Source: Thermoanaerobaculia bacterium
GTDB lineage: Bacteria > Acidobacteriota > Thermoanaerobaculia > UBA5066 > Gp7-AA6
Assembly: GCA_041481715.1 (NCBI GenBank)
Contig: JBGPCK010000004.1
Location: forward strand, 1 to 52,971
Length of the DNA: 52,971 nt
Direction of reading: 5' to 3'
Of the stretch, positions 1 to 52,971 are shown piece by piece (position 1 is the first letter of the stretch; every line of letters starts with the position of its first letter). The notes under the pieces are model-generated. The model saw only the letters and a list, made by a program, of their open reading frames with translations, had not been told where the DNA came from and did no database searches. Made by a program: the position numbers and the translations under genes.

Positions 1-2
1 AG

Positions 3-662
3 ATCGCTGTTGGCGGATCCGAGCCTGTTCTGAAACTCTGGATCGAGGACGAGCCACTGCGAGAAGAACTGCCGCACCCGCGCGGGAACGCCGAAATGGT
101 GCCCCAGGATCGACTCGGTCGCCGTCGCCGAATGCGGCTTCTGCGCGATGAGCCCCGCGTAGAGGAGCAGGCTCTGGTCGAACACGCTCAAGCGACCCGA
201 CAGGCCGCGAGTTCCCATTCCGATGAGGTCGAAGAGGTACTCGGTGAACGGATCCCGCCGGCTCCTCTCGTAAGCGACCGGGAATCGGTACTTCTCCCAG
301 GCACGGTAGAAAAAAGAGAGGAAGCGGTGGTTGAAGAGGTCGAGAAACTCCCAGAACGCCCTGTCCTGCCGCCGTGTTCGCTCGAGCATGAGCTCCGTAT
401 AGGGATGAGGCAGGATCCCCAGGGGCCCCGTCATTCCGAAGAACGCCACCATCATCTCCGGGAGGCCCCCGTCCGTCTCCCGCACCTCGTGGATCTGGCT
501 GGCGGGGAACTCCAGAGAGACCCGGGTGCGAAAGCGCACGACCTCCTGCGCAGGCGGCCCCTCCCCGCCGACCGGCTGCCGCTCGGGCTCGAGCCGTTCG
601 AGGAGGCGAACGGCCTGGAAGAATTCGAAGCGATAGCCCTCCGCCAGCAAGCGAGCTCTCAC
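3..662 (-). CDS. tssG: T6SS baseplate subunit TssG (3'-truncated by window edge)
   Basis: Not in the ORF track because it runs off the edge. Read manually from GTG at 662 (overlaps tssF TGA): VRARLLAEGYRFEFFQAVRLLERLEP..., later FWEFLDLFNHRFLSLFYRAWEKYRF, a TssG signature. Alternative in-frame CTG at 695. Confidence 0.9.
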   Translation of the reverse strand, partial: MRARLLAEGYRFEFFQAVRLLERLEPERQPVGGEGPPAQEVVRFRTRVSLEFPASQIHEVRETDGGLPEMMVAFFGMTGPLGILPHPYTELMLERTRRQDRAFWEFLDLFNHRFLSFFYRAWEKYRFPVAYERSRRDPFTEYLFDLIGMGTRGLSGRLSVFDQSLLLYAGLIAQKPHSATATESILGHHFGVPARVRQFFSQWLVLDPEFQNRLGSANSD

Positions 663-2521
663 AGGACGATCTGCTCCCCGGCCCGCGGCGGCCAGCGCTT
701 GAGAGTGCCCTCCCGCTGGCGGGTCGACGCGACCATCTGGGAATAGGAATTGACGGAGGCGTAGAGCCCCAGAAAGCGCTCCAGCACGGAGGCGAAGAGA
801 TACACGCCGGCCCCAATGAACTGCGTTTCGTCGAACTCCGCATCGACCTCGATGCCGCGCACGAAACCCGCGGCGGCCGACCCGAGGCGGCAAAGCTTGC
901 GGCGCGCTCCGATGCGCGTGATTCCCGCAATCTGCTGCCGGGTCGCCGAGGAGTCCGCAAAGTCGTACAGCTTGAGAATTTCCTGAAGCGCCTCGGGGCC
1001 GCCGTCGCCCTCGACGAGCGAGAGGTAATTGAGCGAGAGGTGCGAGATGAGCCGCCACTGCGTTCCTCGCCGCAGAGGCGTCCGGAGGCTGTTCGTAGGC
1101 TTGCGAAGGCAGCGAATCCCCGTGAAGACGCCGGCCCCGTCGAGCTCGAAGTCAGCCCCCCCGGTGCTGCTGCCGAAGGGAAGGCGGCCGGGCAGATCGC
1201 GATTGGAACAGGTGGCTCGGACCATCAGGGTCTCGACGTCGGGCACGGACGGGCGGAATCCCAGGTCCACCAACGTGAGATAGACCTCCGTCCCCTCGTC
1301 GTCTTTGCGGCCGGATGGACGGCGGCTGGCGTGCCAAAACGTCTTCGCTTCTTCGCCGGCCGCGGCGTGCCGGATCGAGTAGAAAGGCTCGTAGATGGTC
1401 GGCTTCTCGGCATCGGCGTGGGTCGACGAAACCTCGTCCACCGAGTACACCTCCATGGCCGTCTGCCGCCCGACGTCGGGAATGACGCGGTACTCGGTTT
1501 GGAGATGCGTCACGCGGATCGGTTCGGCTACGTGCGAGAAGAGGTTGACGATCGGCGTGCAGTGCAGCCGAAACGTCTGCGCGGCGATGGCCTTTTCCAG
1601 CGAGAATTCGCGTCGTAGAGAGAGAATCAGATCGAACGCTTGCGGAAACGCCGCGGCGACTGCCCGTTCGAGGCCTTGGATGTCAAAGAACAGGTACTTC
1701 TCGGGGAACGCGAAGTACTCCTGGAGGAGCCGATACCCCGCGAACGACCGCTCAGAGTGTGGCAATACGCTCTCGTCCCGCTCGAACCCCACAGGCCGCA
1801 ACGATTCGGAGGGCAGCGTGATCGAGGGCACGGTTCCGGCGCCGGCACCGGGCCGCAGCTCGATCTGAAGGACGTCGTTCATCAGAAGCTCGTAGAGCGC
1901 GTAGACGATCTTTCCCTCTCCCTGCAGAGAAAAGCGCAGCGACTCGAGAGGCCGAGGGACGGCATCGCCGACGCCCTTTTCCTTGAGTTCCGCAGTCGGC
2001 ACACCGCCCAGAGTCCGCAATCCGATTCGCAGCAGACTCTTGGTTCCGGGCGCCACGGCGGCGCCGGCAGTTGGAAGCTCGAAACGCGCCTCCGCGACTT
2101 CGATTGGCCAGATCGTCACGGGATAGCAGGTCTTGAATCGGCACGGCTGCCCGTCCACCGGTTCCGACCGCATGAGGGATCCGCGAGGGATCGTGTGCCC
2201 CATCCTCAGGTTCGCCTGCTCGGGATCCAGCCGAAACTGCACGATCGAGAGGGAAGGGACGGGGGCCAGGAAGTTCGGATACAGGACGTTCAAGAGCGAC
2301 TCGGTCAGCTCCGGAAACTCGTCGTCGATCTTGAGGTGCACGCGGCTGGCCAGGAAAGCCGCGGCCTCGATCATTCGCTCGACGTGCGGATCCTCGCAGC
2401 GCTCCGGCTCGAGCTGGAGCCGGCCGGCGATCTTCGGATACTTCTGGGCGAACTCCGCACCGAGCTGACGGAGGAAAGAGAGCTCCCTTTCGTAATAGCC
2501 GAGCAGCTCGTCGCGCATCAC
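659..2521 (-). CDS. tssF: T6SS baseplate subunit TssF
   Basis: YYERELSFLR...EFAQKYPKIAGRL...DPHVER, GYRLLQEYFAFPEKYLF, WRLISHLSLNYLSL, C-terminal WPPRAG; 620 aa. Confidence 0.97.
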   Translation of the reverse strand: MMRDELLGYYERELSFLRQLGAEFAQKYPKIAGRLQLEPERCEDPHVERMIEAAAFLASRVHLKIDDEFPELTESLLNVLYPNFLAPVPSLSIVQFRLDPEQANLRMGHTIPRGSLMRSEPVDGQPCRFKTCYPVTIWPIEVAEARFELPTAGAAVAPGTKSLLRIGLRTLGGVPTAELKEKGVGDAVPRPLESLRFSLQGEGKIVYALYELLMNDVLQIELRPGAGAGTVPSITLPSESLRPVGFERDESVLPHSERSFAGYRLLQEYFAFPEKYLFFDIQGLERAVAAAFPQAFDLILSLRREFSLEKAIAAQTFRLHCTPIVNLFSHVAEPIRVTHLQTEYRVIPDVGRQTAMEVYSVDEVSSTHADAEKPTIYEPFYSIRHAAAGEEAKTFWHASRRPSGRKDDEGTEVYLTLVDLGFRPSVPDVETLMVRATCSNRDLPGRLPFGSSTGGADFELDGAGVFTGIRCLRKPTNSLRTPLRRGTQWRLISHLSLNYLSLVEGDGGPEALQEILKLYDFADSSATRQQIAGITRIGARRKLCRLGSAAAGFVRGIEVDAEFDETQFIGAGVYLFASVLERFLGLYASVNSYSQMVASTRQREGTLKRWPPRAGEQIVL

Positions 2522-3000
2522 CTCTCCCGGACGTGGAACTCGGTACTGCCGACCGACAGCATCGTGTCGAAGACGATCGGCTCGGGCACCGGGTCGACCC
2601 GCAGCTGGGCCTCGATCCGAAGACGCACCGAACGCTCGTTCTCGTCGACGTTCTCCAGAGAGACGCGCACGCCCTCGAGCCTGGGCTCGAAGAGACTTAC
2701 GGCCGTCTCGACCGCCTGGCGAAGTCCATCGCTACCGACGGTCGAGTACAAGTTCGCATTGCTGAAATCCGGAAGCCCGAACGCAGCCAGCGACCGACAG
2801 ACTTCCGTCAGGTCCTGCGGGAGCCCCGACTCGAGCCGGGTGTTGAGCAGCCACTGAAGGTCGCGGCGAACCGCCTCCTTGAGGAGCCTCAGGCTCATCT
2901 GGCGCGAAGCGGGCGCTTCGCGCGTCTCCTCCGGCCGATCATCGAGCAATCGGTCGAGGACGGACGGCGTAATCCGAATCTCGTTGTCGATTCGTGACAT
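2518..3000 (-). CDS. tssE: T6SS baseplate subunit TssE (gp25-like)
   Basis: PSVLDRLLD, VRRDLQWLLNTR, FGLPD, FEPRL; 4-bp overlap with tssF. Confidence 0.95.
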   Translation of the reverse strand: MSRIDNEIRITPSVLDRLLDDRPEETREAPASRQMSLRLLKEAVRRDLQWLLNTRLESGLPQDLTEVCRSLAAFGLPDFSNANLYSTVGSDGLRQAVETAVSLFEPRLEGVRVSLENVDENERSVRLRIEAQLRVDPVPEPIVFDTMLSVGSTEFHVRER

Positions 3001-3145
3001 CGAATTGGCGAAAGCACCGACATCTTACTTCGCGCCAACCCCCGATCCCAGCGTGAAAGTGAGATCCCACGCGGGCAACCGCCCCGGTCGAGCCGCTCCG
3101 TCCGGACCGAAGCCCGGACGAAACGCCACCGAAGGTCCGCGCCGA

Positions 3146-4639
3146 CTAGCCCGTAGCGGGCTTTGGCAATTCCGTGACCAGCCGCAGGGAGACCTGGAGC
3201 TCGTCGAGCTGGAAGTGGGGCCGCAGGAACGCGACCGCCCTGTACGCCCCGGGCTTCCCGGCGATCTCCGTAACGTCGATACGGGCTTCACGCAGCGGGT
3301 ACTGGGCCTTGACGGTCGGCGACGCGGTGTCGTCCGGCGTGACGTAGTTGGAGATCCACTGATTCAGATACCGCTCGACGTCCGCGCGCGACATGAAGCT
3401 GCCGATCTTGTCCCGCATGATCGCCTTCAGATAATGGGCAAAGCGCGAGACGGCGAAGATGTACGGCAGCTGCGTGGACAGGCGAGCGTTCGCGTTGGCG
3501 AAGTCCTGGTCGTACTTCTTCGCCTTCTGGGCCGACTGTGCCGCAAAAAAGGCCGCGTAGTCGGTCCCCTTGCAATGGACCAGGGGAATGAACCCGAGGT
3601 CGGAGAACTCCTTCTCGCGCCGGTCGGTGATGGCGATCTCCGTCGGGCACTTGAGCGCGACGTCGCCCTCGTCGGTCTTGAAGGTGTGGGTCGGCAATCC
3701 CTGGACCAGACCGCCGCCTTCCACGCCGCGGATCGCCACGGTCCATTGGTAGAGCGCGAAGGCCTCCGTGAGGCGCGTTCCAAAGGAGTAAGCCGCGTTG
3801 CCCCACAGGTACTTCTTGTGGTCCCGGCCGTCCACGTCCTCCTCGAAGTTGAACGTCTCGGTCGGGACCGTTTCCTTCCCGTACGGGAGGCGCATCAACG
3901 TGTGCGGAAGCGTCAGCCCCACGTAGCGGGAGTCCTCGGAGTCGCGGAACGAGCGCCACTTGGCGTATTCCGTGCGATCGAAGATCTTGGCGACGTCGCG
4001 CACCTCGGCGAGCTCCGTGAACGTGTCCCACCCGAAGAGCTCCGGCGAGGAGGCCGCCACGAACGGGGCGTTGGCGGCCGCGGCCACCTGAGAGATCTTC
4101 TCGAGCAGCGCCATGTCCTGCGGGTGATTCGAAAACTCGTAATCACCGATCAAGGCGCCGAAGGGCGCGCCGCCGAAGGTTCCGTATTCCTCTTCATAGA
4201 CCTTCTTGAAAAGCGCGGACTGGTCGAACTCCGCTGCGCGCTCGAGGTCCTTCAGCAGGTCCTTCTTCGAAACGTTCAGGACCCGGATCTTCAGCATCGT
4301 GCTCGTCTCCGACTCGAACACGAGGTGATGAAGGCCGCGCCATGAGGCCTCCAGCTTCTGGAAGTCCGGGTGGTGCATGACCTCGTTCAGCTGCGCCGAA
4401 AGCAGCTTGTCGATCGCGGCGACCCGGGCGTTGATGGACGCCTCGAGGTCTCTCGAAACGACCATCTCGCCGCTCATGACCTGCTGGACGAACGAGCCGA
4501 TCAGGTCCTTGGCCTGTTCGACCTGGCTGTCGTTACGCGCCAGGCGCCCTTCCTCCAGGATCTGGGAGAGCAGGTCCCGCTCCCCGGCTTCCTCGCGAAC
4601 GACGGTTTCGGCCTTGCCCTTCTCCGGGTTCTTACTCAT
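3146..4639 (-). CDS. tssC: T6SS contractile sheath large subunit TssC (VipB)
   Basis: Start re-assigned to ATG 4639 (MSKNPEK, 497 aa). HHPDFQKLEASWRGL, FKKVYEEEYGTFGGAPFG, KCPTEIAITDRRE, LRPHFQL. Confidence 0.97.
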   Translation of the reverse strand: MSKNPEKGKAETVVREEAGERDLLSQILEEGRLARNDSQVEQAKDLIGSFVQQVMSGEMVVSRDLEASINARVAAIDKLLSAQLNEVMHHPDFQKLEASWRGLHHLVFESETSTMLKIRVLNVSKKDLLKDLERAAEFDQSALFKKVYEEEYGTFGGAPFGALIGDYEFSNHPQDMALLEKISQVAAAANAPFVAASSPELFGWDTFTELAEVRDVAKIFDRTEYAKWRSFRDSEDSRYVGLTLPHTLMRLPYGKETVPTETFNFEEDVDGRDHKKYLWGNAAYSFGTRLTEAFALYQWTVAIRGVEGGGLVQGLPTHTFKTDEGDVALKCPTEIAITDRREKEFSDLGFIPLVHCKGTDYAAFFAAQSAQKAKKYDQDFANANARLSTQLPYIFAVSRFAHYLKAIMRDKIGSFMSRADVERYLNQWISNYVTPDDTASPTVKAQYPLREARIDVTEIAGKPGAYRAVAFLRPHFQLDELQVSLRLVTELPKPATG

Positions 4640-5174
4640 TGGATCCCTCTTCCGTCTTTTCCTTGGCCTTGCCCTCGAGCCCGAGCGCATCGGAAAGCTG
4701 CTTCTGCGCGTTGGTGTTCTGCATGACGCCCTGCAGCAGCTGCTCGAGCTTGTCGTTGCCGTCCGTCTTCGAGAGCAAGTCCCGCAGCTTCTGCCGCGCC
4801 TCCACGAGCTTGCGCAGCGGCTCGACCTGTTGGACCACGTTGTCGGGCTCGAAGTCCTGGAGGCTGTTAAAGCGCAGCTCGGCGTTGATCTTGCTGCCGT
4901 CGTTGGTCAGCTTGTTTTCGACCTTCATGGCCAGGCGCGGCGCCATGCCGGCCAGGACCTGGTCGAAGTTGTCCCGGTCGATCTCGATCAGCTTGCGGTC
5001 TTTGACCCGGGGCAGCTGCTGGGCCGGCTGCCCGGAGTAGTCCCCCATCACCCCGAGGACGAAGGGCAGTTCCTTCATCTCGATGGCGCCCCCGATCTCA
5101 ACGTCGTAGGTAATCTGCACCCGGGGCGGCCGGACCCGCTTCAACTTCTGCTGGATGCTCTCTTTCTTGGGCAT
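4632..5174 (-). CDS. tssB: T6SS contractile sheath small subunit TssB (VipA)
   Basis: RVRPPRVQITYDVE, ELPFVLGVMGDYSG, IDRDNFD, DFEPD. Confidence 0.97.
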   Translation of the reverse strand: MPKKESIQQKLKRVRPPRVQITYDVEIGGAIEMKELPFVLGVMGDYSGQPAQQLPRVKDRKLIEIDRDNFDQVLAGMAPRLAMKVENKLTNDGSKINAELRFNSLQDFEPDNVVQQVEPLRKLVEARQKLRDLLSKTDGNDKLEQLLQGVMQNTNAQKQLSDALGLEGKAKEKTEEGSNE

Positions 5175-5217
5175 GTCGCTTTCTCCTCAGCCCGCGGCCT
5201 CGCCCGGCCGCGCGGCG

Positions 5218-6333
5218 CTACCCCGACGAGCCTCCGCCGTCTAAGGCCGTGTTGAGTCCCAGCGTCTCGCGAATCGACGCGAGAAGCGTCCCGTCTTTGA
5301 TGACATCGGTGAGCCATGCGTCGAGCGGCATTTGTCCCCAGGTGATCGCGCGCTGCACCAGATAGGAGACGGGGCTGTGCGGCTCGGTGCGGCGGAAGTA
5401 GTCCGCCACCTCGGCCAGACGCCGGAGGGCATCTTGTCGAGTCTTGATCGGTCCGGCCGTCGTGCCGGGGCCCGCGCCCCCGGATTCCGTTCCCGCTTCC
5501 CCGGCGCCGGCCTCGCTCGCGTCCGGCTCTTCGATACGCTTCTCCTTGACCGTCTTTTCGACCCAGGTCTGGACCTTCTCGAAGGACTTCGTGAGCTCGC
5601 CTAAGCCCGGCGTCTCGCGGCCGAACTTCTCGTCCATGACGCGGTCCAGACTCTTGAGCTCCTGGCGGCACTCGGTGAGGAGCGCCGCCGTCTCCTCGTA
5701 GAACGCGCGCCGGGTCGCGTTTCGGCCCTTCACGAAGGTTTCGGTCGTGGGGCGCCCTTCCGACGCCGCCCGCTCGCGTTCGGAGTTCAGCGCCGAAATC
5801 GCCTCGGGTGTCAGGGAAGCCGCGTTGGCCGGCAGATCGAGCTTCTTGGCCTCTTCCATCTGCAGGAACGAGTACGCCGCTCCGGGCGCCTTCGTAATCG
5901 AAACTGCCTGAAGGGCGGAGGCGGTCTGGCGATCGAGCCATGCGATCGAGTTTGCCCGCGCCTCGAGATCGCCGTCCTCGATGGGCGGATAGACGCCCTC
6001 CCAGAACTTCTCTTGAAGACCGCGTGCGAGCTTCAGGCCGTCGCGCAGACCCGCAAAGCCGGCCGTCCGGACGAGGGCCTCGGCTAGCCAAGCAGCGATC
6101 TGCAGGTCCTTGGTCTTCTCCTTCAGGGCTCCGCCAGCCAAGGCGATGACGCGATCCCAGTCGGCCGACTTGACCTCCCGCTGCCAGTCCCCCTGCGCGA
6201 GAGCGTCCTCCGCTCGCCGGGCCTCGCGAATCTCGTCGTGCAGACCCGAATACTGGAGGTTCTCCCCAGCCGGGTTTTCCCCCGGAATGGGCTCCAGCAG
6301 CGCGTCGACGTCAATTACCGCGGCCGGAGACAT
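5218..6333 (-). CDS. tssA: T6SS protein TssA (short ImpA_N + C-terminal domain type)
   Basis: LLEPIPGENPAGENLQY, ADW, TKDLQIAAWL; C-terminal YFRRTEPHSPVSYL...WGQMPL; SD GGGGGAG upstream. Confidence 0.95.
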   Translation of the reverse strand: MSPAAVIDVDALLEPIPGENPAGENLQYSGLHDEIREARRAEDALAQGDWQREVKSADWDRVIALAGGALKEKTKDLQIAAWLAEALVRTAGFAGLRDGLKLARGLQEKFWEGVYPPIEDGDLEARANSIAWLDRQTASALQAVSITKAPGAAYSFLQMEEAKKLDLPANAASLTPEAISALNSERERAASEGRPTTETFVKGRNATRRAFYEETAALLTECRQELKSLDRVMDEKFGRETPGLGELTKSFEKVQTWVEKTVKEKRIEEPDASEAGAGEAGTESGGAGPGTTAGPIKTRQDALRRLAEVADYFRRTEPHSPVSYLVQRAITWGQMPLDAWLTDVIKDGTLLASIRETLGLNTALDGGGSSG

Positions 6334-6528
6334 CGGGACTCCCCCTTCAGAAAACTCTTCGGAAAACTTTCGGTCACTCTACCACCCGCCTCGGCCGCGG
6401 ACGGGTCGGCCGGCCTCGCGGGATTGGCACGCCGTCGAGAAGCCGAGCGGCGGCAAACGGCGGACGGAGCGGCGGCGGCGCAGTTGCCCAAGAGATCGAT
6501 GGTCTCGCTCTCCTCCGGAGATGAGATG

Positions 6529-6557
6529 AGGATAACTATCTGAATTTGAAGAGTCAA
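6529..6557 (-). promoter_or_regulatory. Putative sigma70 promoter for the tssA-tssB-tssC operon
   Basis: Minus strand TTGACT-17 nt-TATCCT in an AT-rich patch of the tssA/tagJ intergenic region. Confidence 0.6.
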
Positions 6558-6669
6558 GACCTGGTTCCGCGAAAGTCACGCTCGGAAGGCAGCCAAACAG
6601 CCTCTCTGGTCCTGACGATCCTGGCGTCACTCCGAAGGACGGTAGACTGAGCCCAACTTGGAGGTGGAC

Positions 6670-7488
6670 ATGGCGACCCCAAAGGAACTCCTGGACACGG
6701 GCCATCTCGACGGCGCAATCGAAGCCCTGACACAGGAAGTCAAGGCCAACCCATCCGACGCCACACGCCGCATCTTCCTTTTCGAGCTGCTCTGCTTCGC
6801 GGGACAGTTGGATCGCGCCGAAAAGCAAATCGACGCGCTCGGCCAGGAGAGCGCGCAGGCCTCCCTTGCGGTGCAGGTCTACAAGTCAAACGTCGCCGCC
6901 GAGAAGCAGCGCCTCAAGCTCTACCGCGAGGGCGCCCCGCCGCACTTCCTGAACGAGCCGCCCGCCTACGCGGACCTTCAGGTCGAGGGTATCCGGAAGC
7001 TCGCGTCGGGAGATACGGCGGGAGCCCGGGAGCTCTTCGACCGGGCCGAGGAAGAGCGGCCCTCGGTCGCAGGAAAGTGGAACGGGAAGGCCTTTCTCGA
7101 CTTTCGCGACTATGACGATGCCGTCGGCGGTGTGCTCGAGCTGATCGTCAAGGACAAGTACGCGTGGCTTCCCTTCGAGCAGATCCGAAGCATCCAGATG
7201 CGGCCGCCCGGCAAGCTTCGCGACCTGCTCTGGATCCCGACCCGCGTCGAGGCCCTGGACGGAACGATCGGCGAGGTCTTCGTCTTTGCTCTCTACGCCG
7301 GCTCGAGCGACAGCAAGAACGAAAACGCGCGGCTCGGCCGGATGACCGACTGGAGAGAAGTCGGCGACGGCCTCGTCGCCGGCGTCGGGCAACGCCTCTT
7401 CCTCGTGGACGAGGCCGACGAGCCGATCCTCGAGGCGCGGACGATCGAATTCGAAGCGCGAACCGCGGCCGCGGCGCCCGCGAGCTAG
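6670..7488 (+). CDS. tagJ: T6SS accessory protein TagJ (ImpE/SciE family)
   Basis: ATG 6670 after GGAGG; QEVKANPSDATRRIFLFELLCFAGQLDRA, DFRDYDD, YAWLPF, LRDLLW, LGRMTDW, GVGQR. Confidence 0.93.
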   Translation: MATPKELLDTGHLDGAIEALTQEVKANPSDATRRIFLFELLCFAGQLDRAEKQIDALGQESAQASLAVQVYKSNVAAEKQRLKLYREGAPPHFLNEPPAYADLQVEGIRKLASGDTAGARELFDRAEEERPSVAGKWNGKAFLDFRDYDDAVGGVLELIVKDKYAWLPFEQIRSIQMRPPGKLRDLLWIPTRVEALDGTIGEVFVFALYAGSSDSKNENARLGRMTDWREVGDGLVAGVGQRLFLVDEADEPILEARTIEFEARTAAAAPAS

Positions 7489-7509
7489 ACCTCTTCGTGG
7501 GCTATCGGC

Positions 7510-7992
7510 TCACGGTTTCGTCAGATCGAGCAGGTAGTTCACCGGACCCCCGGTGATTCCCAACGCCGACTGTGCTTTGTATTCCACCGTCATCTTGCTG
7601 TAAGCAATCCCGAATGTCTCGACCGGAATCGGTATCGCTTCTTCTTGCTTCGCCGCGAGGGAAAACGACGCAACGGAAGCATTCTCGAGCGTGCATGTGA
7701 AGTATTCCTGCTGCTTGGTACCACCCGCCTTTCGAACGGTGATCTCCGCCTTGATAATCTTGTTCTCACACATCGCCTTCAGAAGAAGCGGCGTGGCTAT
7801 GTCCGTGTGCTTGAAACACATCAGCGGCGCCATCTGTACTTTGCCGGCCGCCTGACCGGTGGAGATGTCTTTGGGGGCGTGGCCATTGAAGGAGAAGCTT
7901 TCGAGCTGAATCTCGTCCTTGTGATCGGCGTCCTTCGACTCTCCCGGAATGGCCATCTGGCCGGTTATCTTCAGAAAGATGTCAAACGCCAT
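7510..7992 (-). CDS. hcp: Hcp/TssD tube protein paralog 3 (divergent)
   Basis: MAFDIFLKI...IPGESKDADHKDEIQL, TVRKAGG..QEY, YSKMTVEYK; 160 aa; SD GAGGAGG. Confidence 0.92.
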   Translation of the reverse strand: MAFDIFLKITGQMAIPGESKDADHKDEIQLESFSFNGHAPKDISTGQAAGKVQMAPLMCFKHTDIATPLLLKAMCENKIIKAEITVRKAGGTKQQEYFTCTLENASVASFSLAAKQEEAIPIPVETFGIAYSKMTVEYKAQSALGITGGPVNYLLDLTKP

Positions 7993-8099
7993 GAGGCCTC
8001 CTCAGCCGAGAGCCGGGCTCGGGGCGATCGGCCGCCCCGACCCAAGGAGCCGAAACCCGCAGACCAGCAGAGACTGTCGCTTCTTCCCGCCTCCCTCGT

Positions 8100-8621
8100 C
8101 TAGCCCGCCTTCCTCGCCTTTTGGTCCCATATGGCCGACACGGCCCCGTCCAGGGACCCATCCGCTTTCTGCGGCTTGTACTCGATTTCATACTTGGCGG
8201 CGTCCAGGGCGAACGTGTCCATGACGAGCTGCGAATCCGGATCGATCCCGCCCACGCCGTACGTAGAGACGAGGCAGTCGTGAAACGTGTACTTTAAGTA
8301 TTCCTGCTGGTCCCCGCCGGCCTTGCGCACCACCAAGACAGCCTTGGGGATGTGCTTGCCGCTGGCGCAATACTTCATCAAATTGGGGCTCGACTTGTCC
8401 ACGTCCTTGTTGAAGTACATCGCCCCATGCTGGCTGACAGACCCTCCCATCCCTGAGCCCGTGTGAGCCGTCCCCTGCTGGGTCGTCCCGCTTTGATCCC
8501 CGGTCTTCGTCGCTTTATCGGCGTCAAGATGTCCGAAAGAGAGAATCTCGATCTCGTTCTTGTGCTTCGAGTCCTGGCTCTCGCCTTCGATCCCGTCTAT
8601 TTTCATGAAGTTGTCTGCCAC
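8100..8621 (-). CDS. hcp: Hcp/TssD tube protein paralog 2
   Basis: GTG 8621 after GAGGAGG: MADNFMKIDGIEGESQDSKHKNEIEI, DKSSPNL..CASGKHI, RKAGGDQQEY; 173 aa. Confidence 0.92.
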   Translation of the reverse strand: MADNFMKIDGIEGESQDSKHKNEIEILSFGHLDADKATKTGDQSGTTQQGTAHTGSGMGGSVSQHGAMYFNKDVDKSSPNLMKYCASGKHIPKAVLVVRKAGGDQQEYLKYTFHDCLVSTYGVGGIDPDSQLVMDTFALDAAKYEIEYKPQKADGSLDGAVSAIWDQKARKAG

Positions 8622-8739
8622 ATCGTCCTCCTCGGCTTCGTTCGTATCGCCTCGTCCGTCGCGTCCGGAAAGCCTGCCCGAGCGGAAATCACGAGCGCCC
8701 AGCCTGACTTCCGATCGGGCGCGAACCTGCCTTTCGGAC

Positions 8740-9306
8740 CTAGACGACCTTGTTCTCCTTGATGTTGTAACCGGCCTTGACGACACCCTCTCCCGTACCC
8801 TTCGAGCTCTGCGGCTTGTATTCCATCTCGAACTTCCCGAAGTTGAAGGACGCGGCATCCCTGAGGAGGCCGGACTTGGGGTCCGGGTCCGTGAGATGCC
8901 TGTGCTCGGAGACCAGAACGTCCGAGAGAGTGATCTTTATGTATTCGAGCTGGTCCTTCCCCGCCTTGCGGATGACGAGCTCGAGCTTCGGGAAGTGCTC
9001 GCCCGTCGCGCACTTCTCCCAAAGCTTCGGCGTGGACTTGTCCACGGTCTTGACGACGCTCAAGTCATGAAAAAAGCACTTGCTCGAGCCCGAGCCTCCG
9101 CCTGTGTGAGTGCTCCCGAGCTGGCGGACTCTCAGTCGGAAGCCCTGGATCTCGATCTCGTTCTTGTGCTTGTCGTCCAGGCTCTCACCCTGGACGCCGT
9201 CGATCTTGACAAACGCGTCGACCGCGATCGGAGTCGCCGGATCGATGACCTCCTCCAACTCCTCCGCGTCCAGTTTGTCCCACTTGTCGTACCCCTCGTA
9301 TATCAC
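8740..9306 (-). CDS. hcp: Hcp/TssD tube protein paralog 1 with acidic N-terminal extension
   Basis: GTG 9306 after AAGGAGG; core AVDAFVKIDGVQGESLDDKHKNEIEI, DKSTPKL..CATGEH, RKAGKDQLEY; 188 aa. The upstream part of the track ORF (to 10017) is antisense to a real gene. Confidence 0.9.
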   Translation of the reverse strand: MIYEGYDKWDKLDAEELEEVIDPATPIAVDAFVKIDGVQGESLDDKHKNEIEIQGFRLRVRQLGSTHTGGGSGSSKCFFHDLSVVKTVDKSTPKLWEKCATGEHFPKLELVIRKAGKDQLEYIKITLSDVLVSEHRHLTDPDPKSGLLRDAASFNFGKFEMEYKPQSSKGTGEGVVKAGYNIKENKVV

Positions 9307-9462
9307 TCGTCCTCCTTTCTTCGGTGTTGCGTCGGCAGAGTATATCGGCGCCCGCGGGTCAAGTCCCCCGAAATCCGGGCCCCCAGGAACGTTCCGGCCC
9401 GACTGCTGGTAGAGTGATGCCAACGGGTTTGGGCCGCCTTGAGCGGAAGGGGGTAGCCCCGC

Positions 9463-10224
9463 ATGGCAGACACCTCGAGTACCCAAAAGCTCCTGGAGCT
9501 CCGAAGACTCACGCGAAGCGTCGCGGACCTCCTGCGCGGAGAGCTGAAGCAGTACCTTGCGACTCTGATGCCCCTCTTTCAGCCGCGCACCCTCCTCGGC
9601 CACTACATCCAGGGGGCCTCGAAGGAGCCGGTGCGGGGAGCGGACCGCGTCTTCAAGGACCTGGTCGCCGCCTACGAAGGCGTCTCGGGCTCGCGGCCCT
9701 TCAGCCTGCCCCGGGACCTCAAGCCGCCCCTTCCCGTAGACAGCAACGCGCTCGAGTTCGTCCCGTTCGTTTACCCTCACACGGCCAAGGGGAAAAAGGC
9801 AACCAAGACTGTCACGGTCACCTCGCCGCTTCGGTGGGTGCTTTCCTACTCCGGCTACGGGCCCGACCGCCTGCGTGAGGCCCTCGCGGCCGGCGACTCG
9901 TCCGGCGCGACGATCCTGGAACAGGTGCTCCACCACGTGCTTCTGAACGTCGCCTTTCAGCAAAAGGGTGTCGCGCCGCTCTTCGAGGCGCTCCGGTTTC
10001 CGGGCTCGACGCATCACTTTCCCGAGCTCGGGAACCTTCCCATCACCGTCATTTCCACGGCGGTCCCGACGGTGCGGCCGCCGGATGAAACGATCATCGA
10101 GTCGACCGAGATCTCGGGCTCGGACGCGTTCGAGGAGGTCATCGACGTGGCCGCCGTCCGCGAGCTCAAGGACCCGATGAGAGAGAGACTGGTCGCGACG
10201 CTCGAGTCTGCCGACGCCGGCTAG
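9463..10224 (+). CDS. Hypothetical protein (T6SS-locus associated, 253 aa)
   Basis: Natural amino-acid composition and GC3-rich codons, purine-rich SD-like AAGGGGG upstream, no signal peptide or TM; divergent from the hcp triplet. Confidence 0.85.
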   Translation: MADTSSTQKLLELRRLTRSVADLLRGELKQYLATLMPLFQPRTLLGHYIQGASKEPVRGADRVFKDLVAAYEGVSGSRPFSLPRDLKPPLPVDSNALEFVPFVYPHTAKGKKATKTVTVTSPLRWVLSYSGYGPDRLREALAAGDSSGATILEQVLHHVLLNVAFQQKGVAPLFEALRFPGSTHHFPELGNLPITVISTAVPTVRPPDETIIESTEISGSDAFEEVIDVAAVRELKDPMRERLVATLESADAG

Positions 10225-10424
10225 CGCTTCAGGCGGCCCGACGCCTTCTCCTCGCGAACCGCCTGCCGGATGTGCTCGGGCAGGATCTCGCCGTACTTGG
10301 AGAGCTCGTCCGCCCGCTTCAAGACGTAGTCGTTGACGAATTCGGCGAGCTCACGCAGGGCGAGGTCGGCTTCGATCGTGAGTGTGCCGTGGAGCTGATA
10401 ATCCTGGGGATGCCTCGGGTTCAT
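10221..10424 (-). CDS. Small protein with histone-fold-like alpha2-L2-alpha3 pattern (67 aa)
   Basis: SD GGGAGG upstream of ATG; TLTIEADLALRELAEFVNDYVLKRADELSKYGEILPEHIRQAVREE follows histone-fold periodicity. Confidence 0.75.
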   Translation of the reverse strand: MNPRHPQDYQLHGTLTIEADLALRELAEFVNDYVLKRADELSKYGEILPEHIRQAVREEKASGRLKR

Positions 10425-10488
10425 CGCCGCCCTCCCGCTTCAAAGCCCCTGGAAGGATTCTCCCCGATTCGGCGCGGCGACGAAAGCT

Positions 10489-11502
10489 TCACGAGGTCAG
10501 GAGCGACGAGAGCGGCCGCTCCCAAGCGGCCGCGTCGAATGGCGGCGCCTCCGAAGCGGCAATCGGGCCGGCCGAAGGGGCCGCCGGAGGATCCGGCGGG
10601 GCCGGCGCGATCCGGCCGGGGTTCAGGCAGAAAAAGTCTTCCGGACGGAGGTCCCGCGTGAAGAAGGCGGCCGCGCCGGGTCCGCCGCCGGCCGGGTAGA
10701 GCATTCCCGCCGGGAGCTTCCGTCGGGGAGAGGCCCCTGCTAGCCAGAGCAGCCAGAACTGCAGCTCTCGCGCCCGCGAAAGGACGCCCGAAAGCGGTAC
10801 GCGGACGGGCGGGGCGGAGGCCCCCGAATCGGCGGCGGACTTGCCAAGCTCGGAGAGCAGGCCCGGCCAGCGCGCCGCGGCTTCCTCGCCGAAGAGCGGC
10901 TTTGCCAACGTCGCAAGCGGGACGCGGTCGAACTCGACCCGAGCCTCGCGGGAGATCCGTTCGGGAGACTTGACGGGAAGATCGAGCTCTGCGCCGCGAT
11001 AGGCGCGGTAGAAGTTCGCGAGGGACCCACCCGGCCCGTAAACTCGGAGTACGGAGTCCGCCTGGCGGTTCAGCACCTCCAGGTGCTCGGTCGCCACGAG
11101 CGGGTCGGCGGCCCGATGACCTCCGGGAAGAACGGTGAAGAGCGTGAAAGGAAACCGCCGCAGGCCTCCCTCGTCTCCGCTGCCCCAAAGGCACCCGGCC
11201 ACGAGAACCTCCGATTCCGGCAGCTTCAAGAGGAACAGGTATCGCGCGATCTCGACCTCTCGGCAGGCCTCCTCGCGCGACCAGAGATGCGAAAAGCCTC
11301 GGTCGATCCAGTTGCGAAACTCGCGAGCCCCCGGCTCCGTCAGCCCGGAGGTGATGAAGTCCTTGTAGATCGGCAGCTTGCCGTAGGCGTTGAGCGGGAC
11401 ACGGACGGTGCGGACCGGCTTCTCCTGCCCGCGGGCGTCGCCCTTGAACCCGTCTCTCAGTCGCGACAGGAATCCCGGGCGTCGAGCGGAAGTGTCTTCC
11501 AC
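10489..11502 (-). CDS. tagF: TagF-like T6SS post-translational repressor
   Basis: AYGKLPIYKDFI (TagF GKLPxxGDF), W..RG, VAGCLWGSGDEGGLRRFPF (S-x-D...R-x-FP); directly downstream of tssM. Confidence 0.8.
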   Translation of the reverse strand: MEDTSARRPGFLSRLRDGFKGDARGQEKPVRTVRVPLNAYGKLPIYKDFITSGLTEPGAREFRNWIDRGFSHLWSREEACREVEIARYLFLLKLPESEVLVAGCLWGSGDEGGLRRFPFTLFTVLPGGHRAADPLVATEHLEVLNRQADSVLRVYGPGGSLANFYRAYRGAELDLPVKSPERISREARVEFDRVPLATLAKPLFGEEAAARWPGLLSELGKSAADSGASAPPVRVPLSGVLSRARELQFWLLWLAGASPRRKLPAGMLYPAGGGPGAAAFFTRDLRPEDFFCLNPGRIAPAPPDPPAAPSAGPIAASEAPPFDAAAWERPLSSLLTS

Positions 11503-11509
11503 AGGCGGC

Positions 11510-14500
11510 TCAATGGTGGATGACGCCCGGCAGCGGATCGTCGAACTTCAGCTCGAAGACGCCCTGGAGACGCCCGCCCGCGCGCTCTGCGTCCGGAATC
11601 TCCACCCGAATGTCCCAGACACGAGGGTCGGCGCCCGGCCGCCGGTCCTCGCTCGCGCGCAGGATGTAGGCGAAGAGCCGTAGCGGTCCCCCCGTGATGA
11701 CGAGGGATCCGGTCCATCCTCCCTTGACGTCCTCGTTCCTCCCGATGATCTCCAGAGCCGAGGCCGCGGCGGCCAGGCGCCAGACGAAGGGCGGCGGCGT
11801 GCGCCCGGTTTTCACGTCCGTCGAGGGCCGCAGAACGGTCGCATGGTCGAAAACCGTTACCTGCCCCACGCGATCTCCGAGAAAGAGGGTTCCGGCCGAT
11901 GGCGTCCGCTCGACCAGCCGCACTTCGATGTTGTGCTGTTTTGCGGTGGCCCCGGGCTGAGCATTCGCGCCGAAGAGGAAGAGCTGCCAGTCCCGCGCGA
12001 CCGCGAAGATCGGCCTCGGATCGCCCACGAAGTCGAACTCTCGGGCTTCACCCCTGAGGATCGGATCGAGCCCGAACTCCGACGCGAGCGCCCCGAGCTC
12101 CGCGAGCGGCCCATTGACGTCCTCCGGGCTGATCGTCGGAATGTCGAGCGTGTAGCGAATGGCGCCGGCCGGGCCGCCGCGCGAGTAGGCCTGCCCGGAC
12201 GCGAGCTGCGGCCGGTCGCTCTGGAGAACGAGATCGTTGATGAACGGAAACTTTCCGAGGCAGCACGCGTTCAAATGCTCCGAGACGCCCTTGCCGCGCG
12301 CCTCGAAGCGCGGGCGGATCTCGTCGCGCAGCAGGTGCGCTCCGTGGTCCTCGACGCCGTGCTTCATTCGCTGGGCCGTCGCGTCGCCGCGCAGACGGGG
12401 GTTCTCGGAAAAGACCTTGTACTGCTTGAGCGACGCGGCGTCGCTGCCCGCAAGCTGCTTCCAGGCCTCCAGCGGACCGTCCGCCAATCCCTGCACGACG
12501 CCGCGGAAGCCCTCGGCCGCCGCGAGCAGCTCCGGCGCCGTCCTTTCGCCCGCGGCCGCCGCCCGCGGCCGCTCGATGCGGTTCTTGTAATAGTCGAGCG
12601 CGTCGCCGAGGTTCGCGTTTTCCTGGACGAACGTCTGCATGTCCGCGTAGGAGAGTTGCGCCGCCAGGTCCGGGGCCGCCGCCCCGCCTCCGCCGCCCGA
12701 GGGCTGCCAAGAGCTGACGGCTCGCCGGAAGGCCGGCCAAGTCCCCGCTTCCGCGGCGGCGCTCGGAAAAAAGAACCCTCCCCCGCTACCGGCGTGGCCG
12801 GCCATCTGATCGATGTAGCGCCTGAGGTACGCCGACTCGGTTTCCGAGAGCCTCCGGATCGCCGGCGCAACACCCTCCCAGCCCGAGACGAGGCGCTGGC
12901 CCGCGGCCGTGAACACGACGCCGCTCGCGGCGGACATCATGGCCTTGGCGAAGACAGGTGTGTAGCAGCTGGCCGGCGGGCACTGCGGCCCCAGGGAGTC
13001 TCCGAAGAACTGCTGCGCCGGCGGAACGGTTCGGGCGAGGAGGCCGAGCTCGACCGCCTCGTCGACGCGCGGCCTCCGGTCGGTCCACTGGAACGCCGGA
13101 TCGGGATTCGAAGCCGAGAAGTCGGCGGACTTGCCGAGGAGGCCCCTGCCCGTCGAGTCCTGCCGGCCGCGCCACTCGTCGATCTTCTTTTTCTTCTCGT
13201 CCCAGTTCGGCATCGCCGAGAGCGCCTCGACCAGCTTGCCGTCCTCCGATTCCCGGTAGGCCGCCGGGTCGGAAAAAGCGGCAAGCCCGTTCAGCACGCC
13301 GGCCAGCGACTCGGCGGGTTTCGACCACTTGACCTTGCCGGCCGGATCCGTCTCGAGCAGGTACTTGAAGCCTTCCCGGTCCTTCTGGAGCTGCTGCCAG
13401 TCGCCATCGAGCTGCCTCTTGAGCGTGTCCCGCCGGGTCTCCGATATGAGGTTCGCGGCCACGGGGGCCCAACGCAAAAGACCCCCGTAGTCGGCGTCCA
13501 GATTCTGCTTCCATGCGGAGGGCTCCGCCCCGGGAAAGGCGCCCTTGGATCCGGGACGGGGTGTCGCCATGTGCCGCGTCAGGCCGTCGTAGTTGTCCTT
13601 GAACTTCTTTCCCGCGGCGGCCACGGGAACGAGGTAGTCCGGATATGCCGTTTTCCCGGCTGAGGCCATCTGCCCGTAGAGCAGCATGTAGGCGTTCAAC
13701 CCGTCCTGCAGCTTCTTGTCCCAGCGCGCCAGGTTCCCGACCGTCCAATACTCCTCATACTTGGAGAGCCCCGGCGCCGGATCGGGCACCGCGATGCCGA
13801 GCGACTCGTTGGTGACCCGAGCGCCCTCGAGGACGCGGTCGGCATCCCCCGCCGCGACCCGGGGAACCCACTCGTCGATCTCCGCGCCGCGATCGGTCGC
13901 CTTCGCGCCCTTCGTGCGGCGGGCGAACTCGACGAGCGGCTGCACCCGGAGCTCCTGCGGCGCCACGTGCAGGCCCTCCGGCGCCTTCTTGAAGGCGAGC
14001 CAGTCGAGACCGACACCGAGTGCGTCGCGGAACGACCGATACTCGGAGAAGCTCTCCCAGTCGAGCGCCGCCATCCGCCCCTGCACTTCCGCGAGTAGCG
14101 GGGCCACGACTCCCCCCACGTAGACCTTCTCCTGAATGCGCGCGAGCGTATTGGTCAGCTCGTTCGAACGTGTCCCGCGCAGGAAGAGCGTAAACATCCA
14201 CCGCCGCTTGACGACCTGGTCGCGGTCGTTCTGGAGCCGCAGCGCGATGTCCCAGGCTCGGGCGACCGGGCAGGGCTTTCCGACGCACTCCTGCGCCGCT
14301 TTCACATCCTTGCGGATGGGGTTGAGCACCCCCTGCAGCGAGCGGTAGGCCGGGATCATCCCGGCCAGAAAGAGCAGCAGCACGAGGACGCCCAACCCGC
14401 GCACGAGCCAGAGCGTTCGGCGCTGCTGCGCCTCGGCCGCCGCCGTGCGCGTGATCAGACCCTGCTCGGGAAAGACCTTCTTCTCGTAGAAGTGGCGGAT

Positions 14501-15721
14501 GAAGAAGGCGCGCGACTTCTTGAAGATGCTCTCGAGGCTCTCGATGACCCCTTCCGAAGCGCCTCCGGGCGCTTCGAGCAGGTCGCGGGTCGCCTGCGCG
14601 ATCGGCCGCCCCTGCTGCACGCCGCTCGAGATGTAGAACCCTCGGAACGCGAACGGCTCGTCAAAGCGCGTCTGCTGGAAGATCGTCTTGAGATACCCCT
14701 TGAGCGGGGCCTGAAGCGCCCGGAACTCCTCGGGAAAAACATAGAGCTTGTCTGCCTGGGCCGGGTTTTCCTCGTCGGCGAGCAGTCTCAGCCGCAGCTT
14801 GTAGAGGCGCTCGGTGATCGCGTCATAAGTCCCGTCGAAGCTTTCGGGATCCCAGGCCTTTCCCGGCCCCTCGGGGCTCGACCAGCCGAAGAGCTGCTGC
14901 TGGTCCACGGGATCGAGCTTCGAGAAGAACTCCGAGAAACCGAGGATCCGATCGGCCTTGGTGACCATGATGAAGACGGGGAACCGGATCTGGAGCACGC
15001 GCTGGACGTGCAGGAGCTTGGCGCGGATGTTGGCGGCCTTGCGCTCCCGCTCCTCGGGAGCGTCCTCGAGCAGCGAGGTGCACGGAATGACGACGAGGAC
15101 GCCGTTGATCGGACAGTACTTGCGGTACCTCCGCAGGAGCTTCAGGAAGGAGCCCCACTCCTGCTGGTCCGGGGCCGCCTCCTCCTGGAACGTGAAGCGC
15201 CCCGCCGTGTCGAGGATCACCGCTTCGTTGGCAAACCACCAGTCGCAATTGCGAGTGCCTCCGGCGCCGGAGAGACCCTCGGTGCCGACCGGGAACTCGA
15301 GCCCGGAGTTCTTCAAGGTGGTCGATTTGCCCGACTGGGGCTCGCCGATCAAGAGGTACCAGGGGAGCGAATAGACCGACAGCCCGGCCTGCTTCAACTG
15401 ATTGACCGACTCGGACCACTTGGCCGTGAGGTCGCCCAGCGCCTGGCGAACCTCCTCCTTCGAGGCGCCGGCCTTCTGGGAATCGCGCCGGAGCTCTCCT
15501 TCGAAGGCGTTGGCCTGGCGCTTCTCTCGGGCCCGAAGGGCCATGTTGAAAAGACCGAGCACGAGGACGATTACGAGCAGCCCGAGCACGAAGACCCACC
15601 AGTACCTCTCGACCCCAAGCCACCGGGAGATCACATAGACCATCGGAATGAGAATGAAGATCGCGCCCAGATACTTGAGGGGGCGCGGCAGGCGCTGCAG
15701 GAGGTCGAGGAATTCGTACAT
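11510..15721 (-). CDS. tssM: T6SS membrane complex subunit TssM (IcmF), divergent periplasmic part
   Basis: Two N-terminal TMs, LPWYLLIGEPQSGKST Walker A, GTRNCDWWF, DTAGR, TKAD, FRGFYISSG, third TM, late GKFPF; 1403 aa. Confidence 0.93.
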   Translation of the reverse strand: MYEFLDLLQRLPRPLKYLGAIFILIPMVYVISRWLGVERYWWVFVLGLLVIVLVLGLFNMALRAREKRQANAFEGELRRDSQKAGASKEEVRQALGDLTAKWSESVNQLKQAGLSVYSLPWYLLIGEPQSGKSTTLKNSGLEFPVGTEGLSGAGGTRNCDWWFANEAVILDTAGRFTFQEEAAPDQQEWGSFLKLLRRYRKYCPINGVLVVIPCTSLLEDAPEERERKAANIRAKLLHVQRVLQIRFPVFIMVTKADRILGFSEFFSKLDPVDQQQLFGWSSPEGPGKAWDPESFDGTYDAITERLYKLRLRLLADEENPAQADKLYVFPEEFRALQAPLKGYLKTIFQQTRFDEPFAFRGFYISSGVQQGRPIAQATRDLLEAPGGASEGVIESLESIFKKSRAFFIRHFYEKKVFPEQGLITRTAAAEAQQRRTLWLVRGLGVLVLLLFLAGMIPAYRSLQGVLNPIRKDVKAAQECVGKPCPVARAWDIALRLQNDRDQVVKRRWMFTLFLRGTRSNELTNTLARIQEKVYVGGVVAPLLAEVQGRMAALDWESFSEYRSFRDALGVGLDWLAFKKAPEGLHVAPQELRVQPLVEFARRTKGAKATDRGAEIDEWVPRVAAGDADRVLEGARVTNESLGIAVPDPAPGLSKYEEYWTVGNLARWDKKLQDGLNAYMLLYGQMASAGKTAYPDYLVPVAAAGKKFKDNYDGLTRHMATPRPGSKGAFPGAEPSAWKQNLDADYGGLLRWAPVAANLISETRRDTLKRQLDGDWQQLQKDREGFKYLLETDPAGKVKWSKPAESLAGVLNGLAAFSDPAAYRESEDGKLVEALSAMPNWDEKKKKIDEWRGRQDSTGRGLLGKSADFSASNPDPAFQWTDRRPRVDEAVELGLLARTVPPAQQFFGDSLGPQCPPASCYTPVFAKAMMSAASGVVFTAAGQRLVSGWEGVAPAIRRLSETESAYLRRYIDQMAGHAGSGGGFFFPSAAAEAGTWPAFRRAVSSWQPSGGGGGAAAPDLAAQLSYADMQTFVQENANLGDALDYYKNRIERPRAAAAGERTAPELLAAAEGFRGVVQGLADGPLEAWKQLAGSDAASLKQYKVFSENPRLRGDATAQRMKHGVEDHGAHLLRDEIRPRFEARGKGVSEHLNACCLGKFPFINDLVLQSDRPQLASGQAYSRGGPAGAIRYTLDIPTISPEDVNGPLAELGALASEFGLDPILRGEAREFDFVGDPRPIFAVARDWQLFLFGANAQPGATAKQHNIEVRLVERTPSAGTLFLGDRVGQVTVFDHATVLRPSTDVKTGRTPPPFVWRLAAAASALEIIGRNEDVKGGWTGSLVITGGPLRLFAYILRASEDRRPGADPRVWDIRVEIPDAERAGGRLQGVFELKFDDPLPGVIHH

Positions 15722-15724
15722 CGC

Positions 15725-16420
15725 TTAGGTGGAGAGCCCCATCCCTCGGGCCGCCTGGCGCAACTCGTCCATCGACGTGCCCCACAGGGCAAACGCGAGG
15801 ATGTAGTACAGAACGAGCACGCCGAAAGCGACGATCAGGACGCGGTAGAGGTTGATGAGCGGCGAGAGCTTCCGCGCCGGCTGCGGCAACACCTGGTACG
15901 CCTCCGGCGTGATCTTGTCCCCGAGCGTCGCGATCCATTCGGCATTCATGCGGTAGAGCCGCTTGCGCGCTTCGGCCAGCTTCTCCGGCCGCTCACGGTA
16001 TTTCCCGCCAAAGCCAAGCGCGATCCCGGTCGAGAGGATCGCCGCGAGCTCCACGTCCCGTGTGGGATCGAGCTCGTTCGCGATCGAGAAGTACTTCTCG
16101 CCGCCGATGTTCGTATTGAAATATTTCTCCTCGAGCAGCTGCCTCTCCCACTGCGGCGCGTACTCCCAGCCCGAATGCAGAAGAATTTCGTCGGCCAACA
16201 CGACCAGCGGATAACGCGCCTTTTCGTAGAGCGACTCCAGCTTCGGATCGTCTCGCACCTCGCGCCCCAGATCGGAAAAGATCTCGTCCAGGCGATCGGA
16301 GACATCCCGCAGCTCGACGCGCAGGCCCTTGCGGACCCGCCGCCGGAAAGCGGTCAGGAACAGAAACAGCTTCGAGGTCGCCCGAAAGATTTCCGCCGTG
16401 TTGTCGCGCGGCTTATCCAC
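15725..16420 (-). CDS. tssL: T6SS membrane subunit TssL (DotU)
   Basis: ARYPLVVLADEIL, W..QLLE..YF.TNIGGEKYF, ALGFGGKY, C-terminal TM; no OmpA domain. Confidence 0.92.
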   Translation of the reverse strand: MDKPRDNTAEIFRATSKLFLFLTAFRRRVRKGLRVELRDVSDRLDEIFSDLGREVRDDPKLESLYEKARYPLVVLADEILLHSGWEYAPQWERQLLEEKYFNTNIGGEKYFSIANELDPTRDVELAAILSTGIALGFGGKYRERPEKLAEARKRLYRMNAEWIATLGDKITPEAYQVLPQPARKLSPLINLYRVLIVAFGVLVLYYILAFALWGTSMDELRQAARGMGLST

Positions 16421-17780
16421 GGGCGGCTCCGGGCTTGAGCACGATGTACAGAGCGAACTTCATCTTCGGGTCGGTCGCGCCCGCCACCGCGATCACGCGG
16501 TCGCGAATGACGTTCGCCCAGTAGGGGCCGTCCTTCTCGATCGAGAAGTAGAAATAGTCCTCGCGCGCCGGAAGGCCGGACGGCACGCGCTTCAGCATCT
16601 CGACGTCGAGCCCGAAGAGGCGTCGCTGCTTGAGCAGAGGGATGTCGGAAGCCGTCCCGAGTTTCAGGACCTCGAAGCGGCTCTTGACGTCCTTTTCGTC
16701 GAGCTCGGATTCGATCAGCAGGTAAACCTCGGTCTCCGGCGCGAGCCACTCGGCGGCGAGCTCCGCGACGAGCAAATCCTCGCGGATCTTGAAGTCCACC
16801 TTGATGAATCGCGACGCGACGATCCGCTCGGCCAGCATCTCGAGCGTATGGGTGATCTCGAAGAAGCAGGGCCCGAGGTTGTCGTGGTCGTACAGCGGCA
16901 CCTTCGGCAGTTGGCGCTCGCCGGAGAACATCGAGAGCTCCCCGACCAGCCGGCAGAACTCGGTGTACACGGTGAAGGGGTGGATCCGCGGAATGCGGGT
17001 CAACTGCTGAAAGAGGTAGAGGAAGGAACCGAGGATCTGGAGCTTCAGAATCGGCTGCCATCCCGTGGTTCCCTCGGAATCCACCGTCAGCTTGCCCTCG
17101 ATAATCTCCGCGGCCAGGAAGCGATGCTTGGCCTCGAGGCGATTGGTCACCGACTGGCACAGATTTTCGAGGGCGGACCAGGCTCCCAACTCCGTCACCG
17201 GCGGGATGAATTCGGTGGAAAGAACCGGCGTGTTCTTCCCCTGCCCGGACCGCTCGACCAACGCGATGGGCAGGCACTCGAAGCCCTCGCGGCTCTCGGC
17301 GCCGAAGAAGAAACGTCCGTTTGCCCGGCGCACGTCGACCGGCTGGGCATTCGATCCCGTGTTCTCGTCGAGAACCTCCACGGTCTCGACGCTGTAACGC
17401 CGGTTCTGGCCGCCTCCCTTTTCCCCGGGCGCAAACGCGTTGGCCTCGAGCTCCCTCCAGGAAGGAACTCCGAGATACACCGGCATACGCCCGCCGGCCT
17501 GGTCGAGCTCTGCCTTGAAGCTGCGCGAGGGGAGCCGCAGGTTCGACGCGAGGGAAAGAGAGGTTCCGTCCTTCAACTTCACCTCGGCGTCGCGGACCTC
17601 GAAGTTGAAGTTCTCCAGCTGGTCCGCCGCGATGTCGATCTTGAGGATTCCCCAGAAGAAGGGCTGCAGTCTCCGCACTTCCTGCCGGAGTACGTCTGCC
17701 CGCTGCCGCTCTGCCAGCTGCAGGTGGTGCGGCCGCAGAAACATGCCTTCCGACCAGTGCACCTCCGGCGTCTTGGACAT
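16413..17780 (-). CDS. tssK: T6SS baseplate subunit TssK
   Basis: VHWSEGMFLRPHHLQ, FIPP, HPF..Y, YDHDNLGPCF. Confidence 0.95.
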   Translation of the reverse strand: MSKTPEVHWSEGMFLRPHHLQLAERQRADVLRQEVRRLQPFFWGILKIDIAADQLENFNFEVRDAEVKLKDGTSLSLASNLRLPSRSFKAELDQAGGRMPVYLGVPSWRELEANAFAPGEKGGGQNRRYSVETVEVLDENTGSNAQPVDVRRANGRFFFGAESREGFECLPIALVERSGQGKNTPVLSTEFIPPVTELGAWSALENLCQSVTNRLEAKHRFLAAEIIEGKLTVDSEGTTGWQPILKLQILGSFLYLFQQLTRIPRIHPFTVYTEFCRLVGELSMFSGERQLPKVPLYDHDNLGPCFFEITHTLEMLAERIVASRFIKVDFKIREDLLVAELAAEWLAPETEVYLLIESELDEKDVKSRFEVLKLGTASDIPLLKQRRLFGLDVEMLKRVPSGLPAREDYFYFSIEKDGPYWANVIRDRVIAVAGATDPKMKFALYIVLKPGAARG

Positions 17781-17795
17781 CGGCTCGTCCAGATC

Positions 17796-18263
17796 CTAGC
17801 GCGCCGTGACTGAAAGCTCGCGGTCGTGCACCGCGATGTCCAGAGTCTTGCCGTTCCAGCGCTCCCGCGGGAGGGAGACGATCTGCCGGCTGGCGTCCGG
17901 GCTCTGGTACTTGTAGTCCGCGATGATGACGAGGTACTTGTCCTTGCCTTCGGCCTTCACGGAGACCTGGCGCTCGCAGAGACCGGAGGCGTCCTTGGTC
18001 GGAAAGGTGACGGTCGTCGTGCGGTCGCGCATCGTGTCGCGCAGGGAATCGTAGAACCATTTCTCGCCGAGCACCTCGATCTGGCGGGCCTGGGCCTCGT
18101 TGGCTCGGACGATATCCACGGTCAACAGGAGCCCCCCGTTGATCGCCGAGTCGCAGCGAAAGTGAAGCGAAGAGGAGCTCGCACAGCCGACGGCGACCAG
18201 GACGGCGACCGGGAGCAGCATCGCGAGAATACGGGAAGGGCGCCGCCGGGAAAGGCTTTTCAT
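17796..18263 (-). CDS. Lipoprotein, probable TssJ-like
   Basis: ATG 18263 overlaps the fha stop; basic N-region, hydrophobic stretch and lipobox VAVGC; AINGG.LLTVDIV, KWF, VIIADY resemble TssJ; sits immediately before tssK. Confidence 0.75.
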   Translation of the reverse strand: MKSLSRRRPSRILAMLLPVAVLVAVGCASSSSLHFRCDSAINGGLLLTVDIVRANEAQARQIEVLGEKWFYDSLRDTMRDRTTTVTFPTKDASGLCERQVSVKAEGKDKYLVIIADYKYQSPDASRQIVSLPRERWNGKTLDIAVHDRELSVTAR

Positions 18264-20233
18264 GATTGCCTCCGCTTCGAGAGCTTGTCGAACTCCTCCT
18301 GAGCGAGCCGATACGTCGCCTGCAGCACCTGGTCCTGAACGACCTCGGGCGTCAGACCCTTGACCGTCTCCCGGTATCGGCTCCACCACTCCGCGGCCTC
18401 GCCGCGGATCTTCCAGGTCCCCCCCTTGGCCGTGGAGGCTTCGATCGCCGAGGGGCTCGCGCGCTTCCAGAGCTTGTCGAACCACAGGCGCACGGACTCG
18501 TGGTGCGCCGCCAGGATCGCCACCTGCCAGCGCTCGAGCTCGCGCAGGTACTCGGAGAGCGTCTTCAAGTCCACCGGTTTTCCCTGTTCCAAGGCCGAAA
18601 GGAGCCCCTCCAGCGTATACCGATGTCCGGGAAGGCGGAAGCTCATGGTCGAGTCGCCCGGCATCGTCACACCCTGCACGAGGCCGAGCAGGAACCGTTC
18701 CATATGCCGCGCAAACGAAACGAGCGCATGCAAGGCGGTTAGATCCGGCCCCTCCCCGGAGGCCGGCTCGGGCGCCCGCTCCGCCAGAAGCACCTTCCAG
18801 GGCACCGCTCCCGCCGGCCGGCGCTCGGGCGGTGCGGCTGGTGCCCGCTCGGCCCGGACCTGCTCGAGTCGTTGCTCGAGGTCATGAATGCGGTGCAGCA
18901 GCCTCGGCAGCTCGTCGGCCTCGGCGGGCGGCGGCGCGCCCACGACGGGGAACTGAACGCGGATCTGCGAAAGAATGCGGCTTCGGTTCTCGGGAGCGAT
19001 CGCCGCGAGCGAGCGGTTGACCAGAGCCTTCAGCACGGTGCGGCGGTCCTCGGGCGTGGAAAAGCGATAGAGCGTCGCCGCCTCCTCGAGCTCCAGTGCG
19101 ATCGCCCGCGCGCGCTGGTCGAGGACCCGGTCCCCCGTCGTCGAAAAGGCTGGCTCCGTCCCCCGCTCCGGCCGGGAGACCGGGGCCGGTTCCCGCTCGG
19201 TCGCAGGCGCGGCGGCTTCTTCCTCGGCCCGCGCCGCCGCCCGAGCGGCGGCGGCATCCCTGCGAAGGCGCGTGGAGGCCACGGTTTCATCGTCGAGCCG
19301 AGAGATTCGAGCGCTCTTGGAAGGCGCGGCGGTGGAGACGACGGTCTTTCGAGGCGCGGACCGGCGGGGCGGGGCGGGCGCCTCGGCGCGAACACCCTCT
19401 TCCAGAAGCCAGCCCCCCACGGCATCGTCGACCCTGGCGAGCAACGCAGCGAGCAGGGTTACCGCCGCAGCCGATTCCGCCTCCACGGAAGGAAAGGCGC
19501 CGAGCCGGCCCGCGACAGCGGAGGCGAGCTGCCTTGCGCGCGGGGACAATGGCGACGCGCCGGGGACCCCCTTCGATTCGACCGGCGTCGAGAGGAACCG
19601 CTGCAGCCAGGCCAAGGAACCCCGGAAGAGTGCCCCCTTCCAGAGCCCGTCGAGCGTCTCCGCGCGCGTGTGCCGCGCCCGGGAGAAGCCCTTCTCGACG
19701 AGGGCATCTCCGCAGCGAAGAACGGCGTCCGCCAGGTGCCGGCTGTCCACGAACGCCTCCCCCCGGCGTCGGGCGGCTTCGCGCGCGAGCGCGAGGATCT
19801 TGCGCAAGGAACCGTCGGCCTCGAGCTCCTCGGCCGACCGTTCCGGTGCCGAAGCCTCCGTCCGCGGCTCCGCCACGAGCTCGACGCGCACGGGGGTCGT
19901 CGAGAGTAGGAAGATCTCGCCGGATTCGATCGCGATCTCGCCAATCACGGGCTTGTTCCGGACGTAGGTCCCGTTGGTGCTCTTCAGATCCTTCAGGAAG
20001 AGCTTCCCGCCCGAGCACCGCAGCTCCGCGTGGAACGAAGAGATGCCATCCCCTTCCGACAGCACGAACTGGTTTTCCAGGCCGCGCTTTTCGTCGGCGC
20101 GGCGGCGTCCGATGCGGACAATCGTGTCCGCCGAGGACGGCGCCGGCTCGAGGTGCCGCATCCCCTCCATCGGGCCAAGCCAGACATCCAGGCTAAGCAC
20201 GGGGTCTGAGGCCCGCACCGGACGGTCCGCCAA
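18260..20233 (-). CDS. FHA-domain T6SS protein (Fha/TagH-like) with internal Clp N-terminal domain
   Basis: FHA motifs IGRR, ISSFHA, DLKSTNGT; Clp-repeat-like LRKILALAREAARRRGEAFVDSRHLADAVL and PLSPRARQL...TLLAALL; TagH-like C-terminus (WQVAILAA...SPSAIEA...WWSRY). Confidence 0.85.
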   Translation of the reverse strand: MADRPVRASDPVLSLDVWLGPMEGMRHLEPAPSSADTIVRIGRRRADEKRGLENQFVLSEGDGISSFHAELRCSGGKLFLKDLKSTNGTYVRNKPVIGEIAIESGEIFLLSTTPVRVELVAEPRTEASAPERSAEELEADGSLRKILALAREAARRRGEAFVDSRHLADAVLRCGDALVEKGFSRARHTRAETLDGLWKGALFRGSLAWLQRFLSTPVESKGVPGASPLSPRARQLASAVAGRLGAFPSVEAESAAAVTLLAALLARVDDAVGGWLLEEGVRAEAPAPPRRSAPRKTVVSTAAPSKSARISRLDDETVASTRLRRDAAAARAAARAEEEAAAPATEREPAPVSRPERGTEPAFSTTGDRVLDQRARAIALELEEAATLYRFSTPEDRRTVLKALVNRSLAAIAPENRSRILSQIRVQFPVVGAPPPAEADELPRLLHRIHDLEQRLEQVRAERAPAAPPERRPAGAVPWKVLLAERAPEPASGEGPDLTALHALVSFARHMERFLLGLVQGVTMPGDSTMSFRLPGHRYTLEGLLSALEQGKPVDLKTLSEYLRELERWQVAILAAHHESVRLWFDKLWKRASPSAIEASTAKGGTWKIRGEAAEWWSRYRETVKGLTPEVVQDQVLQATYRLAQEEFDKLSKRRQS

Positions 20234-20420
20234 CGGAGTCTCTCAGCCCGCCCGGCGGCCGGTCAGGCGCCGCAGCCTTTTCAAGAGGGCTCCGTTGCCA
20301 GCCGGCAGGCGATCAAAGAAAACTCGATCCCAGAAATGGATGCGGTCTTCTCGGTCTTTTCCGGTCTCACGGGTTCTGCGAGCATTATAAACAGCGTCCG
20401 TCTCGCGCGGCGGCGCGAGC

Positions 20421-22628
20421 TCAAGCGACTGGCGTTCTCGGCCCGCCCTCGCGCCGGACCGGACCCGTGGCGTCGGCGATCTTCTCGGTCAACAGCTCGG
20501 CGAGCACGTGTTGGATCTCCAGGTTCGTTCCCTGCCGGCCGAAGAGGAGTCCCCTCGCTTCCCCGGCGAGCAACTCGATCTCGTTGCCGAGCCGCTCGAT
20601 CTTTTCGGTGGGATGCTTCTCATCGTAGTCGGCCGGGTTAATGCAAAGGGAGAACCCCGATAGCCGCGTCGCCAAACGTAGACCAAGAAGGAGCGCCCGC
20701 TTCCAGAGAGCGTCGGGTATGGCGTTGGGGCGCTCTGCCTCGCGATCCAGAGCCTGGTAGAAGACGTTGGCCTTTCGGAACGCGGTGGCGAGCTCCGCGT
20801 CGCGCTCGATCAGGACCGCGGCTCCCGGACCAGACAGAACGTTTGCCAGGGTCGTGTCTCCGGCCGCCGCGAGGCGTTTTCCGACCTTCTCGACGGCAGC
20901 CTGGATCCGCCGGGCGTCCTGGCCGTCGTTGCCGATGAGCAGCCGCAGCAGGATGACGCCCAGGGAGTAGAGGTCGCTCGGGGCGGCGAAGTCCGAGTAA
21001 ATCTTGTAGAGGGCGCCCGGGATCCGGACGCCGGAGCTCTTCTTCAGGCGCTGCGCGGCGGCTTCCTCGAGCGCCATCGGCTCGCTGATGAAGTGAACCT
21101 CGTTCGCGTCCCCCGTCGCCCGCGGGTCCCGCCGGGCGGCGAAAGTCAGCGCGGAGAACCCAAGCGCATCGTTGTCCAGCGTAACCAGAATCCAATCGCG
21201 GTCGCTCGGATCCGGGTAGATCCCGTACGGATCCGAAAGGCGGCCATGAAGGCGCCAGCCCCGCTCCGCATCGCGGCTCGCCGGGCCCGCCTCCACCTCC
21301 GAGATGACCAGTTGCGCCGGGCGCGTCGGCGTCAAGTGGAACTCGAGCACTTCCGGCGGCGCGTAGGGAGCGAAGGCATTGCGCGGCGGGACCGTGACCT
21401 CTGCGACGCCCGCCAACCGCTCCGAACGGGCGGCCGAAGACAAGCCGTGAAGCCGCGCCCGGAACGTCCAGGCGGAGGGCAGTCCCTCGCCCGCCGCCGA
21501 CAGATCGAAGAGCACGTGGCGCGGGTGAAGGTCGAGGTGCGGCCGGCCGGTGTGCCGAGAGTACGCGAGCAGGCCCGCAACGATCTGGCGGAAGGCGGAA
21601 AGCTTCAAATAGAAGACTTCGACCGCGTCCATGCCCGACCCGTCGGCCCCGAAGAGCAGCCGCCCTTGCGCGGGGAGCGCCACCGGGTAGCGCAGCCGCG
21701 CCCCGAGCGACAGGGAGCGCGGAACCGGCTTCTCGCCGAGGAACGATTCGGGCAGCCGACCTCCGAGCCAGTCCGCGAACTCGTCGAGCGAGAGCTGGCC
21801 CAGCCCCGTCAACAGGTAGGGCGAGTCGTAGAAATTCAGCGGCGCCCAGCGCCCCTCCCAGAACGGGGCGGCCCGCATGCCCGACGCGAACGCGGTCTGA
21901 AACTGCCGCGCCGCCTCGCGGCAGCCAGCGCATGGAAAGGACTCGGCCACCGGACTCGACTCCGTCGCGCCCGCCAGCGCCTCCCCAAGGTCGCGATAGA
22001 GATCCACCGCCGTCAGGCTCTCCCCTTCCGGGGTTTTCGCCGGCGCCTCGAAGCTGTAGAACGGCGAGGGCGGATTCTCCGCCGCGCACCGCGGGCAAAA
22101 GAGAAAGCGCTCGAGCGAGGACGCAAAGAGTGGCAGCCGCGCCGCCGCAAGCACGGCGTCCTCACGACAGGTCTCCAGGGCCGTGCCGCAGCGGGGACAG
22201 GGAGGTGAAAAGAAACATCGGTCCGGAACGCAGAAGAGAAGGGGCGGGAGCCGTTCGGGCGCCTGCCCGCCGGGCCGCAGAAACCGAGGCACGGAGAGTC
22301 CCGCGGCGCCGAGCTCCCGCAGGCGCCCGGACTCCAGGCTCCATCGCTCCTCGATCGAAGCGTTGTTCAGGGAGGGGTCCGGAATCACGGGCAGCGGGTG
22401 CGCGTTGCGTGGCAGTTTCAACGCCGCAAAGTCCAGGACACTGTCCCCGTCTCCTTTGAGGATGGCGAGGTACACCCGCGCAAAGTCCTCTTCCTCCGAA
22501 AGCACGAGGAACGGGCCGGCCCCGTCCGCCGCGGATTCCGACACCACGACCTGCAGAGAGAACGCTGCGGGCTCGGCCGGCAGGATCGGCGCGGACTCGA
22601 CGGGCGCCATGAGCGACGAGGATGTCAT
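20421..22628 (-). CDS. Cys-rich, degenerate Ser/Thr protein kinase-like protein (~735 aa)
   Basis: FARVYLA...AALKL, HLDLHPRHVLF, YAPPE, SDLYSLGVILLRLL; CxxC motifs inserted. Start 22628 or 22610; the track ORF extension to 23471 is antisense to the tlpA-like gene. Confidence 0.8.
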   Translation of the reverse strand: MTSSSLMAPVESAPILPAEPAAFSLQVVVSESAADGAGPFLVLSEEEDFARVYLAILKGDGDSVLDFAALKLPRNAHPLPVIPDPSLNNASIEERWSLESGRLRELGAAGLSVPRFLRPGGQAPERLPPLLFCVPDRCFFSPPCPRCGTALETCREDAVLAAARLPLFASSLERFLFCPRCAAENPPSPFYSFEAPAKTPEGESLTAVDLYRDLGEALAGATESSPVAESFPCAGCREAARQFQTAFASGMRAAPFWEGRWAPLNFYDSPYLLTGLGQLSLDEFADWLGGRLPESFLGEKPVPRSLSLGARLRYPVALPAQGRLLFGADGSGMDAVEVFYLKLSAFRQIVAGLLAYSRHTGRPHLDLHPRHVLFDLSAAGEGLPSAWTFRARLHGLSSAARSERLAGVAEVTVPPRNAFAPYAPPEVLEFHLTPTRPAQLVISEVEAGPASRDAERGWRLHGRLSDPYGIYPDPSDRDWILVTLDNDALGFSALTFAARRDPRATGDANEVHFISEPMALEEAAAQRLKKSSGVRIPGALYKIYSDFAAPSDLYSLGVILLRLLIGNDGQDARRIQAAVEKVGKRLAAAGDTTLANVLSGPGAAVLIERDAELATAFRKANVFYQALDREAERPNAIPDALWKRALLLGLRLATRLSGFSLCINPADYDEKHPTEKIERLGNEIELLAGEARGLLFGRQGTNLEIQHVLAELLTEKIADATGPVRREGGPRTPVA

Positions 22629-22760
22629 CGGTGCAACGATTTTAAGGCCACCCGCGGCGGCCGAGACGGCGTCCTTCCCCTTTTTCGCGGGGCGATGGGC
22701 CCAGGCTCCCCGGCGGCCCTGGAGGAAATAATCGCCCCCGGCGGCCCGTTCCAGGGAGCG

Positions 22761-23258
22761 ATGAAAGCCTTGATGCTGGGCTTCTCGCTGGGCCTGGCCG
22801 CGCTCAGCGCGCGCACCGAGGAGCCGACACCACCCTTCCCCGACCTCGAGCTCGCCGGCGCAGACGGCGGCTCCATTCGGCTTTCGCAGCTCAAGGGCAA
22901 CGTCGTTCTCCTGAACGTGTGGGCCACCTGGTGCGGTCCCTGCCGGATGGAGCTTCCCATCGTGCAGAAGATGTATGACAAGTACAGCGACCGCAACTTC
23001 GTCGTGCTCGCCGTGAACATCGACGCGGACCGCCGGCGCGTCGAGCCGTTCCTGAAGCACTACAACCTGTCGCTGCCGATCTACTACGCCGCCCCGGAAG
23101 AGGCCGGGGCAATGACGGCGATGGGCATTCCCTCGACGTTCATCCTCGGGCCCGACCGGATCCTCATCGATCAGGCGGTCGGATACTCTCCGGACGTCGA
23201 GGACCGCTGGAAGCAAGTCATCGAAAAACACCTCAAGGCACGCAAGCCCTCTCGCTAA
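22761..23258 (+). CDS. TlpA-family thiol-disulfide oxidoreductase
   Basis: Signal peptide; VLLNVWATWCGPCRMELP; IPSTFIL; SD GGGAG. Confidence 0.92.
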   Translation: MKALMLGFSLGLAALSARTEEPTPPFPDLELAGADGGSIRLSQLKGNVVLLNVWATWCGPCRMELPIVQKMYDKYSDRNFVVLAVNIDADRRRVEPFLKHYNLSLPIYYAAPEEAGAMTAMGIPSTFILGPDRILIDQAVGYSPDVEDRWKQVIEKHLKARKPSR

Positions 23259-23286
23259 CCTGGAATCCCCCTTCCTATGGAGGCAC

Positions 23287-23931
23287 GTGATGAAGCTCCG
23301 CATCCTTTGCATGGCAGTGGCCGCCTTTCTCGCGACGTCGGCGCTCTTCGCGCAGGTGCGTGAAGGTACCGTCGAGATCGAGCCCTTCGCCGGGTACCTG
23401 TGGGGCGGGCGATTCGCGCACGGAACGACGGAGCTCTTCACCTCCACCGTCGACGTTGACGACCACGCCACCTACGGTGGGCGGATCGGATTCAACGCGA
23501 CGCAAGTTTTCGAGCTCGAATTTCAGTACTCGCGCACCGACACGGCCTTCGTGACGGGCAACGGCGGCGGTGTCTTCGGCCCCGGGCCCGCCAAGCTGGG
23601 AGACCTGAAGATCGAGTACTTCCTCGGTTACGCCACCTTCAACTTCGGTCACAGTCGCGTGGTGCCCTTCTTCACGGTCGGGGCGGGCGCGGCCCATCTG
23701 ACCCCGACGGTCGAGGGAGCCAACCCGGCGGCGAGCACTCGCTTCACCGCGAGCCTCGGCGGCGGTGTCAAGGTCTTCGTCACTCCACACTTTGGATTTC
23801 GTTTCGACGGGCGCGCGTATACGACATCGCTCGGAACCACGAACCACTCCTCCTGCGACCGATGGGGCTGTACGAACTCGAGCTGGCTCACCAACGGAGA
23901 GGCGAGCGGCGGGATTCTCTTCGCCTTCTAG
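23287..23931 (+). CDS. Outer-membrane beta-barrel protein (OmpA-like transmembrane domain)
   Basis: Signal peptide, amphipathic beta strands (YGGRIGFN, PFFTVGAG, GGGVKVF), C-terminal Phe. Confidence 0.85.
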   Translation: MMKLRILCMAVAAFLATSALFAQVREGTVEIEPFAGYLWGGRFAHGTTELFTSTVDVDDHATYGGRIGFNATQVFELEFQYSRTDTAFVTGNGGGVFGPGPAKLGDLKIEYFLGYATFNFGHSRVVPFFTVGAGAAHLTPTVEGANPAASTRFTASLGGGVKVFVTPHFGFRFDGRAYTTSLGTTNHSSCDRWGCTNSSWLTNGEASGGILFAF

Positions 23932-23964
23932 CTAGACCTCTGCGCGGCCGCCGCGCGGCCGCCG

Positions 23965-24399
23965 CTATCCATCGGTAGCGCGACTCACACGGATCCGGCG
24001 GCCATCCCCGGCGACCGCCTCCAGCCGAACCTCGACGGTCGGCGGCAGCAGCGCGGCGAGCGAGCGGTTCGGCCATTCGACCAGCACGGGCGCGCCCCCG
24101 ACGGATTCGGGCAGGCCCAGCGCGTCGAGCTCCCGCGGCGCGTCCACCAGCCGGTAGAGATCGAGGTGGCGGAGCACGATCCGGCCGTCCTGCCCCGCGT
24201 ATTCATGCAACAAGGCGAAGGTGGGCGAGGCCACCTCGCGGGCCGCGGCGCCCAATCCTCGCGCGACCCCGCGAGCCAGGCACGTCTTCCCGGAGCCGAG
24301 ATCGCCGATGAGATAGACGATGTCCGAGTCGGAGAGGGTCGCCGACAAGCGCTCTCCGATCTGCTCGGTTTCTTCCTCGCTTCGAGAGATCGTTTCCAA
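23965..24399 (-). CDS. tsaE: tRNA t6A biosynthesis ATPase TsaE
   Basis: TTG start (LETISRSEEET); GDLGSGKT, SPTF, HLDLYRL, VEW. Confidence 0.93.
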   Translation of the reverse strand: METISRSEEETEQIGERLSATLSDSDIVYLIGDLGSGKTCLARGVARGLGAAAREVASPTFALLHEYAGQDGRIVLRHLDLYRLVDAPRELDALGLPESVGGAPVLVEWPNRSLAALLPPTVEVRLEAVAGDGRRIRVSRATDG

Positions 24400-24403
24400 G
24401 GGA

Positions 24404-25984
24404 TCAGCGGTCCGCTGAGTCCTCCAGGCTCTCGCTTCGGGCGGAATGGCGAGAGTGAGCACCCGAGAGCTCCCGTCGCGCAAGCGGCAGCGCGTCGGCG
24501 AGCTCGCTCGCGAGAAGACCCGCGTCTCCGAGCCACTCTGCCAGGACCTGCCCTGCGGCGCCGTGCAGCCACGCCGCGGCCAGAGCCGCATCCACTCCGT
24601 CCATCCCCCCGGCCACGAAGGCTCCGAGCGCTCCGGCCAGCACGTCTCCGGATCCGGCCGTCGACATCAACGGTGTCCCGGTGGGATTGACGGTCACGTG
24701 CCTCGCGCCGCGCTCCGCCACGAGGCTCGCCGCGCCCTTGAGAAGCACGATGCCGCGACTGCGGCGCGCGAGCCGCCGCGCGGCGGAGAACCGGTTCGCC
24801 TGGATCTCGCGCGTGGAGACTCCAAGCAGTCGCGCCGCCTCCCCCGGGTGCGGAGTCAGGATCCGCGACGCGAAGACTTCCGGCCTGCCGGCGAAGGCGT
24901 TCAAGGCGTCGGCGTCGCAGACGAGGGGAAGCCTCGTTTCGAGCAGGCGCCGCAGGAACGCGACGGTCCCCGGACCGGTCGAGAGTCCCGGCCCCACCAC
25001 GGCCGCGTCGAAGGACCGCAGCGCGGCGAGCGCCGGCCGGGCGGCGCTTTCCGAGATGGCCCCGCTCTCCTCGGGCAACCCGAGGGTCATGGCCTCCGGG
25101 AGCGCGGTCACGAGGTGCTCTTGAAGCGACTCGGCGCAAAAGATCGTGACGAGCCCCGCGCCGGCGCGCAGCGCTCCACGCGCCGCCAGGATCGCCGCCC
25201 CCACCTTTCCCCGGGAGCCCGCGATGACCGCCAGCCGGCCGAAACTTCCCTTGTGCGAGTCCTGGGGTCTTGCCGGAAAGAGCCGTCGCACGTCGCCGAC
25301 CTCAGCTAATTGGACCAGCGACCCCAGCCTGCCGAGAATCGCGCGCGAGATTCCGATGTCGGCGACGACGATGTTTCCGCAGAGACCCCGCGCGGGAAAG
25401 GCGACGTGACAGATCTTGGGCGCTCCGAATGCGACGGTCCTCGACGCGCGGACGGCCGGCCCGATCCGCTCGCCGGTGTCTGAGGAGAGACCGGACGGTA
25501 GGTCCGCCGCGATGACCGGCCGCCCCGCACGGTTGATCGCGGCCACGGTCCGGGCGGCGATTCCCTCGAGCGGCCGAGAGAGGCCCGTGCCGAAGAGCGC
25601 GTCCACCACGGTCTCCGCTTGCGCGAGCGCCTGCGCGAGCGAGGCGACGCTTCCCGCGGACCCCAGGGAGACGATCGAGAGGCCCGCGGCTCGCGCGCGC
25701 GCGGCGTTCTCCGCCGCATCGCCGCGGTAAGACTCCGGGTTGCGCAGCGTGAAGATGCGCACCGGGATCCCCCGCCGGAAGAGGAGGCGCGCCGCGGCCA
25801 GGCCGTCTCCTCCGTTGTTGCCGGGCCCGCAGACCACGACGACCTCTCGCGGAGCGTCGGCCCGGCAGACCTCTTCGACGAGGGCGGACGCCGCGTTTTC
25901 CATCAGGAGCGAAGACGCAACGCCGCCTCGGATCGCCGCCGCGTCCGCGCGCTTCATCCGCCGGGCGTCGAGCACCGGAATCAG
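24404..25984 (-). CDS. nnr: Bifunctional NAD(P)H-hydrate epimerase/dehydratase
   Basis: LMENAA, GPGNNGGDG, DALFGTG, DLPSG, SHKGSFG, GAGLV, DADAL, TPHPGE, GSGDVLAG. Start probably CTG 25984 (GGAGG upstream) or GTG 25975. Confidence 0.93.
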   Translation of the reverse strand: MIPVLDARRMKRADAAAIRGGVASSLLMENAASALVEEVCRADAPREVVVVCGPGNNGGDGLAAARLLFRRGIPVRIFTLRNPESYRGDAAENAARARAAGLSIVSLGSAGSVASLAQALAQAETVVDALFGTGLSRPLEGIAARTVAAINRAGRPVIAADLPSGLSSDTGERIGPAVRASRTVAFGAPKICHVAFPARGLCGNIVVADIGISRAILGRLGSLVQLAEVGDVRRLFPARPQDSHKGSFGRLAVIAGSRGKVGAAILAARGALRAGAGLVTIFCAESLQEHLVTALPEAMTLGLPEESGAISESAARPALAALRSFDAAVVGPGLSTGPGTVAFLRRLLETRLPLVCDADALNAFAGRPEVFASRILTPHPGEAARLLGVSTREIQANRFSAARRLARRSRGIVLLKGAASLVAERGARHVTVNPTGTPLMSTAGSGDVLAGALGAFVAGGMDGVDAALAAAWLHGAAGQVLAEWLGDAGLLASELADALPLARRELSGAHSRHSARSESLEDSADR

Positions 25985-26682
25985 GAGGCACCTCCGCGCG
26001 CAAGAGTCGCCAACGCCTCTGCGGTCGCGCTCGGGTAGTCGGGCTCGGAAGGATCGCGGCTGGCCACGTCGGCGCGAAGCTTCACCAGGTCTTCCGGTCG
26101 GTCGACATCGTAGGAGGCCGGCAGCAGCCGGGAGGACAGCCCGGCGCCGGCCAACCGCTCGAGAGTGACCTCCAGCACGTCGCAAGAGGACCAGGGAATG
26201 TCGCGAAACACCTCATCGACCGGCGCCTCACGGTCGAGCCCGATGACGCAGTAGCCTCCGTCCTCGGCGGGGATCAACACCGCCCGCTCGCCCGCGCCTA
26301 GAAGTGAGAAGACCTCCTCGATACGCCGCCGCGCAAGCGCCGGATGGTCGGATCCAACGGCCAGCGCCGCCGGCGCCCCGCGCCGGAACTCCTCGGCAAA
26401 CGCGGCCGCCAAACGCGCGCCGAGGTCCCCTTCGGCCTGCCGCTGCCCGCGCCACGGCGGACCGAAGAGCTCCGGAAGCGGCGGCACGCTCGGGTCCGGT
26501 TCCGCGCAGAGCACTCGGGACCATGACGCCCGAGAGCCATAGCACCGAGCGGCGTCTTCCAGAAAGGCTCGGTAGAGAAGCGCCGCGCCCGCCTCTCCCA
26601 GCGCCGGCGCCAAGCGCGTCTTCACGCGGCCCGTCTCGGGAGCGCGCGCGAAGAGCAGAAGCGAAGGAGGCGTCGGGGCCAC
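25981..26682 (-). CDS. DUF2064 / glycosyltransferase-A-like protein
   Basis: FARAPETGRVKTRL, QAEGDLGARL, VGSDHP, PAEDGGY, IPWS, YDVDRPEDL. Confidence 0.88.
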   Translation of the reverse strand: MAPTPPSLLLFARAPETGRVKTRLAPALGEAGAALLYRAFLEDAARCYGSRASWSRVLCAEPDPSVPPLPELFGPPWRGQRQAEGDLGARLAAAFAEEFRRGAPAALAVGSDHPALARRRIEEVFSLLGAGERAVLIPAEDGGYCVIGLDREAPVDEVFRDIPWSSCDVLEVTLERLAGAGLSSRLLPASYDVDRPEDLVKLRADVASRDPSEPDYPSATAEALATLARGGAS

Positions 26683-26743
26683 GCCCCGATTATCGGTCAA
26701 CCCCGCTCGGGCCCCGAGGGGCGGCGCGCGTCTCGCCGCTCCC

Positions 26744-27027
26744 AGCAGGGTGCTGAAGAATGGATGCGGGCGTCGCGGCTGAGCTTCGGCCGCGGGCATT
26801 CGCTTCGCGAACGGCGGCCGAGAACTTCAAAGACCGGAGCAGGCCGGGGCCGTGGCTCAGGCGCCACAAACTGCTCTGCGCCCTCGTTCGGGCGCGCCGA
26901 GCGCCCGCTTAAAGACCTTGTTGCCGCTCCTCGACGATGCGGACGGCATCGCCTGCGTCGCGTCGCCTCGCATCTGGCCCCGCGGCGCTCGCAACGCCGC
27001 TCCACACCATATCTTCAGCAACCTGCT
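26744..27027. mobile_element. MITE-like element with 16-bp terminal inverted repeats
   Basis: AGCAGGGTGCTGAAGA (26744-26759) versus TCTTCAGCAACCTGCT (27012-27027), 15/16 complementary; no credible ORF inside; internal hairpins. Confidence 0.65.
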
Positions 27028-28735
27028 AGGACCCGCTCGCGGCCTTTTTCTCGGCGGGCAGGACCGAGATGAAGAAGCTCTTCTGCACGTAGGAGGTGAC
27101 GTTCGTGACGCCGTCGCGCAGCGCCACGGCGAGCTTCTGGCCGCCCGGCACGCAGATCAGCGAGACGTCGTAGTAGAAATCCTTGCCCTGCGCCTTCTCG
27201 AAGTCCTTGGCCGGAACCTCGACCTTCTGGTGCTGGACGGCAAGGTCGGACTGCTTGTCGGACGCGTCGAGCACCACGAAGTAAACGCTGAAGCTCCCTT
27301 CGTAGCGGTCTCCGGAAGGCACCAGACCGAGCTTGCCGATCGGCACCGCAATCCGGACGGGCATCAGGTAGTAATCCCGGTCGTAAGGCTTCGCCTGTCC
27401 CGTCGCGACGCTGATGCCGAGCGGATTGTCGTTGCGCGCGTAGTGAAGGCTGGCCAGCACAGACTCGGACGTGCGCGTCTCGACCGACTTCTCGAGCAGG
27501 CCGTGCCGGGCGCGCGCCTTCAGCCCCTTGCGCTTGACGATCACCTCGATCGCGTGGGGCTTGTCCACCGTCGCCTTGGTCGAGCGGTAGCCGAGCGAGT
27601 AGAAGTTCGTGAAGTCGCTCGCGAGGTCGTCGAGGCTCGACTTCCAGTCGTTGGTATTGATCGCGGCGAGCCCCCCCGTTTCCTCCGCCATCATCTGCAG
27701 CGGCGCCTGCGTGTTCGTGCGCAGGAAGAAATTGGAGGGCCTCGTTTCCATCGTGCGGTTCTCCGCGGTCATCATGTCGTCCACGGTCAGGCCCGACGCG
27801 TCGAGCGCCCAGATCGTGACTCCCTGCGCGTTGGCAGCCTGGACGATTCCGGTGTAGCGGGAGTTCATGTCGAACTCGAACTGCTCGAGGGTATTGGCGT
27901 TCTCCTGAAACTTGCGCTGGATCGTGTCGTAGAGCTCGAGCCCGACGGTCGCCGGCAAGCCTTCCGAGACGTACACGAGCACCTTGCGCCCGGTGACGCC
28001 CGCCAGGCCGTTCAACGTCGTCTTGATGCCGTCGACCGTGAACTCGAGGTCGTTGCGGTAGGACTGCGCGTACTGGCGCGCGATCTGGTCGGCCTGGGAG
28101 GCGGACTGGGCGTCGTTGATCCGCTCCAACGCGTCTTTGCGTTCTCCCACCTGCGTGGTTGCACCCCCCGTCTCCCCTTCGATCTCCTCGAGGACCTGCA
28201 AGATCTCGGACGGATCGGAAGTGAACTTTCGGCGGACCTTCAGCGAACGGTTGAAACTCACGACCATCGCTTCGGCCTGCTTGCCGACGGTCTGCTCCAC
28301 GAACTCTTTCAGGCGTTTGAACATCCGGTTTCGGTTCTGCGGCTGGATGTTCAGGTTGTCGATGTAGAGGACGTAGCGTGCCTTGAGCTCCTCGGGCACC
28401 TCCGCAGCGACCTTCGGCTCTTCGATGGAGATGGTCTTGCCGTCCTCGAGCAGCACCCTGCCTCCCGCCACCGCATAGAAGTTCGTAACCGTCTGCGGGA
28501 TGCGGTCCTGAAGGATCTGAAAGTCCTCCTTGGTCAGGCCGGGTACGCGCTTGCCCTTCGAGTCGGTCACCACGACCTCGATGTTGGTGATCGAAACCTC
28601 GACACTCTCGCTGACAGGAGGAAGACCCTGGGGCGGAGCGGCGGCAGGCGGCTTCTGAGGTGCTGCCGGCTTGTCCTGCGCCCGGCCGGGCGCCACGGCG
28701 GCCAAAGCGAGCACCACGGCGAGCAATCTCTTCAA
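27026..28735 (-). CDS. VWA-domain protein (acidobacterial VWFA-like), secreted
   Basis: TTG after AGGAGG; signal peptide; VVVTDSKGKRVPGLTKEDF, GRKVLVYVSEG, MAEETGG, YSLGY. Confidence 0.88.
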   Translation of the reverse strand: MKRLLAVVLALAAVAPGRAQDKPAAPQKPPAAAPPQGLPPVSESVEVSITNIEVVVTDSKGKRVPGLTKEDFQILQDRIPQTVTNFYAVAGGRVLLEDGKTISIEEPKVAAEVPEELKARYVLYIDNLNIQPQNRNRMFKRLKEFVEQTVGKQAEAMVVSFNRSLKVRRKFTSDPSEILQVLEEIEGETGGATTQVGERKDALERINDAQSASQADQIARQYAQSYRNDLEFTVDGIKTTLNGLAGVTGRKVLVYVSEGLPATVGLELYDTIQRKFQENANTLEQFEFDMNSRYTGIVQAANAQGVTIWALDASGLTVDDMMTAENRTMETRPSNFFLRTNTQAPLQMMAEETGGLAAINTNDWKSSLDDLASDFTNFYSLGYRSTKATVDKPHAIEVIVKRKGLKARARHGLLEKSVETRTSESVLASLHYARNDNPLGISVATGQAKPYDRDYYLMPVRIAVPIGKLGLVPSGDRYEGSFSVYFVVLDASDKQSDLAVQHQKVEVPAKDFEKAQGKDFYYDVSLICVPGGQKLAVALRDGVTNVTSYVQKSFFISVLPAEKKAASGS

Positions 28736-28918
28736 ATCGGGCTCCTCCTGTGTGGACCGGAAGCGCCCGCCGGAGGCCGAAAATTCCCTCTCCGGGCTCC
28801 GGGCGAGCGGGCCCCAAAAACCTTGTTGCTTTGTCCCGGGGAATTCAACAGAATTCGGCCTTTCCGGGCAGGGCTCGCCGCGCCCGGGTGGAAGCGAAAG
28901 AGCAAGGAGCGGTTCAGA

Positions 28919-29770
28919 ATGCCTCGAAAAGGGCAGCGCTCGGTCGCAATCTTGTCCCTGGCCATGGTCTTGCTGGGAGCCGGGGCATGCGACAAGATCA
29001 AGGCGAAGCAGGCCATCAAGAAGGGCAACGAGTTCTTCAAGGCTCAAAAGTACGAGACCGCGCTCGCCAGCTACCAGGAGGCGCAGCGGCTCGATCCGGA
29101 CGAGGTGAAGATCAAGAAGAACATCGGCCTGGCTTACATGGGCCTGTACCAGCCCGGCTCCAAGCACGCCAAAGACATCGAGTACGCAGGCAAGGCGATC
29201 GAGAACCTGAAGACCTACGTGCAGCACTACCCGGACGACCGGAAAGCCCAGGAGTTCCTGGTTTCAATGTACCTGGCGACGGACTCCTACGACGACGCCA
29301 TCGCCTTCTACCAGCTGATGTTGAAGACCAACCCCAAGGACTCCAAGGCGATCGGCTCGATCGCCTCGATGTATTTCAAGAAGGGGGACTTCGACAAGGG
29401 AATGGAGTGGCAGAAGAAGATGGCCGAGCTGGAGGGCAACAATCCCGACCCATACGTGATGATCGGCGTACAGGCCTGGGACCGCTCCTACCACTATCCG
29501 GACCTCGACCCGGCGACGCGCACACACATCGTCGACGAAGGGATGAATGCGCTCCAGAAGGCCCTCGAGCTCAAGCCGGACTCCTTCGAGGCCGTGACCT
29601 ACGTCAACCTGCTTTGGCGCGAGAAGGCCAAGATGGAAACGGACCCGAAGAAGGCCCAGGAGTACACGGACAACGCCAACAAGTTCCTGGCCCAGGCGCT
29701 CGAGCTCCGCAAGAAGCAGCAGGAATCCTCCAAGTCCGCCACCACGCCGTCGGCGGAACCGGGGAAGTAG
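28919..29770 (+). CDS. TPR-repeat lipoprotein
   Basis: ATG 28919; lipobox-like GAGAC; TPR patterns (KGNEFFKAQKYETALASYQEA). Confidence 0.87.
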   Translation: MPRKGQRSVAILSLAMVLLGAGACDKIKAKQAIKKGNEFFKAQKYETALASYQEAQRLDPDEVKIKKNIGLAYMGLYQPGSKHAKDIEYAGKAIENLKTYVQHYPDDRKAQEFLVSMYLATDSYDDAIAFYQLMLKTNPKDSKAIGSIASMYFKKGDFDKGMEWQKKMAELEGNNPDPYVMIGVQAWDRSYHYPDLDPATRTHIVDEGMNALQKALELKPDSFEAVTYVNLLWREKAKMETDPKKAQEYTDNANKFLAQALELRKKQQESSKSATTPSAEPGK

Positions 29771-29803
29771 GTCCGGTGTCTGGAAGGGTCGGGAGGGCAG
29801 TCC

Positions 29804-30532
29804 ATGTTTGAGAACAGCCTGATCGAGTCGGGCCATCGAAAGGGTGATCACCGGAAGGCCTTGACGCTTCCCGTCTCGATCGCGGTCCACGCGATCGTAA
29901 TCGGCGCCGCCCTGGGCGCTTCGATCTGGTTCGTCGAAGACGTGCCGGAGCCGCCGATCCCGGTGACCTTCTACGCGTCCGCTCCCCCGCCGCCGCCGCC
30001 GCCGCCGGCCGCCCCCAAGGCCGCGCCGCAGCCAAAACAAGCCGAGAAGATCGTCCCCGTCAAGCCGTCGGAGATGACGGCTCCCACCGTGATTCCCGAG
30101 AAGATTCCGGAAGCCCTCTCCGCGCCGGAACCGGAGGCCCCCTCCGGGGCCGAGGGCGGCGTCGAGGGAGGCGTGGAAGGCGGCGTTCCGGGAGGCGTTC
30201 TCGGGGGTGTCGTGGGCGGTACCGGGCCCGGCACGGGCGACGAGCCCCTGCGGGTCGGCGGGGACGTGAAGGCCCCGGTGCTCCTTCAGAAGATCGAGCC
30301 GAGCTACCCCGAGGCGGCCCGCAAGGCCCGGATGGAAGGGGTCGTCATCCTGGAGGCCATCATCACGGCCGATGGCAGCGTTCAGGACGTCAAGGTCTTG
30401 AAGTCCGTCAACCCGCTGCTCGACGCCTCGGCGGTTCGAGCCGTCCAGCAGTGGAAATACAAGCCCGCCACGCTCAATGGGCGCGCCGTGCGCGTCTACC
30501 TGACCGTGACGGTGACCTTCAATCTGCACTAG
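29804..30532 (+). CDS. tonB: Energy transducer TonB
   Basis: TM with SxxxH (SIAVH), poly-Pro, GGVxGGV repeats, C-terminal PSYPEAAR...QWKYKPA. Confidence 0.92.
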   Translation: MFENSLIESGHRKGDHRKALTLPVSIAVHAIVIGAALGASIWFVEDVPEPPIPVTFYASAPPPPPPPPAAPKAAPQPKQAEKIVPVKPSEMTAPTVIPEKIPEALSAPEPEAPSGAEGGVEGGVEGGVPGGVLGGVVGGTGPGTGDEPLRVGGDVKAPVLLQKIEPSYPEAARKARMEGVVILEAIITADGSVQDVKVLKSVNPLLDASAVRAVQQWKYKPATLNGRAVRVYLTVTVTFNLH

Positions 30533-30584
30533 GATTGGCCTTGGGGAGCTCGACCGACCGAACTTTGACGAGAAGGAGCGCTTC

Positions 30585-31277
30585 ATGAGTTTCGATCCCA
30601 TTGAGCTGTTTCACAGCATGACGATCCTGGCCAAGTTGGTGGCCGCCCTGTTGGCCATCATGTCCATCTACTCGCTGACGATCGCCGCGGAGCGCTTCCT
30701 GTACTACCAGAAGGCGAAGAAGCAGTCGGTCGATTTTGCCCGGCTCGTCACGGGCTACCTCAAGCAGGACAAGCTCCAGGAAGCGATCGACTCATCCAAG
30801 AAGTTCAAGCAGAGCCATCTGGCTCGCGTGCTCGCGGCCGGGCTCTACGAGTTCCAGCACGACATCGCCAGCGGCACGGCGGACACGCCCGGGCACGACC
30901 CGATCGAGGCGGCCGAGAGGGCGCTCGAGCGTGAAGCGCTCATCACGACCGCGGACATGAAGAAGGGGCTTTCGGGCCTGGCCACGATCGGTACGACCGC
31001 GCCCTTCATCGGTCTCTTCGGGACGGTCATCGGGATCATCAATGCTTTCCGCGGCATGGCCATGACCGGCTCCGGAGGCATCGCGGCGGTTTCGACCGGT
31101 ATCGCCGAAGCCCTGATCACCACAGCCCTGGGCCTGTTCGTGGCGATTCCGGCGGTCTGGCTCTTCAACATCTTCATGAACAAGATCGAGCGATTCCAGG
31201 TCGAAATGTCCAACGGTGCGTCCGAGCTCATCGACTACTTCATCAAGCGCCGCGGCGCCGCCGCCAAGGCGTCCTAA
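30585..31277 (+). CDS. exbB: MotA/TolQ/ExbB proton channel protein
   Basis: LATIGTTAPFIGLFGTVIGI, GIAEALITTALGLFVAIPA. Confidence 0.92.
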   Translation: MSFDPIELFHSMTILAKLVAALLAIMSIYSLTIAAERFLYYQKAKKQSVDFARLVTGYLKQDKLQEAIDSSKKFKQSHLARVLAAGLYEFQHDIASGTADTPGHDPIEAAERALEREALITTADMKKGLSGLATIGTTAPFIGLFGTVIGIINAFRGMAMTGSGGIAAVSTGIAEALITTALGLFVAIPAVWLFNIFMNKIERFQVEMSNGASELIDYFIKRRGAAAKAS

Positions 31278-31295
31278 GAACCGGGAGGGTCCCTC

Positions 31296-31733
31296 ATGGG
31301 CATGGGTGGCGGCGGGGCGCGCGACAAGCTGCAAAGCGATATCAACGTCACACCTCTGGTGGACGTCTGTCTCGTCCTTCTCATCATTTTCATGGTCGTC
31401 ACGCCGATGCTCCAGAAGGGCGTCGATGTGCAGCTGCCTGTCACCGACAATCCGGACAAGAAGCCGGAGAACGCAAATCAAACTCTCATCTCGATCAAGT
31501 GGGCGACACCGCCGATCTACTTTTTCGGCAAGGACACCCTCTCCAAGCAGGATTTCCAGAAGCAACTCGACGAGCTCTACCAGCGAAAACCCAATGCCGA
31601 GCTCGTGATCAAGGCGGACCAGCGGCTCAAGTACGGAGACGTGAAGGAAGTCATGAAAATGACCAAGGACGCGGGCTTCCAGAACGTCGGCCTGATCGCG
31701 GACAAGAAGGTCGTCGCCCCCTCGGCGAAGTAG
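31296..31733 (+). CDS. exbD: ExbD/TolR biopolymer transporter
   Basis: DINVTPLVDVCLVLLIIFMV; IKADQRLKYG. Confidence 0.92.
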   Translation: MGMGGGGARDKLQSDINVTPLVDVCLVLLIIFMVVTPMLQKGVDVQLPVTDNPDKKPENANQTLISIKWATPPIYFFGKDTLSKQDFQKQLDELYQRKPNAELVIKADQRLKYGDVKEVMKMTKDAGFQNVGLIADKKVVAPSAK

Positions 31734-31756
31734 CCCGAACAGGAGGATACGTCTCC

Positions 31757-32173
31757 ATGGCCATGTCCCCCGGAGGGAGCGGCGACTACAAGAGCGACAT
31801 CAACATCACGCCGCTCGTGGACGTGGTGTTGGTGCTCCTGATCATCTTCATGGTCATCACTCCCCTGCTCCAGATGGGGTACGACGTCAAGGTGCCTCCG
31901 AAGTCGACGAACCCGAACCCGACGATCGACCCGGACCAGCTGATCGTCTCGCTGGCCGCCGGCAACAAGCTCTTCCTGAACAAACAGGAGCTGACGGCGC
32001 CCCAGCTCTCCACACAGCTCTCCTCGATCCTCAAGAACCGCCGAGACAAGACCGTGTTCTTCTCCGGCGACGACGCCGCCGCCTATGGCGAGGTTGCCAG
32101 GATCATGGACCTCTGTCGCAGCGCCGGCGCGACCAACATCGGCATCGTTCTGGAGACCGTTCCGGTCCAATAA
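31757..32173 (+). CDS. exbD: Second ExbD/TolR protein
   Basis: ATG 31757 after AGGAGG; DINITPLVDVVLVLLIIFMV. Confidence 0.92.
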   Translation: MAMSPGGSGDYKSDINITPLVDVVLVLLIIFMVITPLLQMGYDVKVPPKSTNPNPTIDPDQLIVSLAAGNKLFLNKQELTAPQLSTQLSSILKNRRDKTVFFSGDDAAAYGEVARIMDLCRSAGATNIGIVLETVPVQ

Positions 32174-32271
32174 CTCGGAAACGCCAAACGCGGCGACCAC
32201 CGGCCGCCGTTTGATATTCTTCCCCGCCCGCGCGCGGCGCGGACCGAAGCCATAAAAACAGGAGTTTGTCG

Positions 32272-34428
<2,157 letters not shown>

Positions 34429-34513
34429 GCGGGTGATCTGAGCGGGTGCTCGGCGCTCGCCGCGCCCGAAAAGGCCGAGACCGTCTTCCTCTGACGTTCC
34501 GGGGCGCCCGGCC

Positions 34514-35185
34514 CTATCGCCGGGGCGGGCGGCCCGTCAAGATCATCTCCGAGGCGTCCTGGAATCGGACGTCCTGCGGAACGGAGAGCGTCCCGGCAGG
34601 GATCTTGCCCGGAATCTGAATGTCCGTATTTCGGTACTCGAGCTTCACGCTGTTGCGCTCGACGGTCGGCCGGCTCGGAAGAAATACTCTCTTCTCCACG
34701 ACGGCCCGGACGGGAAAGCCCTGCAGGTCCGTCGCGAGCCAGTAGCGTCCCTCGCCGTCGACCGGGCCTTCGAGCGCGTAGACGTCGCACGCGTGTCCAC
34801 CCACCGTCTCGCTGCCGAGTTTCTTCCCGCGGGATCGGATCTCCTCGATCCGGCGGACGTATTCGTGGGAAGGACGGCCGCCGCTCGCGGCCAATCCGGC
34901 GAGCAGCTTCAGCCCCGCCGACTGTCCCTCCGTCCAGATGTAGACCTCGTCATTGATCCGAAGGACATTGGTCTTCTCCGGCCCCTTCCCACGTTCCACG
35001 ATCCGCATGGCGCCGCCTTGAAGCCAGATCTCCGCCTCTTCCAAGGCCTCTCCCGGTCGGGCTCCCTCCGTGGTGACGGTCGTTTTCCAGTGAGCGGACG
35101 GCACGCCCTGGGGCGGCGCCACGGGCGTGGCGCCGACCACGAAGGCGAGCGCCGCAGCAGCAAGGGACGAGAATCTCGAATCCAT
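34514..35185 (-). CDS. Secreted hypothetical protein (LolA/DUF4412-like beta-rich)
   Basis: Signal-like FSSLAAAALAFVVG; KKLGSETVGGHACDVY...YWLATDLQGFPVR pattern; start uncertain (35185 or 35212). Confidence 0.65.
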   Translation of the reverse strand: MDSRFSSLAAAALAFVVGATPVAPPQGVPSAHWKTTVTTEGARPGEALEEAEIWLQGGAMRIVERGKGPEKTNVLRINDEVYIWTEGQSAGLKLLAGLAASGGRPSHEYVRRIEEIRSRGKKLGSETVGGHACDVYALEGPVDGEGRYWLATDLQGFPVRAVVEKRVFLPSRPTVERNSVKLEYRNTDIQIPGKIPAGTLSVPQDVRFQDASEMILTGRPPRR

Positions 35186-35244
35186 CCGGGTTCCTAAATC
35201 GCCGCGAGACATCCGGCATTCCCCATAGGAAGCGCCGGGCGACC

Positions 35245-36369
35245 TCACACGAAACGGCAGAGGATCTCGTTGGAGACCAGAAACCCGCGCTCCGTCAGAG
35301 CCAGGCGATCCCCCTCCTCCCGCAAGAGACCATGCTCCCGCCACGCGGCAGAGTCAGCCGCCAGATGCTCGTCGCCCCGGTCCGCAACCCAGGCCTCGAT
35401 CTGTGCGCGTGCGACGCCCCGGGAGAGGCGCAGCCCGAGAACGATCCGCTCGGCGGCCTCCTCCTCGGCCGCAACCGCGCGGTCGAGTGCGAGGGGACGC
35501 TCGCTGTTCGCGAGCCGCTCGGTGTAGGCCGCCAGAAGGGAAACGTTCGCGCGCCGCCTTCCGCGCCAGAACTCGTGCGCCGAGACGCCGAGGCCGATCG
35601 TGGGCGCTCGCTCCCAGTATTTCAGGTTGTGGCGCGCCTCATGGCCCGGGCGCGCCCAGTTGGAGATCTCGTAGTGCGCAAAGCCCCAGCCCTCGAGGGC
35701 CTCGCCCATTTCGAGCCAGAGCTCGGCCTGTTCGTCGTCGGACGGGTAGCGCCAGGGTCGCGCTCGGCGGTCCTCCTCGAGCGCTTTCGACTTCTCGGTC
35801 TCGAGCAGGTATACGGAGACGTGGTCGACGCCGGACTTCACGAGCGCGTCGACGCTGTGCCGAAAGCTCGAAGCCGTCTGCTCGGGAAGCCCCAGAATGA
35901 GGTCACCGGAGAGCGCGAGGCCGCGGCCCGACAGCGTCTCGAGGGCCTTTTCCGCGCGCGCGGCGTCGTGGCGGCGCCCGACGGCGGAAAGCTCCCGGTC
36001 CGCGAAGGACTGCACCCCGACGGAGACCCGAGTGATGCCGGCCGCGACCCACGCGTCGCAGCGTTCTCGGTTGACGTCCTCGGGATTGGCTTCGAGAGTC
36101 AATTCGCTTTCCCGGCCGACGTCGAAGCTTCTGCGAATGGTCTGGAGGAGACGGTCGATTTCCTCGCCCGGCAGGAGGGACGGCGTTCCCCCTCCAAGGT
36201 AGATCGAATCGAACCGGGCCCCCCGCGCCTCTTCCTCGACGAGGCCGATCTCGCGCGCGAGCGCAGTAAGGTAAGCCGCCCGCGAGGAGTCATCCGTCGA
36301 AACGACGAAGGCACAATAACCGCAGCGAGATGCGCAGTAGGGAAGGTGCACGTAGAGGCCCGCGTTCAT
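35245..36369 (-). CDS. hemW: Radical SAM heme chaperone HemW (HemN-like)
   Basis: LYVHLPYCASRCGYCAF, GGGTPS, EANP, YEISNW, HNLKYW. Confidence 0.92.
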   Translation of the reverse strand: MNAGLYVHLPYCASRCGYCAFVVSTDDSSRAAYLTALAREIGLVEEEARGARFDSIYLGGGTPSLLPGEEIDRLLQTIRRSFDVGRESELTLEANPEDVNRERCDAWVAAGITRVSVGVQSFADRELSAVGRRHDAARAEKALETLSGRGLALSGDLILGLPEQTASSFRHSVDALVKSGVDHVSVYLLETEKSKALEEDRRARPWRYPSDDEQAELWLEMGEALEGWGFAHYEISNWARPGHEARHNLKYWERAPTIGLGVSAHEFWRGRRRANVSLLAAYTERLANSERPLALDRAVAAEEEAAERIVLGLRLSRGVARAQIEAWVADRGDEHLAADSAAWREHGLLREEGDRLALTERGFLVSNEILCRFV

Positions 36370-37352
36370 GGCGACGGCGGGACCAGGGCCCGTTCGACCT
36401 CGGGAGCGATCTCCGGGTCAAAGGGAAAAATCTTGCGAAAGTTGCCCTCGGCGACGACGGGGCGCAGGTCCCGTCCCCGCTCGTCCAACCAGCGGACCGC
36501 CGCTCGAAGCAACGCCGCGCGGTGCTCGTTGGCGGGGTCGCCGTCGGCCAGCTCCTCCAACCGCGCGGCCGCGGCGGCATTGCCCGGCGGCTCGGCTTCG
36601 CCCCGTGGCCTCGGAGGCCGAACGGACAGCCCGCGGCGCGCGGCTCCCTCCTGCAGGCGGTCCAATGCCCGGGCCGCCTCGCCGCTCCAGTCGCCGTGGT
36701 GCACCCGATCAAAGAAGGCCTCCTCGCTCCCCGGCTCGGCGAGTCCACGGGCTGCGACAACGCGGCGCCGGGACTCCCCGTCTCCCTCCACGGCGATGCC
36801 CGCGATGAAGACAGCTCCGACGCGGGCGGCGCGCTCCAGGGCCCCGTCCAGGTACGCGTCCTGCGTCGTCCAACCCGGAATGACTGCCAACAGAAGCCCA
36901 GACGGCATTCGCACGGCGGCCGCTTGCAGTTTCCGCCACATGGGCTCGTCGGGGATTCCCGCAAAGAGCGCGACGAAGGGTTCCGAGGGCGCCTCGGGCA
37001 GAGCCGCCGTCTCCGGATCGAGCAGATAGACGGCTCGGCCAGCGCGGCACGCTCCTTCGGCGGCCGCGCGAGCGGCCCCCCGCACTTGCTCCGCGGGCGA
37101 GCCAGGGCCGACCAGGACGGGCCCGGCGGCCGTGCGGGCGATCGCCCGGCGCCACAGCTCGACGTCGGCGGGCCCGGTCTCGACGCGCCCCTCGGCCGGC
37201 CGGAGCACGATGGTGCGCCCGACGGGATCGAATCGGTAGGTCGGCGGACCGGCTTCCCCGCCGTAGGGGATCGCACGCGCAGCGATCCGCCGTCCCGCGA
37301 CCTCGACTTCCCCGCCTCGCACAACCGGGTCGCCCCGCTCGAAGATGATCAA
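36366..37352 (-). CDS. Hypothetical protein: degenerate SPL-like radical-SAM barrel plus C-terminal PolX-type HhH-like domain
   Basis: TTG overlaps ribE stop and its stop overlaps hemW ATG; PSGLLLAVIPGWT...ALERAARVGA and NAAAAARLEELA...RAALLRAAVRWL patterns; no CxxxCxxC. Confidence 0.7.
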   Translation of the reverse strand: MIIFERGDPVVRGGEVEVAGRRIAARAIPYGGEAGPPTYRFDPVGRTIVLRPAEGRVETGPADVELWRRAIARTAAGPVLVGPGSPAEQVRGAARAAAEGACRAGRAVYLLDPETAALPEAPSEPFVALFAGIPDEPMWRKLQAAAVRMPSGLLLAVIPGWTTQDAYLDGALERAARVGAVFIAGIAVEGDGESRRRVVAARGLAEPGSEEAFFDRVHHGDWSGEAARALDRLQEGAARRGLSVRPPRPRGEAEPPGNAAAAARLEELADGDPANEHRAALLRAAVRWLDERGRDLRPVVAEGNFRKIFPFDPEIAPEVERALVPPSP

Positions 37353-37960
37353 CGGCGAGACTCCTCGCGGCGCACGCGGGAAAGGGCCCCGGCCCGCCCG
37401 TAACGGGCGAAGACGTCCGCCTCGAAATTGATCATCGCCCCGGGTCGCCGCAGCGCCAAAGTCGTCTTGCGCCGTGTCAGCGGAATCACCGCAACGTCGA
37501 AGAACCGTCCGCGGCGGGCCGCGACGGTCAGGCTGATTCCATCGAGCGCCACCGATCCTCTCTCGACGACGTACCGTGCCAGCCCCGGGGGGATCGCGAA
37601 ACGGTAGGTCCAGGAGCGGCCCCTCTCCTCGATCGCCTGAAGTCGCGTGACCGCATCCACATGGCCGAGGACGAAGTGTCCCGAAAGGCGGTTTCCCCAT
37701 CTCAGAGCGCGCTCGAGATTGACGCAGTCGCCCCGTTGGAGGCGCCCCAGGGTGGTCCGGGAGAGACTCTCCGCCGACAGGTCGGCCGAAAACCCCGCGC
37801 CCGCGGCAATCGCCGTCAGGCAGACTCCGGACACGCTGACGCTCTCGCCCCGCGCAAAAGGCTTCTCTCCGCGCGGAGGCTCGATGGTTAGCCGCGCCCC
37901 GCCCCGCCGTTTCGCGAGCGAGACGACGCGACCCACCCCCGTCACGATGCCGGTGAACAT
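37349..37960 (-). CDS. ribE: Riboflavin synthase (alpha chain)
   Basis: MFTGIV, GVCLT, VNLERAL, GHFVLGHVD, DGISLTV. Confidence 0.96.
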   Translation of the reverse strand: MFTGIVTGVGRVVSLAKRRGGARLTIEPPRGEKPFARGESVSVSGVCLTAIAAGAGFSADLSAESLSRTTLGRLQRGDCVNLERALRWGNRLSGHFVLGHVDAVTRLQAIEERGRSWTYRFAIPPGLARYVVERGSVALDGISLTVAARRGRFFDVAVIPLTRRKTTLALRRPGAMINFEADVFARYGRAGALSRVRREESRR

Positions 37961-38012
37961 GAGGAACGAAGTCTATCGTCGAGGGTCGACGACGCGCAGT
38001 CGACGAGACAGC

Positions 38013-39131
38013 TTAAGAGCGACGCCGGACGACGCGGCCCGTCATGAGGAGGTCCCGCCCGAGCCTCTCGATTTCGACATCCTCGAGCCACGGGGAGCCT
38101 GCCAGCCGGAAACCCTCCCCCCCGACCGCGCCGGGTGCCCCGGCGCCCCCGAGGACGCGCGGCGCGAGGAACGCGCAGACGCGGTCGACGGCGCCGGCCG
38201 AAAGGAAGCTCCAGTGCGTCTGCCCGCCCCCCTCGACCATCAGGCTGGTGACGCCTCGCCGCGCCAGAAGCACGAGCAGCTCCGGGATCGACACCCTTCC
38301 GTGCGAATCTCCGGGGAGGCTCCAAACCTCGGCCCCGCGGGCCGCCAGACGTCTCGCCTTCGGGTGACTGGCCTTGCGCGAGGTCACGATCAGGACTCCC
38401 TCGGGGTCGCCGAGCACGCGGGCGCGATCGGAGAGACGCAGCCGTCCGTCGAGCACGATTCGCCAATGTGTTCCCGCGCGATTCTTGCTCAGGCGGCGGG
38501 TCAGCAGCGGGTCGTCCGCGCGAACCGTTCCTGCGCCCACGAGCACCGCGTCGTATTCCTCTCGCAGCAGCAGCGCCCGGCGACGGGCCGGCTCCCCCGT
38601 GATCCACCGGCTCTTCCCGGTCGCGGCGGCGATCCTTCCGTCGAGCGTCGAGGCCCACTTGGCGAGGACGAACGGCCGTCCGAGAGAGACCGTGGTGAGA
38701 AACTTTTCGTTCTGTCGCGCGGCGGACCGTGCCCTTTCCGCATCGGCCCGGCGCACCACGATCCCGGATCGGCGGAGCGCCGCCATCCCGCCTCCCGCGA
38801 CGAGCGGGTTGGGGTCCGCCAGGGCCACTACCACTCGAGTGATCCCGGCCTCCCGGATCGCCAGCGTGCAAGGCGGGGTTCGACCGAAGTGGTTGCACGG
38901 CTCGAGCGTCACGTACAGATCGGCTCCAAGCGCCCGGCGTCCGGCCTGCCGTAATGCCAGGACCTCCGCGTGCGCGCCCCCCGCCCGATGGTGATAGCCC
39001 TCTCCGACCACACGGCCTCCCCGGACGACGACCGCGCCGACCATCGGATTTGGAGAAACGCCGTAGCGGCCCCGCTCGGCGAGCTCCTGGGCCCGGTCGA
39101 GGTGGCGCAGGTCGAGAGGGGGGCCCGTCAT
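38013..39131 (-). CDS. ribD: Riboflavin biosynthesis deaminase/reductase RibD
   Basis: PNPMVG, HAE, TLEPCNHFGRTPPC, SRWIT, VEGG. Confidence 0.97.
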   Translation of the reverse strand: MTGPPLDLRHLDRAQELAERGRYGVSPNPMVGAVVVRGGRVVGEGYHHRAGGAHAEVLALRQAGRRALGADLYVTLEPCNHFGRTPPCTLAIREAGITRVVVALADPNPLVAGGGMAALRRSGIVVRRADAERARSAARQNEKFLTTVSLGRPFVLAKWASTLDGRIAAATGKSRWITGEPARRRALLLREEYDAVLVGAGTVRADDPLLTRRLSKNRAGTHWRIVLDGRLRLSDRARVLGDPEGVLIVTSRKASHPKARRLAARGAEVWSLPGDSHGRVSIPELLVLLARRGVTSLMVEGGGQTHWSFLSAGAVDRVCAFLAPRVLGGAGAPGAVGGEGFRLAGSPWLEDVEIERLGRDLLMTGRVVRRRS

Positions 39132-40102
39132 GCCTCACCGAGCAGCGCCTTGGCGTATTGCGTGGCGTCGAACGGCACCAGGTCGTCCATGCCCTCCCCG
39201 ACGCCGACGAAGAGCACGGGCAGCTGGAGCTCCCGGTAGATGGCGAGGACGACGCCTCCGCGGGCGCTGCCGTCCAGTTTTGTGAGCACCACTCCCGTCA
39301 CGCCCGCCGACTCCACGAACCGCCGCGCCTGCGCGAGGCCGTTGCCTCCCGTCGTGGCGTCGAGCACCAGCAAAGTCTGATGCGGAGCGCCGGGCACCTC
39401 GCGGCCGGCGATTCGGCGCATCTTGGCGAGCTCCTCCATCAGATTCCTCTTCGTGTGGAGGCGTCCGGCGGTATCGACGAGAAGTGTCTGCGTCCGGCGC
39501 GCCTTCGCCGCCGAAAGCGCGTCGAAGAGGACGGCGGACGGATCGGCTCCCTCCCTGTGCCGGACGACCGGTAGGTTCAGGCGCTCCCCCCAGATTTCGA
39601 GCTGCTCGATCGCGCCCGCCCGGAACGTGTCGGCGGCGGCGAGCAGGACGCTTTTCCCCTCCGACACGGCGCGCCGCGCGAGCTTGGCCGCCGTCGTGGT
39701 CTTGCCCGAGCCGTTGACACCCACGAGGAAGATGACCTCCAGTGGCGGCACCGGCGCCTCTGCCGGCCGCGGCGCCGGCGCGAGCAACTCCTCGATCTCT
39801 TCGATCAAGAGCCTACGCAGGCCCTCGAGATCCTTGCGGACCGCGGAATCGGCGCGCCGTCGAACGGCTTCGGTCAGCGCCGCGGAGGTCTCGGCGCCGA
39901 CGTCGGCCTCGAGCAGTGTCTCTTCGACCGACTCGAGAACGGTCTCGTCGATCCCGAGCCCCTTCTTGACCGCCGCGCCGAGCTTCTCGAGAATCTCGGT
40001 GTGGGTCATGAAGAGGCCCCGGCGGATCTTGGCGAAGAAGGTTCCCCTGCGGGCGGCGGACGCCTCGGCCTCGTCGGTCAGGGTCTTGCGCTCCTCGTCC
40101 AT
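39128..40102 (-). CDS. ftsY: Signal recognition particle receptor FtsY
   Basis: GVNGSGKTTT, DTFRAGA, DTAGRL, TKLDG, GVGE. Confidence 0.97.
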   Translation of the reverse strand: MDEERKTLTDEAEASAARRGTFFAKIRRGLFMTHTEILEKLGAAVKKGLGIDETVLESVEETLLEADVGAETSAALTEAVRRRADSAVRKDLEGLRRLLIEEIEELLAPAPRPAEAPVPPLEVIFLVGVNGSGKTTTAAKLARRAVSEGKSVLLAAADTFRAGAIEQLEIWGERLNLPVVRHREGADPSAVLFDALSAAKARRTQTLLVDTAGRLHTKRNLMEELAKMRRIAGREVPGAPHQTLLVLDATTGGNGLAQARRFVESAGVTGVVLTKLDGSARGGVVLAIYRELQLPVLFVGVGEGMDDLVPFDATQYAKALLGEA

Positions 40103-40168
40103 CGGAAGGGGAAAATATCCCGAGTGGGCCTCTGTGGCGATTCCCCGCGAGGCTGCAGTCCGGGGAAG

Positions 40169-40969
40169 CTAGCCGGTCTTCTGGCCCGACGGTTTTTCGC
40201 AGGGGGGCGGCGAGGCCTCCAGCACGAGACGGGCTTTGGTGCCGACGTCTCCCGTGGGATCGATCTCGACCGCCCTTTCGAGGTAGCGGCAGCCGAGTGG
40301 GCCCTTTTTCAGCTCGAGCAGGGTGAGCCCCAGCCGGAGATTCGCGTCGGCGCTCCGGGGCTGAATCCGAATGGCGTCCAGGTAATCCTCTGCCGCGGGT
40401 GCGAACTCGCCGCGGGCCTCCCGGGCGACGCCGCGCCCCAGGTGCGCGGCAAAGGAGCTCGGATCCCGAGCAAGCGCGGTCGAGAACTGCTCTTCCGCGC
40501 CCGCGTAATCCCCCTGAATCTGGTGCAGCCGTCCACGGTTGATCGCGGCGGCGAGGCGGTCCTCGGCGTTGGAGGAGGCGTCGGCGACCTGAAAGTCCTG
40601 CTCCGAGTCGGCGTACCGTGCAAGCTCCATGTAGGCGAGCCCTCGGTTGATGCGGTACCCCGCCTTTTTCGGAGAAATCTTCACGGCCCGGTCGAAGAAA
40701 TCCACCGATTCCTTTACGCGTCCCTGCATGAGCAGCGACGAGCCGAGGCCGTCGTAGAGATCCGGGTTGTTCGGGTCGTCTTTCAAGACCTCGCGGTAGG
40801 CGCGTTCCGCCTCCGCGGCCTGCCCCTCGCGGAGGAGGACGGCGGCCATTCGCTCATTCAGAAGGACCTCGGCGGAGGTCTTCGGCTGGCTCGGCGGGTG
40901 CGTCGAGCAGCCGGCCATGGTGGCCACCGTCAGCGCGACCGAGGCGAGCCGCCCGCCGCGCCGGCTCAA
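40169..40969 (-). CDS. TPR-repeat lipoprotein (PilF/PilW-like)
   Basis: TTG overlaps the upstream stop; lipobox MAGC; multiple TPRs. Confidence 0.82.
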   Translation of the reverse strand: MSRRGGRLASVALTVATMAGCSTHPPSQPKTSAEVLLNERMAAVLLREGQAAEAERAYREVLKDDPNNPDLYDGLGSSLLMQGRVKESVDFFDRAVKISPKKAGYRINRGLAYMELARYADSEQDFQVADASSNAEDRLAAAINRGRLHQIQGDYAGAEEQFSTALARDPSSFAAHLGRGVAREARGEFAPAAEDYLDAIRIQPRSADANLRLGLTLLELKKGPLGCRYLERAVEIDPTGDVGTKARLVLEASPPPCEKPSGQKTG

Positions 40970-42708
40970 AGGGCCCGCCGGAGGGGAGCCACCAGCTCCT
41001 CGGCCGGCTCCAGGATCTCCTCGCGCGGCGGCGGTATAAATTTCCCCCGGCCGGCCGCGCGTAAGAACGCCTCGACCACGACGGGATCGTATCGGACTCC
41101 CGAAAAGCTCTTGATTCGCTCCACGACGTAGCCGATCTCCATCGCTTTCTGGTAGGGGCGCGTCGTCGTCATCGCGTCGAACGTGTCGGCGACAGTCACG
41201 ATGCGGGCCTGCATCGGAATCGCCTCCCTCTTCAAGCCGTCGGGATAGCCGCCCCCCTCCCACTTCTCGTGATGGTGCTTCATCCCCGGAATGACGTCCG
41301 CCAGCTGGGGAATCGCGCCCATGATGGCGGCTCCTTTGGCCGGGTGCGTCTTCATCACCTCGAACTCCTCTTCGGTCAACGCCGTGGGCTTGCGAATAAT
41401 CCGGTCGTCCACGCCGATCTTGCCGACGTCATGCAGGAGCGCGGCGAGACGGACCTTTTCCACCTCCTCCGCGGTCAGACCCATCTCCTCGGCGATCGCC
41501 GAGGCGTAGCGCGCGACGCGCTCGGAATGGCCGCGCGTGTAGGGGTCCTTGGCGTCGATCGCCTCCGCGAGCGCTCGGATCGAGGAGAGGAAGAGCTCGC
41601 GGTTTTCGCGGGCTGCCCGCTGGACCTTCTCGAAAGCGTCGCGGATCGATTCGCTCATCCGGTTGAAGCTCGCTGAAAGGGCTGCGATCTCAGCGGCGCC
41701 GCCCACCTCCACCGTGGCGCCGTACTCCCCTTCGCTGATCGCCCGGGTCGAAGCCGCCAGGCGCGCGATCGGCTGCGAAAGGCGACGCGCGAACACGATA
41801 CCGAGCAGCAGCGCCACCGCCAGCGCGACGGCGCTCCAAAGCAGCGTGTCGCGCACCATCAGATTGACCGAAGCGAAAGCGAGGTCGAGGTCGCGTTCGA
41901 GCAGAACGCCCCAATCCGGTGCCCCGACGGGCGCGATCGAGGCGAGCACGGCGCCGCGCCGCGTTTGCTCGGACCGTGTCACCCGGGCGGGAAATCGGGT
42001 GAAGTCGGCCACGAGCGTGGAAGGGTGGCGGCGGATCGGCGAGCCCGGCGAGAAGGGAAACAGGATCGCGCCCTGGCGGTCGACCAGCGTGGCCCGGACT
42101 TCGCGCCGAGCCTCCCCGAGGAACTCCTGAAGGATCGGGCCCCAGGAAACGAGGGCTTCGACGACGCCCAGACGACTGCCGCCCTTGTCCGCGACGGGCG
42201 CGGCGAGGACGGCCACCGGGCCGAGAGAGGGCACCCAGAATGGCTTGCCCGAATAGCGCTCTCCGCCACGCGCGGTTTCGAAACCCTTGCGAAACTCCTC
42301 GTCCACGCGCGGTGAGCCGACGTCCGGCCCGGCGAAGGACCCCAACCCCTCGAGGTTGACCCCGCGCAGCGCCAGGAGAGACTTCTGGCCCTGGAGCACC
42401 GTGTCCAGCATCCGGGGCCCCTCCGACGACGTGAACGGGTCTTTCCCCGTCAGCTGAGCCGCCAGACGCATCTCCTCCGCCGTGCTCGCCAGCTGCGCCA
42501 AAGCCGAGACGTAATAGGCCGATACCCGGTCCGCCAGCGCCGAGGAGGAACGTGTCAGGTACTTCTCCTCCAGCGTCTCGAGCGCGCGCCGATTGCGCCG
42601 GATCAGAACGGTGTCCGAAACGAGCAGCGGCGCGAGCGACGCGACGACGAGGGCGCTCGAAAGGAGCACAAAGAGGCGGATCCTCGACCGCCCTCGGGGT
42701 GTGTTCAC
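40966..42708 (-). CDS. Membrane Cache-like/HAMP/HD-GYP c-di-GMP phosphodiesterase
   Basis: Two TMs flanking a periplasmic domain, HAMP, KDPYTRGHSERV, LHDVGK, HHEKWEGGGYP, ADTFDAMT. Confidence 0.92.
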   Translation of the reverse strand: MNTPRGRSRIRLFVLLSSALVVASLAPLLVSDTVLIRRNRRALETLEEKYLTRSSSALADRVSAYYVSALAQLASTAEEMRLAAQLTGKDPFTSSEGPRMLDTVLQGQKSLLALRGVNLEGLGSFAGPDVGSPRVDEEFRKGFETARGGERYSGKPFWVPSLGPVAVLAAPVADKGGSRLGVVEALVSWGPILQEFLGEARREVRATLVDRQGAILFPFSPGSPIRRHPSTLVADFTRFPARVTRSEQTRRGAVLASIAPVGAPDWGVLLERDLDLAFASVNLMVRDTLLWSAVALAVALLLGIVFARRLSQPIARLAASTRAISEGEYGATVEVGGAAEIAALSASFNRMSESIRDAFEKVQRAARENRELFLSSIRALAEAIDAKDPYTRGHSERVARYASAIAEEMGLTAEEVEKVRLAALLHDVGKIGVDDRIIRKPTALTEEEFEVMKTHPAKGAAIMGAIPQLADVIPGMKHHHEKWEGGGYPDGLKREAIPMQARIVTVADTFDAMTTTRPYQKAMEIGYVVERIKSFSGVRYDPVVVEAFLRAAGRGKFIPPPREEILEPAEELVAPLRRAL

Positions 42709-43799
42709 GTTAGAGACATTATAGCCGCCGCCGCCAGCCATTCCGCGGCCGGAACGGACTCTTCGACCCGCGCGCGCCCGACCGCCTCCAGCAGGACGGC
42801 GGCGATCCCCTGCGCGGTCGCCTTCTTGTCCCGTTCGAGATAGGGCACAAGCGCCGCCGGATCGCGGTGGGGCTCCGGAAAAGGCCCCAGTTGCGAAAGA
42901 ACATCCCGCACGGCGGCGGCGGCGGCCGGCGCGAGGCCGCAGCGCCTTTGCGAGATCTCGAGCGCCGCGGCGATTCCCCAGGCGACGGCCTCACCATGCT
43001 TGAGGTCCCGATACCCGCCCGCCGCCTCCAGAGCGTGCCCCAGGGTGTGCCCGAAGTTGAGCAGCCGCCGGCGCCCGCCTTCGCGGGGATCGGACGCCAC
43101 GATCGAGGCCTTCACCCGCGCCGCACCCGCGAGCAGGTCGAGCAGAGCCGCGTCCTCGCGCGCGAGAATGCGGGAGAGCGCCTCAGTGGCGCGCCGGGCC
43201 AGAGAGGCGTCGGCGATCCAGGCGGCCTTGAAGGCTTCGACCAGTCCCGCGCGGAAGTCCCGGTCGGGAAGCGACGCCGCGGCGCGCGGATCGATCAGGA
43301 CGACACGGGGAGGATGAAACGCCCCGAGCAGGTTCTTGCCGGCTGGATGGTCGATGCCGGTCTTTCCGCCGATCGCCGCATCGGCCATCGCGCCGGTCGT
43401 CGTCGGCACGGCGTTCCAGGCGACGCCGCGCAGAAGGATCGCTGCCGCAAACCCGGCGACGTCGCAGACCACTCCGCCGCCCACGGCCACCAGTGCATCG
43501 TCCCGCCGCAGGCCCGCCGCCAGCGCCTGATCGGCGATGCCGAGGAGCGTGTGGAAGTTCTTCGCCTCCTCGCGGTCGTCCAGCGTGATATCGGCGAGAA
43601 TCCGCCGGCCAAGGGCGCGCCGGACCGTCTCGGCCGCCAGGTGCGCTGCAGCCGTCGAAGCGAGCACGAACCGTCCCGAGGAAGAGAAAAGCCGCTCCCC
43701 GGCTTCTTCGAGCACCCCGGGGCCGATCCAGATCCGCGTGTCGGCGCCGAGGGCGTCGCCGGCGCGCAAGTGAATCGACTCGCGGGGCCCTTCAATCAC
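42705..43799 (-). CDS. aroB: 3-dehydroquinate synthase
   Basis: GTG overlaps aspS stop; GGGVVCDVAGF, PTT, DAAIGGKTG, KNLLGAFH, LNFGHT, HGEAV. Confidence 0.95.
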   Translation of the reverse strand: MIEGPRESIHLRAGDALGADTRIWIGPGVLEEAGERLFSSSGRFVLASTAAAHLAAETVRRALGRRILADITLDDREEAKNFHTLLGIADQALAAGLRRDDALVAVGGGVVCDVAGFAAAILLRGVAWNAVPTTTGAMADAAIGGKTGIDHPAGKNLLGAFHPPRVVLIDPRAAASLPDRDFRAGLVEAFKAAWIADASLARRATEALSRILAREDAALLDLLAGAARVKASIVASDPREGGRRRLLNFGHTLGHALEAAGGYRDLKHGEAVAWGIAAALEISQRRCGLAPAAAAAVRDVLSQLGPFPEPHRDPAALVPYLERDKKATAQGIAAVLLEAVGRARVEESVPAAEWLAAAAIMSLT

Positions 43800-45571
43800 G
43801 ATGGCCCGGAATCCCGAGGCGGCTCGATGCCAAGCTCCGCGAGCTGCGCCCGGGGGACGCGCGCGGGGGCACGCGTCATGAGGCAGATCCCGGAAGTCGT
43901 CTTCGGGAACGCGATGACTTCCCGCAGCGACGCCGCACCCGCCGCAATGGCGCAAATGCGGTCGAGACCCAGGGCAATGCCGCCGTGGGGCGGCGCGCCG
44001 TAGCGAAGGGCGTCGAGCAGGAAGCCGAAGCGCTCGCGGCCTTCCTCTTCCGAGATGCCGAGTCGGCGGAACACACGCTCCTGCACGTCGGCGCGATGAA
44101 TGCGAATCGAGCCCGACCCGAGCTCCCAGCCGTTGACGACCACGTCGTAGGCTCGAGCCCGGACGCGTCCCGGTTCCGTCTCGAGCAGGGGCAGATCCTC
44201 GTCGCGCGGCGCGGTGAAGGGGTGGTTCATAGGGAACCACTGGCCCGCTTCCTCGTCGAAGCCGAGCAGCGGAAAGTCCGTTACCCAGCAGAAAGCGTAG
44301 CGGGACTCGTCGACGAGCTTCGACTCCCGCGCCACGGCGCCGCGAAGAGCGGCGAGCGCCGCGAAAGCGGCCTTCTCCCGGTCGGCGACGATCAGGAGCA
44401 AGTCGCCGTCCGCGGCTCCCGCCTTCTCGAGCAGCCGGGCCAGAACGCCGTCGGGAAGGCTCTTCTTTGCGGGCGAGGTGACCTCGCCTCCCGCCTTCTT
44501 CATCCACACGAGGCCCGAGGCGCCGTGCTCCTGCGTCAGCGCGGCGAGCTCGTCGAGCTTCTTCCGGCTGAAGGGCGCCCCTCCAGGCACGCGGAGTCCG
44601 CGCACCGTGCCTCCGCCCGACAGCGCCTTCTGGAAGGGCGGAAAGCCCGAGTCCGCCGCCTCCTCGGTGAGGTTGACGAGGCCCAGGTCGAAGCGAAGGT
44701 CGGGCCGGTCCGTCCCGTAACGCTCCATCGCCTCGGCATACGTCAGCCGGCGGAAAGGGCGCGCCGCCTCGATGCCGGCAGCCGCGAACCCGGCCGCGAG
44801 AAAGGCTTCGACGACGTCGAAGACATCCTCCTCGGTTGGGAAGGACAGCTCCAGATCGACCTGCGTGAACTCGAACTGCCGGTCCGCCCGCAGGTCCTCG
44901 TCACGAAAGCAGCGGGCGATCTGGAAGTACTTCTCGAAGCCAGAGATCATGAGGATCTGCTTGAAGAGCTGCGGCGATTGCGGCAGCGCGTACCACTGGC
45001 CGCGGTGCACGCGCGACGGCACGAGAAAGTCGCGCGCTCCCTCGGGGGTCGACCGCGTGAGCATCGGCGTCTCGATCTCGAGAAAGCCCCGCTCGTGAAG
45101 CGTCTGACGGATGCGGAAGGCGATCTCGTCGCGCAGCCGTAAGTTCTTCTGCATCGCCGGCCGGCGCAGGTCCAGGTACCGGTACTGGAGGCGCAGCTCC
45201 TCGGTCGCATTGGTCCGATCCTCCACTACGAAGGGGGGTGTGTCGGACCGGGACAGGAACGTCAGGCGCGAGGCCACGACCTCGATGTCTCCGGTCGGCT
45301 GATCTGTGTGGCGCTGCGCCTCGGCACGCCGGACGACCTCGCCCTCGATCTCGACGACGTCTTCGGCGCGCGCCTGCCCGGCAGCGTCAACGGCCTCGCC
45401 GGGACAGCGGGCGCGGTCGAAGAGAACCTGGACGACGCCGCTGCGGTCCCGCACGGTCAGGAAGATCAACTCTCCGAGGTCCCGCCGCCGGCCGACCCAA
45501 CCCTGGAGCCGGACGCTGCGGCCGGCGTCTGCCGCCCGCAACTCACCGGCCGGCTGGCGCTTTGCAGTCAC
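43796..45571 (-). CDS. aspS: Aspartate--tRNA ligase
   Basis: RLQYRYLDLRR, STPEGARDF, QSPQLFKQ, CFRDEDLRADRQ, GAPPHGGIALGLDR. Confidence 0.97.
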   Translation of the reverse strand: MTAKRQPAGELRAADAGRSVRLQGWVGRRRDLGELIFLTVRDRSGVVQVLFDRARCPGEAVDAAGQARAEDVVEIEGEVVRRAEAQRHTDQPTGDIEVVASRLTFLSRSDTPPFVVEDRTNATEELRLQYRYLDLRRPAMQKNLRLRDEIAFRIRQTLHERGFLEIETPMLTRSTPEGARDFLVPSRVHRGQWYALPQSPQLFKQILMISGFEKYFQIARCFRDEDLRADRQFEFTQVDLELSFPTEEDVFDVVEAFLAAGFAAAGIEAARPFRRLTYAEAMERYGTDRPDLRFDLGLVNLTEEAADSGFPPFQKALSGGGTVRGLRVPGGAPFSRKKLDELAALTQEHGASGLVWMKKAGGEVTSPAKKSLPDGVLARLLEKAGAADGDLLLIVADREKAAFAALAALRGAVARESKLVDESRYAFCWVTDFPLLGFDEEAGQWFPMNHPFTAPRDEDLPLLETEPGRVRARAYDVVVNGWELGSGSIRIHRADVQERVFRRLGISEEEGRERFGFLLDALRYGAPPHGGIALGLDRICAIAAGAASLREVIAFPKTTSGICLMTRAPARVPRAQLAELGIEPPRDSGPS

Positions 45572-46863
45572 GCTTCCCTCCCCGCGCCGATCCGGCGCGC
45601 GAGCTCCGACCGTGCGAAGGTCTCCTGGCCGCCGGTCGCGAGACTCTTCCACGTCACGGTTCCGGCAGCCTTCTCGTCGGCGCCAAGCAGTGCGACGAAC
45701 ATTCGGTCACGGTCGTACCCGCGGACGGCCGCTTCCTCGTAGAGGATGCCGGCCCGCGAGAGCCCCCGTTTGAAACCGCGGACGAGCAGGTCTACCTCGA
45801 CGCAGCTTCCCGGCGCCGCTCGCCGTACCTCCTCGGCCAGGAGAAGCGCGTCCGGCAGCTCCTCCGGCCCCTGAGGCAGCACGAGCACGAACCCCCTTGC
45901 CGGAGGCCGGAACGGCGCCACCTGGAGCAGCCGGTCTTCGCCGATGGCAAAGCCGACGGCCGGCAGCGGCGGCCCCCCGAGCGACTCGACCAGGTTGTCG
46001 TAGCGGCCGCCCCCCAGGATCGCGTCCTGGGCACCCAGGTCCTTCGACAGAACCTCGAAGACCGTGCGTGTGTAGTAGTCGAGCCCCCGCACGAGCGACG
46101 GGTTCTCCTCGCACGGGATCCCGGCGTCCGAGAGGCGCCCACGCACCTCCTCATGGTGCCGGCGGGACTCGTCGTCCAGGAAGTCGCTCGTTTTCGGCGC
46201 GTCGGCAAGCCGCAGGCGCACCGCCGGGTCCTTCGACTCGAAGAGGCGCACAGGGTTCTCGGCCAGCCGGCGGCGGTCCTCCTCCGAGAACTCCGCGGAG
46301 CCCGGAGCCAGGTGCTGGCGCAGCGCGTCGGAAAAGGCGGCGCGCGTCGAAGCCGTGCCGACCGAATTGATGGAAACGGAGAGGTTCACGAAGCCCAGAG
46401 CCTTCAAGAACGCAAAGAGCATCTCGAGGACTTCGGCCTCCCCCGCCGGGCCCGGCACGCCGAAGAGCTCCGCCCCGATCTGGCGGAACTCGCGGTAGCG
46501 GCCGGCCTGCGGGCGCTCGTAGCGGAACTGCGGCCCGATGTAGTAGAGCCGCAGCGGCATTGGCCCGGTCGCGATCCCTCTCTCGATCAGCGCCCGCGCG
46601 ACCCCTGCCGTGTTTTCTGGCCGCAGCGTCAGGGAACGGCCACGGCGGTCCGGGAACGTGTACATCTCCTTGTGAACGATGTCGGTCGTCTCGCCGACCG
46701 ACCGGGCGAAGAGGTCGGTGTGCTCGAGAATCGGCGTGCGGACCTCACCGAACCCGCGGGCGCGGAACACCTCCCGGCAGACCGCCTCCGCGGCCGCCCA
46801 GCGCTCGGTCTCGGGGGGAAACAGATCCCGCGTGCCCTTCACGGCATGGTAGCGCGGCGTCAT
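45568..46863 (-). CDS. hisS: Histidine--tRNA ligase
   Basis: KGTRD, LRPENTA, FRYERPQAGRYREF, LVRGLDYYT, GGGRYD. Confidence 0.97.
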   Translation of the reverse strand: MTPRYHAVKGTRDLFPPETERWAAAEAVCREVFRARGFGEVRTPILEHTDLFARSVGETTDIVHKEMYTFPDRRGRSLTLRPENTAGVARALIERGIATGPMPLRLYYIGPQFRYERPQAGRYREFRQIGAELFGVPGPAGEAEVLEMLFAFLKALGFVNLSVSINSVGTASTRAAFSDALRQHLAPGSAEFSEEDRRRLAENPVRLFESKDPAVRLRLADAPKTSDFLDDESRRHHEEVRGRLSDAGIPCEENPSLVRGLDYYTRTVFEVLSKDLGAQDAILGGGRYDNLVESLGGPPLPAVGFAIGEDRLLQVAPFRPPARGFVLVLPQGPEELPDALLLAEEVRRAAPGSCVEVDLLVRGFKRGLSRAGILYEEAAVRGYDRDRMFVALLGADEKAAGTVTWKSLATGGQETFARSELARRIGAGREA

Positions 46864-47393
46864 TGGGCCCACTTTCCGTCGACGCGGAAGTACTCGTCTT
46901 TGTAGTCCAGGTAGTTGCGGTGGTAGTGCTTCAGGTCCTCGGTTTCTGCGTCCGATAGTAAGCGCACTTGCCGAGCCGGCACACCCAGCCACAGGGTCCG
47001 GGGCGGCACGGTCGTCCGCGGTGCCACCAGCGCTCCCGCGCCGATGAAAGCCGATTCACCGATATCCGCGCCGTCGAGCACCGTCGCGCGGATGCCGATC
47101 AGTGCGCCCTTGCGCACGATCGCGCCGTGCACGATCGCTCCATGCCCGAGCGTGACCTCCTCCTCGAGGACCGTCTCATAGCGCTCCGCCGTGACGTGAA
47201 TGGCGCAGTTGTCCTGAATGTTCGAGCGGTCGCCGATGCGGATGAAATTGCAATCGCCGCGGACGACGGAGTTGTACCAGATCGAGACGTCGTCTCCGAG
47301 GACAACGTCTCCGACCACGGCCGCCGTCTCCGCCAGATACACCCGCTCTCCGAGCCGCGGGAGCTTGCCCGCGTACTCCTTGATCAAGCCCAT
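46860..47393 (-). CDS. Gamma carbonic anhydrase family protein (YrdA-like)
   Basis: VVRGD, SNIQDNCAIH, LGHGAIVHG hexapeptide repeats. Confidence 0.93.
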   Translation of the reverse strand: MGLIKEYAGKLPRLGERVYLAETAAVVGDVVLGDDVSIWYNSVVRGDCNFIRIGDRSNIQDNCAIHVTAERYETVLEEEVTLGHGAIVHGAIVRKGALIGIRATVLDGADIGESAFIGAGALVAPRTTVPPRTLWLGVPARQVRLLSDAETEDLKHYHRNYLDYKDEYFRVDGKWAQ

Positions 47394-47471
47394 GAGGACC
47401 GGGAGTTTATGGTCTAAAGCCCAATGTATAAAGCCGTTCTTGCGCAAGCCGCGGCGTTTGGACGTCGGACC

Positions 47472-48089
47472 TTAGCCTTTGGACTCTCTCCGCGCCCAGA
47501 CGAATGCGCCCTGCCTCAAGACGGCGGGCGGAACCTCCGTCGCGTCGACCACCGTCGATGGCTTCCCGCCGGGAGTCCTCCCGCCGTCCACGAGCCAATC
47601 GATGTCTCGCCGAAACAGAGCCTCGATCGCGTCGGGGTTGTCCAGCGGGGGACTCCCCGAGCGATTGACGCTCGTCCCCGTCACCGGACCCATGCTCTGC
47701 AGGAGGGTCCGCAGCTTCCGGTCGGACGGCATCCGCACGCCGAGCTTCTTCAGCCCGCGCGATGCGGCGATCGGCTGGTGGATTGCGAAGACGGCCGTCA
47801 ATGGCGCGGGCCAGATCTGGAAGTAGGAATCGAGCACCCCCGGGGCCGCATCGATGCCGAGCCGGTCCAGATGCGCCCGCGTCGCGAAGAGCACCGGGAG
47901 CGCCTTCACCGCGTCGCGGCCCTTGATCTCGCAAATCCGACGCACACCCGCCTCGCTCCACGGGTCGGCCGCGAGGCCGTAGAAGGTCTCTGTCGGCAGC
48001 GCCACGACCCCGCCGTTGCCGAGCAGCTCCCTCAGCCGGAAGGTCTCCTCGCGGGAGGAATTCAAGTCGTCGATCGAAATGCGGCGCAT
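47472..48089 (-). CDS. tsaC: L-threonylcarbamoyladenylate synthase (TsaC/Sua5)
   Basis: PTETFYGL, IKGR, TSVNRSG, PSTVVD. Confidence 0.93.
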   Translation of the reverse strand: MRRISIDDLNSSREETFRLRELLGNGGVVALPTETFYGLAADPWSEAGVRRICEIKGRDAVKALPVLFATRAHLDRLGIDAAPGVLDSYFQIWPAPLTAVFAIHQPIAASRGLKKLGVRMPSDRKLRTLLQSMGPVTGTSVNRSGSPPLDNPDAIEALFRRDIDWLVDGGRTPGGKPSTVVDATEVPPAVLRQGAFVWARRESKG

Positions 48090-48157
48090 GGGCGAGTTAT
48101 CTGTTATCCGTCGTTGGTTGTCGGAGAGCGCACAAGAAACCGAGAACGGTGAACCGA

Positions 48158-49189
48158 CTACCTCCCAATGTACTTCGTGTAGAGCCCTTTGGCTCTCGCC
48201 GGATCTTCCGTGCCGCGCACCACGCAGCGGCCGTCGGAAAAGAGAGTCAAGTGCACGCCCTCGATCTCCGCGGAAAGAAGCTGAGGCGAGCGCCGGACAG
48301 GCCCGACGCGGGCCAGACGCCTTTCGAGCGCGTCGAAGTCGGGACGCTGCCTTCCGCCCCGCGCCACCTGAACCGAACGGCGGCCGCAAAGCTTGACCAC
48401 GTCGGAGGCCCCCTCCCCTTCCAACGCCGGGAACCGAAGGCCCGCGCAGACCGGACAGCTCGCGACGGGGCGGGCCCTGTCCAGAAGGCGCCCTCCCGAA
48501 AGCGGAGTCTTCCACACTTCCAGGCGCCACAGGCCGCGGCTCGGCCGTTCACCCACCGCAATCCGAAGCGCCTCGGTCATCGCGGCCGCGGCCACGAGCG
48601 GCGGCAGCGTCGGAACGATTCCGACCGTGTCGCAGGTCGGCCCCTCGCCCGCGGGGGGCAGCGCCTCGAGATAGCAACGCAGGCAAGGAGTCTGGCCGGG
48701 CATCGAGACGGCGACCAGCCCTTCCGAGCCGACGCAGGCGGCATAGATCGATGGAAGCTTCAGGGCGCGTGCGGTGTCGGAGGCGAGCAGGCGCGTCTCG
48801 AAGTTGTCCGACGCATCGAACACGAGGTCGTGGCCGGCGAGAAGGCGCCGTGCGTTGCGGTGGTCGAGGTCGGCCACGACACCGGTGACCGCGAGTCCGG
48901 GTGCGATCGCCGAGAGCCGCCGCGCCGCGGCCTCGGCCTTCGGCGTGACTCGGGCCGCGTCCGCTGCGTCGAAAAGAAACTGCCGCGCAAGGTTCGACTC
49001 CTCGACCACGTCTCGGTCGATCAGGGTCAGGCGGCCGAAGCCCGCCCGGGCGGCCGACTCCGCAGCGGCCGCTCCCACTGCCCCCACACCCACGAAGGCG
49101 ATCGAAAACCCGCCGATGCGCTTCTGTCCCTCCTCGCCGATGCCAGGGAACAGAATGGAACGGGAGTAGCGATCCCTCGCCCCGCTCAT
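48158..49189 (-). CDS. ThiF/MoeB-family adenylyltransferase
   Basis: RYSR, GVGAVG, DRDVVEESNLARQ, DNFETR, CLRC, TCDTVG, CPVC. Confidence 0.93.
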   Translation of the reverse strand: MSGARDRYSRSILFPGIGEEGQKRIGGFSIAFVGVGAVGAAAAESAARAGFGRLTLIDRDVVEESNLARQFLFDAADAARVTPKAEAAARRLSAIAPGLAVTGVVADLDHRNARRLLAGHDLVFDASDNFETRLLASDTARALKLPSIYAACVGSEGLVAVSMPGQTPCLRCYLEALPPAGEGPTCDTVGIVPTLPPLVAAAAMTEALRIAVGERPSRGLWRLEVWKTPLSGGRLLDRARPVASCPVCAGLRFPALEGEGASDVVKLCGRRSVQVARGGRQRPDFDALERRLARVGPVRRSPQLLSAEIEGVHLTLFSDGRCVVRGTEDPARAKGLYTKYIGR

Positions 49190-50853
49190 GTGCGAGCCGC
49201 CTCGAGGAGCGCCCGCGCGTGCCGGAGGGCTGTCTCCGGCACCTTCTCCCCGGCCAGCATCCGGGCCACCTCGGCCACGCGCTCCCGCCCTTCGAGAAGC
49301 CGGACCGTCGCCACGGTGCGCCCCTTCTTCTCGCCCTTCTCCGCGAGGAAGTGCCGGTCGGCGAGCGCGGCGATTTGCGGCACGTGCGTCACGCACAGGA
49401 CCTGGTCCTGCCGCGCGAGCTCCCGCAGCTTCTTGCCGACCACCTCGGCTGTTCGTCCGCCGATTCCCGCGTCCACCTCGTCGAAAACAAACGTGCGGCC
49501 CTTCGACTTCCGGCCGGCGGCGACGGAGCGAATCGCGAGCTGCAGGCGCGAGAGCTCCCCGCCGGAGGCGATCCTCTCGAAGGGCTTCTCGGGCTCGCCC
49601 GGGTTCGGGGCGAAGAGGAACGAAGCGGTTTCCAGACCCGCGGGGAGCGGAGCTTCTTCGGGCCCCGGCGCAAGCTCGATCCGAAATCGGGCTTTCTCCA
49701 GGGCGAGCGATTGCAGTTGCCTCTCGACGGCGGATGAAAACCGACCGGCCGCCGCCCGGCGCTTGACCGAGAGACGCGCCGCGGCCTGGAGGTACGACGC
49801 CCTTGCCTTCTCGGCCTCCTTTTGGCGGCGTTCGAGCGCATCCTCGAGGTTCGAGAGCTCCGAACGTTCGACCTTCAGCCTCGCCAGCAACCCCAGAAGC
49901 TCGGCGGCCGGAACGCCGAACTTGCGCTTGAGACGCGAGATCTTCTCCAGGCGCGTCTCGATGGACGTCAACCGGTCCGGGTCGGCCTCGATCCCGGCCG
50001 TGGAGTCGCGCGCGGCGGCGGCGAGGTCGGCGATGCGGCCCTTGAGCTCCTCGGCTTCCTCCAGGTGTACCCTCTCCCGGGCGTCGATCGCGGCCAGTTC
50101 CGCGAAGGCACGCGCCGCCTCACCGAGGCGATCGGCCGCGGAGCCCTCTCCTTCCGAAAGCGCGGCCAGGGCCGTCTCTCCGGCCAAGCGAATCCGGTCG
50201 GCGTGGAGAAGCCGCTCCCGTTCGACGGCGAGGCCCTCTTCTTCCTGCTCGGATGGGGAGACCGACTCGATCTCGCGGATCTGAAAGTCGAGCGCGTCGA
50301 GTCGCGCCGCCCGGTCCCGCCGAGAGGCTTCCAGCGCTTCGAGGGCTTCGCGAGCCGCCTTCCAGGCGGCCGCGCCTGCCGCAGTTGCCTCACGTTCCTC
50401 TTCCGCGAGCGCGAAGGCATCGAGCAAGTCCAGAGGGGCCTGCCGATCCGTCAGCTCCAGCTCGGAGTTCTGACCATGGATTGCAACCAGGCATTCTCCC
50501 AGCCGCGCGAGGGTGCGTATCGTCGCCGGCTCGTCCTCGACGAACGCGCGGCCGCGCCCGTCGGAAGAGAGCTCGCGCCGCAGGAGTAGCGTCTGCGACT
50601 CAGGCAGGCCCGCCTCCGCGAGGATCGCCCGCGCGCCCGAGTCCGCGTCGAACTCCCCGCCAACGACGAGCTTGCCCGCGCCTTCCCGGATCAGGTCCGA
50701 GGAGCCTCGGCCGCCGGCGAGCAGCATCACCGCGTCCACCAGAATCGACTTTCCCGCGCCCGTCTCGCCGGTGATGACGGTGAGGCCTTGGTCGAGCTCC
50801 AGCTCCAGGTCCTCGACGATGGCAAGGTTCTTGACCGTCAACCGGCGCAGCAT
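49186..50853 (-). CDS. recN: DNA repair protein RecN
   Basis: TGETGAGKS, IHGQ, ASGGELSR, FDEVDAGIGG, VTHVPQIAA. Confidence 0.97.
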   Translation of the reverse strand: MLRRLTVKNLAIVEDLELELDQGLTVITGETGAGKSILVDAVMLLAGGRGSSDLIREGAGKLVVGGEFDADSGARAILAEAGLPESQTLLLRRELSSDGRGRAFVEDEPATIRTLARLGECLVAIHGQNSELELTDRQAPLDLLDAFALAEEEREATAAGAAAWKAAREALEALEASRRDRAARLDALDFQIREIESVSPSEQEEEGLAVERERLLHADRIRLAGETALAALSEGEGSAADRLGEAARAFAELAAIDARERVHLEEAEELKGRIADLAAAARDSTAGIEADPDRLTSIETRLEKISRLKRKFGVPAAELLGLLARLKVERSELSNLEDALERRQKEAEKARASYLQAAARLSVKRRAAAGRFSSAVERQLQSLALEKARFRIELAPGPEEAPLPAGLETASFLFAPNPGEPEKPFERIASGGELSRLQLAIRSVAAGRKSKGRTFVFDEVDAGIGGRTAEVVGKKLRELARQDQVLCVTHVPQIAALADRHFLAEKGEKKGRTVATVRLLEGRERVAEVARMLAGEKVPETALRHARALLEAART

Positions 50854-50872
50854 GCCGGTAGTGTAGCCGTGA

Positions 50873-50946
50873 GCTGTCAGCTCTCAGCTCTCAGCTTTCA
50901 GCTTTCCTCGGCACCCGTCCGGCTGACAGCTGATGGCTGATAGCTA
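50873..50946. repeat. Heptamer tandem repeats arranged as an inverted pair (hairpin)
   Basis: GCTGTCA-GCTCTCA-GCTCTCA-GCTTTCA-GCTTTCC, then GCTGACA-GCTGATG-GCTGATA-GC in the opposite orientation. Confidence 0.75.
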
Positions 50947-51726
50947 TGTCCGCGTCTTCTTCTGCCCGATGGGCTTGGCGGGAATCCCGGCGGCGATGAC
51001 GCCGGGGCCGATCGATTTCGAGGCCACCCCCATGGAGCCCACCATCGCGTCCGCCTCGATCACGACGCCCGAGAGCACGACCGCATGGTAGGTAACGCGG
51101 ACCCGGTCTCCGATCACCGTCTTCTGGAGCGACACGTCGTGGATGTCCTCCACGGCGTGCGAGTGGGAGTAGATGTTGGCGTAATCGGAGATCGAGGTGT
51201 CGTCGCCGATCACGACCTCGCCCCGGTCATCGATCAGGACGTTGCGATGAATCGTCACACCGTCGCCGACCGAAAGGTTGTATCCGAAAGACAGCTCGAC
51301 GTCGTGGAAGATTCGCACTCCCTTGCCACAGCGCTTGAAAACCCGAGCGGCGAGCATCGCGCGCATCTGGGTGCCGAGACGAACATTCCTTCCGACCGGT
51401 GAATGGTCGAACATCTGCCAGAACCAGAGCAGCGGCTTGACGCGCGCCCACTTCTGCAGATCGATCTCCCGGTAGTACTCGGCCTCGAGTGTCGCGTTGC
51501 GCGGGTCGAAGGAGGCGAGCAGGGCTTTTCGCGCGAGCGGCACGGCCGGATCGCCGAGCTCCCGCTCGAAGTCTGGAACCTCGCCGAGGTGAAGCATTGC
51601 CAGCGCCTCGCGGGCGACTCCATTGCGGTCGAGTTTCGGATCGTCGAACCGACGCGCCAGGTCCTCGACGAAGCGGGGATAGACTTCCTCGCCGGCCGCA
51701 CCGATCGCAAATTGACGTAGGGGCAT
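50944..51726 (-). CDS. Hexapeptide-repeat (LbH) acyltransferase
   Basis: LSVGDGVTIHRNVLID, VIGDDTSISDY, AAGIPAKPI. Confidence 0.88.
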   Translation of the reverse strand: MPLRQFAIGAAGEEVYPRFVEDLARRFDDPKLDRNGVAREALAMLHLGEVPDFERELGDPAVPLARKALLASFDPRNATLEAEYYREIDLQKWARVKPLLWFWQMFDHSPVGRNVRLGTQMRAMLAARVFKRCGKGVRIFHDVELSFGYNLSVGDGVTIHRNVLIDDRGEVVIGDDTSISDYANIYSHSHAVEDIHDVSLQKTVIGDRVRVTYHAVVLSGVVIEADAMVGSMGVASKSIGPGVIAAGIPAKPIGQKKTRT

Positions 51727-52971
51727 ATGGAAACGCGCACGCTAACAAAGCGACCCCACCCAGTCAAACGGACGTTGCCCGCGCTGTTGCTGGCGGCAAT
51801 CGCGGCGGCGCAGGACCCCGCGGAGCCGCCGGGCGGGAAGCCGCAGACGAAGTGGCTCGCGCCGCCGGCCGGCGCGATTTCTCGCTCCGCCGTCGACGAG
51901 ACGGCCATGCGCGAAACGGTCGCCGATCTCGTCGCCTGCGGCACGCGGCATTCCTTGTCCTCGTGGGACGATCCCCGGCGCGGCATCGGGTGCGGCCGCG
52001 ACCGGACCGTCGCGCGCTTTGAAGCGATCGCCCGGGAATCGGGCGGGCGACTCCAGGTTTCGATCGATCGATTCGAAGCGACCGGCCCGCGCACGAACGA
52101 CAAGCCGGCGCGTCTCGAGAACGTACTGGCCTGGCATCGCGGAAACGACCCGGAGCTCGCGAAAACCGTCTTTCTCGTCTCCGGCCACTTCGACTCGATG
52201 CCCTCCTCGGTCATGGACCCGGCGGCCGAGGCGCCGGGCGCCGACGACGACGCGTCGGGTGTGGCCGTCTCGATCGAATGCGCGCGGCTGCTGTCGAAGG
52301 GCTCGTACCGCGCGACCTTGCTCTTCGCCGCGGTTTCGGGCGAGGAACAGGGCCTCCTCGGCGCAAAGCACCTGCTCGAATCCCTGAAGGAGAAGGGGTA
52401 CACAATCGGCGGTTTTCTCGACAACGACATCGTCGGCGCCGACTTCGCGCCCGGCGGTCCCCACCGCGTTCGCGTGTTCTCAGGGGGCGGGCCCGATGGC
52501 GTCGATTCTCCCTCGCGCGACCTCGCCCGGGCCGTTGAGGAGATCGCGGGCCAGGACGCGGTGCGTCTCGTCTTCCGGCTCGACCGCCTGGGGCGCGGCG
52601 GCGACCATCGCCCCTTCGTCGAGGAGAATCTCCCCGCCGTCCGATTCACCGAGCCGCTGGAAGACTATGACCACGAGCACCAGACGCCCCGTCTCGAGGA
52701 AGGCCGTGAGTACGGAGACTGGTCGAAGTTCCTGAACTTCACCTTCCTTGGAAACGTCGCGCGCGCCAACGCCGAGGTTCTGCGTCAGCTTGCCCTGGCA
52801 CCCGCCGCGCCGAAGGAAGTGACCATCTCCGGCGGCGTGACCCCCGACGCGAAGATCTCGTGGGCGGCGGCGGAGGACGAGAAGCGCGCCGGCTTCGAAA
52901 TCCTCTGGCGGGAAACGACCGATCCGCGCTGGTCGGCGTACGACATGGTGCCTTCGTCCGGCGACACCGTC
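51727..52971 (+). CDS. M28-family secreted metallopeptidase (3'-truncated by window edge)
   Basis: Not in the ORF track because it runs off the edge. Read manually: signal-like LPALLLAAIAAAQ, SGHFDS, PGADDDASG, GEEQGLLG, DNDIVG, GGDH. Alternative start TTG 51775. Confidence 0.9.
   Translation, partial: METRTLTKRPHPVKRTLPALLLAAIAAAQDPAEPPGGKPQTKWLAPPAGAISRSAVDETAMRETVADLVACGTRHSLSSWDDPRRGIGCGRDRTVARFEAIARESGGRLQVSIDRFEATGPRTNDKPARLENVLAWHRGNDPELAKTVFLVSGHFDSMPSSVMDPAAEAPGADDDASGVAVSIECARLLSKGSYRATLLFAAVSGEEQGLLGAKHLLESLKEKGYTIGGFLDNDIVGADFAPGGPHRVRVFSGGGPDGVDSPSRDLARAVEEIAGQDAVRLVFRLDRLGRGGDHRPFVEENLPAVRFTEPLEDYDHEHQTPRLEEGREYGDWSKFLNFTFLGNVARANAEVLRQLALAPAAPKEVTISGGVTPDAKISWAAAEDEKRAGFEILWRETTDPRWSAYDMVPSSGDTV

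Follow-up and report, generated by a model that had tools for sequence, protein, structure and literature searches.

Organization of the T6SS locus

The window, the whole stretch of 52,971 nucleotides that was analysed, contains a type VI secretion system (T6SS) locus in which kinL, fha, a tssJ-like gene, tssK, tssL, tssM, tagF and s67 follow one another on the minus strand, with unk253 convergent to them. The tssK (16413–17780), tssL (15725–16420) and tssM (11510–15721) genes, all on the minus strand, are recognized by the Pfam families T6SS_VasE (4.2e-82), DotU (3e-26) and IcmF-related_N (9.8e-68), respectively. The other T6SS genes of the window, namely tssG, tssF, tssE, tssC, tssB, tssA, tagJ/impE and two hcp genes, occupy positions 3–8858 on the minus strand, except that tagJ/impE (6658–7488) lies on the plus strand; tssG (3–710) is partial. 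The order and coordinates of these genes, and the T6SS identity of the locus, bear out an earlier note on this DNA, which described a tssJKLM block bracketed by a kinase-like gene, an FHA gene, tagF, a 67-aa open reading frame and a convergent 253-aa gene. The clpV and vgrG genes are absent from the assembly of the window genome, which is 81% complete and in which the clpV–vgrG stretch of the T6SS locus is unassembled. In the nearest relative (G001; its KinL is 80% identical), the locus is contiguous and runs from kinL through tagF, s67, unk253, hcp, tagJ and tssA to tssG, followed by clpV, vgrG, a PAAR-like toxin gene, an Imm11 gene and a VipB-like gene.

The gene between fha and tssK (17796–18263, minus strand), whose start overlaps the fha stop, encodes a lipoprotein of 155 aa at the tssJ position. 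Its signal peptide has a Cys lipobox recognized by eye in the sequence and a TM-like segment recognized by hydropathy, and the protein matches neither TssJ (T6SS-SciN) nor any other family in Pfam and NCBIfam. The tagF gene (10489–11502, minus strand) was correctly named in the earlier note, since TagF_N (PF09867) is matched at 40 bits (4.5e-10), well over its cut-off of 27; the score against TIGR03373, 39.3 bits, is marginally below the cut-off of 41.2. The TagF of Agrobacterium is fused to PppA, whereas that of the window has only a Pro-rich C-terminal extension that matches no family.

The fha/tagH gene (18260–20233, minus strand) encodes a protein with an FHA domain at residues 39–110 (1.2e-11), a Clp_N-like region at about residues 140–285, a linker rich in Pro and Ala and, at residues 540–631, a C-terminal region that weakly resembles T6SS_FHA_C (PF20232; 15.3 bits, E 0.018, below the cut-off of 23.7). 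T6SS_FHA_C is matched in 11 of the 15 Fha orthologs at E <= 0.1, the best E being 1.1e-4. The residues of the phosphothreonine (pThr) pocket, G42, R43, S65, H68, S85, T86 and N87, are invariant in 15/15 orthologs. The FHA part of the proposed FHA–ClpN fusion is secure by its domain match, but Clp_N (PF02861) gives no Pfam match in the window protein and is seen through profiles: a profile of 13 orthologous Fha regions against the PDB places ClpC/ClpB N-domains in all of the top 16 chains (best E 1.1e-5), hhalign gives 80.6%, and Pfam Clp_N is matched in 3 of the 15 orthologs; a single repeat is visible by sequence. As judged from these comparisons, Fha is a TagH protein with an intact pThr pocket and a Clp_N-like insert.

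The kinase-like protein KinL

The kinL gene (20421–22628, minus strand) encodes a soluble, kinase-fold-like protein of 735 aa; the public gene call starts 6 codons downstream, giving 729 aa. KinL has no TM-like segment, the highest hydropathy over 19 residues being 1.55, in agreement with the earlier description of a kinase-like protein without TM, and no Pfam domain corresponding to a PpkA-like periplasmic sensor (vWA) is matched. The description as kinase-like stands through remote-homology methods. Even with the threshold relaxed to E <= 10, Pfam yields no Pkinase (PF00069) match for KinL of the window, and searches of PDB sequences with the single protein and with a 30-sequence profile return nothing, but the catalytic segment of the KinL family aligns by hhalign with 45 Ser/Thr kinase domains from the window genome at a probability of 96.6% (E 6.9e-10). 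The C-lobe and N-lobe segments score 78.8% and 28.8%, respectively, the three segments are colinear on the kinase template (positions 5–85, 81–202 and 192–286), and five controls score 0.1–0.8%. The match depends on the 153-sequence alignment of the family, since 30 close KinL sequences alone give only the subdomain-IX match (83.5%). In the hhalign match to the kinase domains, HLDLHPRH corresponds to HRDLKPxN, LHGL to DFG and PYAPPE to the APE motif. Consistently, 3 of 19 hand-picked distant KinL members match Pkinase around their catalytic loop, with 19.7–26.1 bits (below the cut-off of 31.7), and an ESM-Atlas feature search with the 80% identical ortholog P0012 finds Pkinase clusters as the best look-alikes (0.95, 193 shared features). 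By profile comparison, KinL belongs to the protein-kinase superfamily.

The AF2 model of full-length KinL (pLDDT 72.3, pTM 0.53) is disordered at residues 294–331 and 415–429, and the order of its secondary structure, five strands and a helix, a long helix, a loop, two strands and a helix bundle, fits the kinase lobes. Two inserts are present: a CxxC...C...CxxC stretch (C144/C147/C154/C178/C181) and a beta-rich region at residues 436–545. Foldseek with the whole model finds nothing in the PDB that reaches E <= 0.001, nor is any kinase among the matches listed, and the beta insert alone matches FAD-binding-type barrels with high probability over 114 columns.

KinL of the window has SEEED at the position of the Gly-rich loop, His371 in place of the catalytic-loop Asn and Gly395 in the DFG-Asp column, so that the loop, the Asn and the DFG Asp are all lost. 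K71 and D366 of the HLD motif are kept, the assignment of K71 resting on the weak N-lobe alignment. Among the 153 full-length members, the HxD Asp is retained in 93, and all four residues of the K-D-N-D set are kept in just 5. Because of these losses, KinL is more likely, as far as its sequence tells, to be a pseudokinase scaffold than a kinase throwing a phospho-switch, which modifies the earlier reading of a rewired switch.

Linkage of kinL to T6SS genes and distribution of kinases and phosphatases

The kinL gene is tightly linked to the T6SS. Among 31 species genomes, T6SS genes are found at 28 kinL loci, and the contigs of the remaining 3 end within kinL. The order kinL–fha–tssJ–tssK–tssL–tssM–tagF is colinear at 19/31 loci, kinL–fha runs to the contig end at 4/31, kinL is beside tssB/tssC at 4/31, and it lies within a rearranged T6SS locus at 1/31. 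Wherever flanking DNA is present, kinL, fha and tagF are found together with the T6SS; family-f11 loci have no FHA gene adjoining kinL. In a class sample of 251 genomes, kinL is present in 18 and TssK in 35, and a high-scoring TssK type is present in 18/18 of the kinL genomes. In a phylum sample kinL is detected in 4/301 genomes, one of them weakly (G503, E 1.5e-5), by a profile search that scored 3 candidates per genome and has limited sensitivity. The family as a whole numbers 1197 cluster representatives at E <= 0.001. KinL and FHA form a single protein of about 1100 aa in 7 of 19 scanned distant members, of which 5 also contain T6SS_FHA_C and one is named as Planctomycetota. The large KinL family lacks annotation, and it couples a soluble kinase-fold protein of decayed active site to Fha, through gene order and in certain lineages through fusion.

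No Pkinase or PP2C_2 match by Pfam is present on the window contig, in agreement with the claim that the window contains no pppA; the 62 Pkinase matches and the single PP2C_2 match of the window genome are all on other contigs. Because this genome is incomplete and the clpV–vgrG part of its locus is unassembled, the absence of ppkA and pppA was read from relatives. A tblastn search of the contiguous loci of three closer relatives finds no kinase or PP2C; it extended 40 kb downstream in all three, and upstream by 20 kb in G001 and G002 and by about 10 kb in G003, whose contig begins about 10 kb upstream of kinL, and Pfam finds none in the region of G001 that corresponds to the gap. The earlier note had asked whether a membrane ppkA/pppA pair lies just outside the window, and the answer differs between lineages: the pair is absent around these three loci, but in family-f2 relatives the far edge of the locus, next to unk253 paralogues, encodes two Ser/Thr kinases with C-terminal membrane anchors, together with a PP2C and an FHA protein. 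The window genome has only generic paralogues of these f2 island proteins, with about 33% identity. These results support a control region of the T6SS whose locus lacks both a PpkA-type membrane kinase and PppA; among related loci, those of f2 do have a canonical phospho-signalling island at their edge.

Possible role of KinL and the accessory genes s67 and unk253

In Proteobacteria, T6SS firing is governed jointly by PpkA, a membrane kinase, and by PppA, Fha and TagF and, to our knowledge, the post-translational control of firing is understood almost solely from this group. The window resembles the H1-T6SS of P. aeruginosa (PpkA/TagE, PppA/TagG, Fha1/TagH and TagF) in having a putatively pThr-competent Fha/TagH, TagF and TagJ, and in that a gene of the kinase superfamily adjoins fha at the membrane-complex genes. 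However, KinL has no TM segment, periplasmic domain, Gly loop, Asn or DFG Asp, the locus has no PP2C, and its Fha has the extra Clp_N-like domain. In Agrobacterium tumefaciens, according to two studies, Fha is recruited through phosphothreonine on TssL and opposed by TagF (PMC3953482, PMC5995506), and the latter describes TagF opposing Fha in known systems. The recruitment through TssL implies that the pThr ligand need not sit on the kinase. A. tumefaciens uses an active PpkA. An analogy for the way KinL may work is YukC, described in a preprint as a membrane pseudokinase of the type VIIb secretion system of Bacillus subtilis (bioRxiv 10.1101/2020.05.09.085852), in which a kinase-fold protein without catalysis would be a core or organizing part of a secretion machine; YukC belongs to another secretion system and is membrane-anchored, and the comparison is made by analogy. 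In titles and abstracts on type VI secretion with pseudokinases, or on T6SS with Acidobacteria or Planctomycetes and kinases, no such T6SS component is found. In a review from 2026 on accessory factors of the T6SS (PMC13584744), the 10 occurrences of 'kinase' among the passages listed (12 of 18) concern PpkA/TagE, RtkS, PknS, RetS and VirA, and the terms Planctomycetes, Acidobacteria and Myxococcus do not appear in its searched text.

We consider it reasonably probable that KinL, Fha and TagF form a control module in which KinL, as a pseudokinase scaffold, couples to Fha, the genes of the two heading the membrane-complex operon and that of the repressor TagF closing it; the binding and the function are predictions. 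KinL probably stands in for the usual membrane kinase switch. We infer that KinL would bind Fha physically, the two being one polypeptide in some Planctomycetota-type relatives, and would present Fha to the TssJLM/TssK assembly platform. Any phospho-input may be supplied by one of the many Ser/Thr kinases from other parts of the genome or by residual KinL activity, and TagF would oppose Fha, the role it has in Pseudomonas and Agrobacterium. A complex prediction for KinL 20–720 with Fha 1–290 gives a score of 0.00 against a mark of 0.32, which speaks neither for nor against binding. If KinL is a pseudokinase scaffold, it would represent a second, widespread way of achieving assembly through Fha, used by Acidobacteriota and, to judge by the carriers that are named, Planctomycetota, and would add a new bacterial example of pseudokinases organizing secretion machines.

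KinL might instead be an active atypical kinase in which the Asn/Asp metal ligands have given way to a His-rich cleft (H364, H368, H371 and H394, together with D366 and K71) and which phosphorylates Fha, TssL or itself as a soluble functional substitute for PpkA. K71, D366, H371 and H394 are identical in 66/66 near-clade members of the 153-sequence alignment despite an overall identity of 42–82%, suggesting that the pocket is conserved and possibly still doing chemistry, so that 'dead' would be an overstatement; in addition, the intact FHA pocket of Fha requires a pThr ligand, and the loci of close relatives encode no other kinase. We nevertheless regard an active KinL as unlikely, since an acidic stretch takes the place of the Gly-rich loop, both canonical metal ligands are gone, and the wider family drifts freely at these positions, not only at the HxD Asp but also at position 394, which is often hydrophobic, as is usual for pseudokinases; moreover, the kinases on other contigs could supply phosphate in trans. 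It is distinctly unlikely, but would be of interest, that KinL is a metal- or redox-gated switch and not a dead scaffold. The same six residues of the former ATP/Mg cleft, together with the CxxC...C...CxxC ribbon between the lobes, would then bind Zn or another metal, and metal occupancy or oxidation state would determine if T6SS assembly can be nucleated by Fha, by way of its FHA or Clp_N-like domain. Such gating would be a cytoplasmic firing trigger without counterpart in the described TagQRST–PpkA pathway. The ties to redox/metal sensing and to sheath recycling suggested in the earlier note are speculative.

Control of the locus could also lie with a canonical membrane STK/PP2C pathway whose genes are in the unassembled gap of the window genome or on one of its other contigs, with KinL as a structural add-on that has no regulatory role. 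The island at the edge of the f2 loci, the PP2C_2 and many kinase matches on other contigs of the window genome and the missing part of its T6SS locus all leave room for this, but the loci of G001, G002 and G003 and the G001 gap region show no such genes in the tblastn and Pfam searches and the window genome has only generic paralogues of the f2 proteins, making such a pathway quite unlikely. Finally, the motifs of KinL could have arisen by convergence in a protein that does not have a kinase fold, a novel multi-domain T6SS accessory such as an adaptor of the baseplate or membrane complex that combines a Zn ribbon with a beta-barrel. The lack of a kinase in the whole-model Foldseek search and of any Pfam or PDB sequence match, and an AF2 model of moderate confidence with two disordered stretches, would fit this. 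The three colinear hhalign matches with clean controls, the independent language-model look-alikes, all of them kinases, the Pkinase matches at the same motif in three distant members and the secondary-structure order of the model together make it very improbable.

The s67 and unk253 genes are conserved accessories associated with the locus and not demonstrably part of a KinL–Fha–TagF switch. The s67 gene (10221–10424, minus strand), the 3' end of which overlaps unk253 by 4 bases, is a real, conserved gene of 67 aa limited to the near clade. The histone fold suggested for it finds no support in sequence searches: s67 matches nothing in Pfam or NCBIfam, and a profile of 4 orthologs against the PDB gives 5 weak, unrelated matches (best E 0.12), none of them a histone. 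As anticipated, the convergent unk253 gene (9463–10224, plus strand) encodes a 253-aa protein without a known match; it belongs to a conserved family restricted to these T6SS loci. Its AF2 model is confident and finds no Foldseek match in the PDB (best E 0.29) or BFVD (best E 0.037), and ESM-Atlas scores reach at most 0.89, under the usual mark for recognition. The family is a second unexplained, locus-restricted component. In the f2 relatives unk253 is about 27 kb from tagF and 31–41 kb from kinL. The five genes that had been grouped together therefore do not form one fixed module: kinL, fha and tagF co-occur with the T6SS, s67 has a narrow range, and unk253 lies at a distance from tagF in f2. 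An effector or immunity role for unk253 was considered and rejected: with a mean column identity of 61% over 36 members, the family is conserved too strongly for such a role, and the true pair of PAAR-like toxin and Imm11 sits elsewhere in the G001 locus.

Gene order at the T6SS locus and the assembly gap

The genes examined here belong to a genuine T6SS control arrangement of a non-canonical kind. Its best-supported core is a module of kinL, fha with its Clp_N-like region, and tagF. The window is the entire contig C4 of an assembly of 219 contigs that is 81% complete, and the public relatives of its genes come from MAGs named Thermoanaerobaculia or Acidobacteriota. Gene layout, based on the ORF listing, third-position GC and Pfam and NCBIfam scans, places the T6SS locus on the minus strand, reading from right to left. 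The first gene, kinL (20421-22628), encodes a 735-aa kinase-like protein and is followed by fha (18260-20233), a lipoprotein gene at the tssJ position (17796-18263), tssK, tssL and tssM, tagF (10489-11502) and a 67-aa gene, s67 (10221-10424), all on the minus strand. A 253-aa gene, unk253 (9463-10224, plus strand), is convergent with s67, which it overlaps by 4 bp, and is followed by two hcp genes, tagJ/impE (plus strand), tssA, tssB, tssC, tssE, tssF and, cut off by the contig edge, the start of tssG. The second hcp ORF (8100-8858, minus strand) encodes 252 aa, with the Hcp domain at residues 84-227 only, and so is either an N-terminally extended Hcp or has its real start internally; relatives carry two or three tandem hcp copies at the corresponding spot.

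Upstream of kinL lie a divergent TlpA/ResA-like thioredoxin gene and an outer-membrane beta-barrel gene (22209-23931, plus strand), and then housekeeping genes. The order tlpA-omp-yjeF is retained in five close relatives (L001, L002, L003, L005 and L006), indicating that this boundary of the T6SS locus is conserved. Farther along the contig, a 733-aa protein (27026-29227, minus strand) matches the acidobacterial VWA-domain model TIGR03436 (1.5e-54), with no Pfam match at E <= 0.001.

The assembly lacks the clpV-vgrG end of the locus. Synteny with the nearest relative, G001, shows that window position 1 should join the end of contig C3 (62472) across a gap, and that the missing stretch, about 24 kb in G001, holds clpV, vgrG and effector/immunity genes. 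In G001 this stretch contains clpV, vgrG, two small genes, a PAAR-like toxin domain, a 309-aa gene, Imm11, a HEAT-like gene, a 295-aa gene and a VipB-like gene, and Pfam finds no kinase or phosphatase in it. The genes for the PAAR-like toxin domain, the 309-aa unknown protein and the Imm11-family immunity protein, downstream of vgrG (L044:17870-19775), are probably the effector/immunity set of this type of T6SS.

The earlier note had reported that the window lacks pppA, and this is borne out: no canonical kinase or phosphatase is found in the window. Nor does tblastn detect either within 20 kb upstream and 40 kb downstream of the G001 and G002 loci, or within about 10 kb upstream (to the contig start) and 40 kb downstream of the G003 locus.

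Linkage of kinL to the T6SS and to Fha

Scanning a single genome for each species, with neighbours identified by tblastn using the proteins of the window, revealed 31 kinL loci. The colinear order kinL-fha-tssJ-tssK-tssL-tssM-tagF is present in 19 of them, and kinL-fha runs up to the contig end in four more. In another four, a group at 31-34% identity, kinL adjoins tssB/tssC; one locus is a rearranged T6SS locus with kinL inside it, and the contig ends within kinL in the remaining three. In two loci of the tssB/tssC type (L026 and L029), Pfam finds housekeeping genes, ordinary kinases and no FHA domain downstream of kinL; a fused VipA/VipB-like gene lies directly upstream of kinL in L029. Of 251 genomes sampled evenly across the class, 18 have kinL and 35 have TssK (PF05936). 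All 18 kinL genomes carry TssK of a high-scoring type (E 1e-72 to 1e-84), and the query used finds no kinL match in the 17 remaining genomes with TssK (E 1e-32 to 1e-47). Across the phylum sample, the kinL profile matches 4/301 genomes, one of them weakly.

Among 19 distant KinL members chosen by hand (ten mixed and nine for a length of about 1100 aa), seven continue beyond the KinL part into a C-terminal FHA domain, five of these also with T6SS_FHA_C. The source record of one of the seven fusions calls it an FHA protein from a Planctomycetota MAG, and a second, unfused member is also from Planctomycetota. These natural fusions, together with the conserved gene adjacency, give the main reason for supposing that KinL and Fha act together. 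A complex prediction for the two proteins returned no answer.

The FHA domain of Fha spans residues 39-110, and its Gly-Arg, Ser-x-x-His and Ser-Thr-Asn residues, which in FHA domains form the phosphothreonine pocket, are invariant across 15 orthologs. T6SS_FHA_C gives a weak match to the C-terminal region of the window protein (E 0.018) and also matches 11/15 orthologs (best 1.1e-4); with the FHA domain, these matches identify the protein as TagH. That this gene is an FHA-ClpN fusion, as proposed earlier, is moderately upheld. When a profile built on the middle region of 13 orthologs is searched against the PDB, the top 16 chains are ClpC/ClpB N-domains (best E 1.1e-5); a comparison by hhalign with the Clp N-domains of relatives scores 80.6% (control, 0.15%), and Pfam detects Clp_N in 3/15 orthologs, but only one repeat is visible by sequence. 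The ClpV of G001 has a Clp_N of its own.

Kinase homology and predicted structure of KinL

KinL has no TM-like segment and no sequence match in Pfam, NCBIfam or the PDB. A word-indexed search finds 67 relatives, none annotated, and a profile search run exhaustively over 1.84 billion cluster representatives finds 1197 at E <= 0.001, indicating a large family, and 469 at E <= 1e-30. Segments of an alignment of 153 full-length members (640-790 aa; the window protein and relatives from both searches) were compared by hhalign with a profile built from 45 Ser/Thr kinase domains that the genome of the window encodes. The catalytic segment matches with a probability of 96.6% (E 6.9e-10), pairing HLDLHPRH with HRDLKPxN, LHGL with DFG and PYAPPE with the APE motif. 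The C-lobe segment matches at 78.8% and the N-lobe segment at 28.8%, with ALK on VAIK, and the three segments fall in order along the kinase domain. The controls (reversed segment, beta insert, Zn region, tail, and catalytic segment against a Clp_N profile) give 0.1-0.8%. Sub-threshold Pfam Pkinase matches at the catalytic loop in 3 of the 19 distant members, and protein-language-model look-alikes of an 80%-identical ortholog, which are Pkinase clusters (0.95, 193 shared features), agree independently with kinase homology.

In contrast to PpkA, KinL lacks a TM or periplasmic domain and an intact active site. An acidic stretch occupies the position of the Gly-rich loop, His371 replaces the catalytic-loop Asn and Gly395 stands at the DFG-Asp column; K71 and D366 are retained. 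Across the 153 members, Lys is present in 120 and the HxD Asp in just 93. At the Asn column, 87 members have His and 27 have Asn; at the DFG column, 100 have Gly and 40 have Asp. The complete K-D-N-D set survives in only five. Pseudokinase families typically show such drift. Since K, D, H and HG are the same in all 66 near-clade members, the pocket may serve a non-canonical function. Five Cys residues (C144, C147, C154, C178 and C181, in 136, 120, 148, 122 and 120 of the 153 members) form a zinc-ribbon-type pattern; Pfam zinc-ribbon matches are far under threshold.

The AF2 model of KinL (pLDDT 72.3, pTM 0.53) counts against the kinase reading, in that Foldseek with the whole model finds no significant match, and no kinase, in the PDB. 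Only the beta-rich insert resembles something, namely FAD-binding-type barrels. This insert (residues 436-545, window about 20994-21323, minus strand), between the APE-like motif and the subdomain IX-equivalent helix, is predicted to be a beta-barrel resembling the FAD-binding barrels of siderophore-interacting proteins and cytochrome b5 reductase (Foldseek probability 0.94-0.99, 114-116 columns, TM 0.24-0.26 on the target). The model runs through five strands and a helix, the Cys-rich region, a long helix, the catalytic loop, two strands, the insert and a helical bundle, a predicted order that does fit two kinase lobes broken by inserts.

The locus resembles the PpkA-PppA-Fha-TagF pathway in having Fha, TagF and a kinase-superfamily gene beside fha, and differs from it in the absence of PppA. 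A useful analogy for KinL is YukC, reported to be a membrane pseudokinase that organises the type VIIb system (bioRxiv 10.1101/2020.05.09.085852). No description of a T6SS pseudokinase appeared among the listed results of the literature searches. The searched text of a 2026 review of accessory factors (PMC13584744), supplements aside, does not mention Planctomycetes, Acidobacteria or Myxococcus, and those of its kinase passages that were shown cover known regulators only.

The 253-aa and 67-aa genes and the far end of the locus

The unk253 family has 340 relatives, all without annotation, and is strongly conserved (mean column identity 61%, 36 members). It occurs in 16/251 genomes of the class sample, of which 15 are kinL- and TssK-positive and the sixteenth has a partial paralogue match only, and lies 11-41 kb from kinL where contigs permit measuring; unk253 is a locus-restricted component. 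Its AF2 model is confident (pLDDT 90.5, pTM 0.86) and matches no PDB or BFVD structure.

The tagF-s67-unk253 arrangement is kept in the near clade (G001-G003). The 52 relatives of s67 are 63-94% identical to it, and in three relatives s67 is 75-92% identical, against only about 50-63% for the neighbouring tagF, and s67 is therefore a genuine gene under constraint. The two family-f2 genomes examined show no s67 after tagF, and the gene is a clade-specific addition. The earlier note was largely right in observing a non-canonical control module, but its five genes are not one fixed module. The histone fold it had suggested for s67 is unsupported, no histone or other match being found in Pfam, NCBIfam or a PDB profile search, as are its ideas of redox sensing and sheath recycling.

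In the more distant family-f2 genomes, unk253 is duplicated in tandem and placed at the far end of the locus. An adjoining island encodes two Ser/Thr kinases, a PP2C and an FHA protein, all with TM-like segments, so related loci can carry kinase and phosphatase genes; in the genome of the window, the island proteins have generic paralogues only. Three lysine-methyltransferase-like genes and a VipB-like/gp19-like pair also adjoin unk253. In the relative G004, the unk253 paralogues and a sheath-like gene are separated by three genes in tandem, each encoding about 520 aa (L049:15019-19719); a scan of one of the three shows methyltransferase, regulatory and PKMT winged-helix domains. Relatives carry this second, divergent sheath-like gene (VipB domain), about 26-33% identical to true TssC, where the T6SS locus ends on its far side (L050:3-1286 and L050:1987-3015 in G004, L045:2474-4042 in G001, L048:428-1825 in G003, and, as the single VipA/VipB-like fusion next to kinL, L029:8152-9975), and in G004 a T4 gp19-like tube gene adjoins it.
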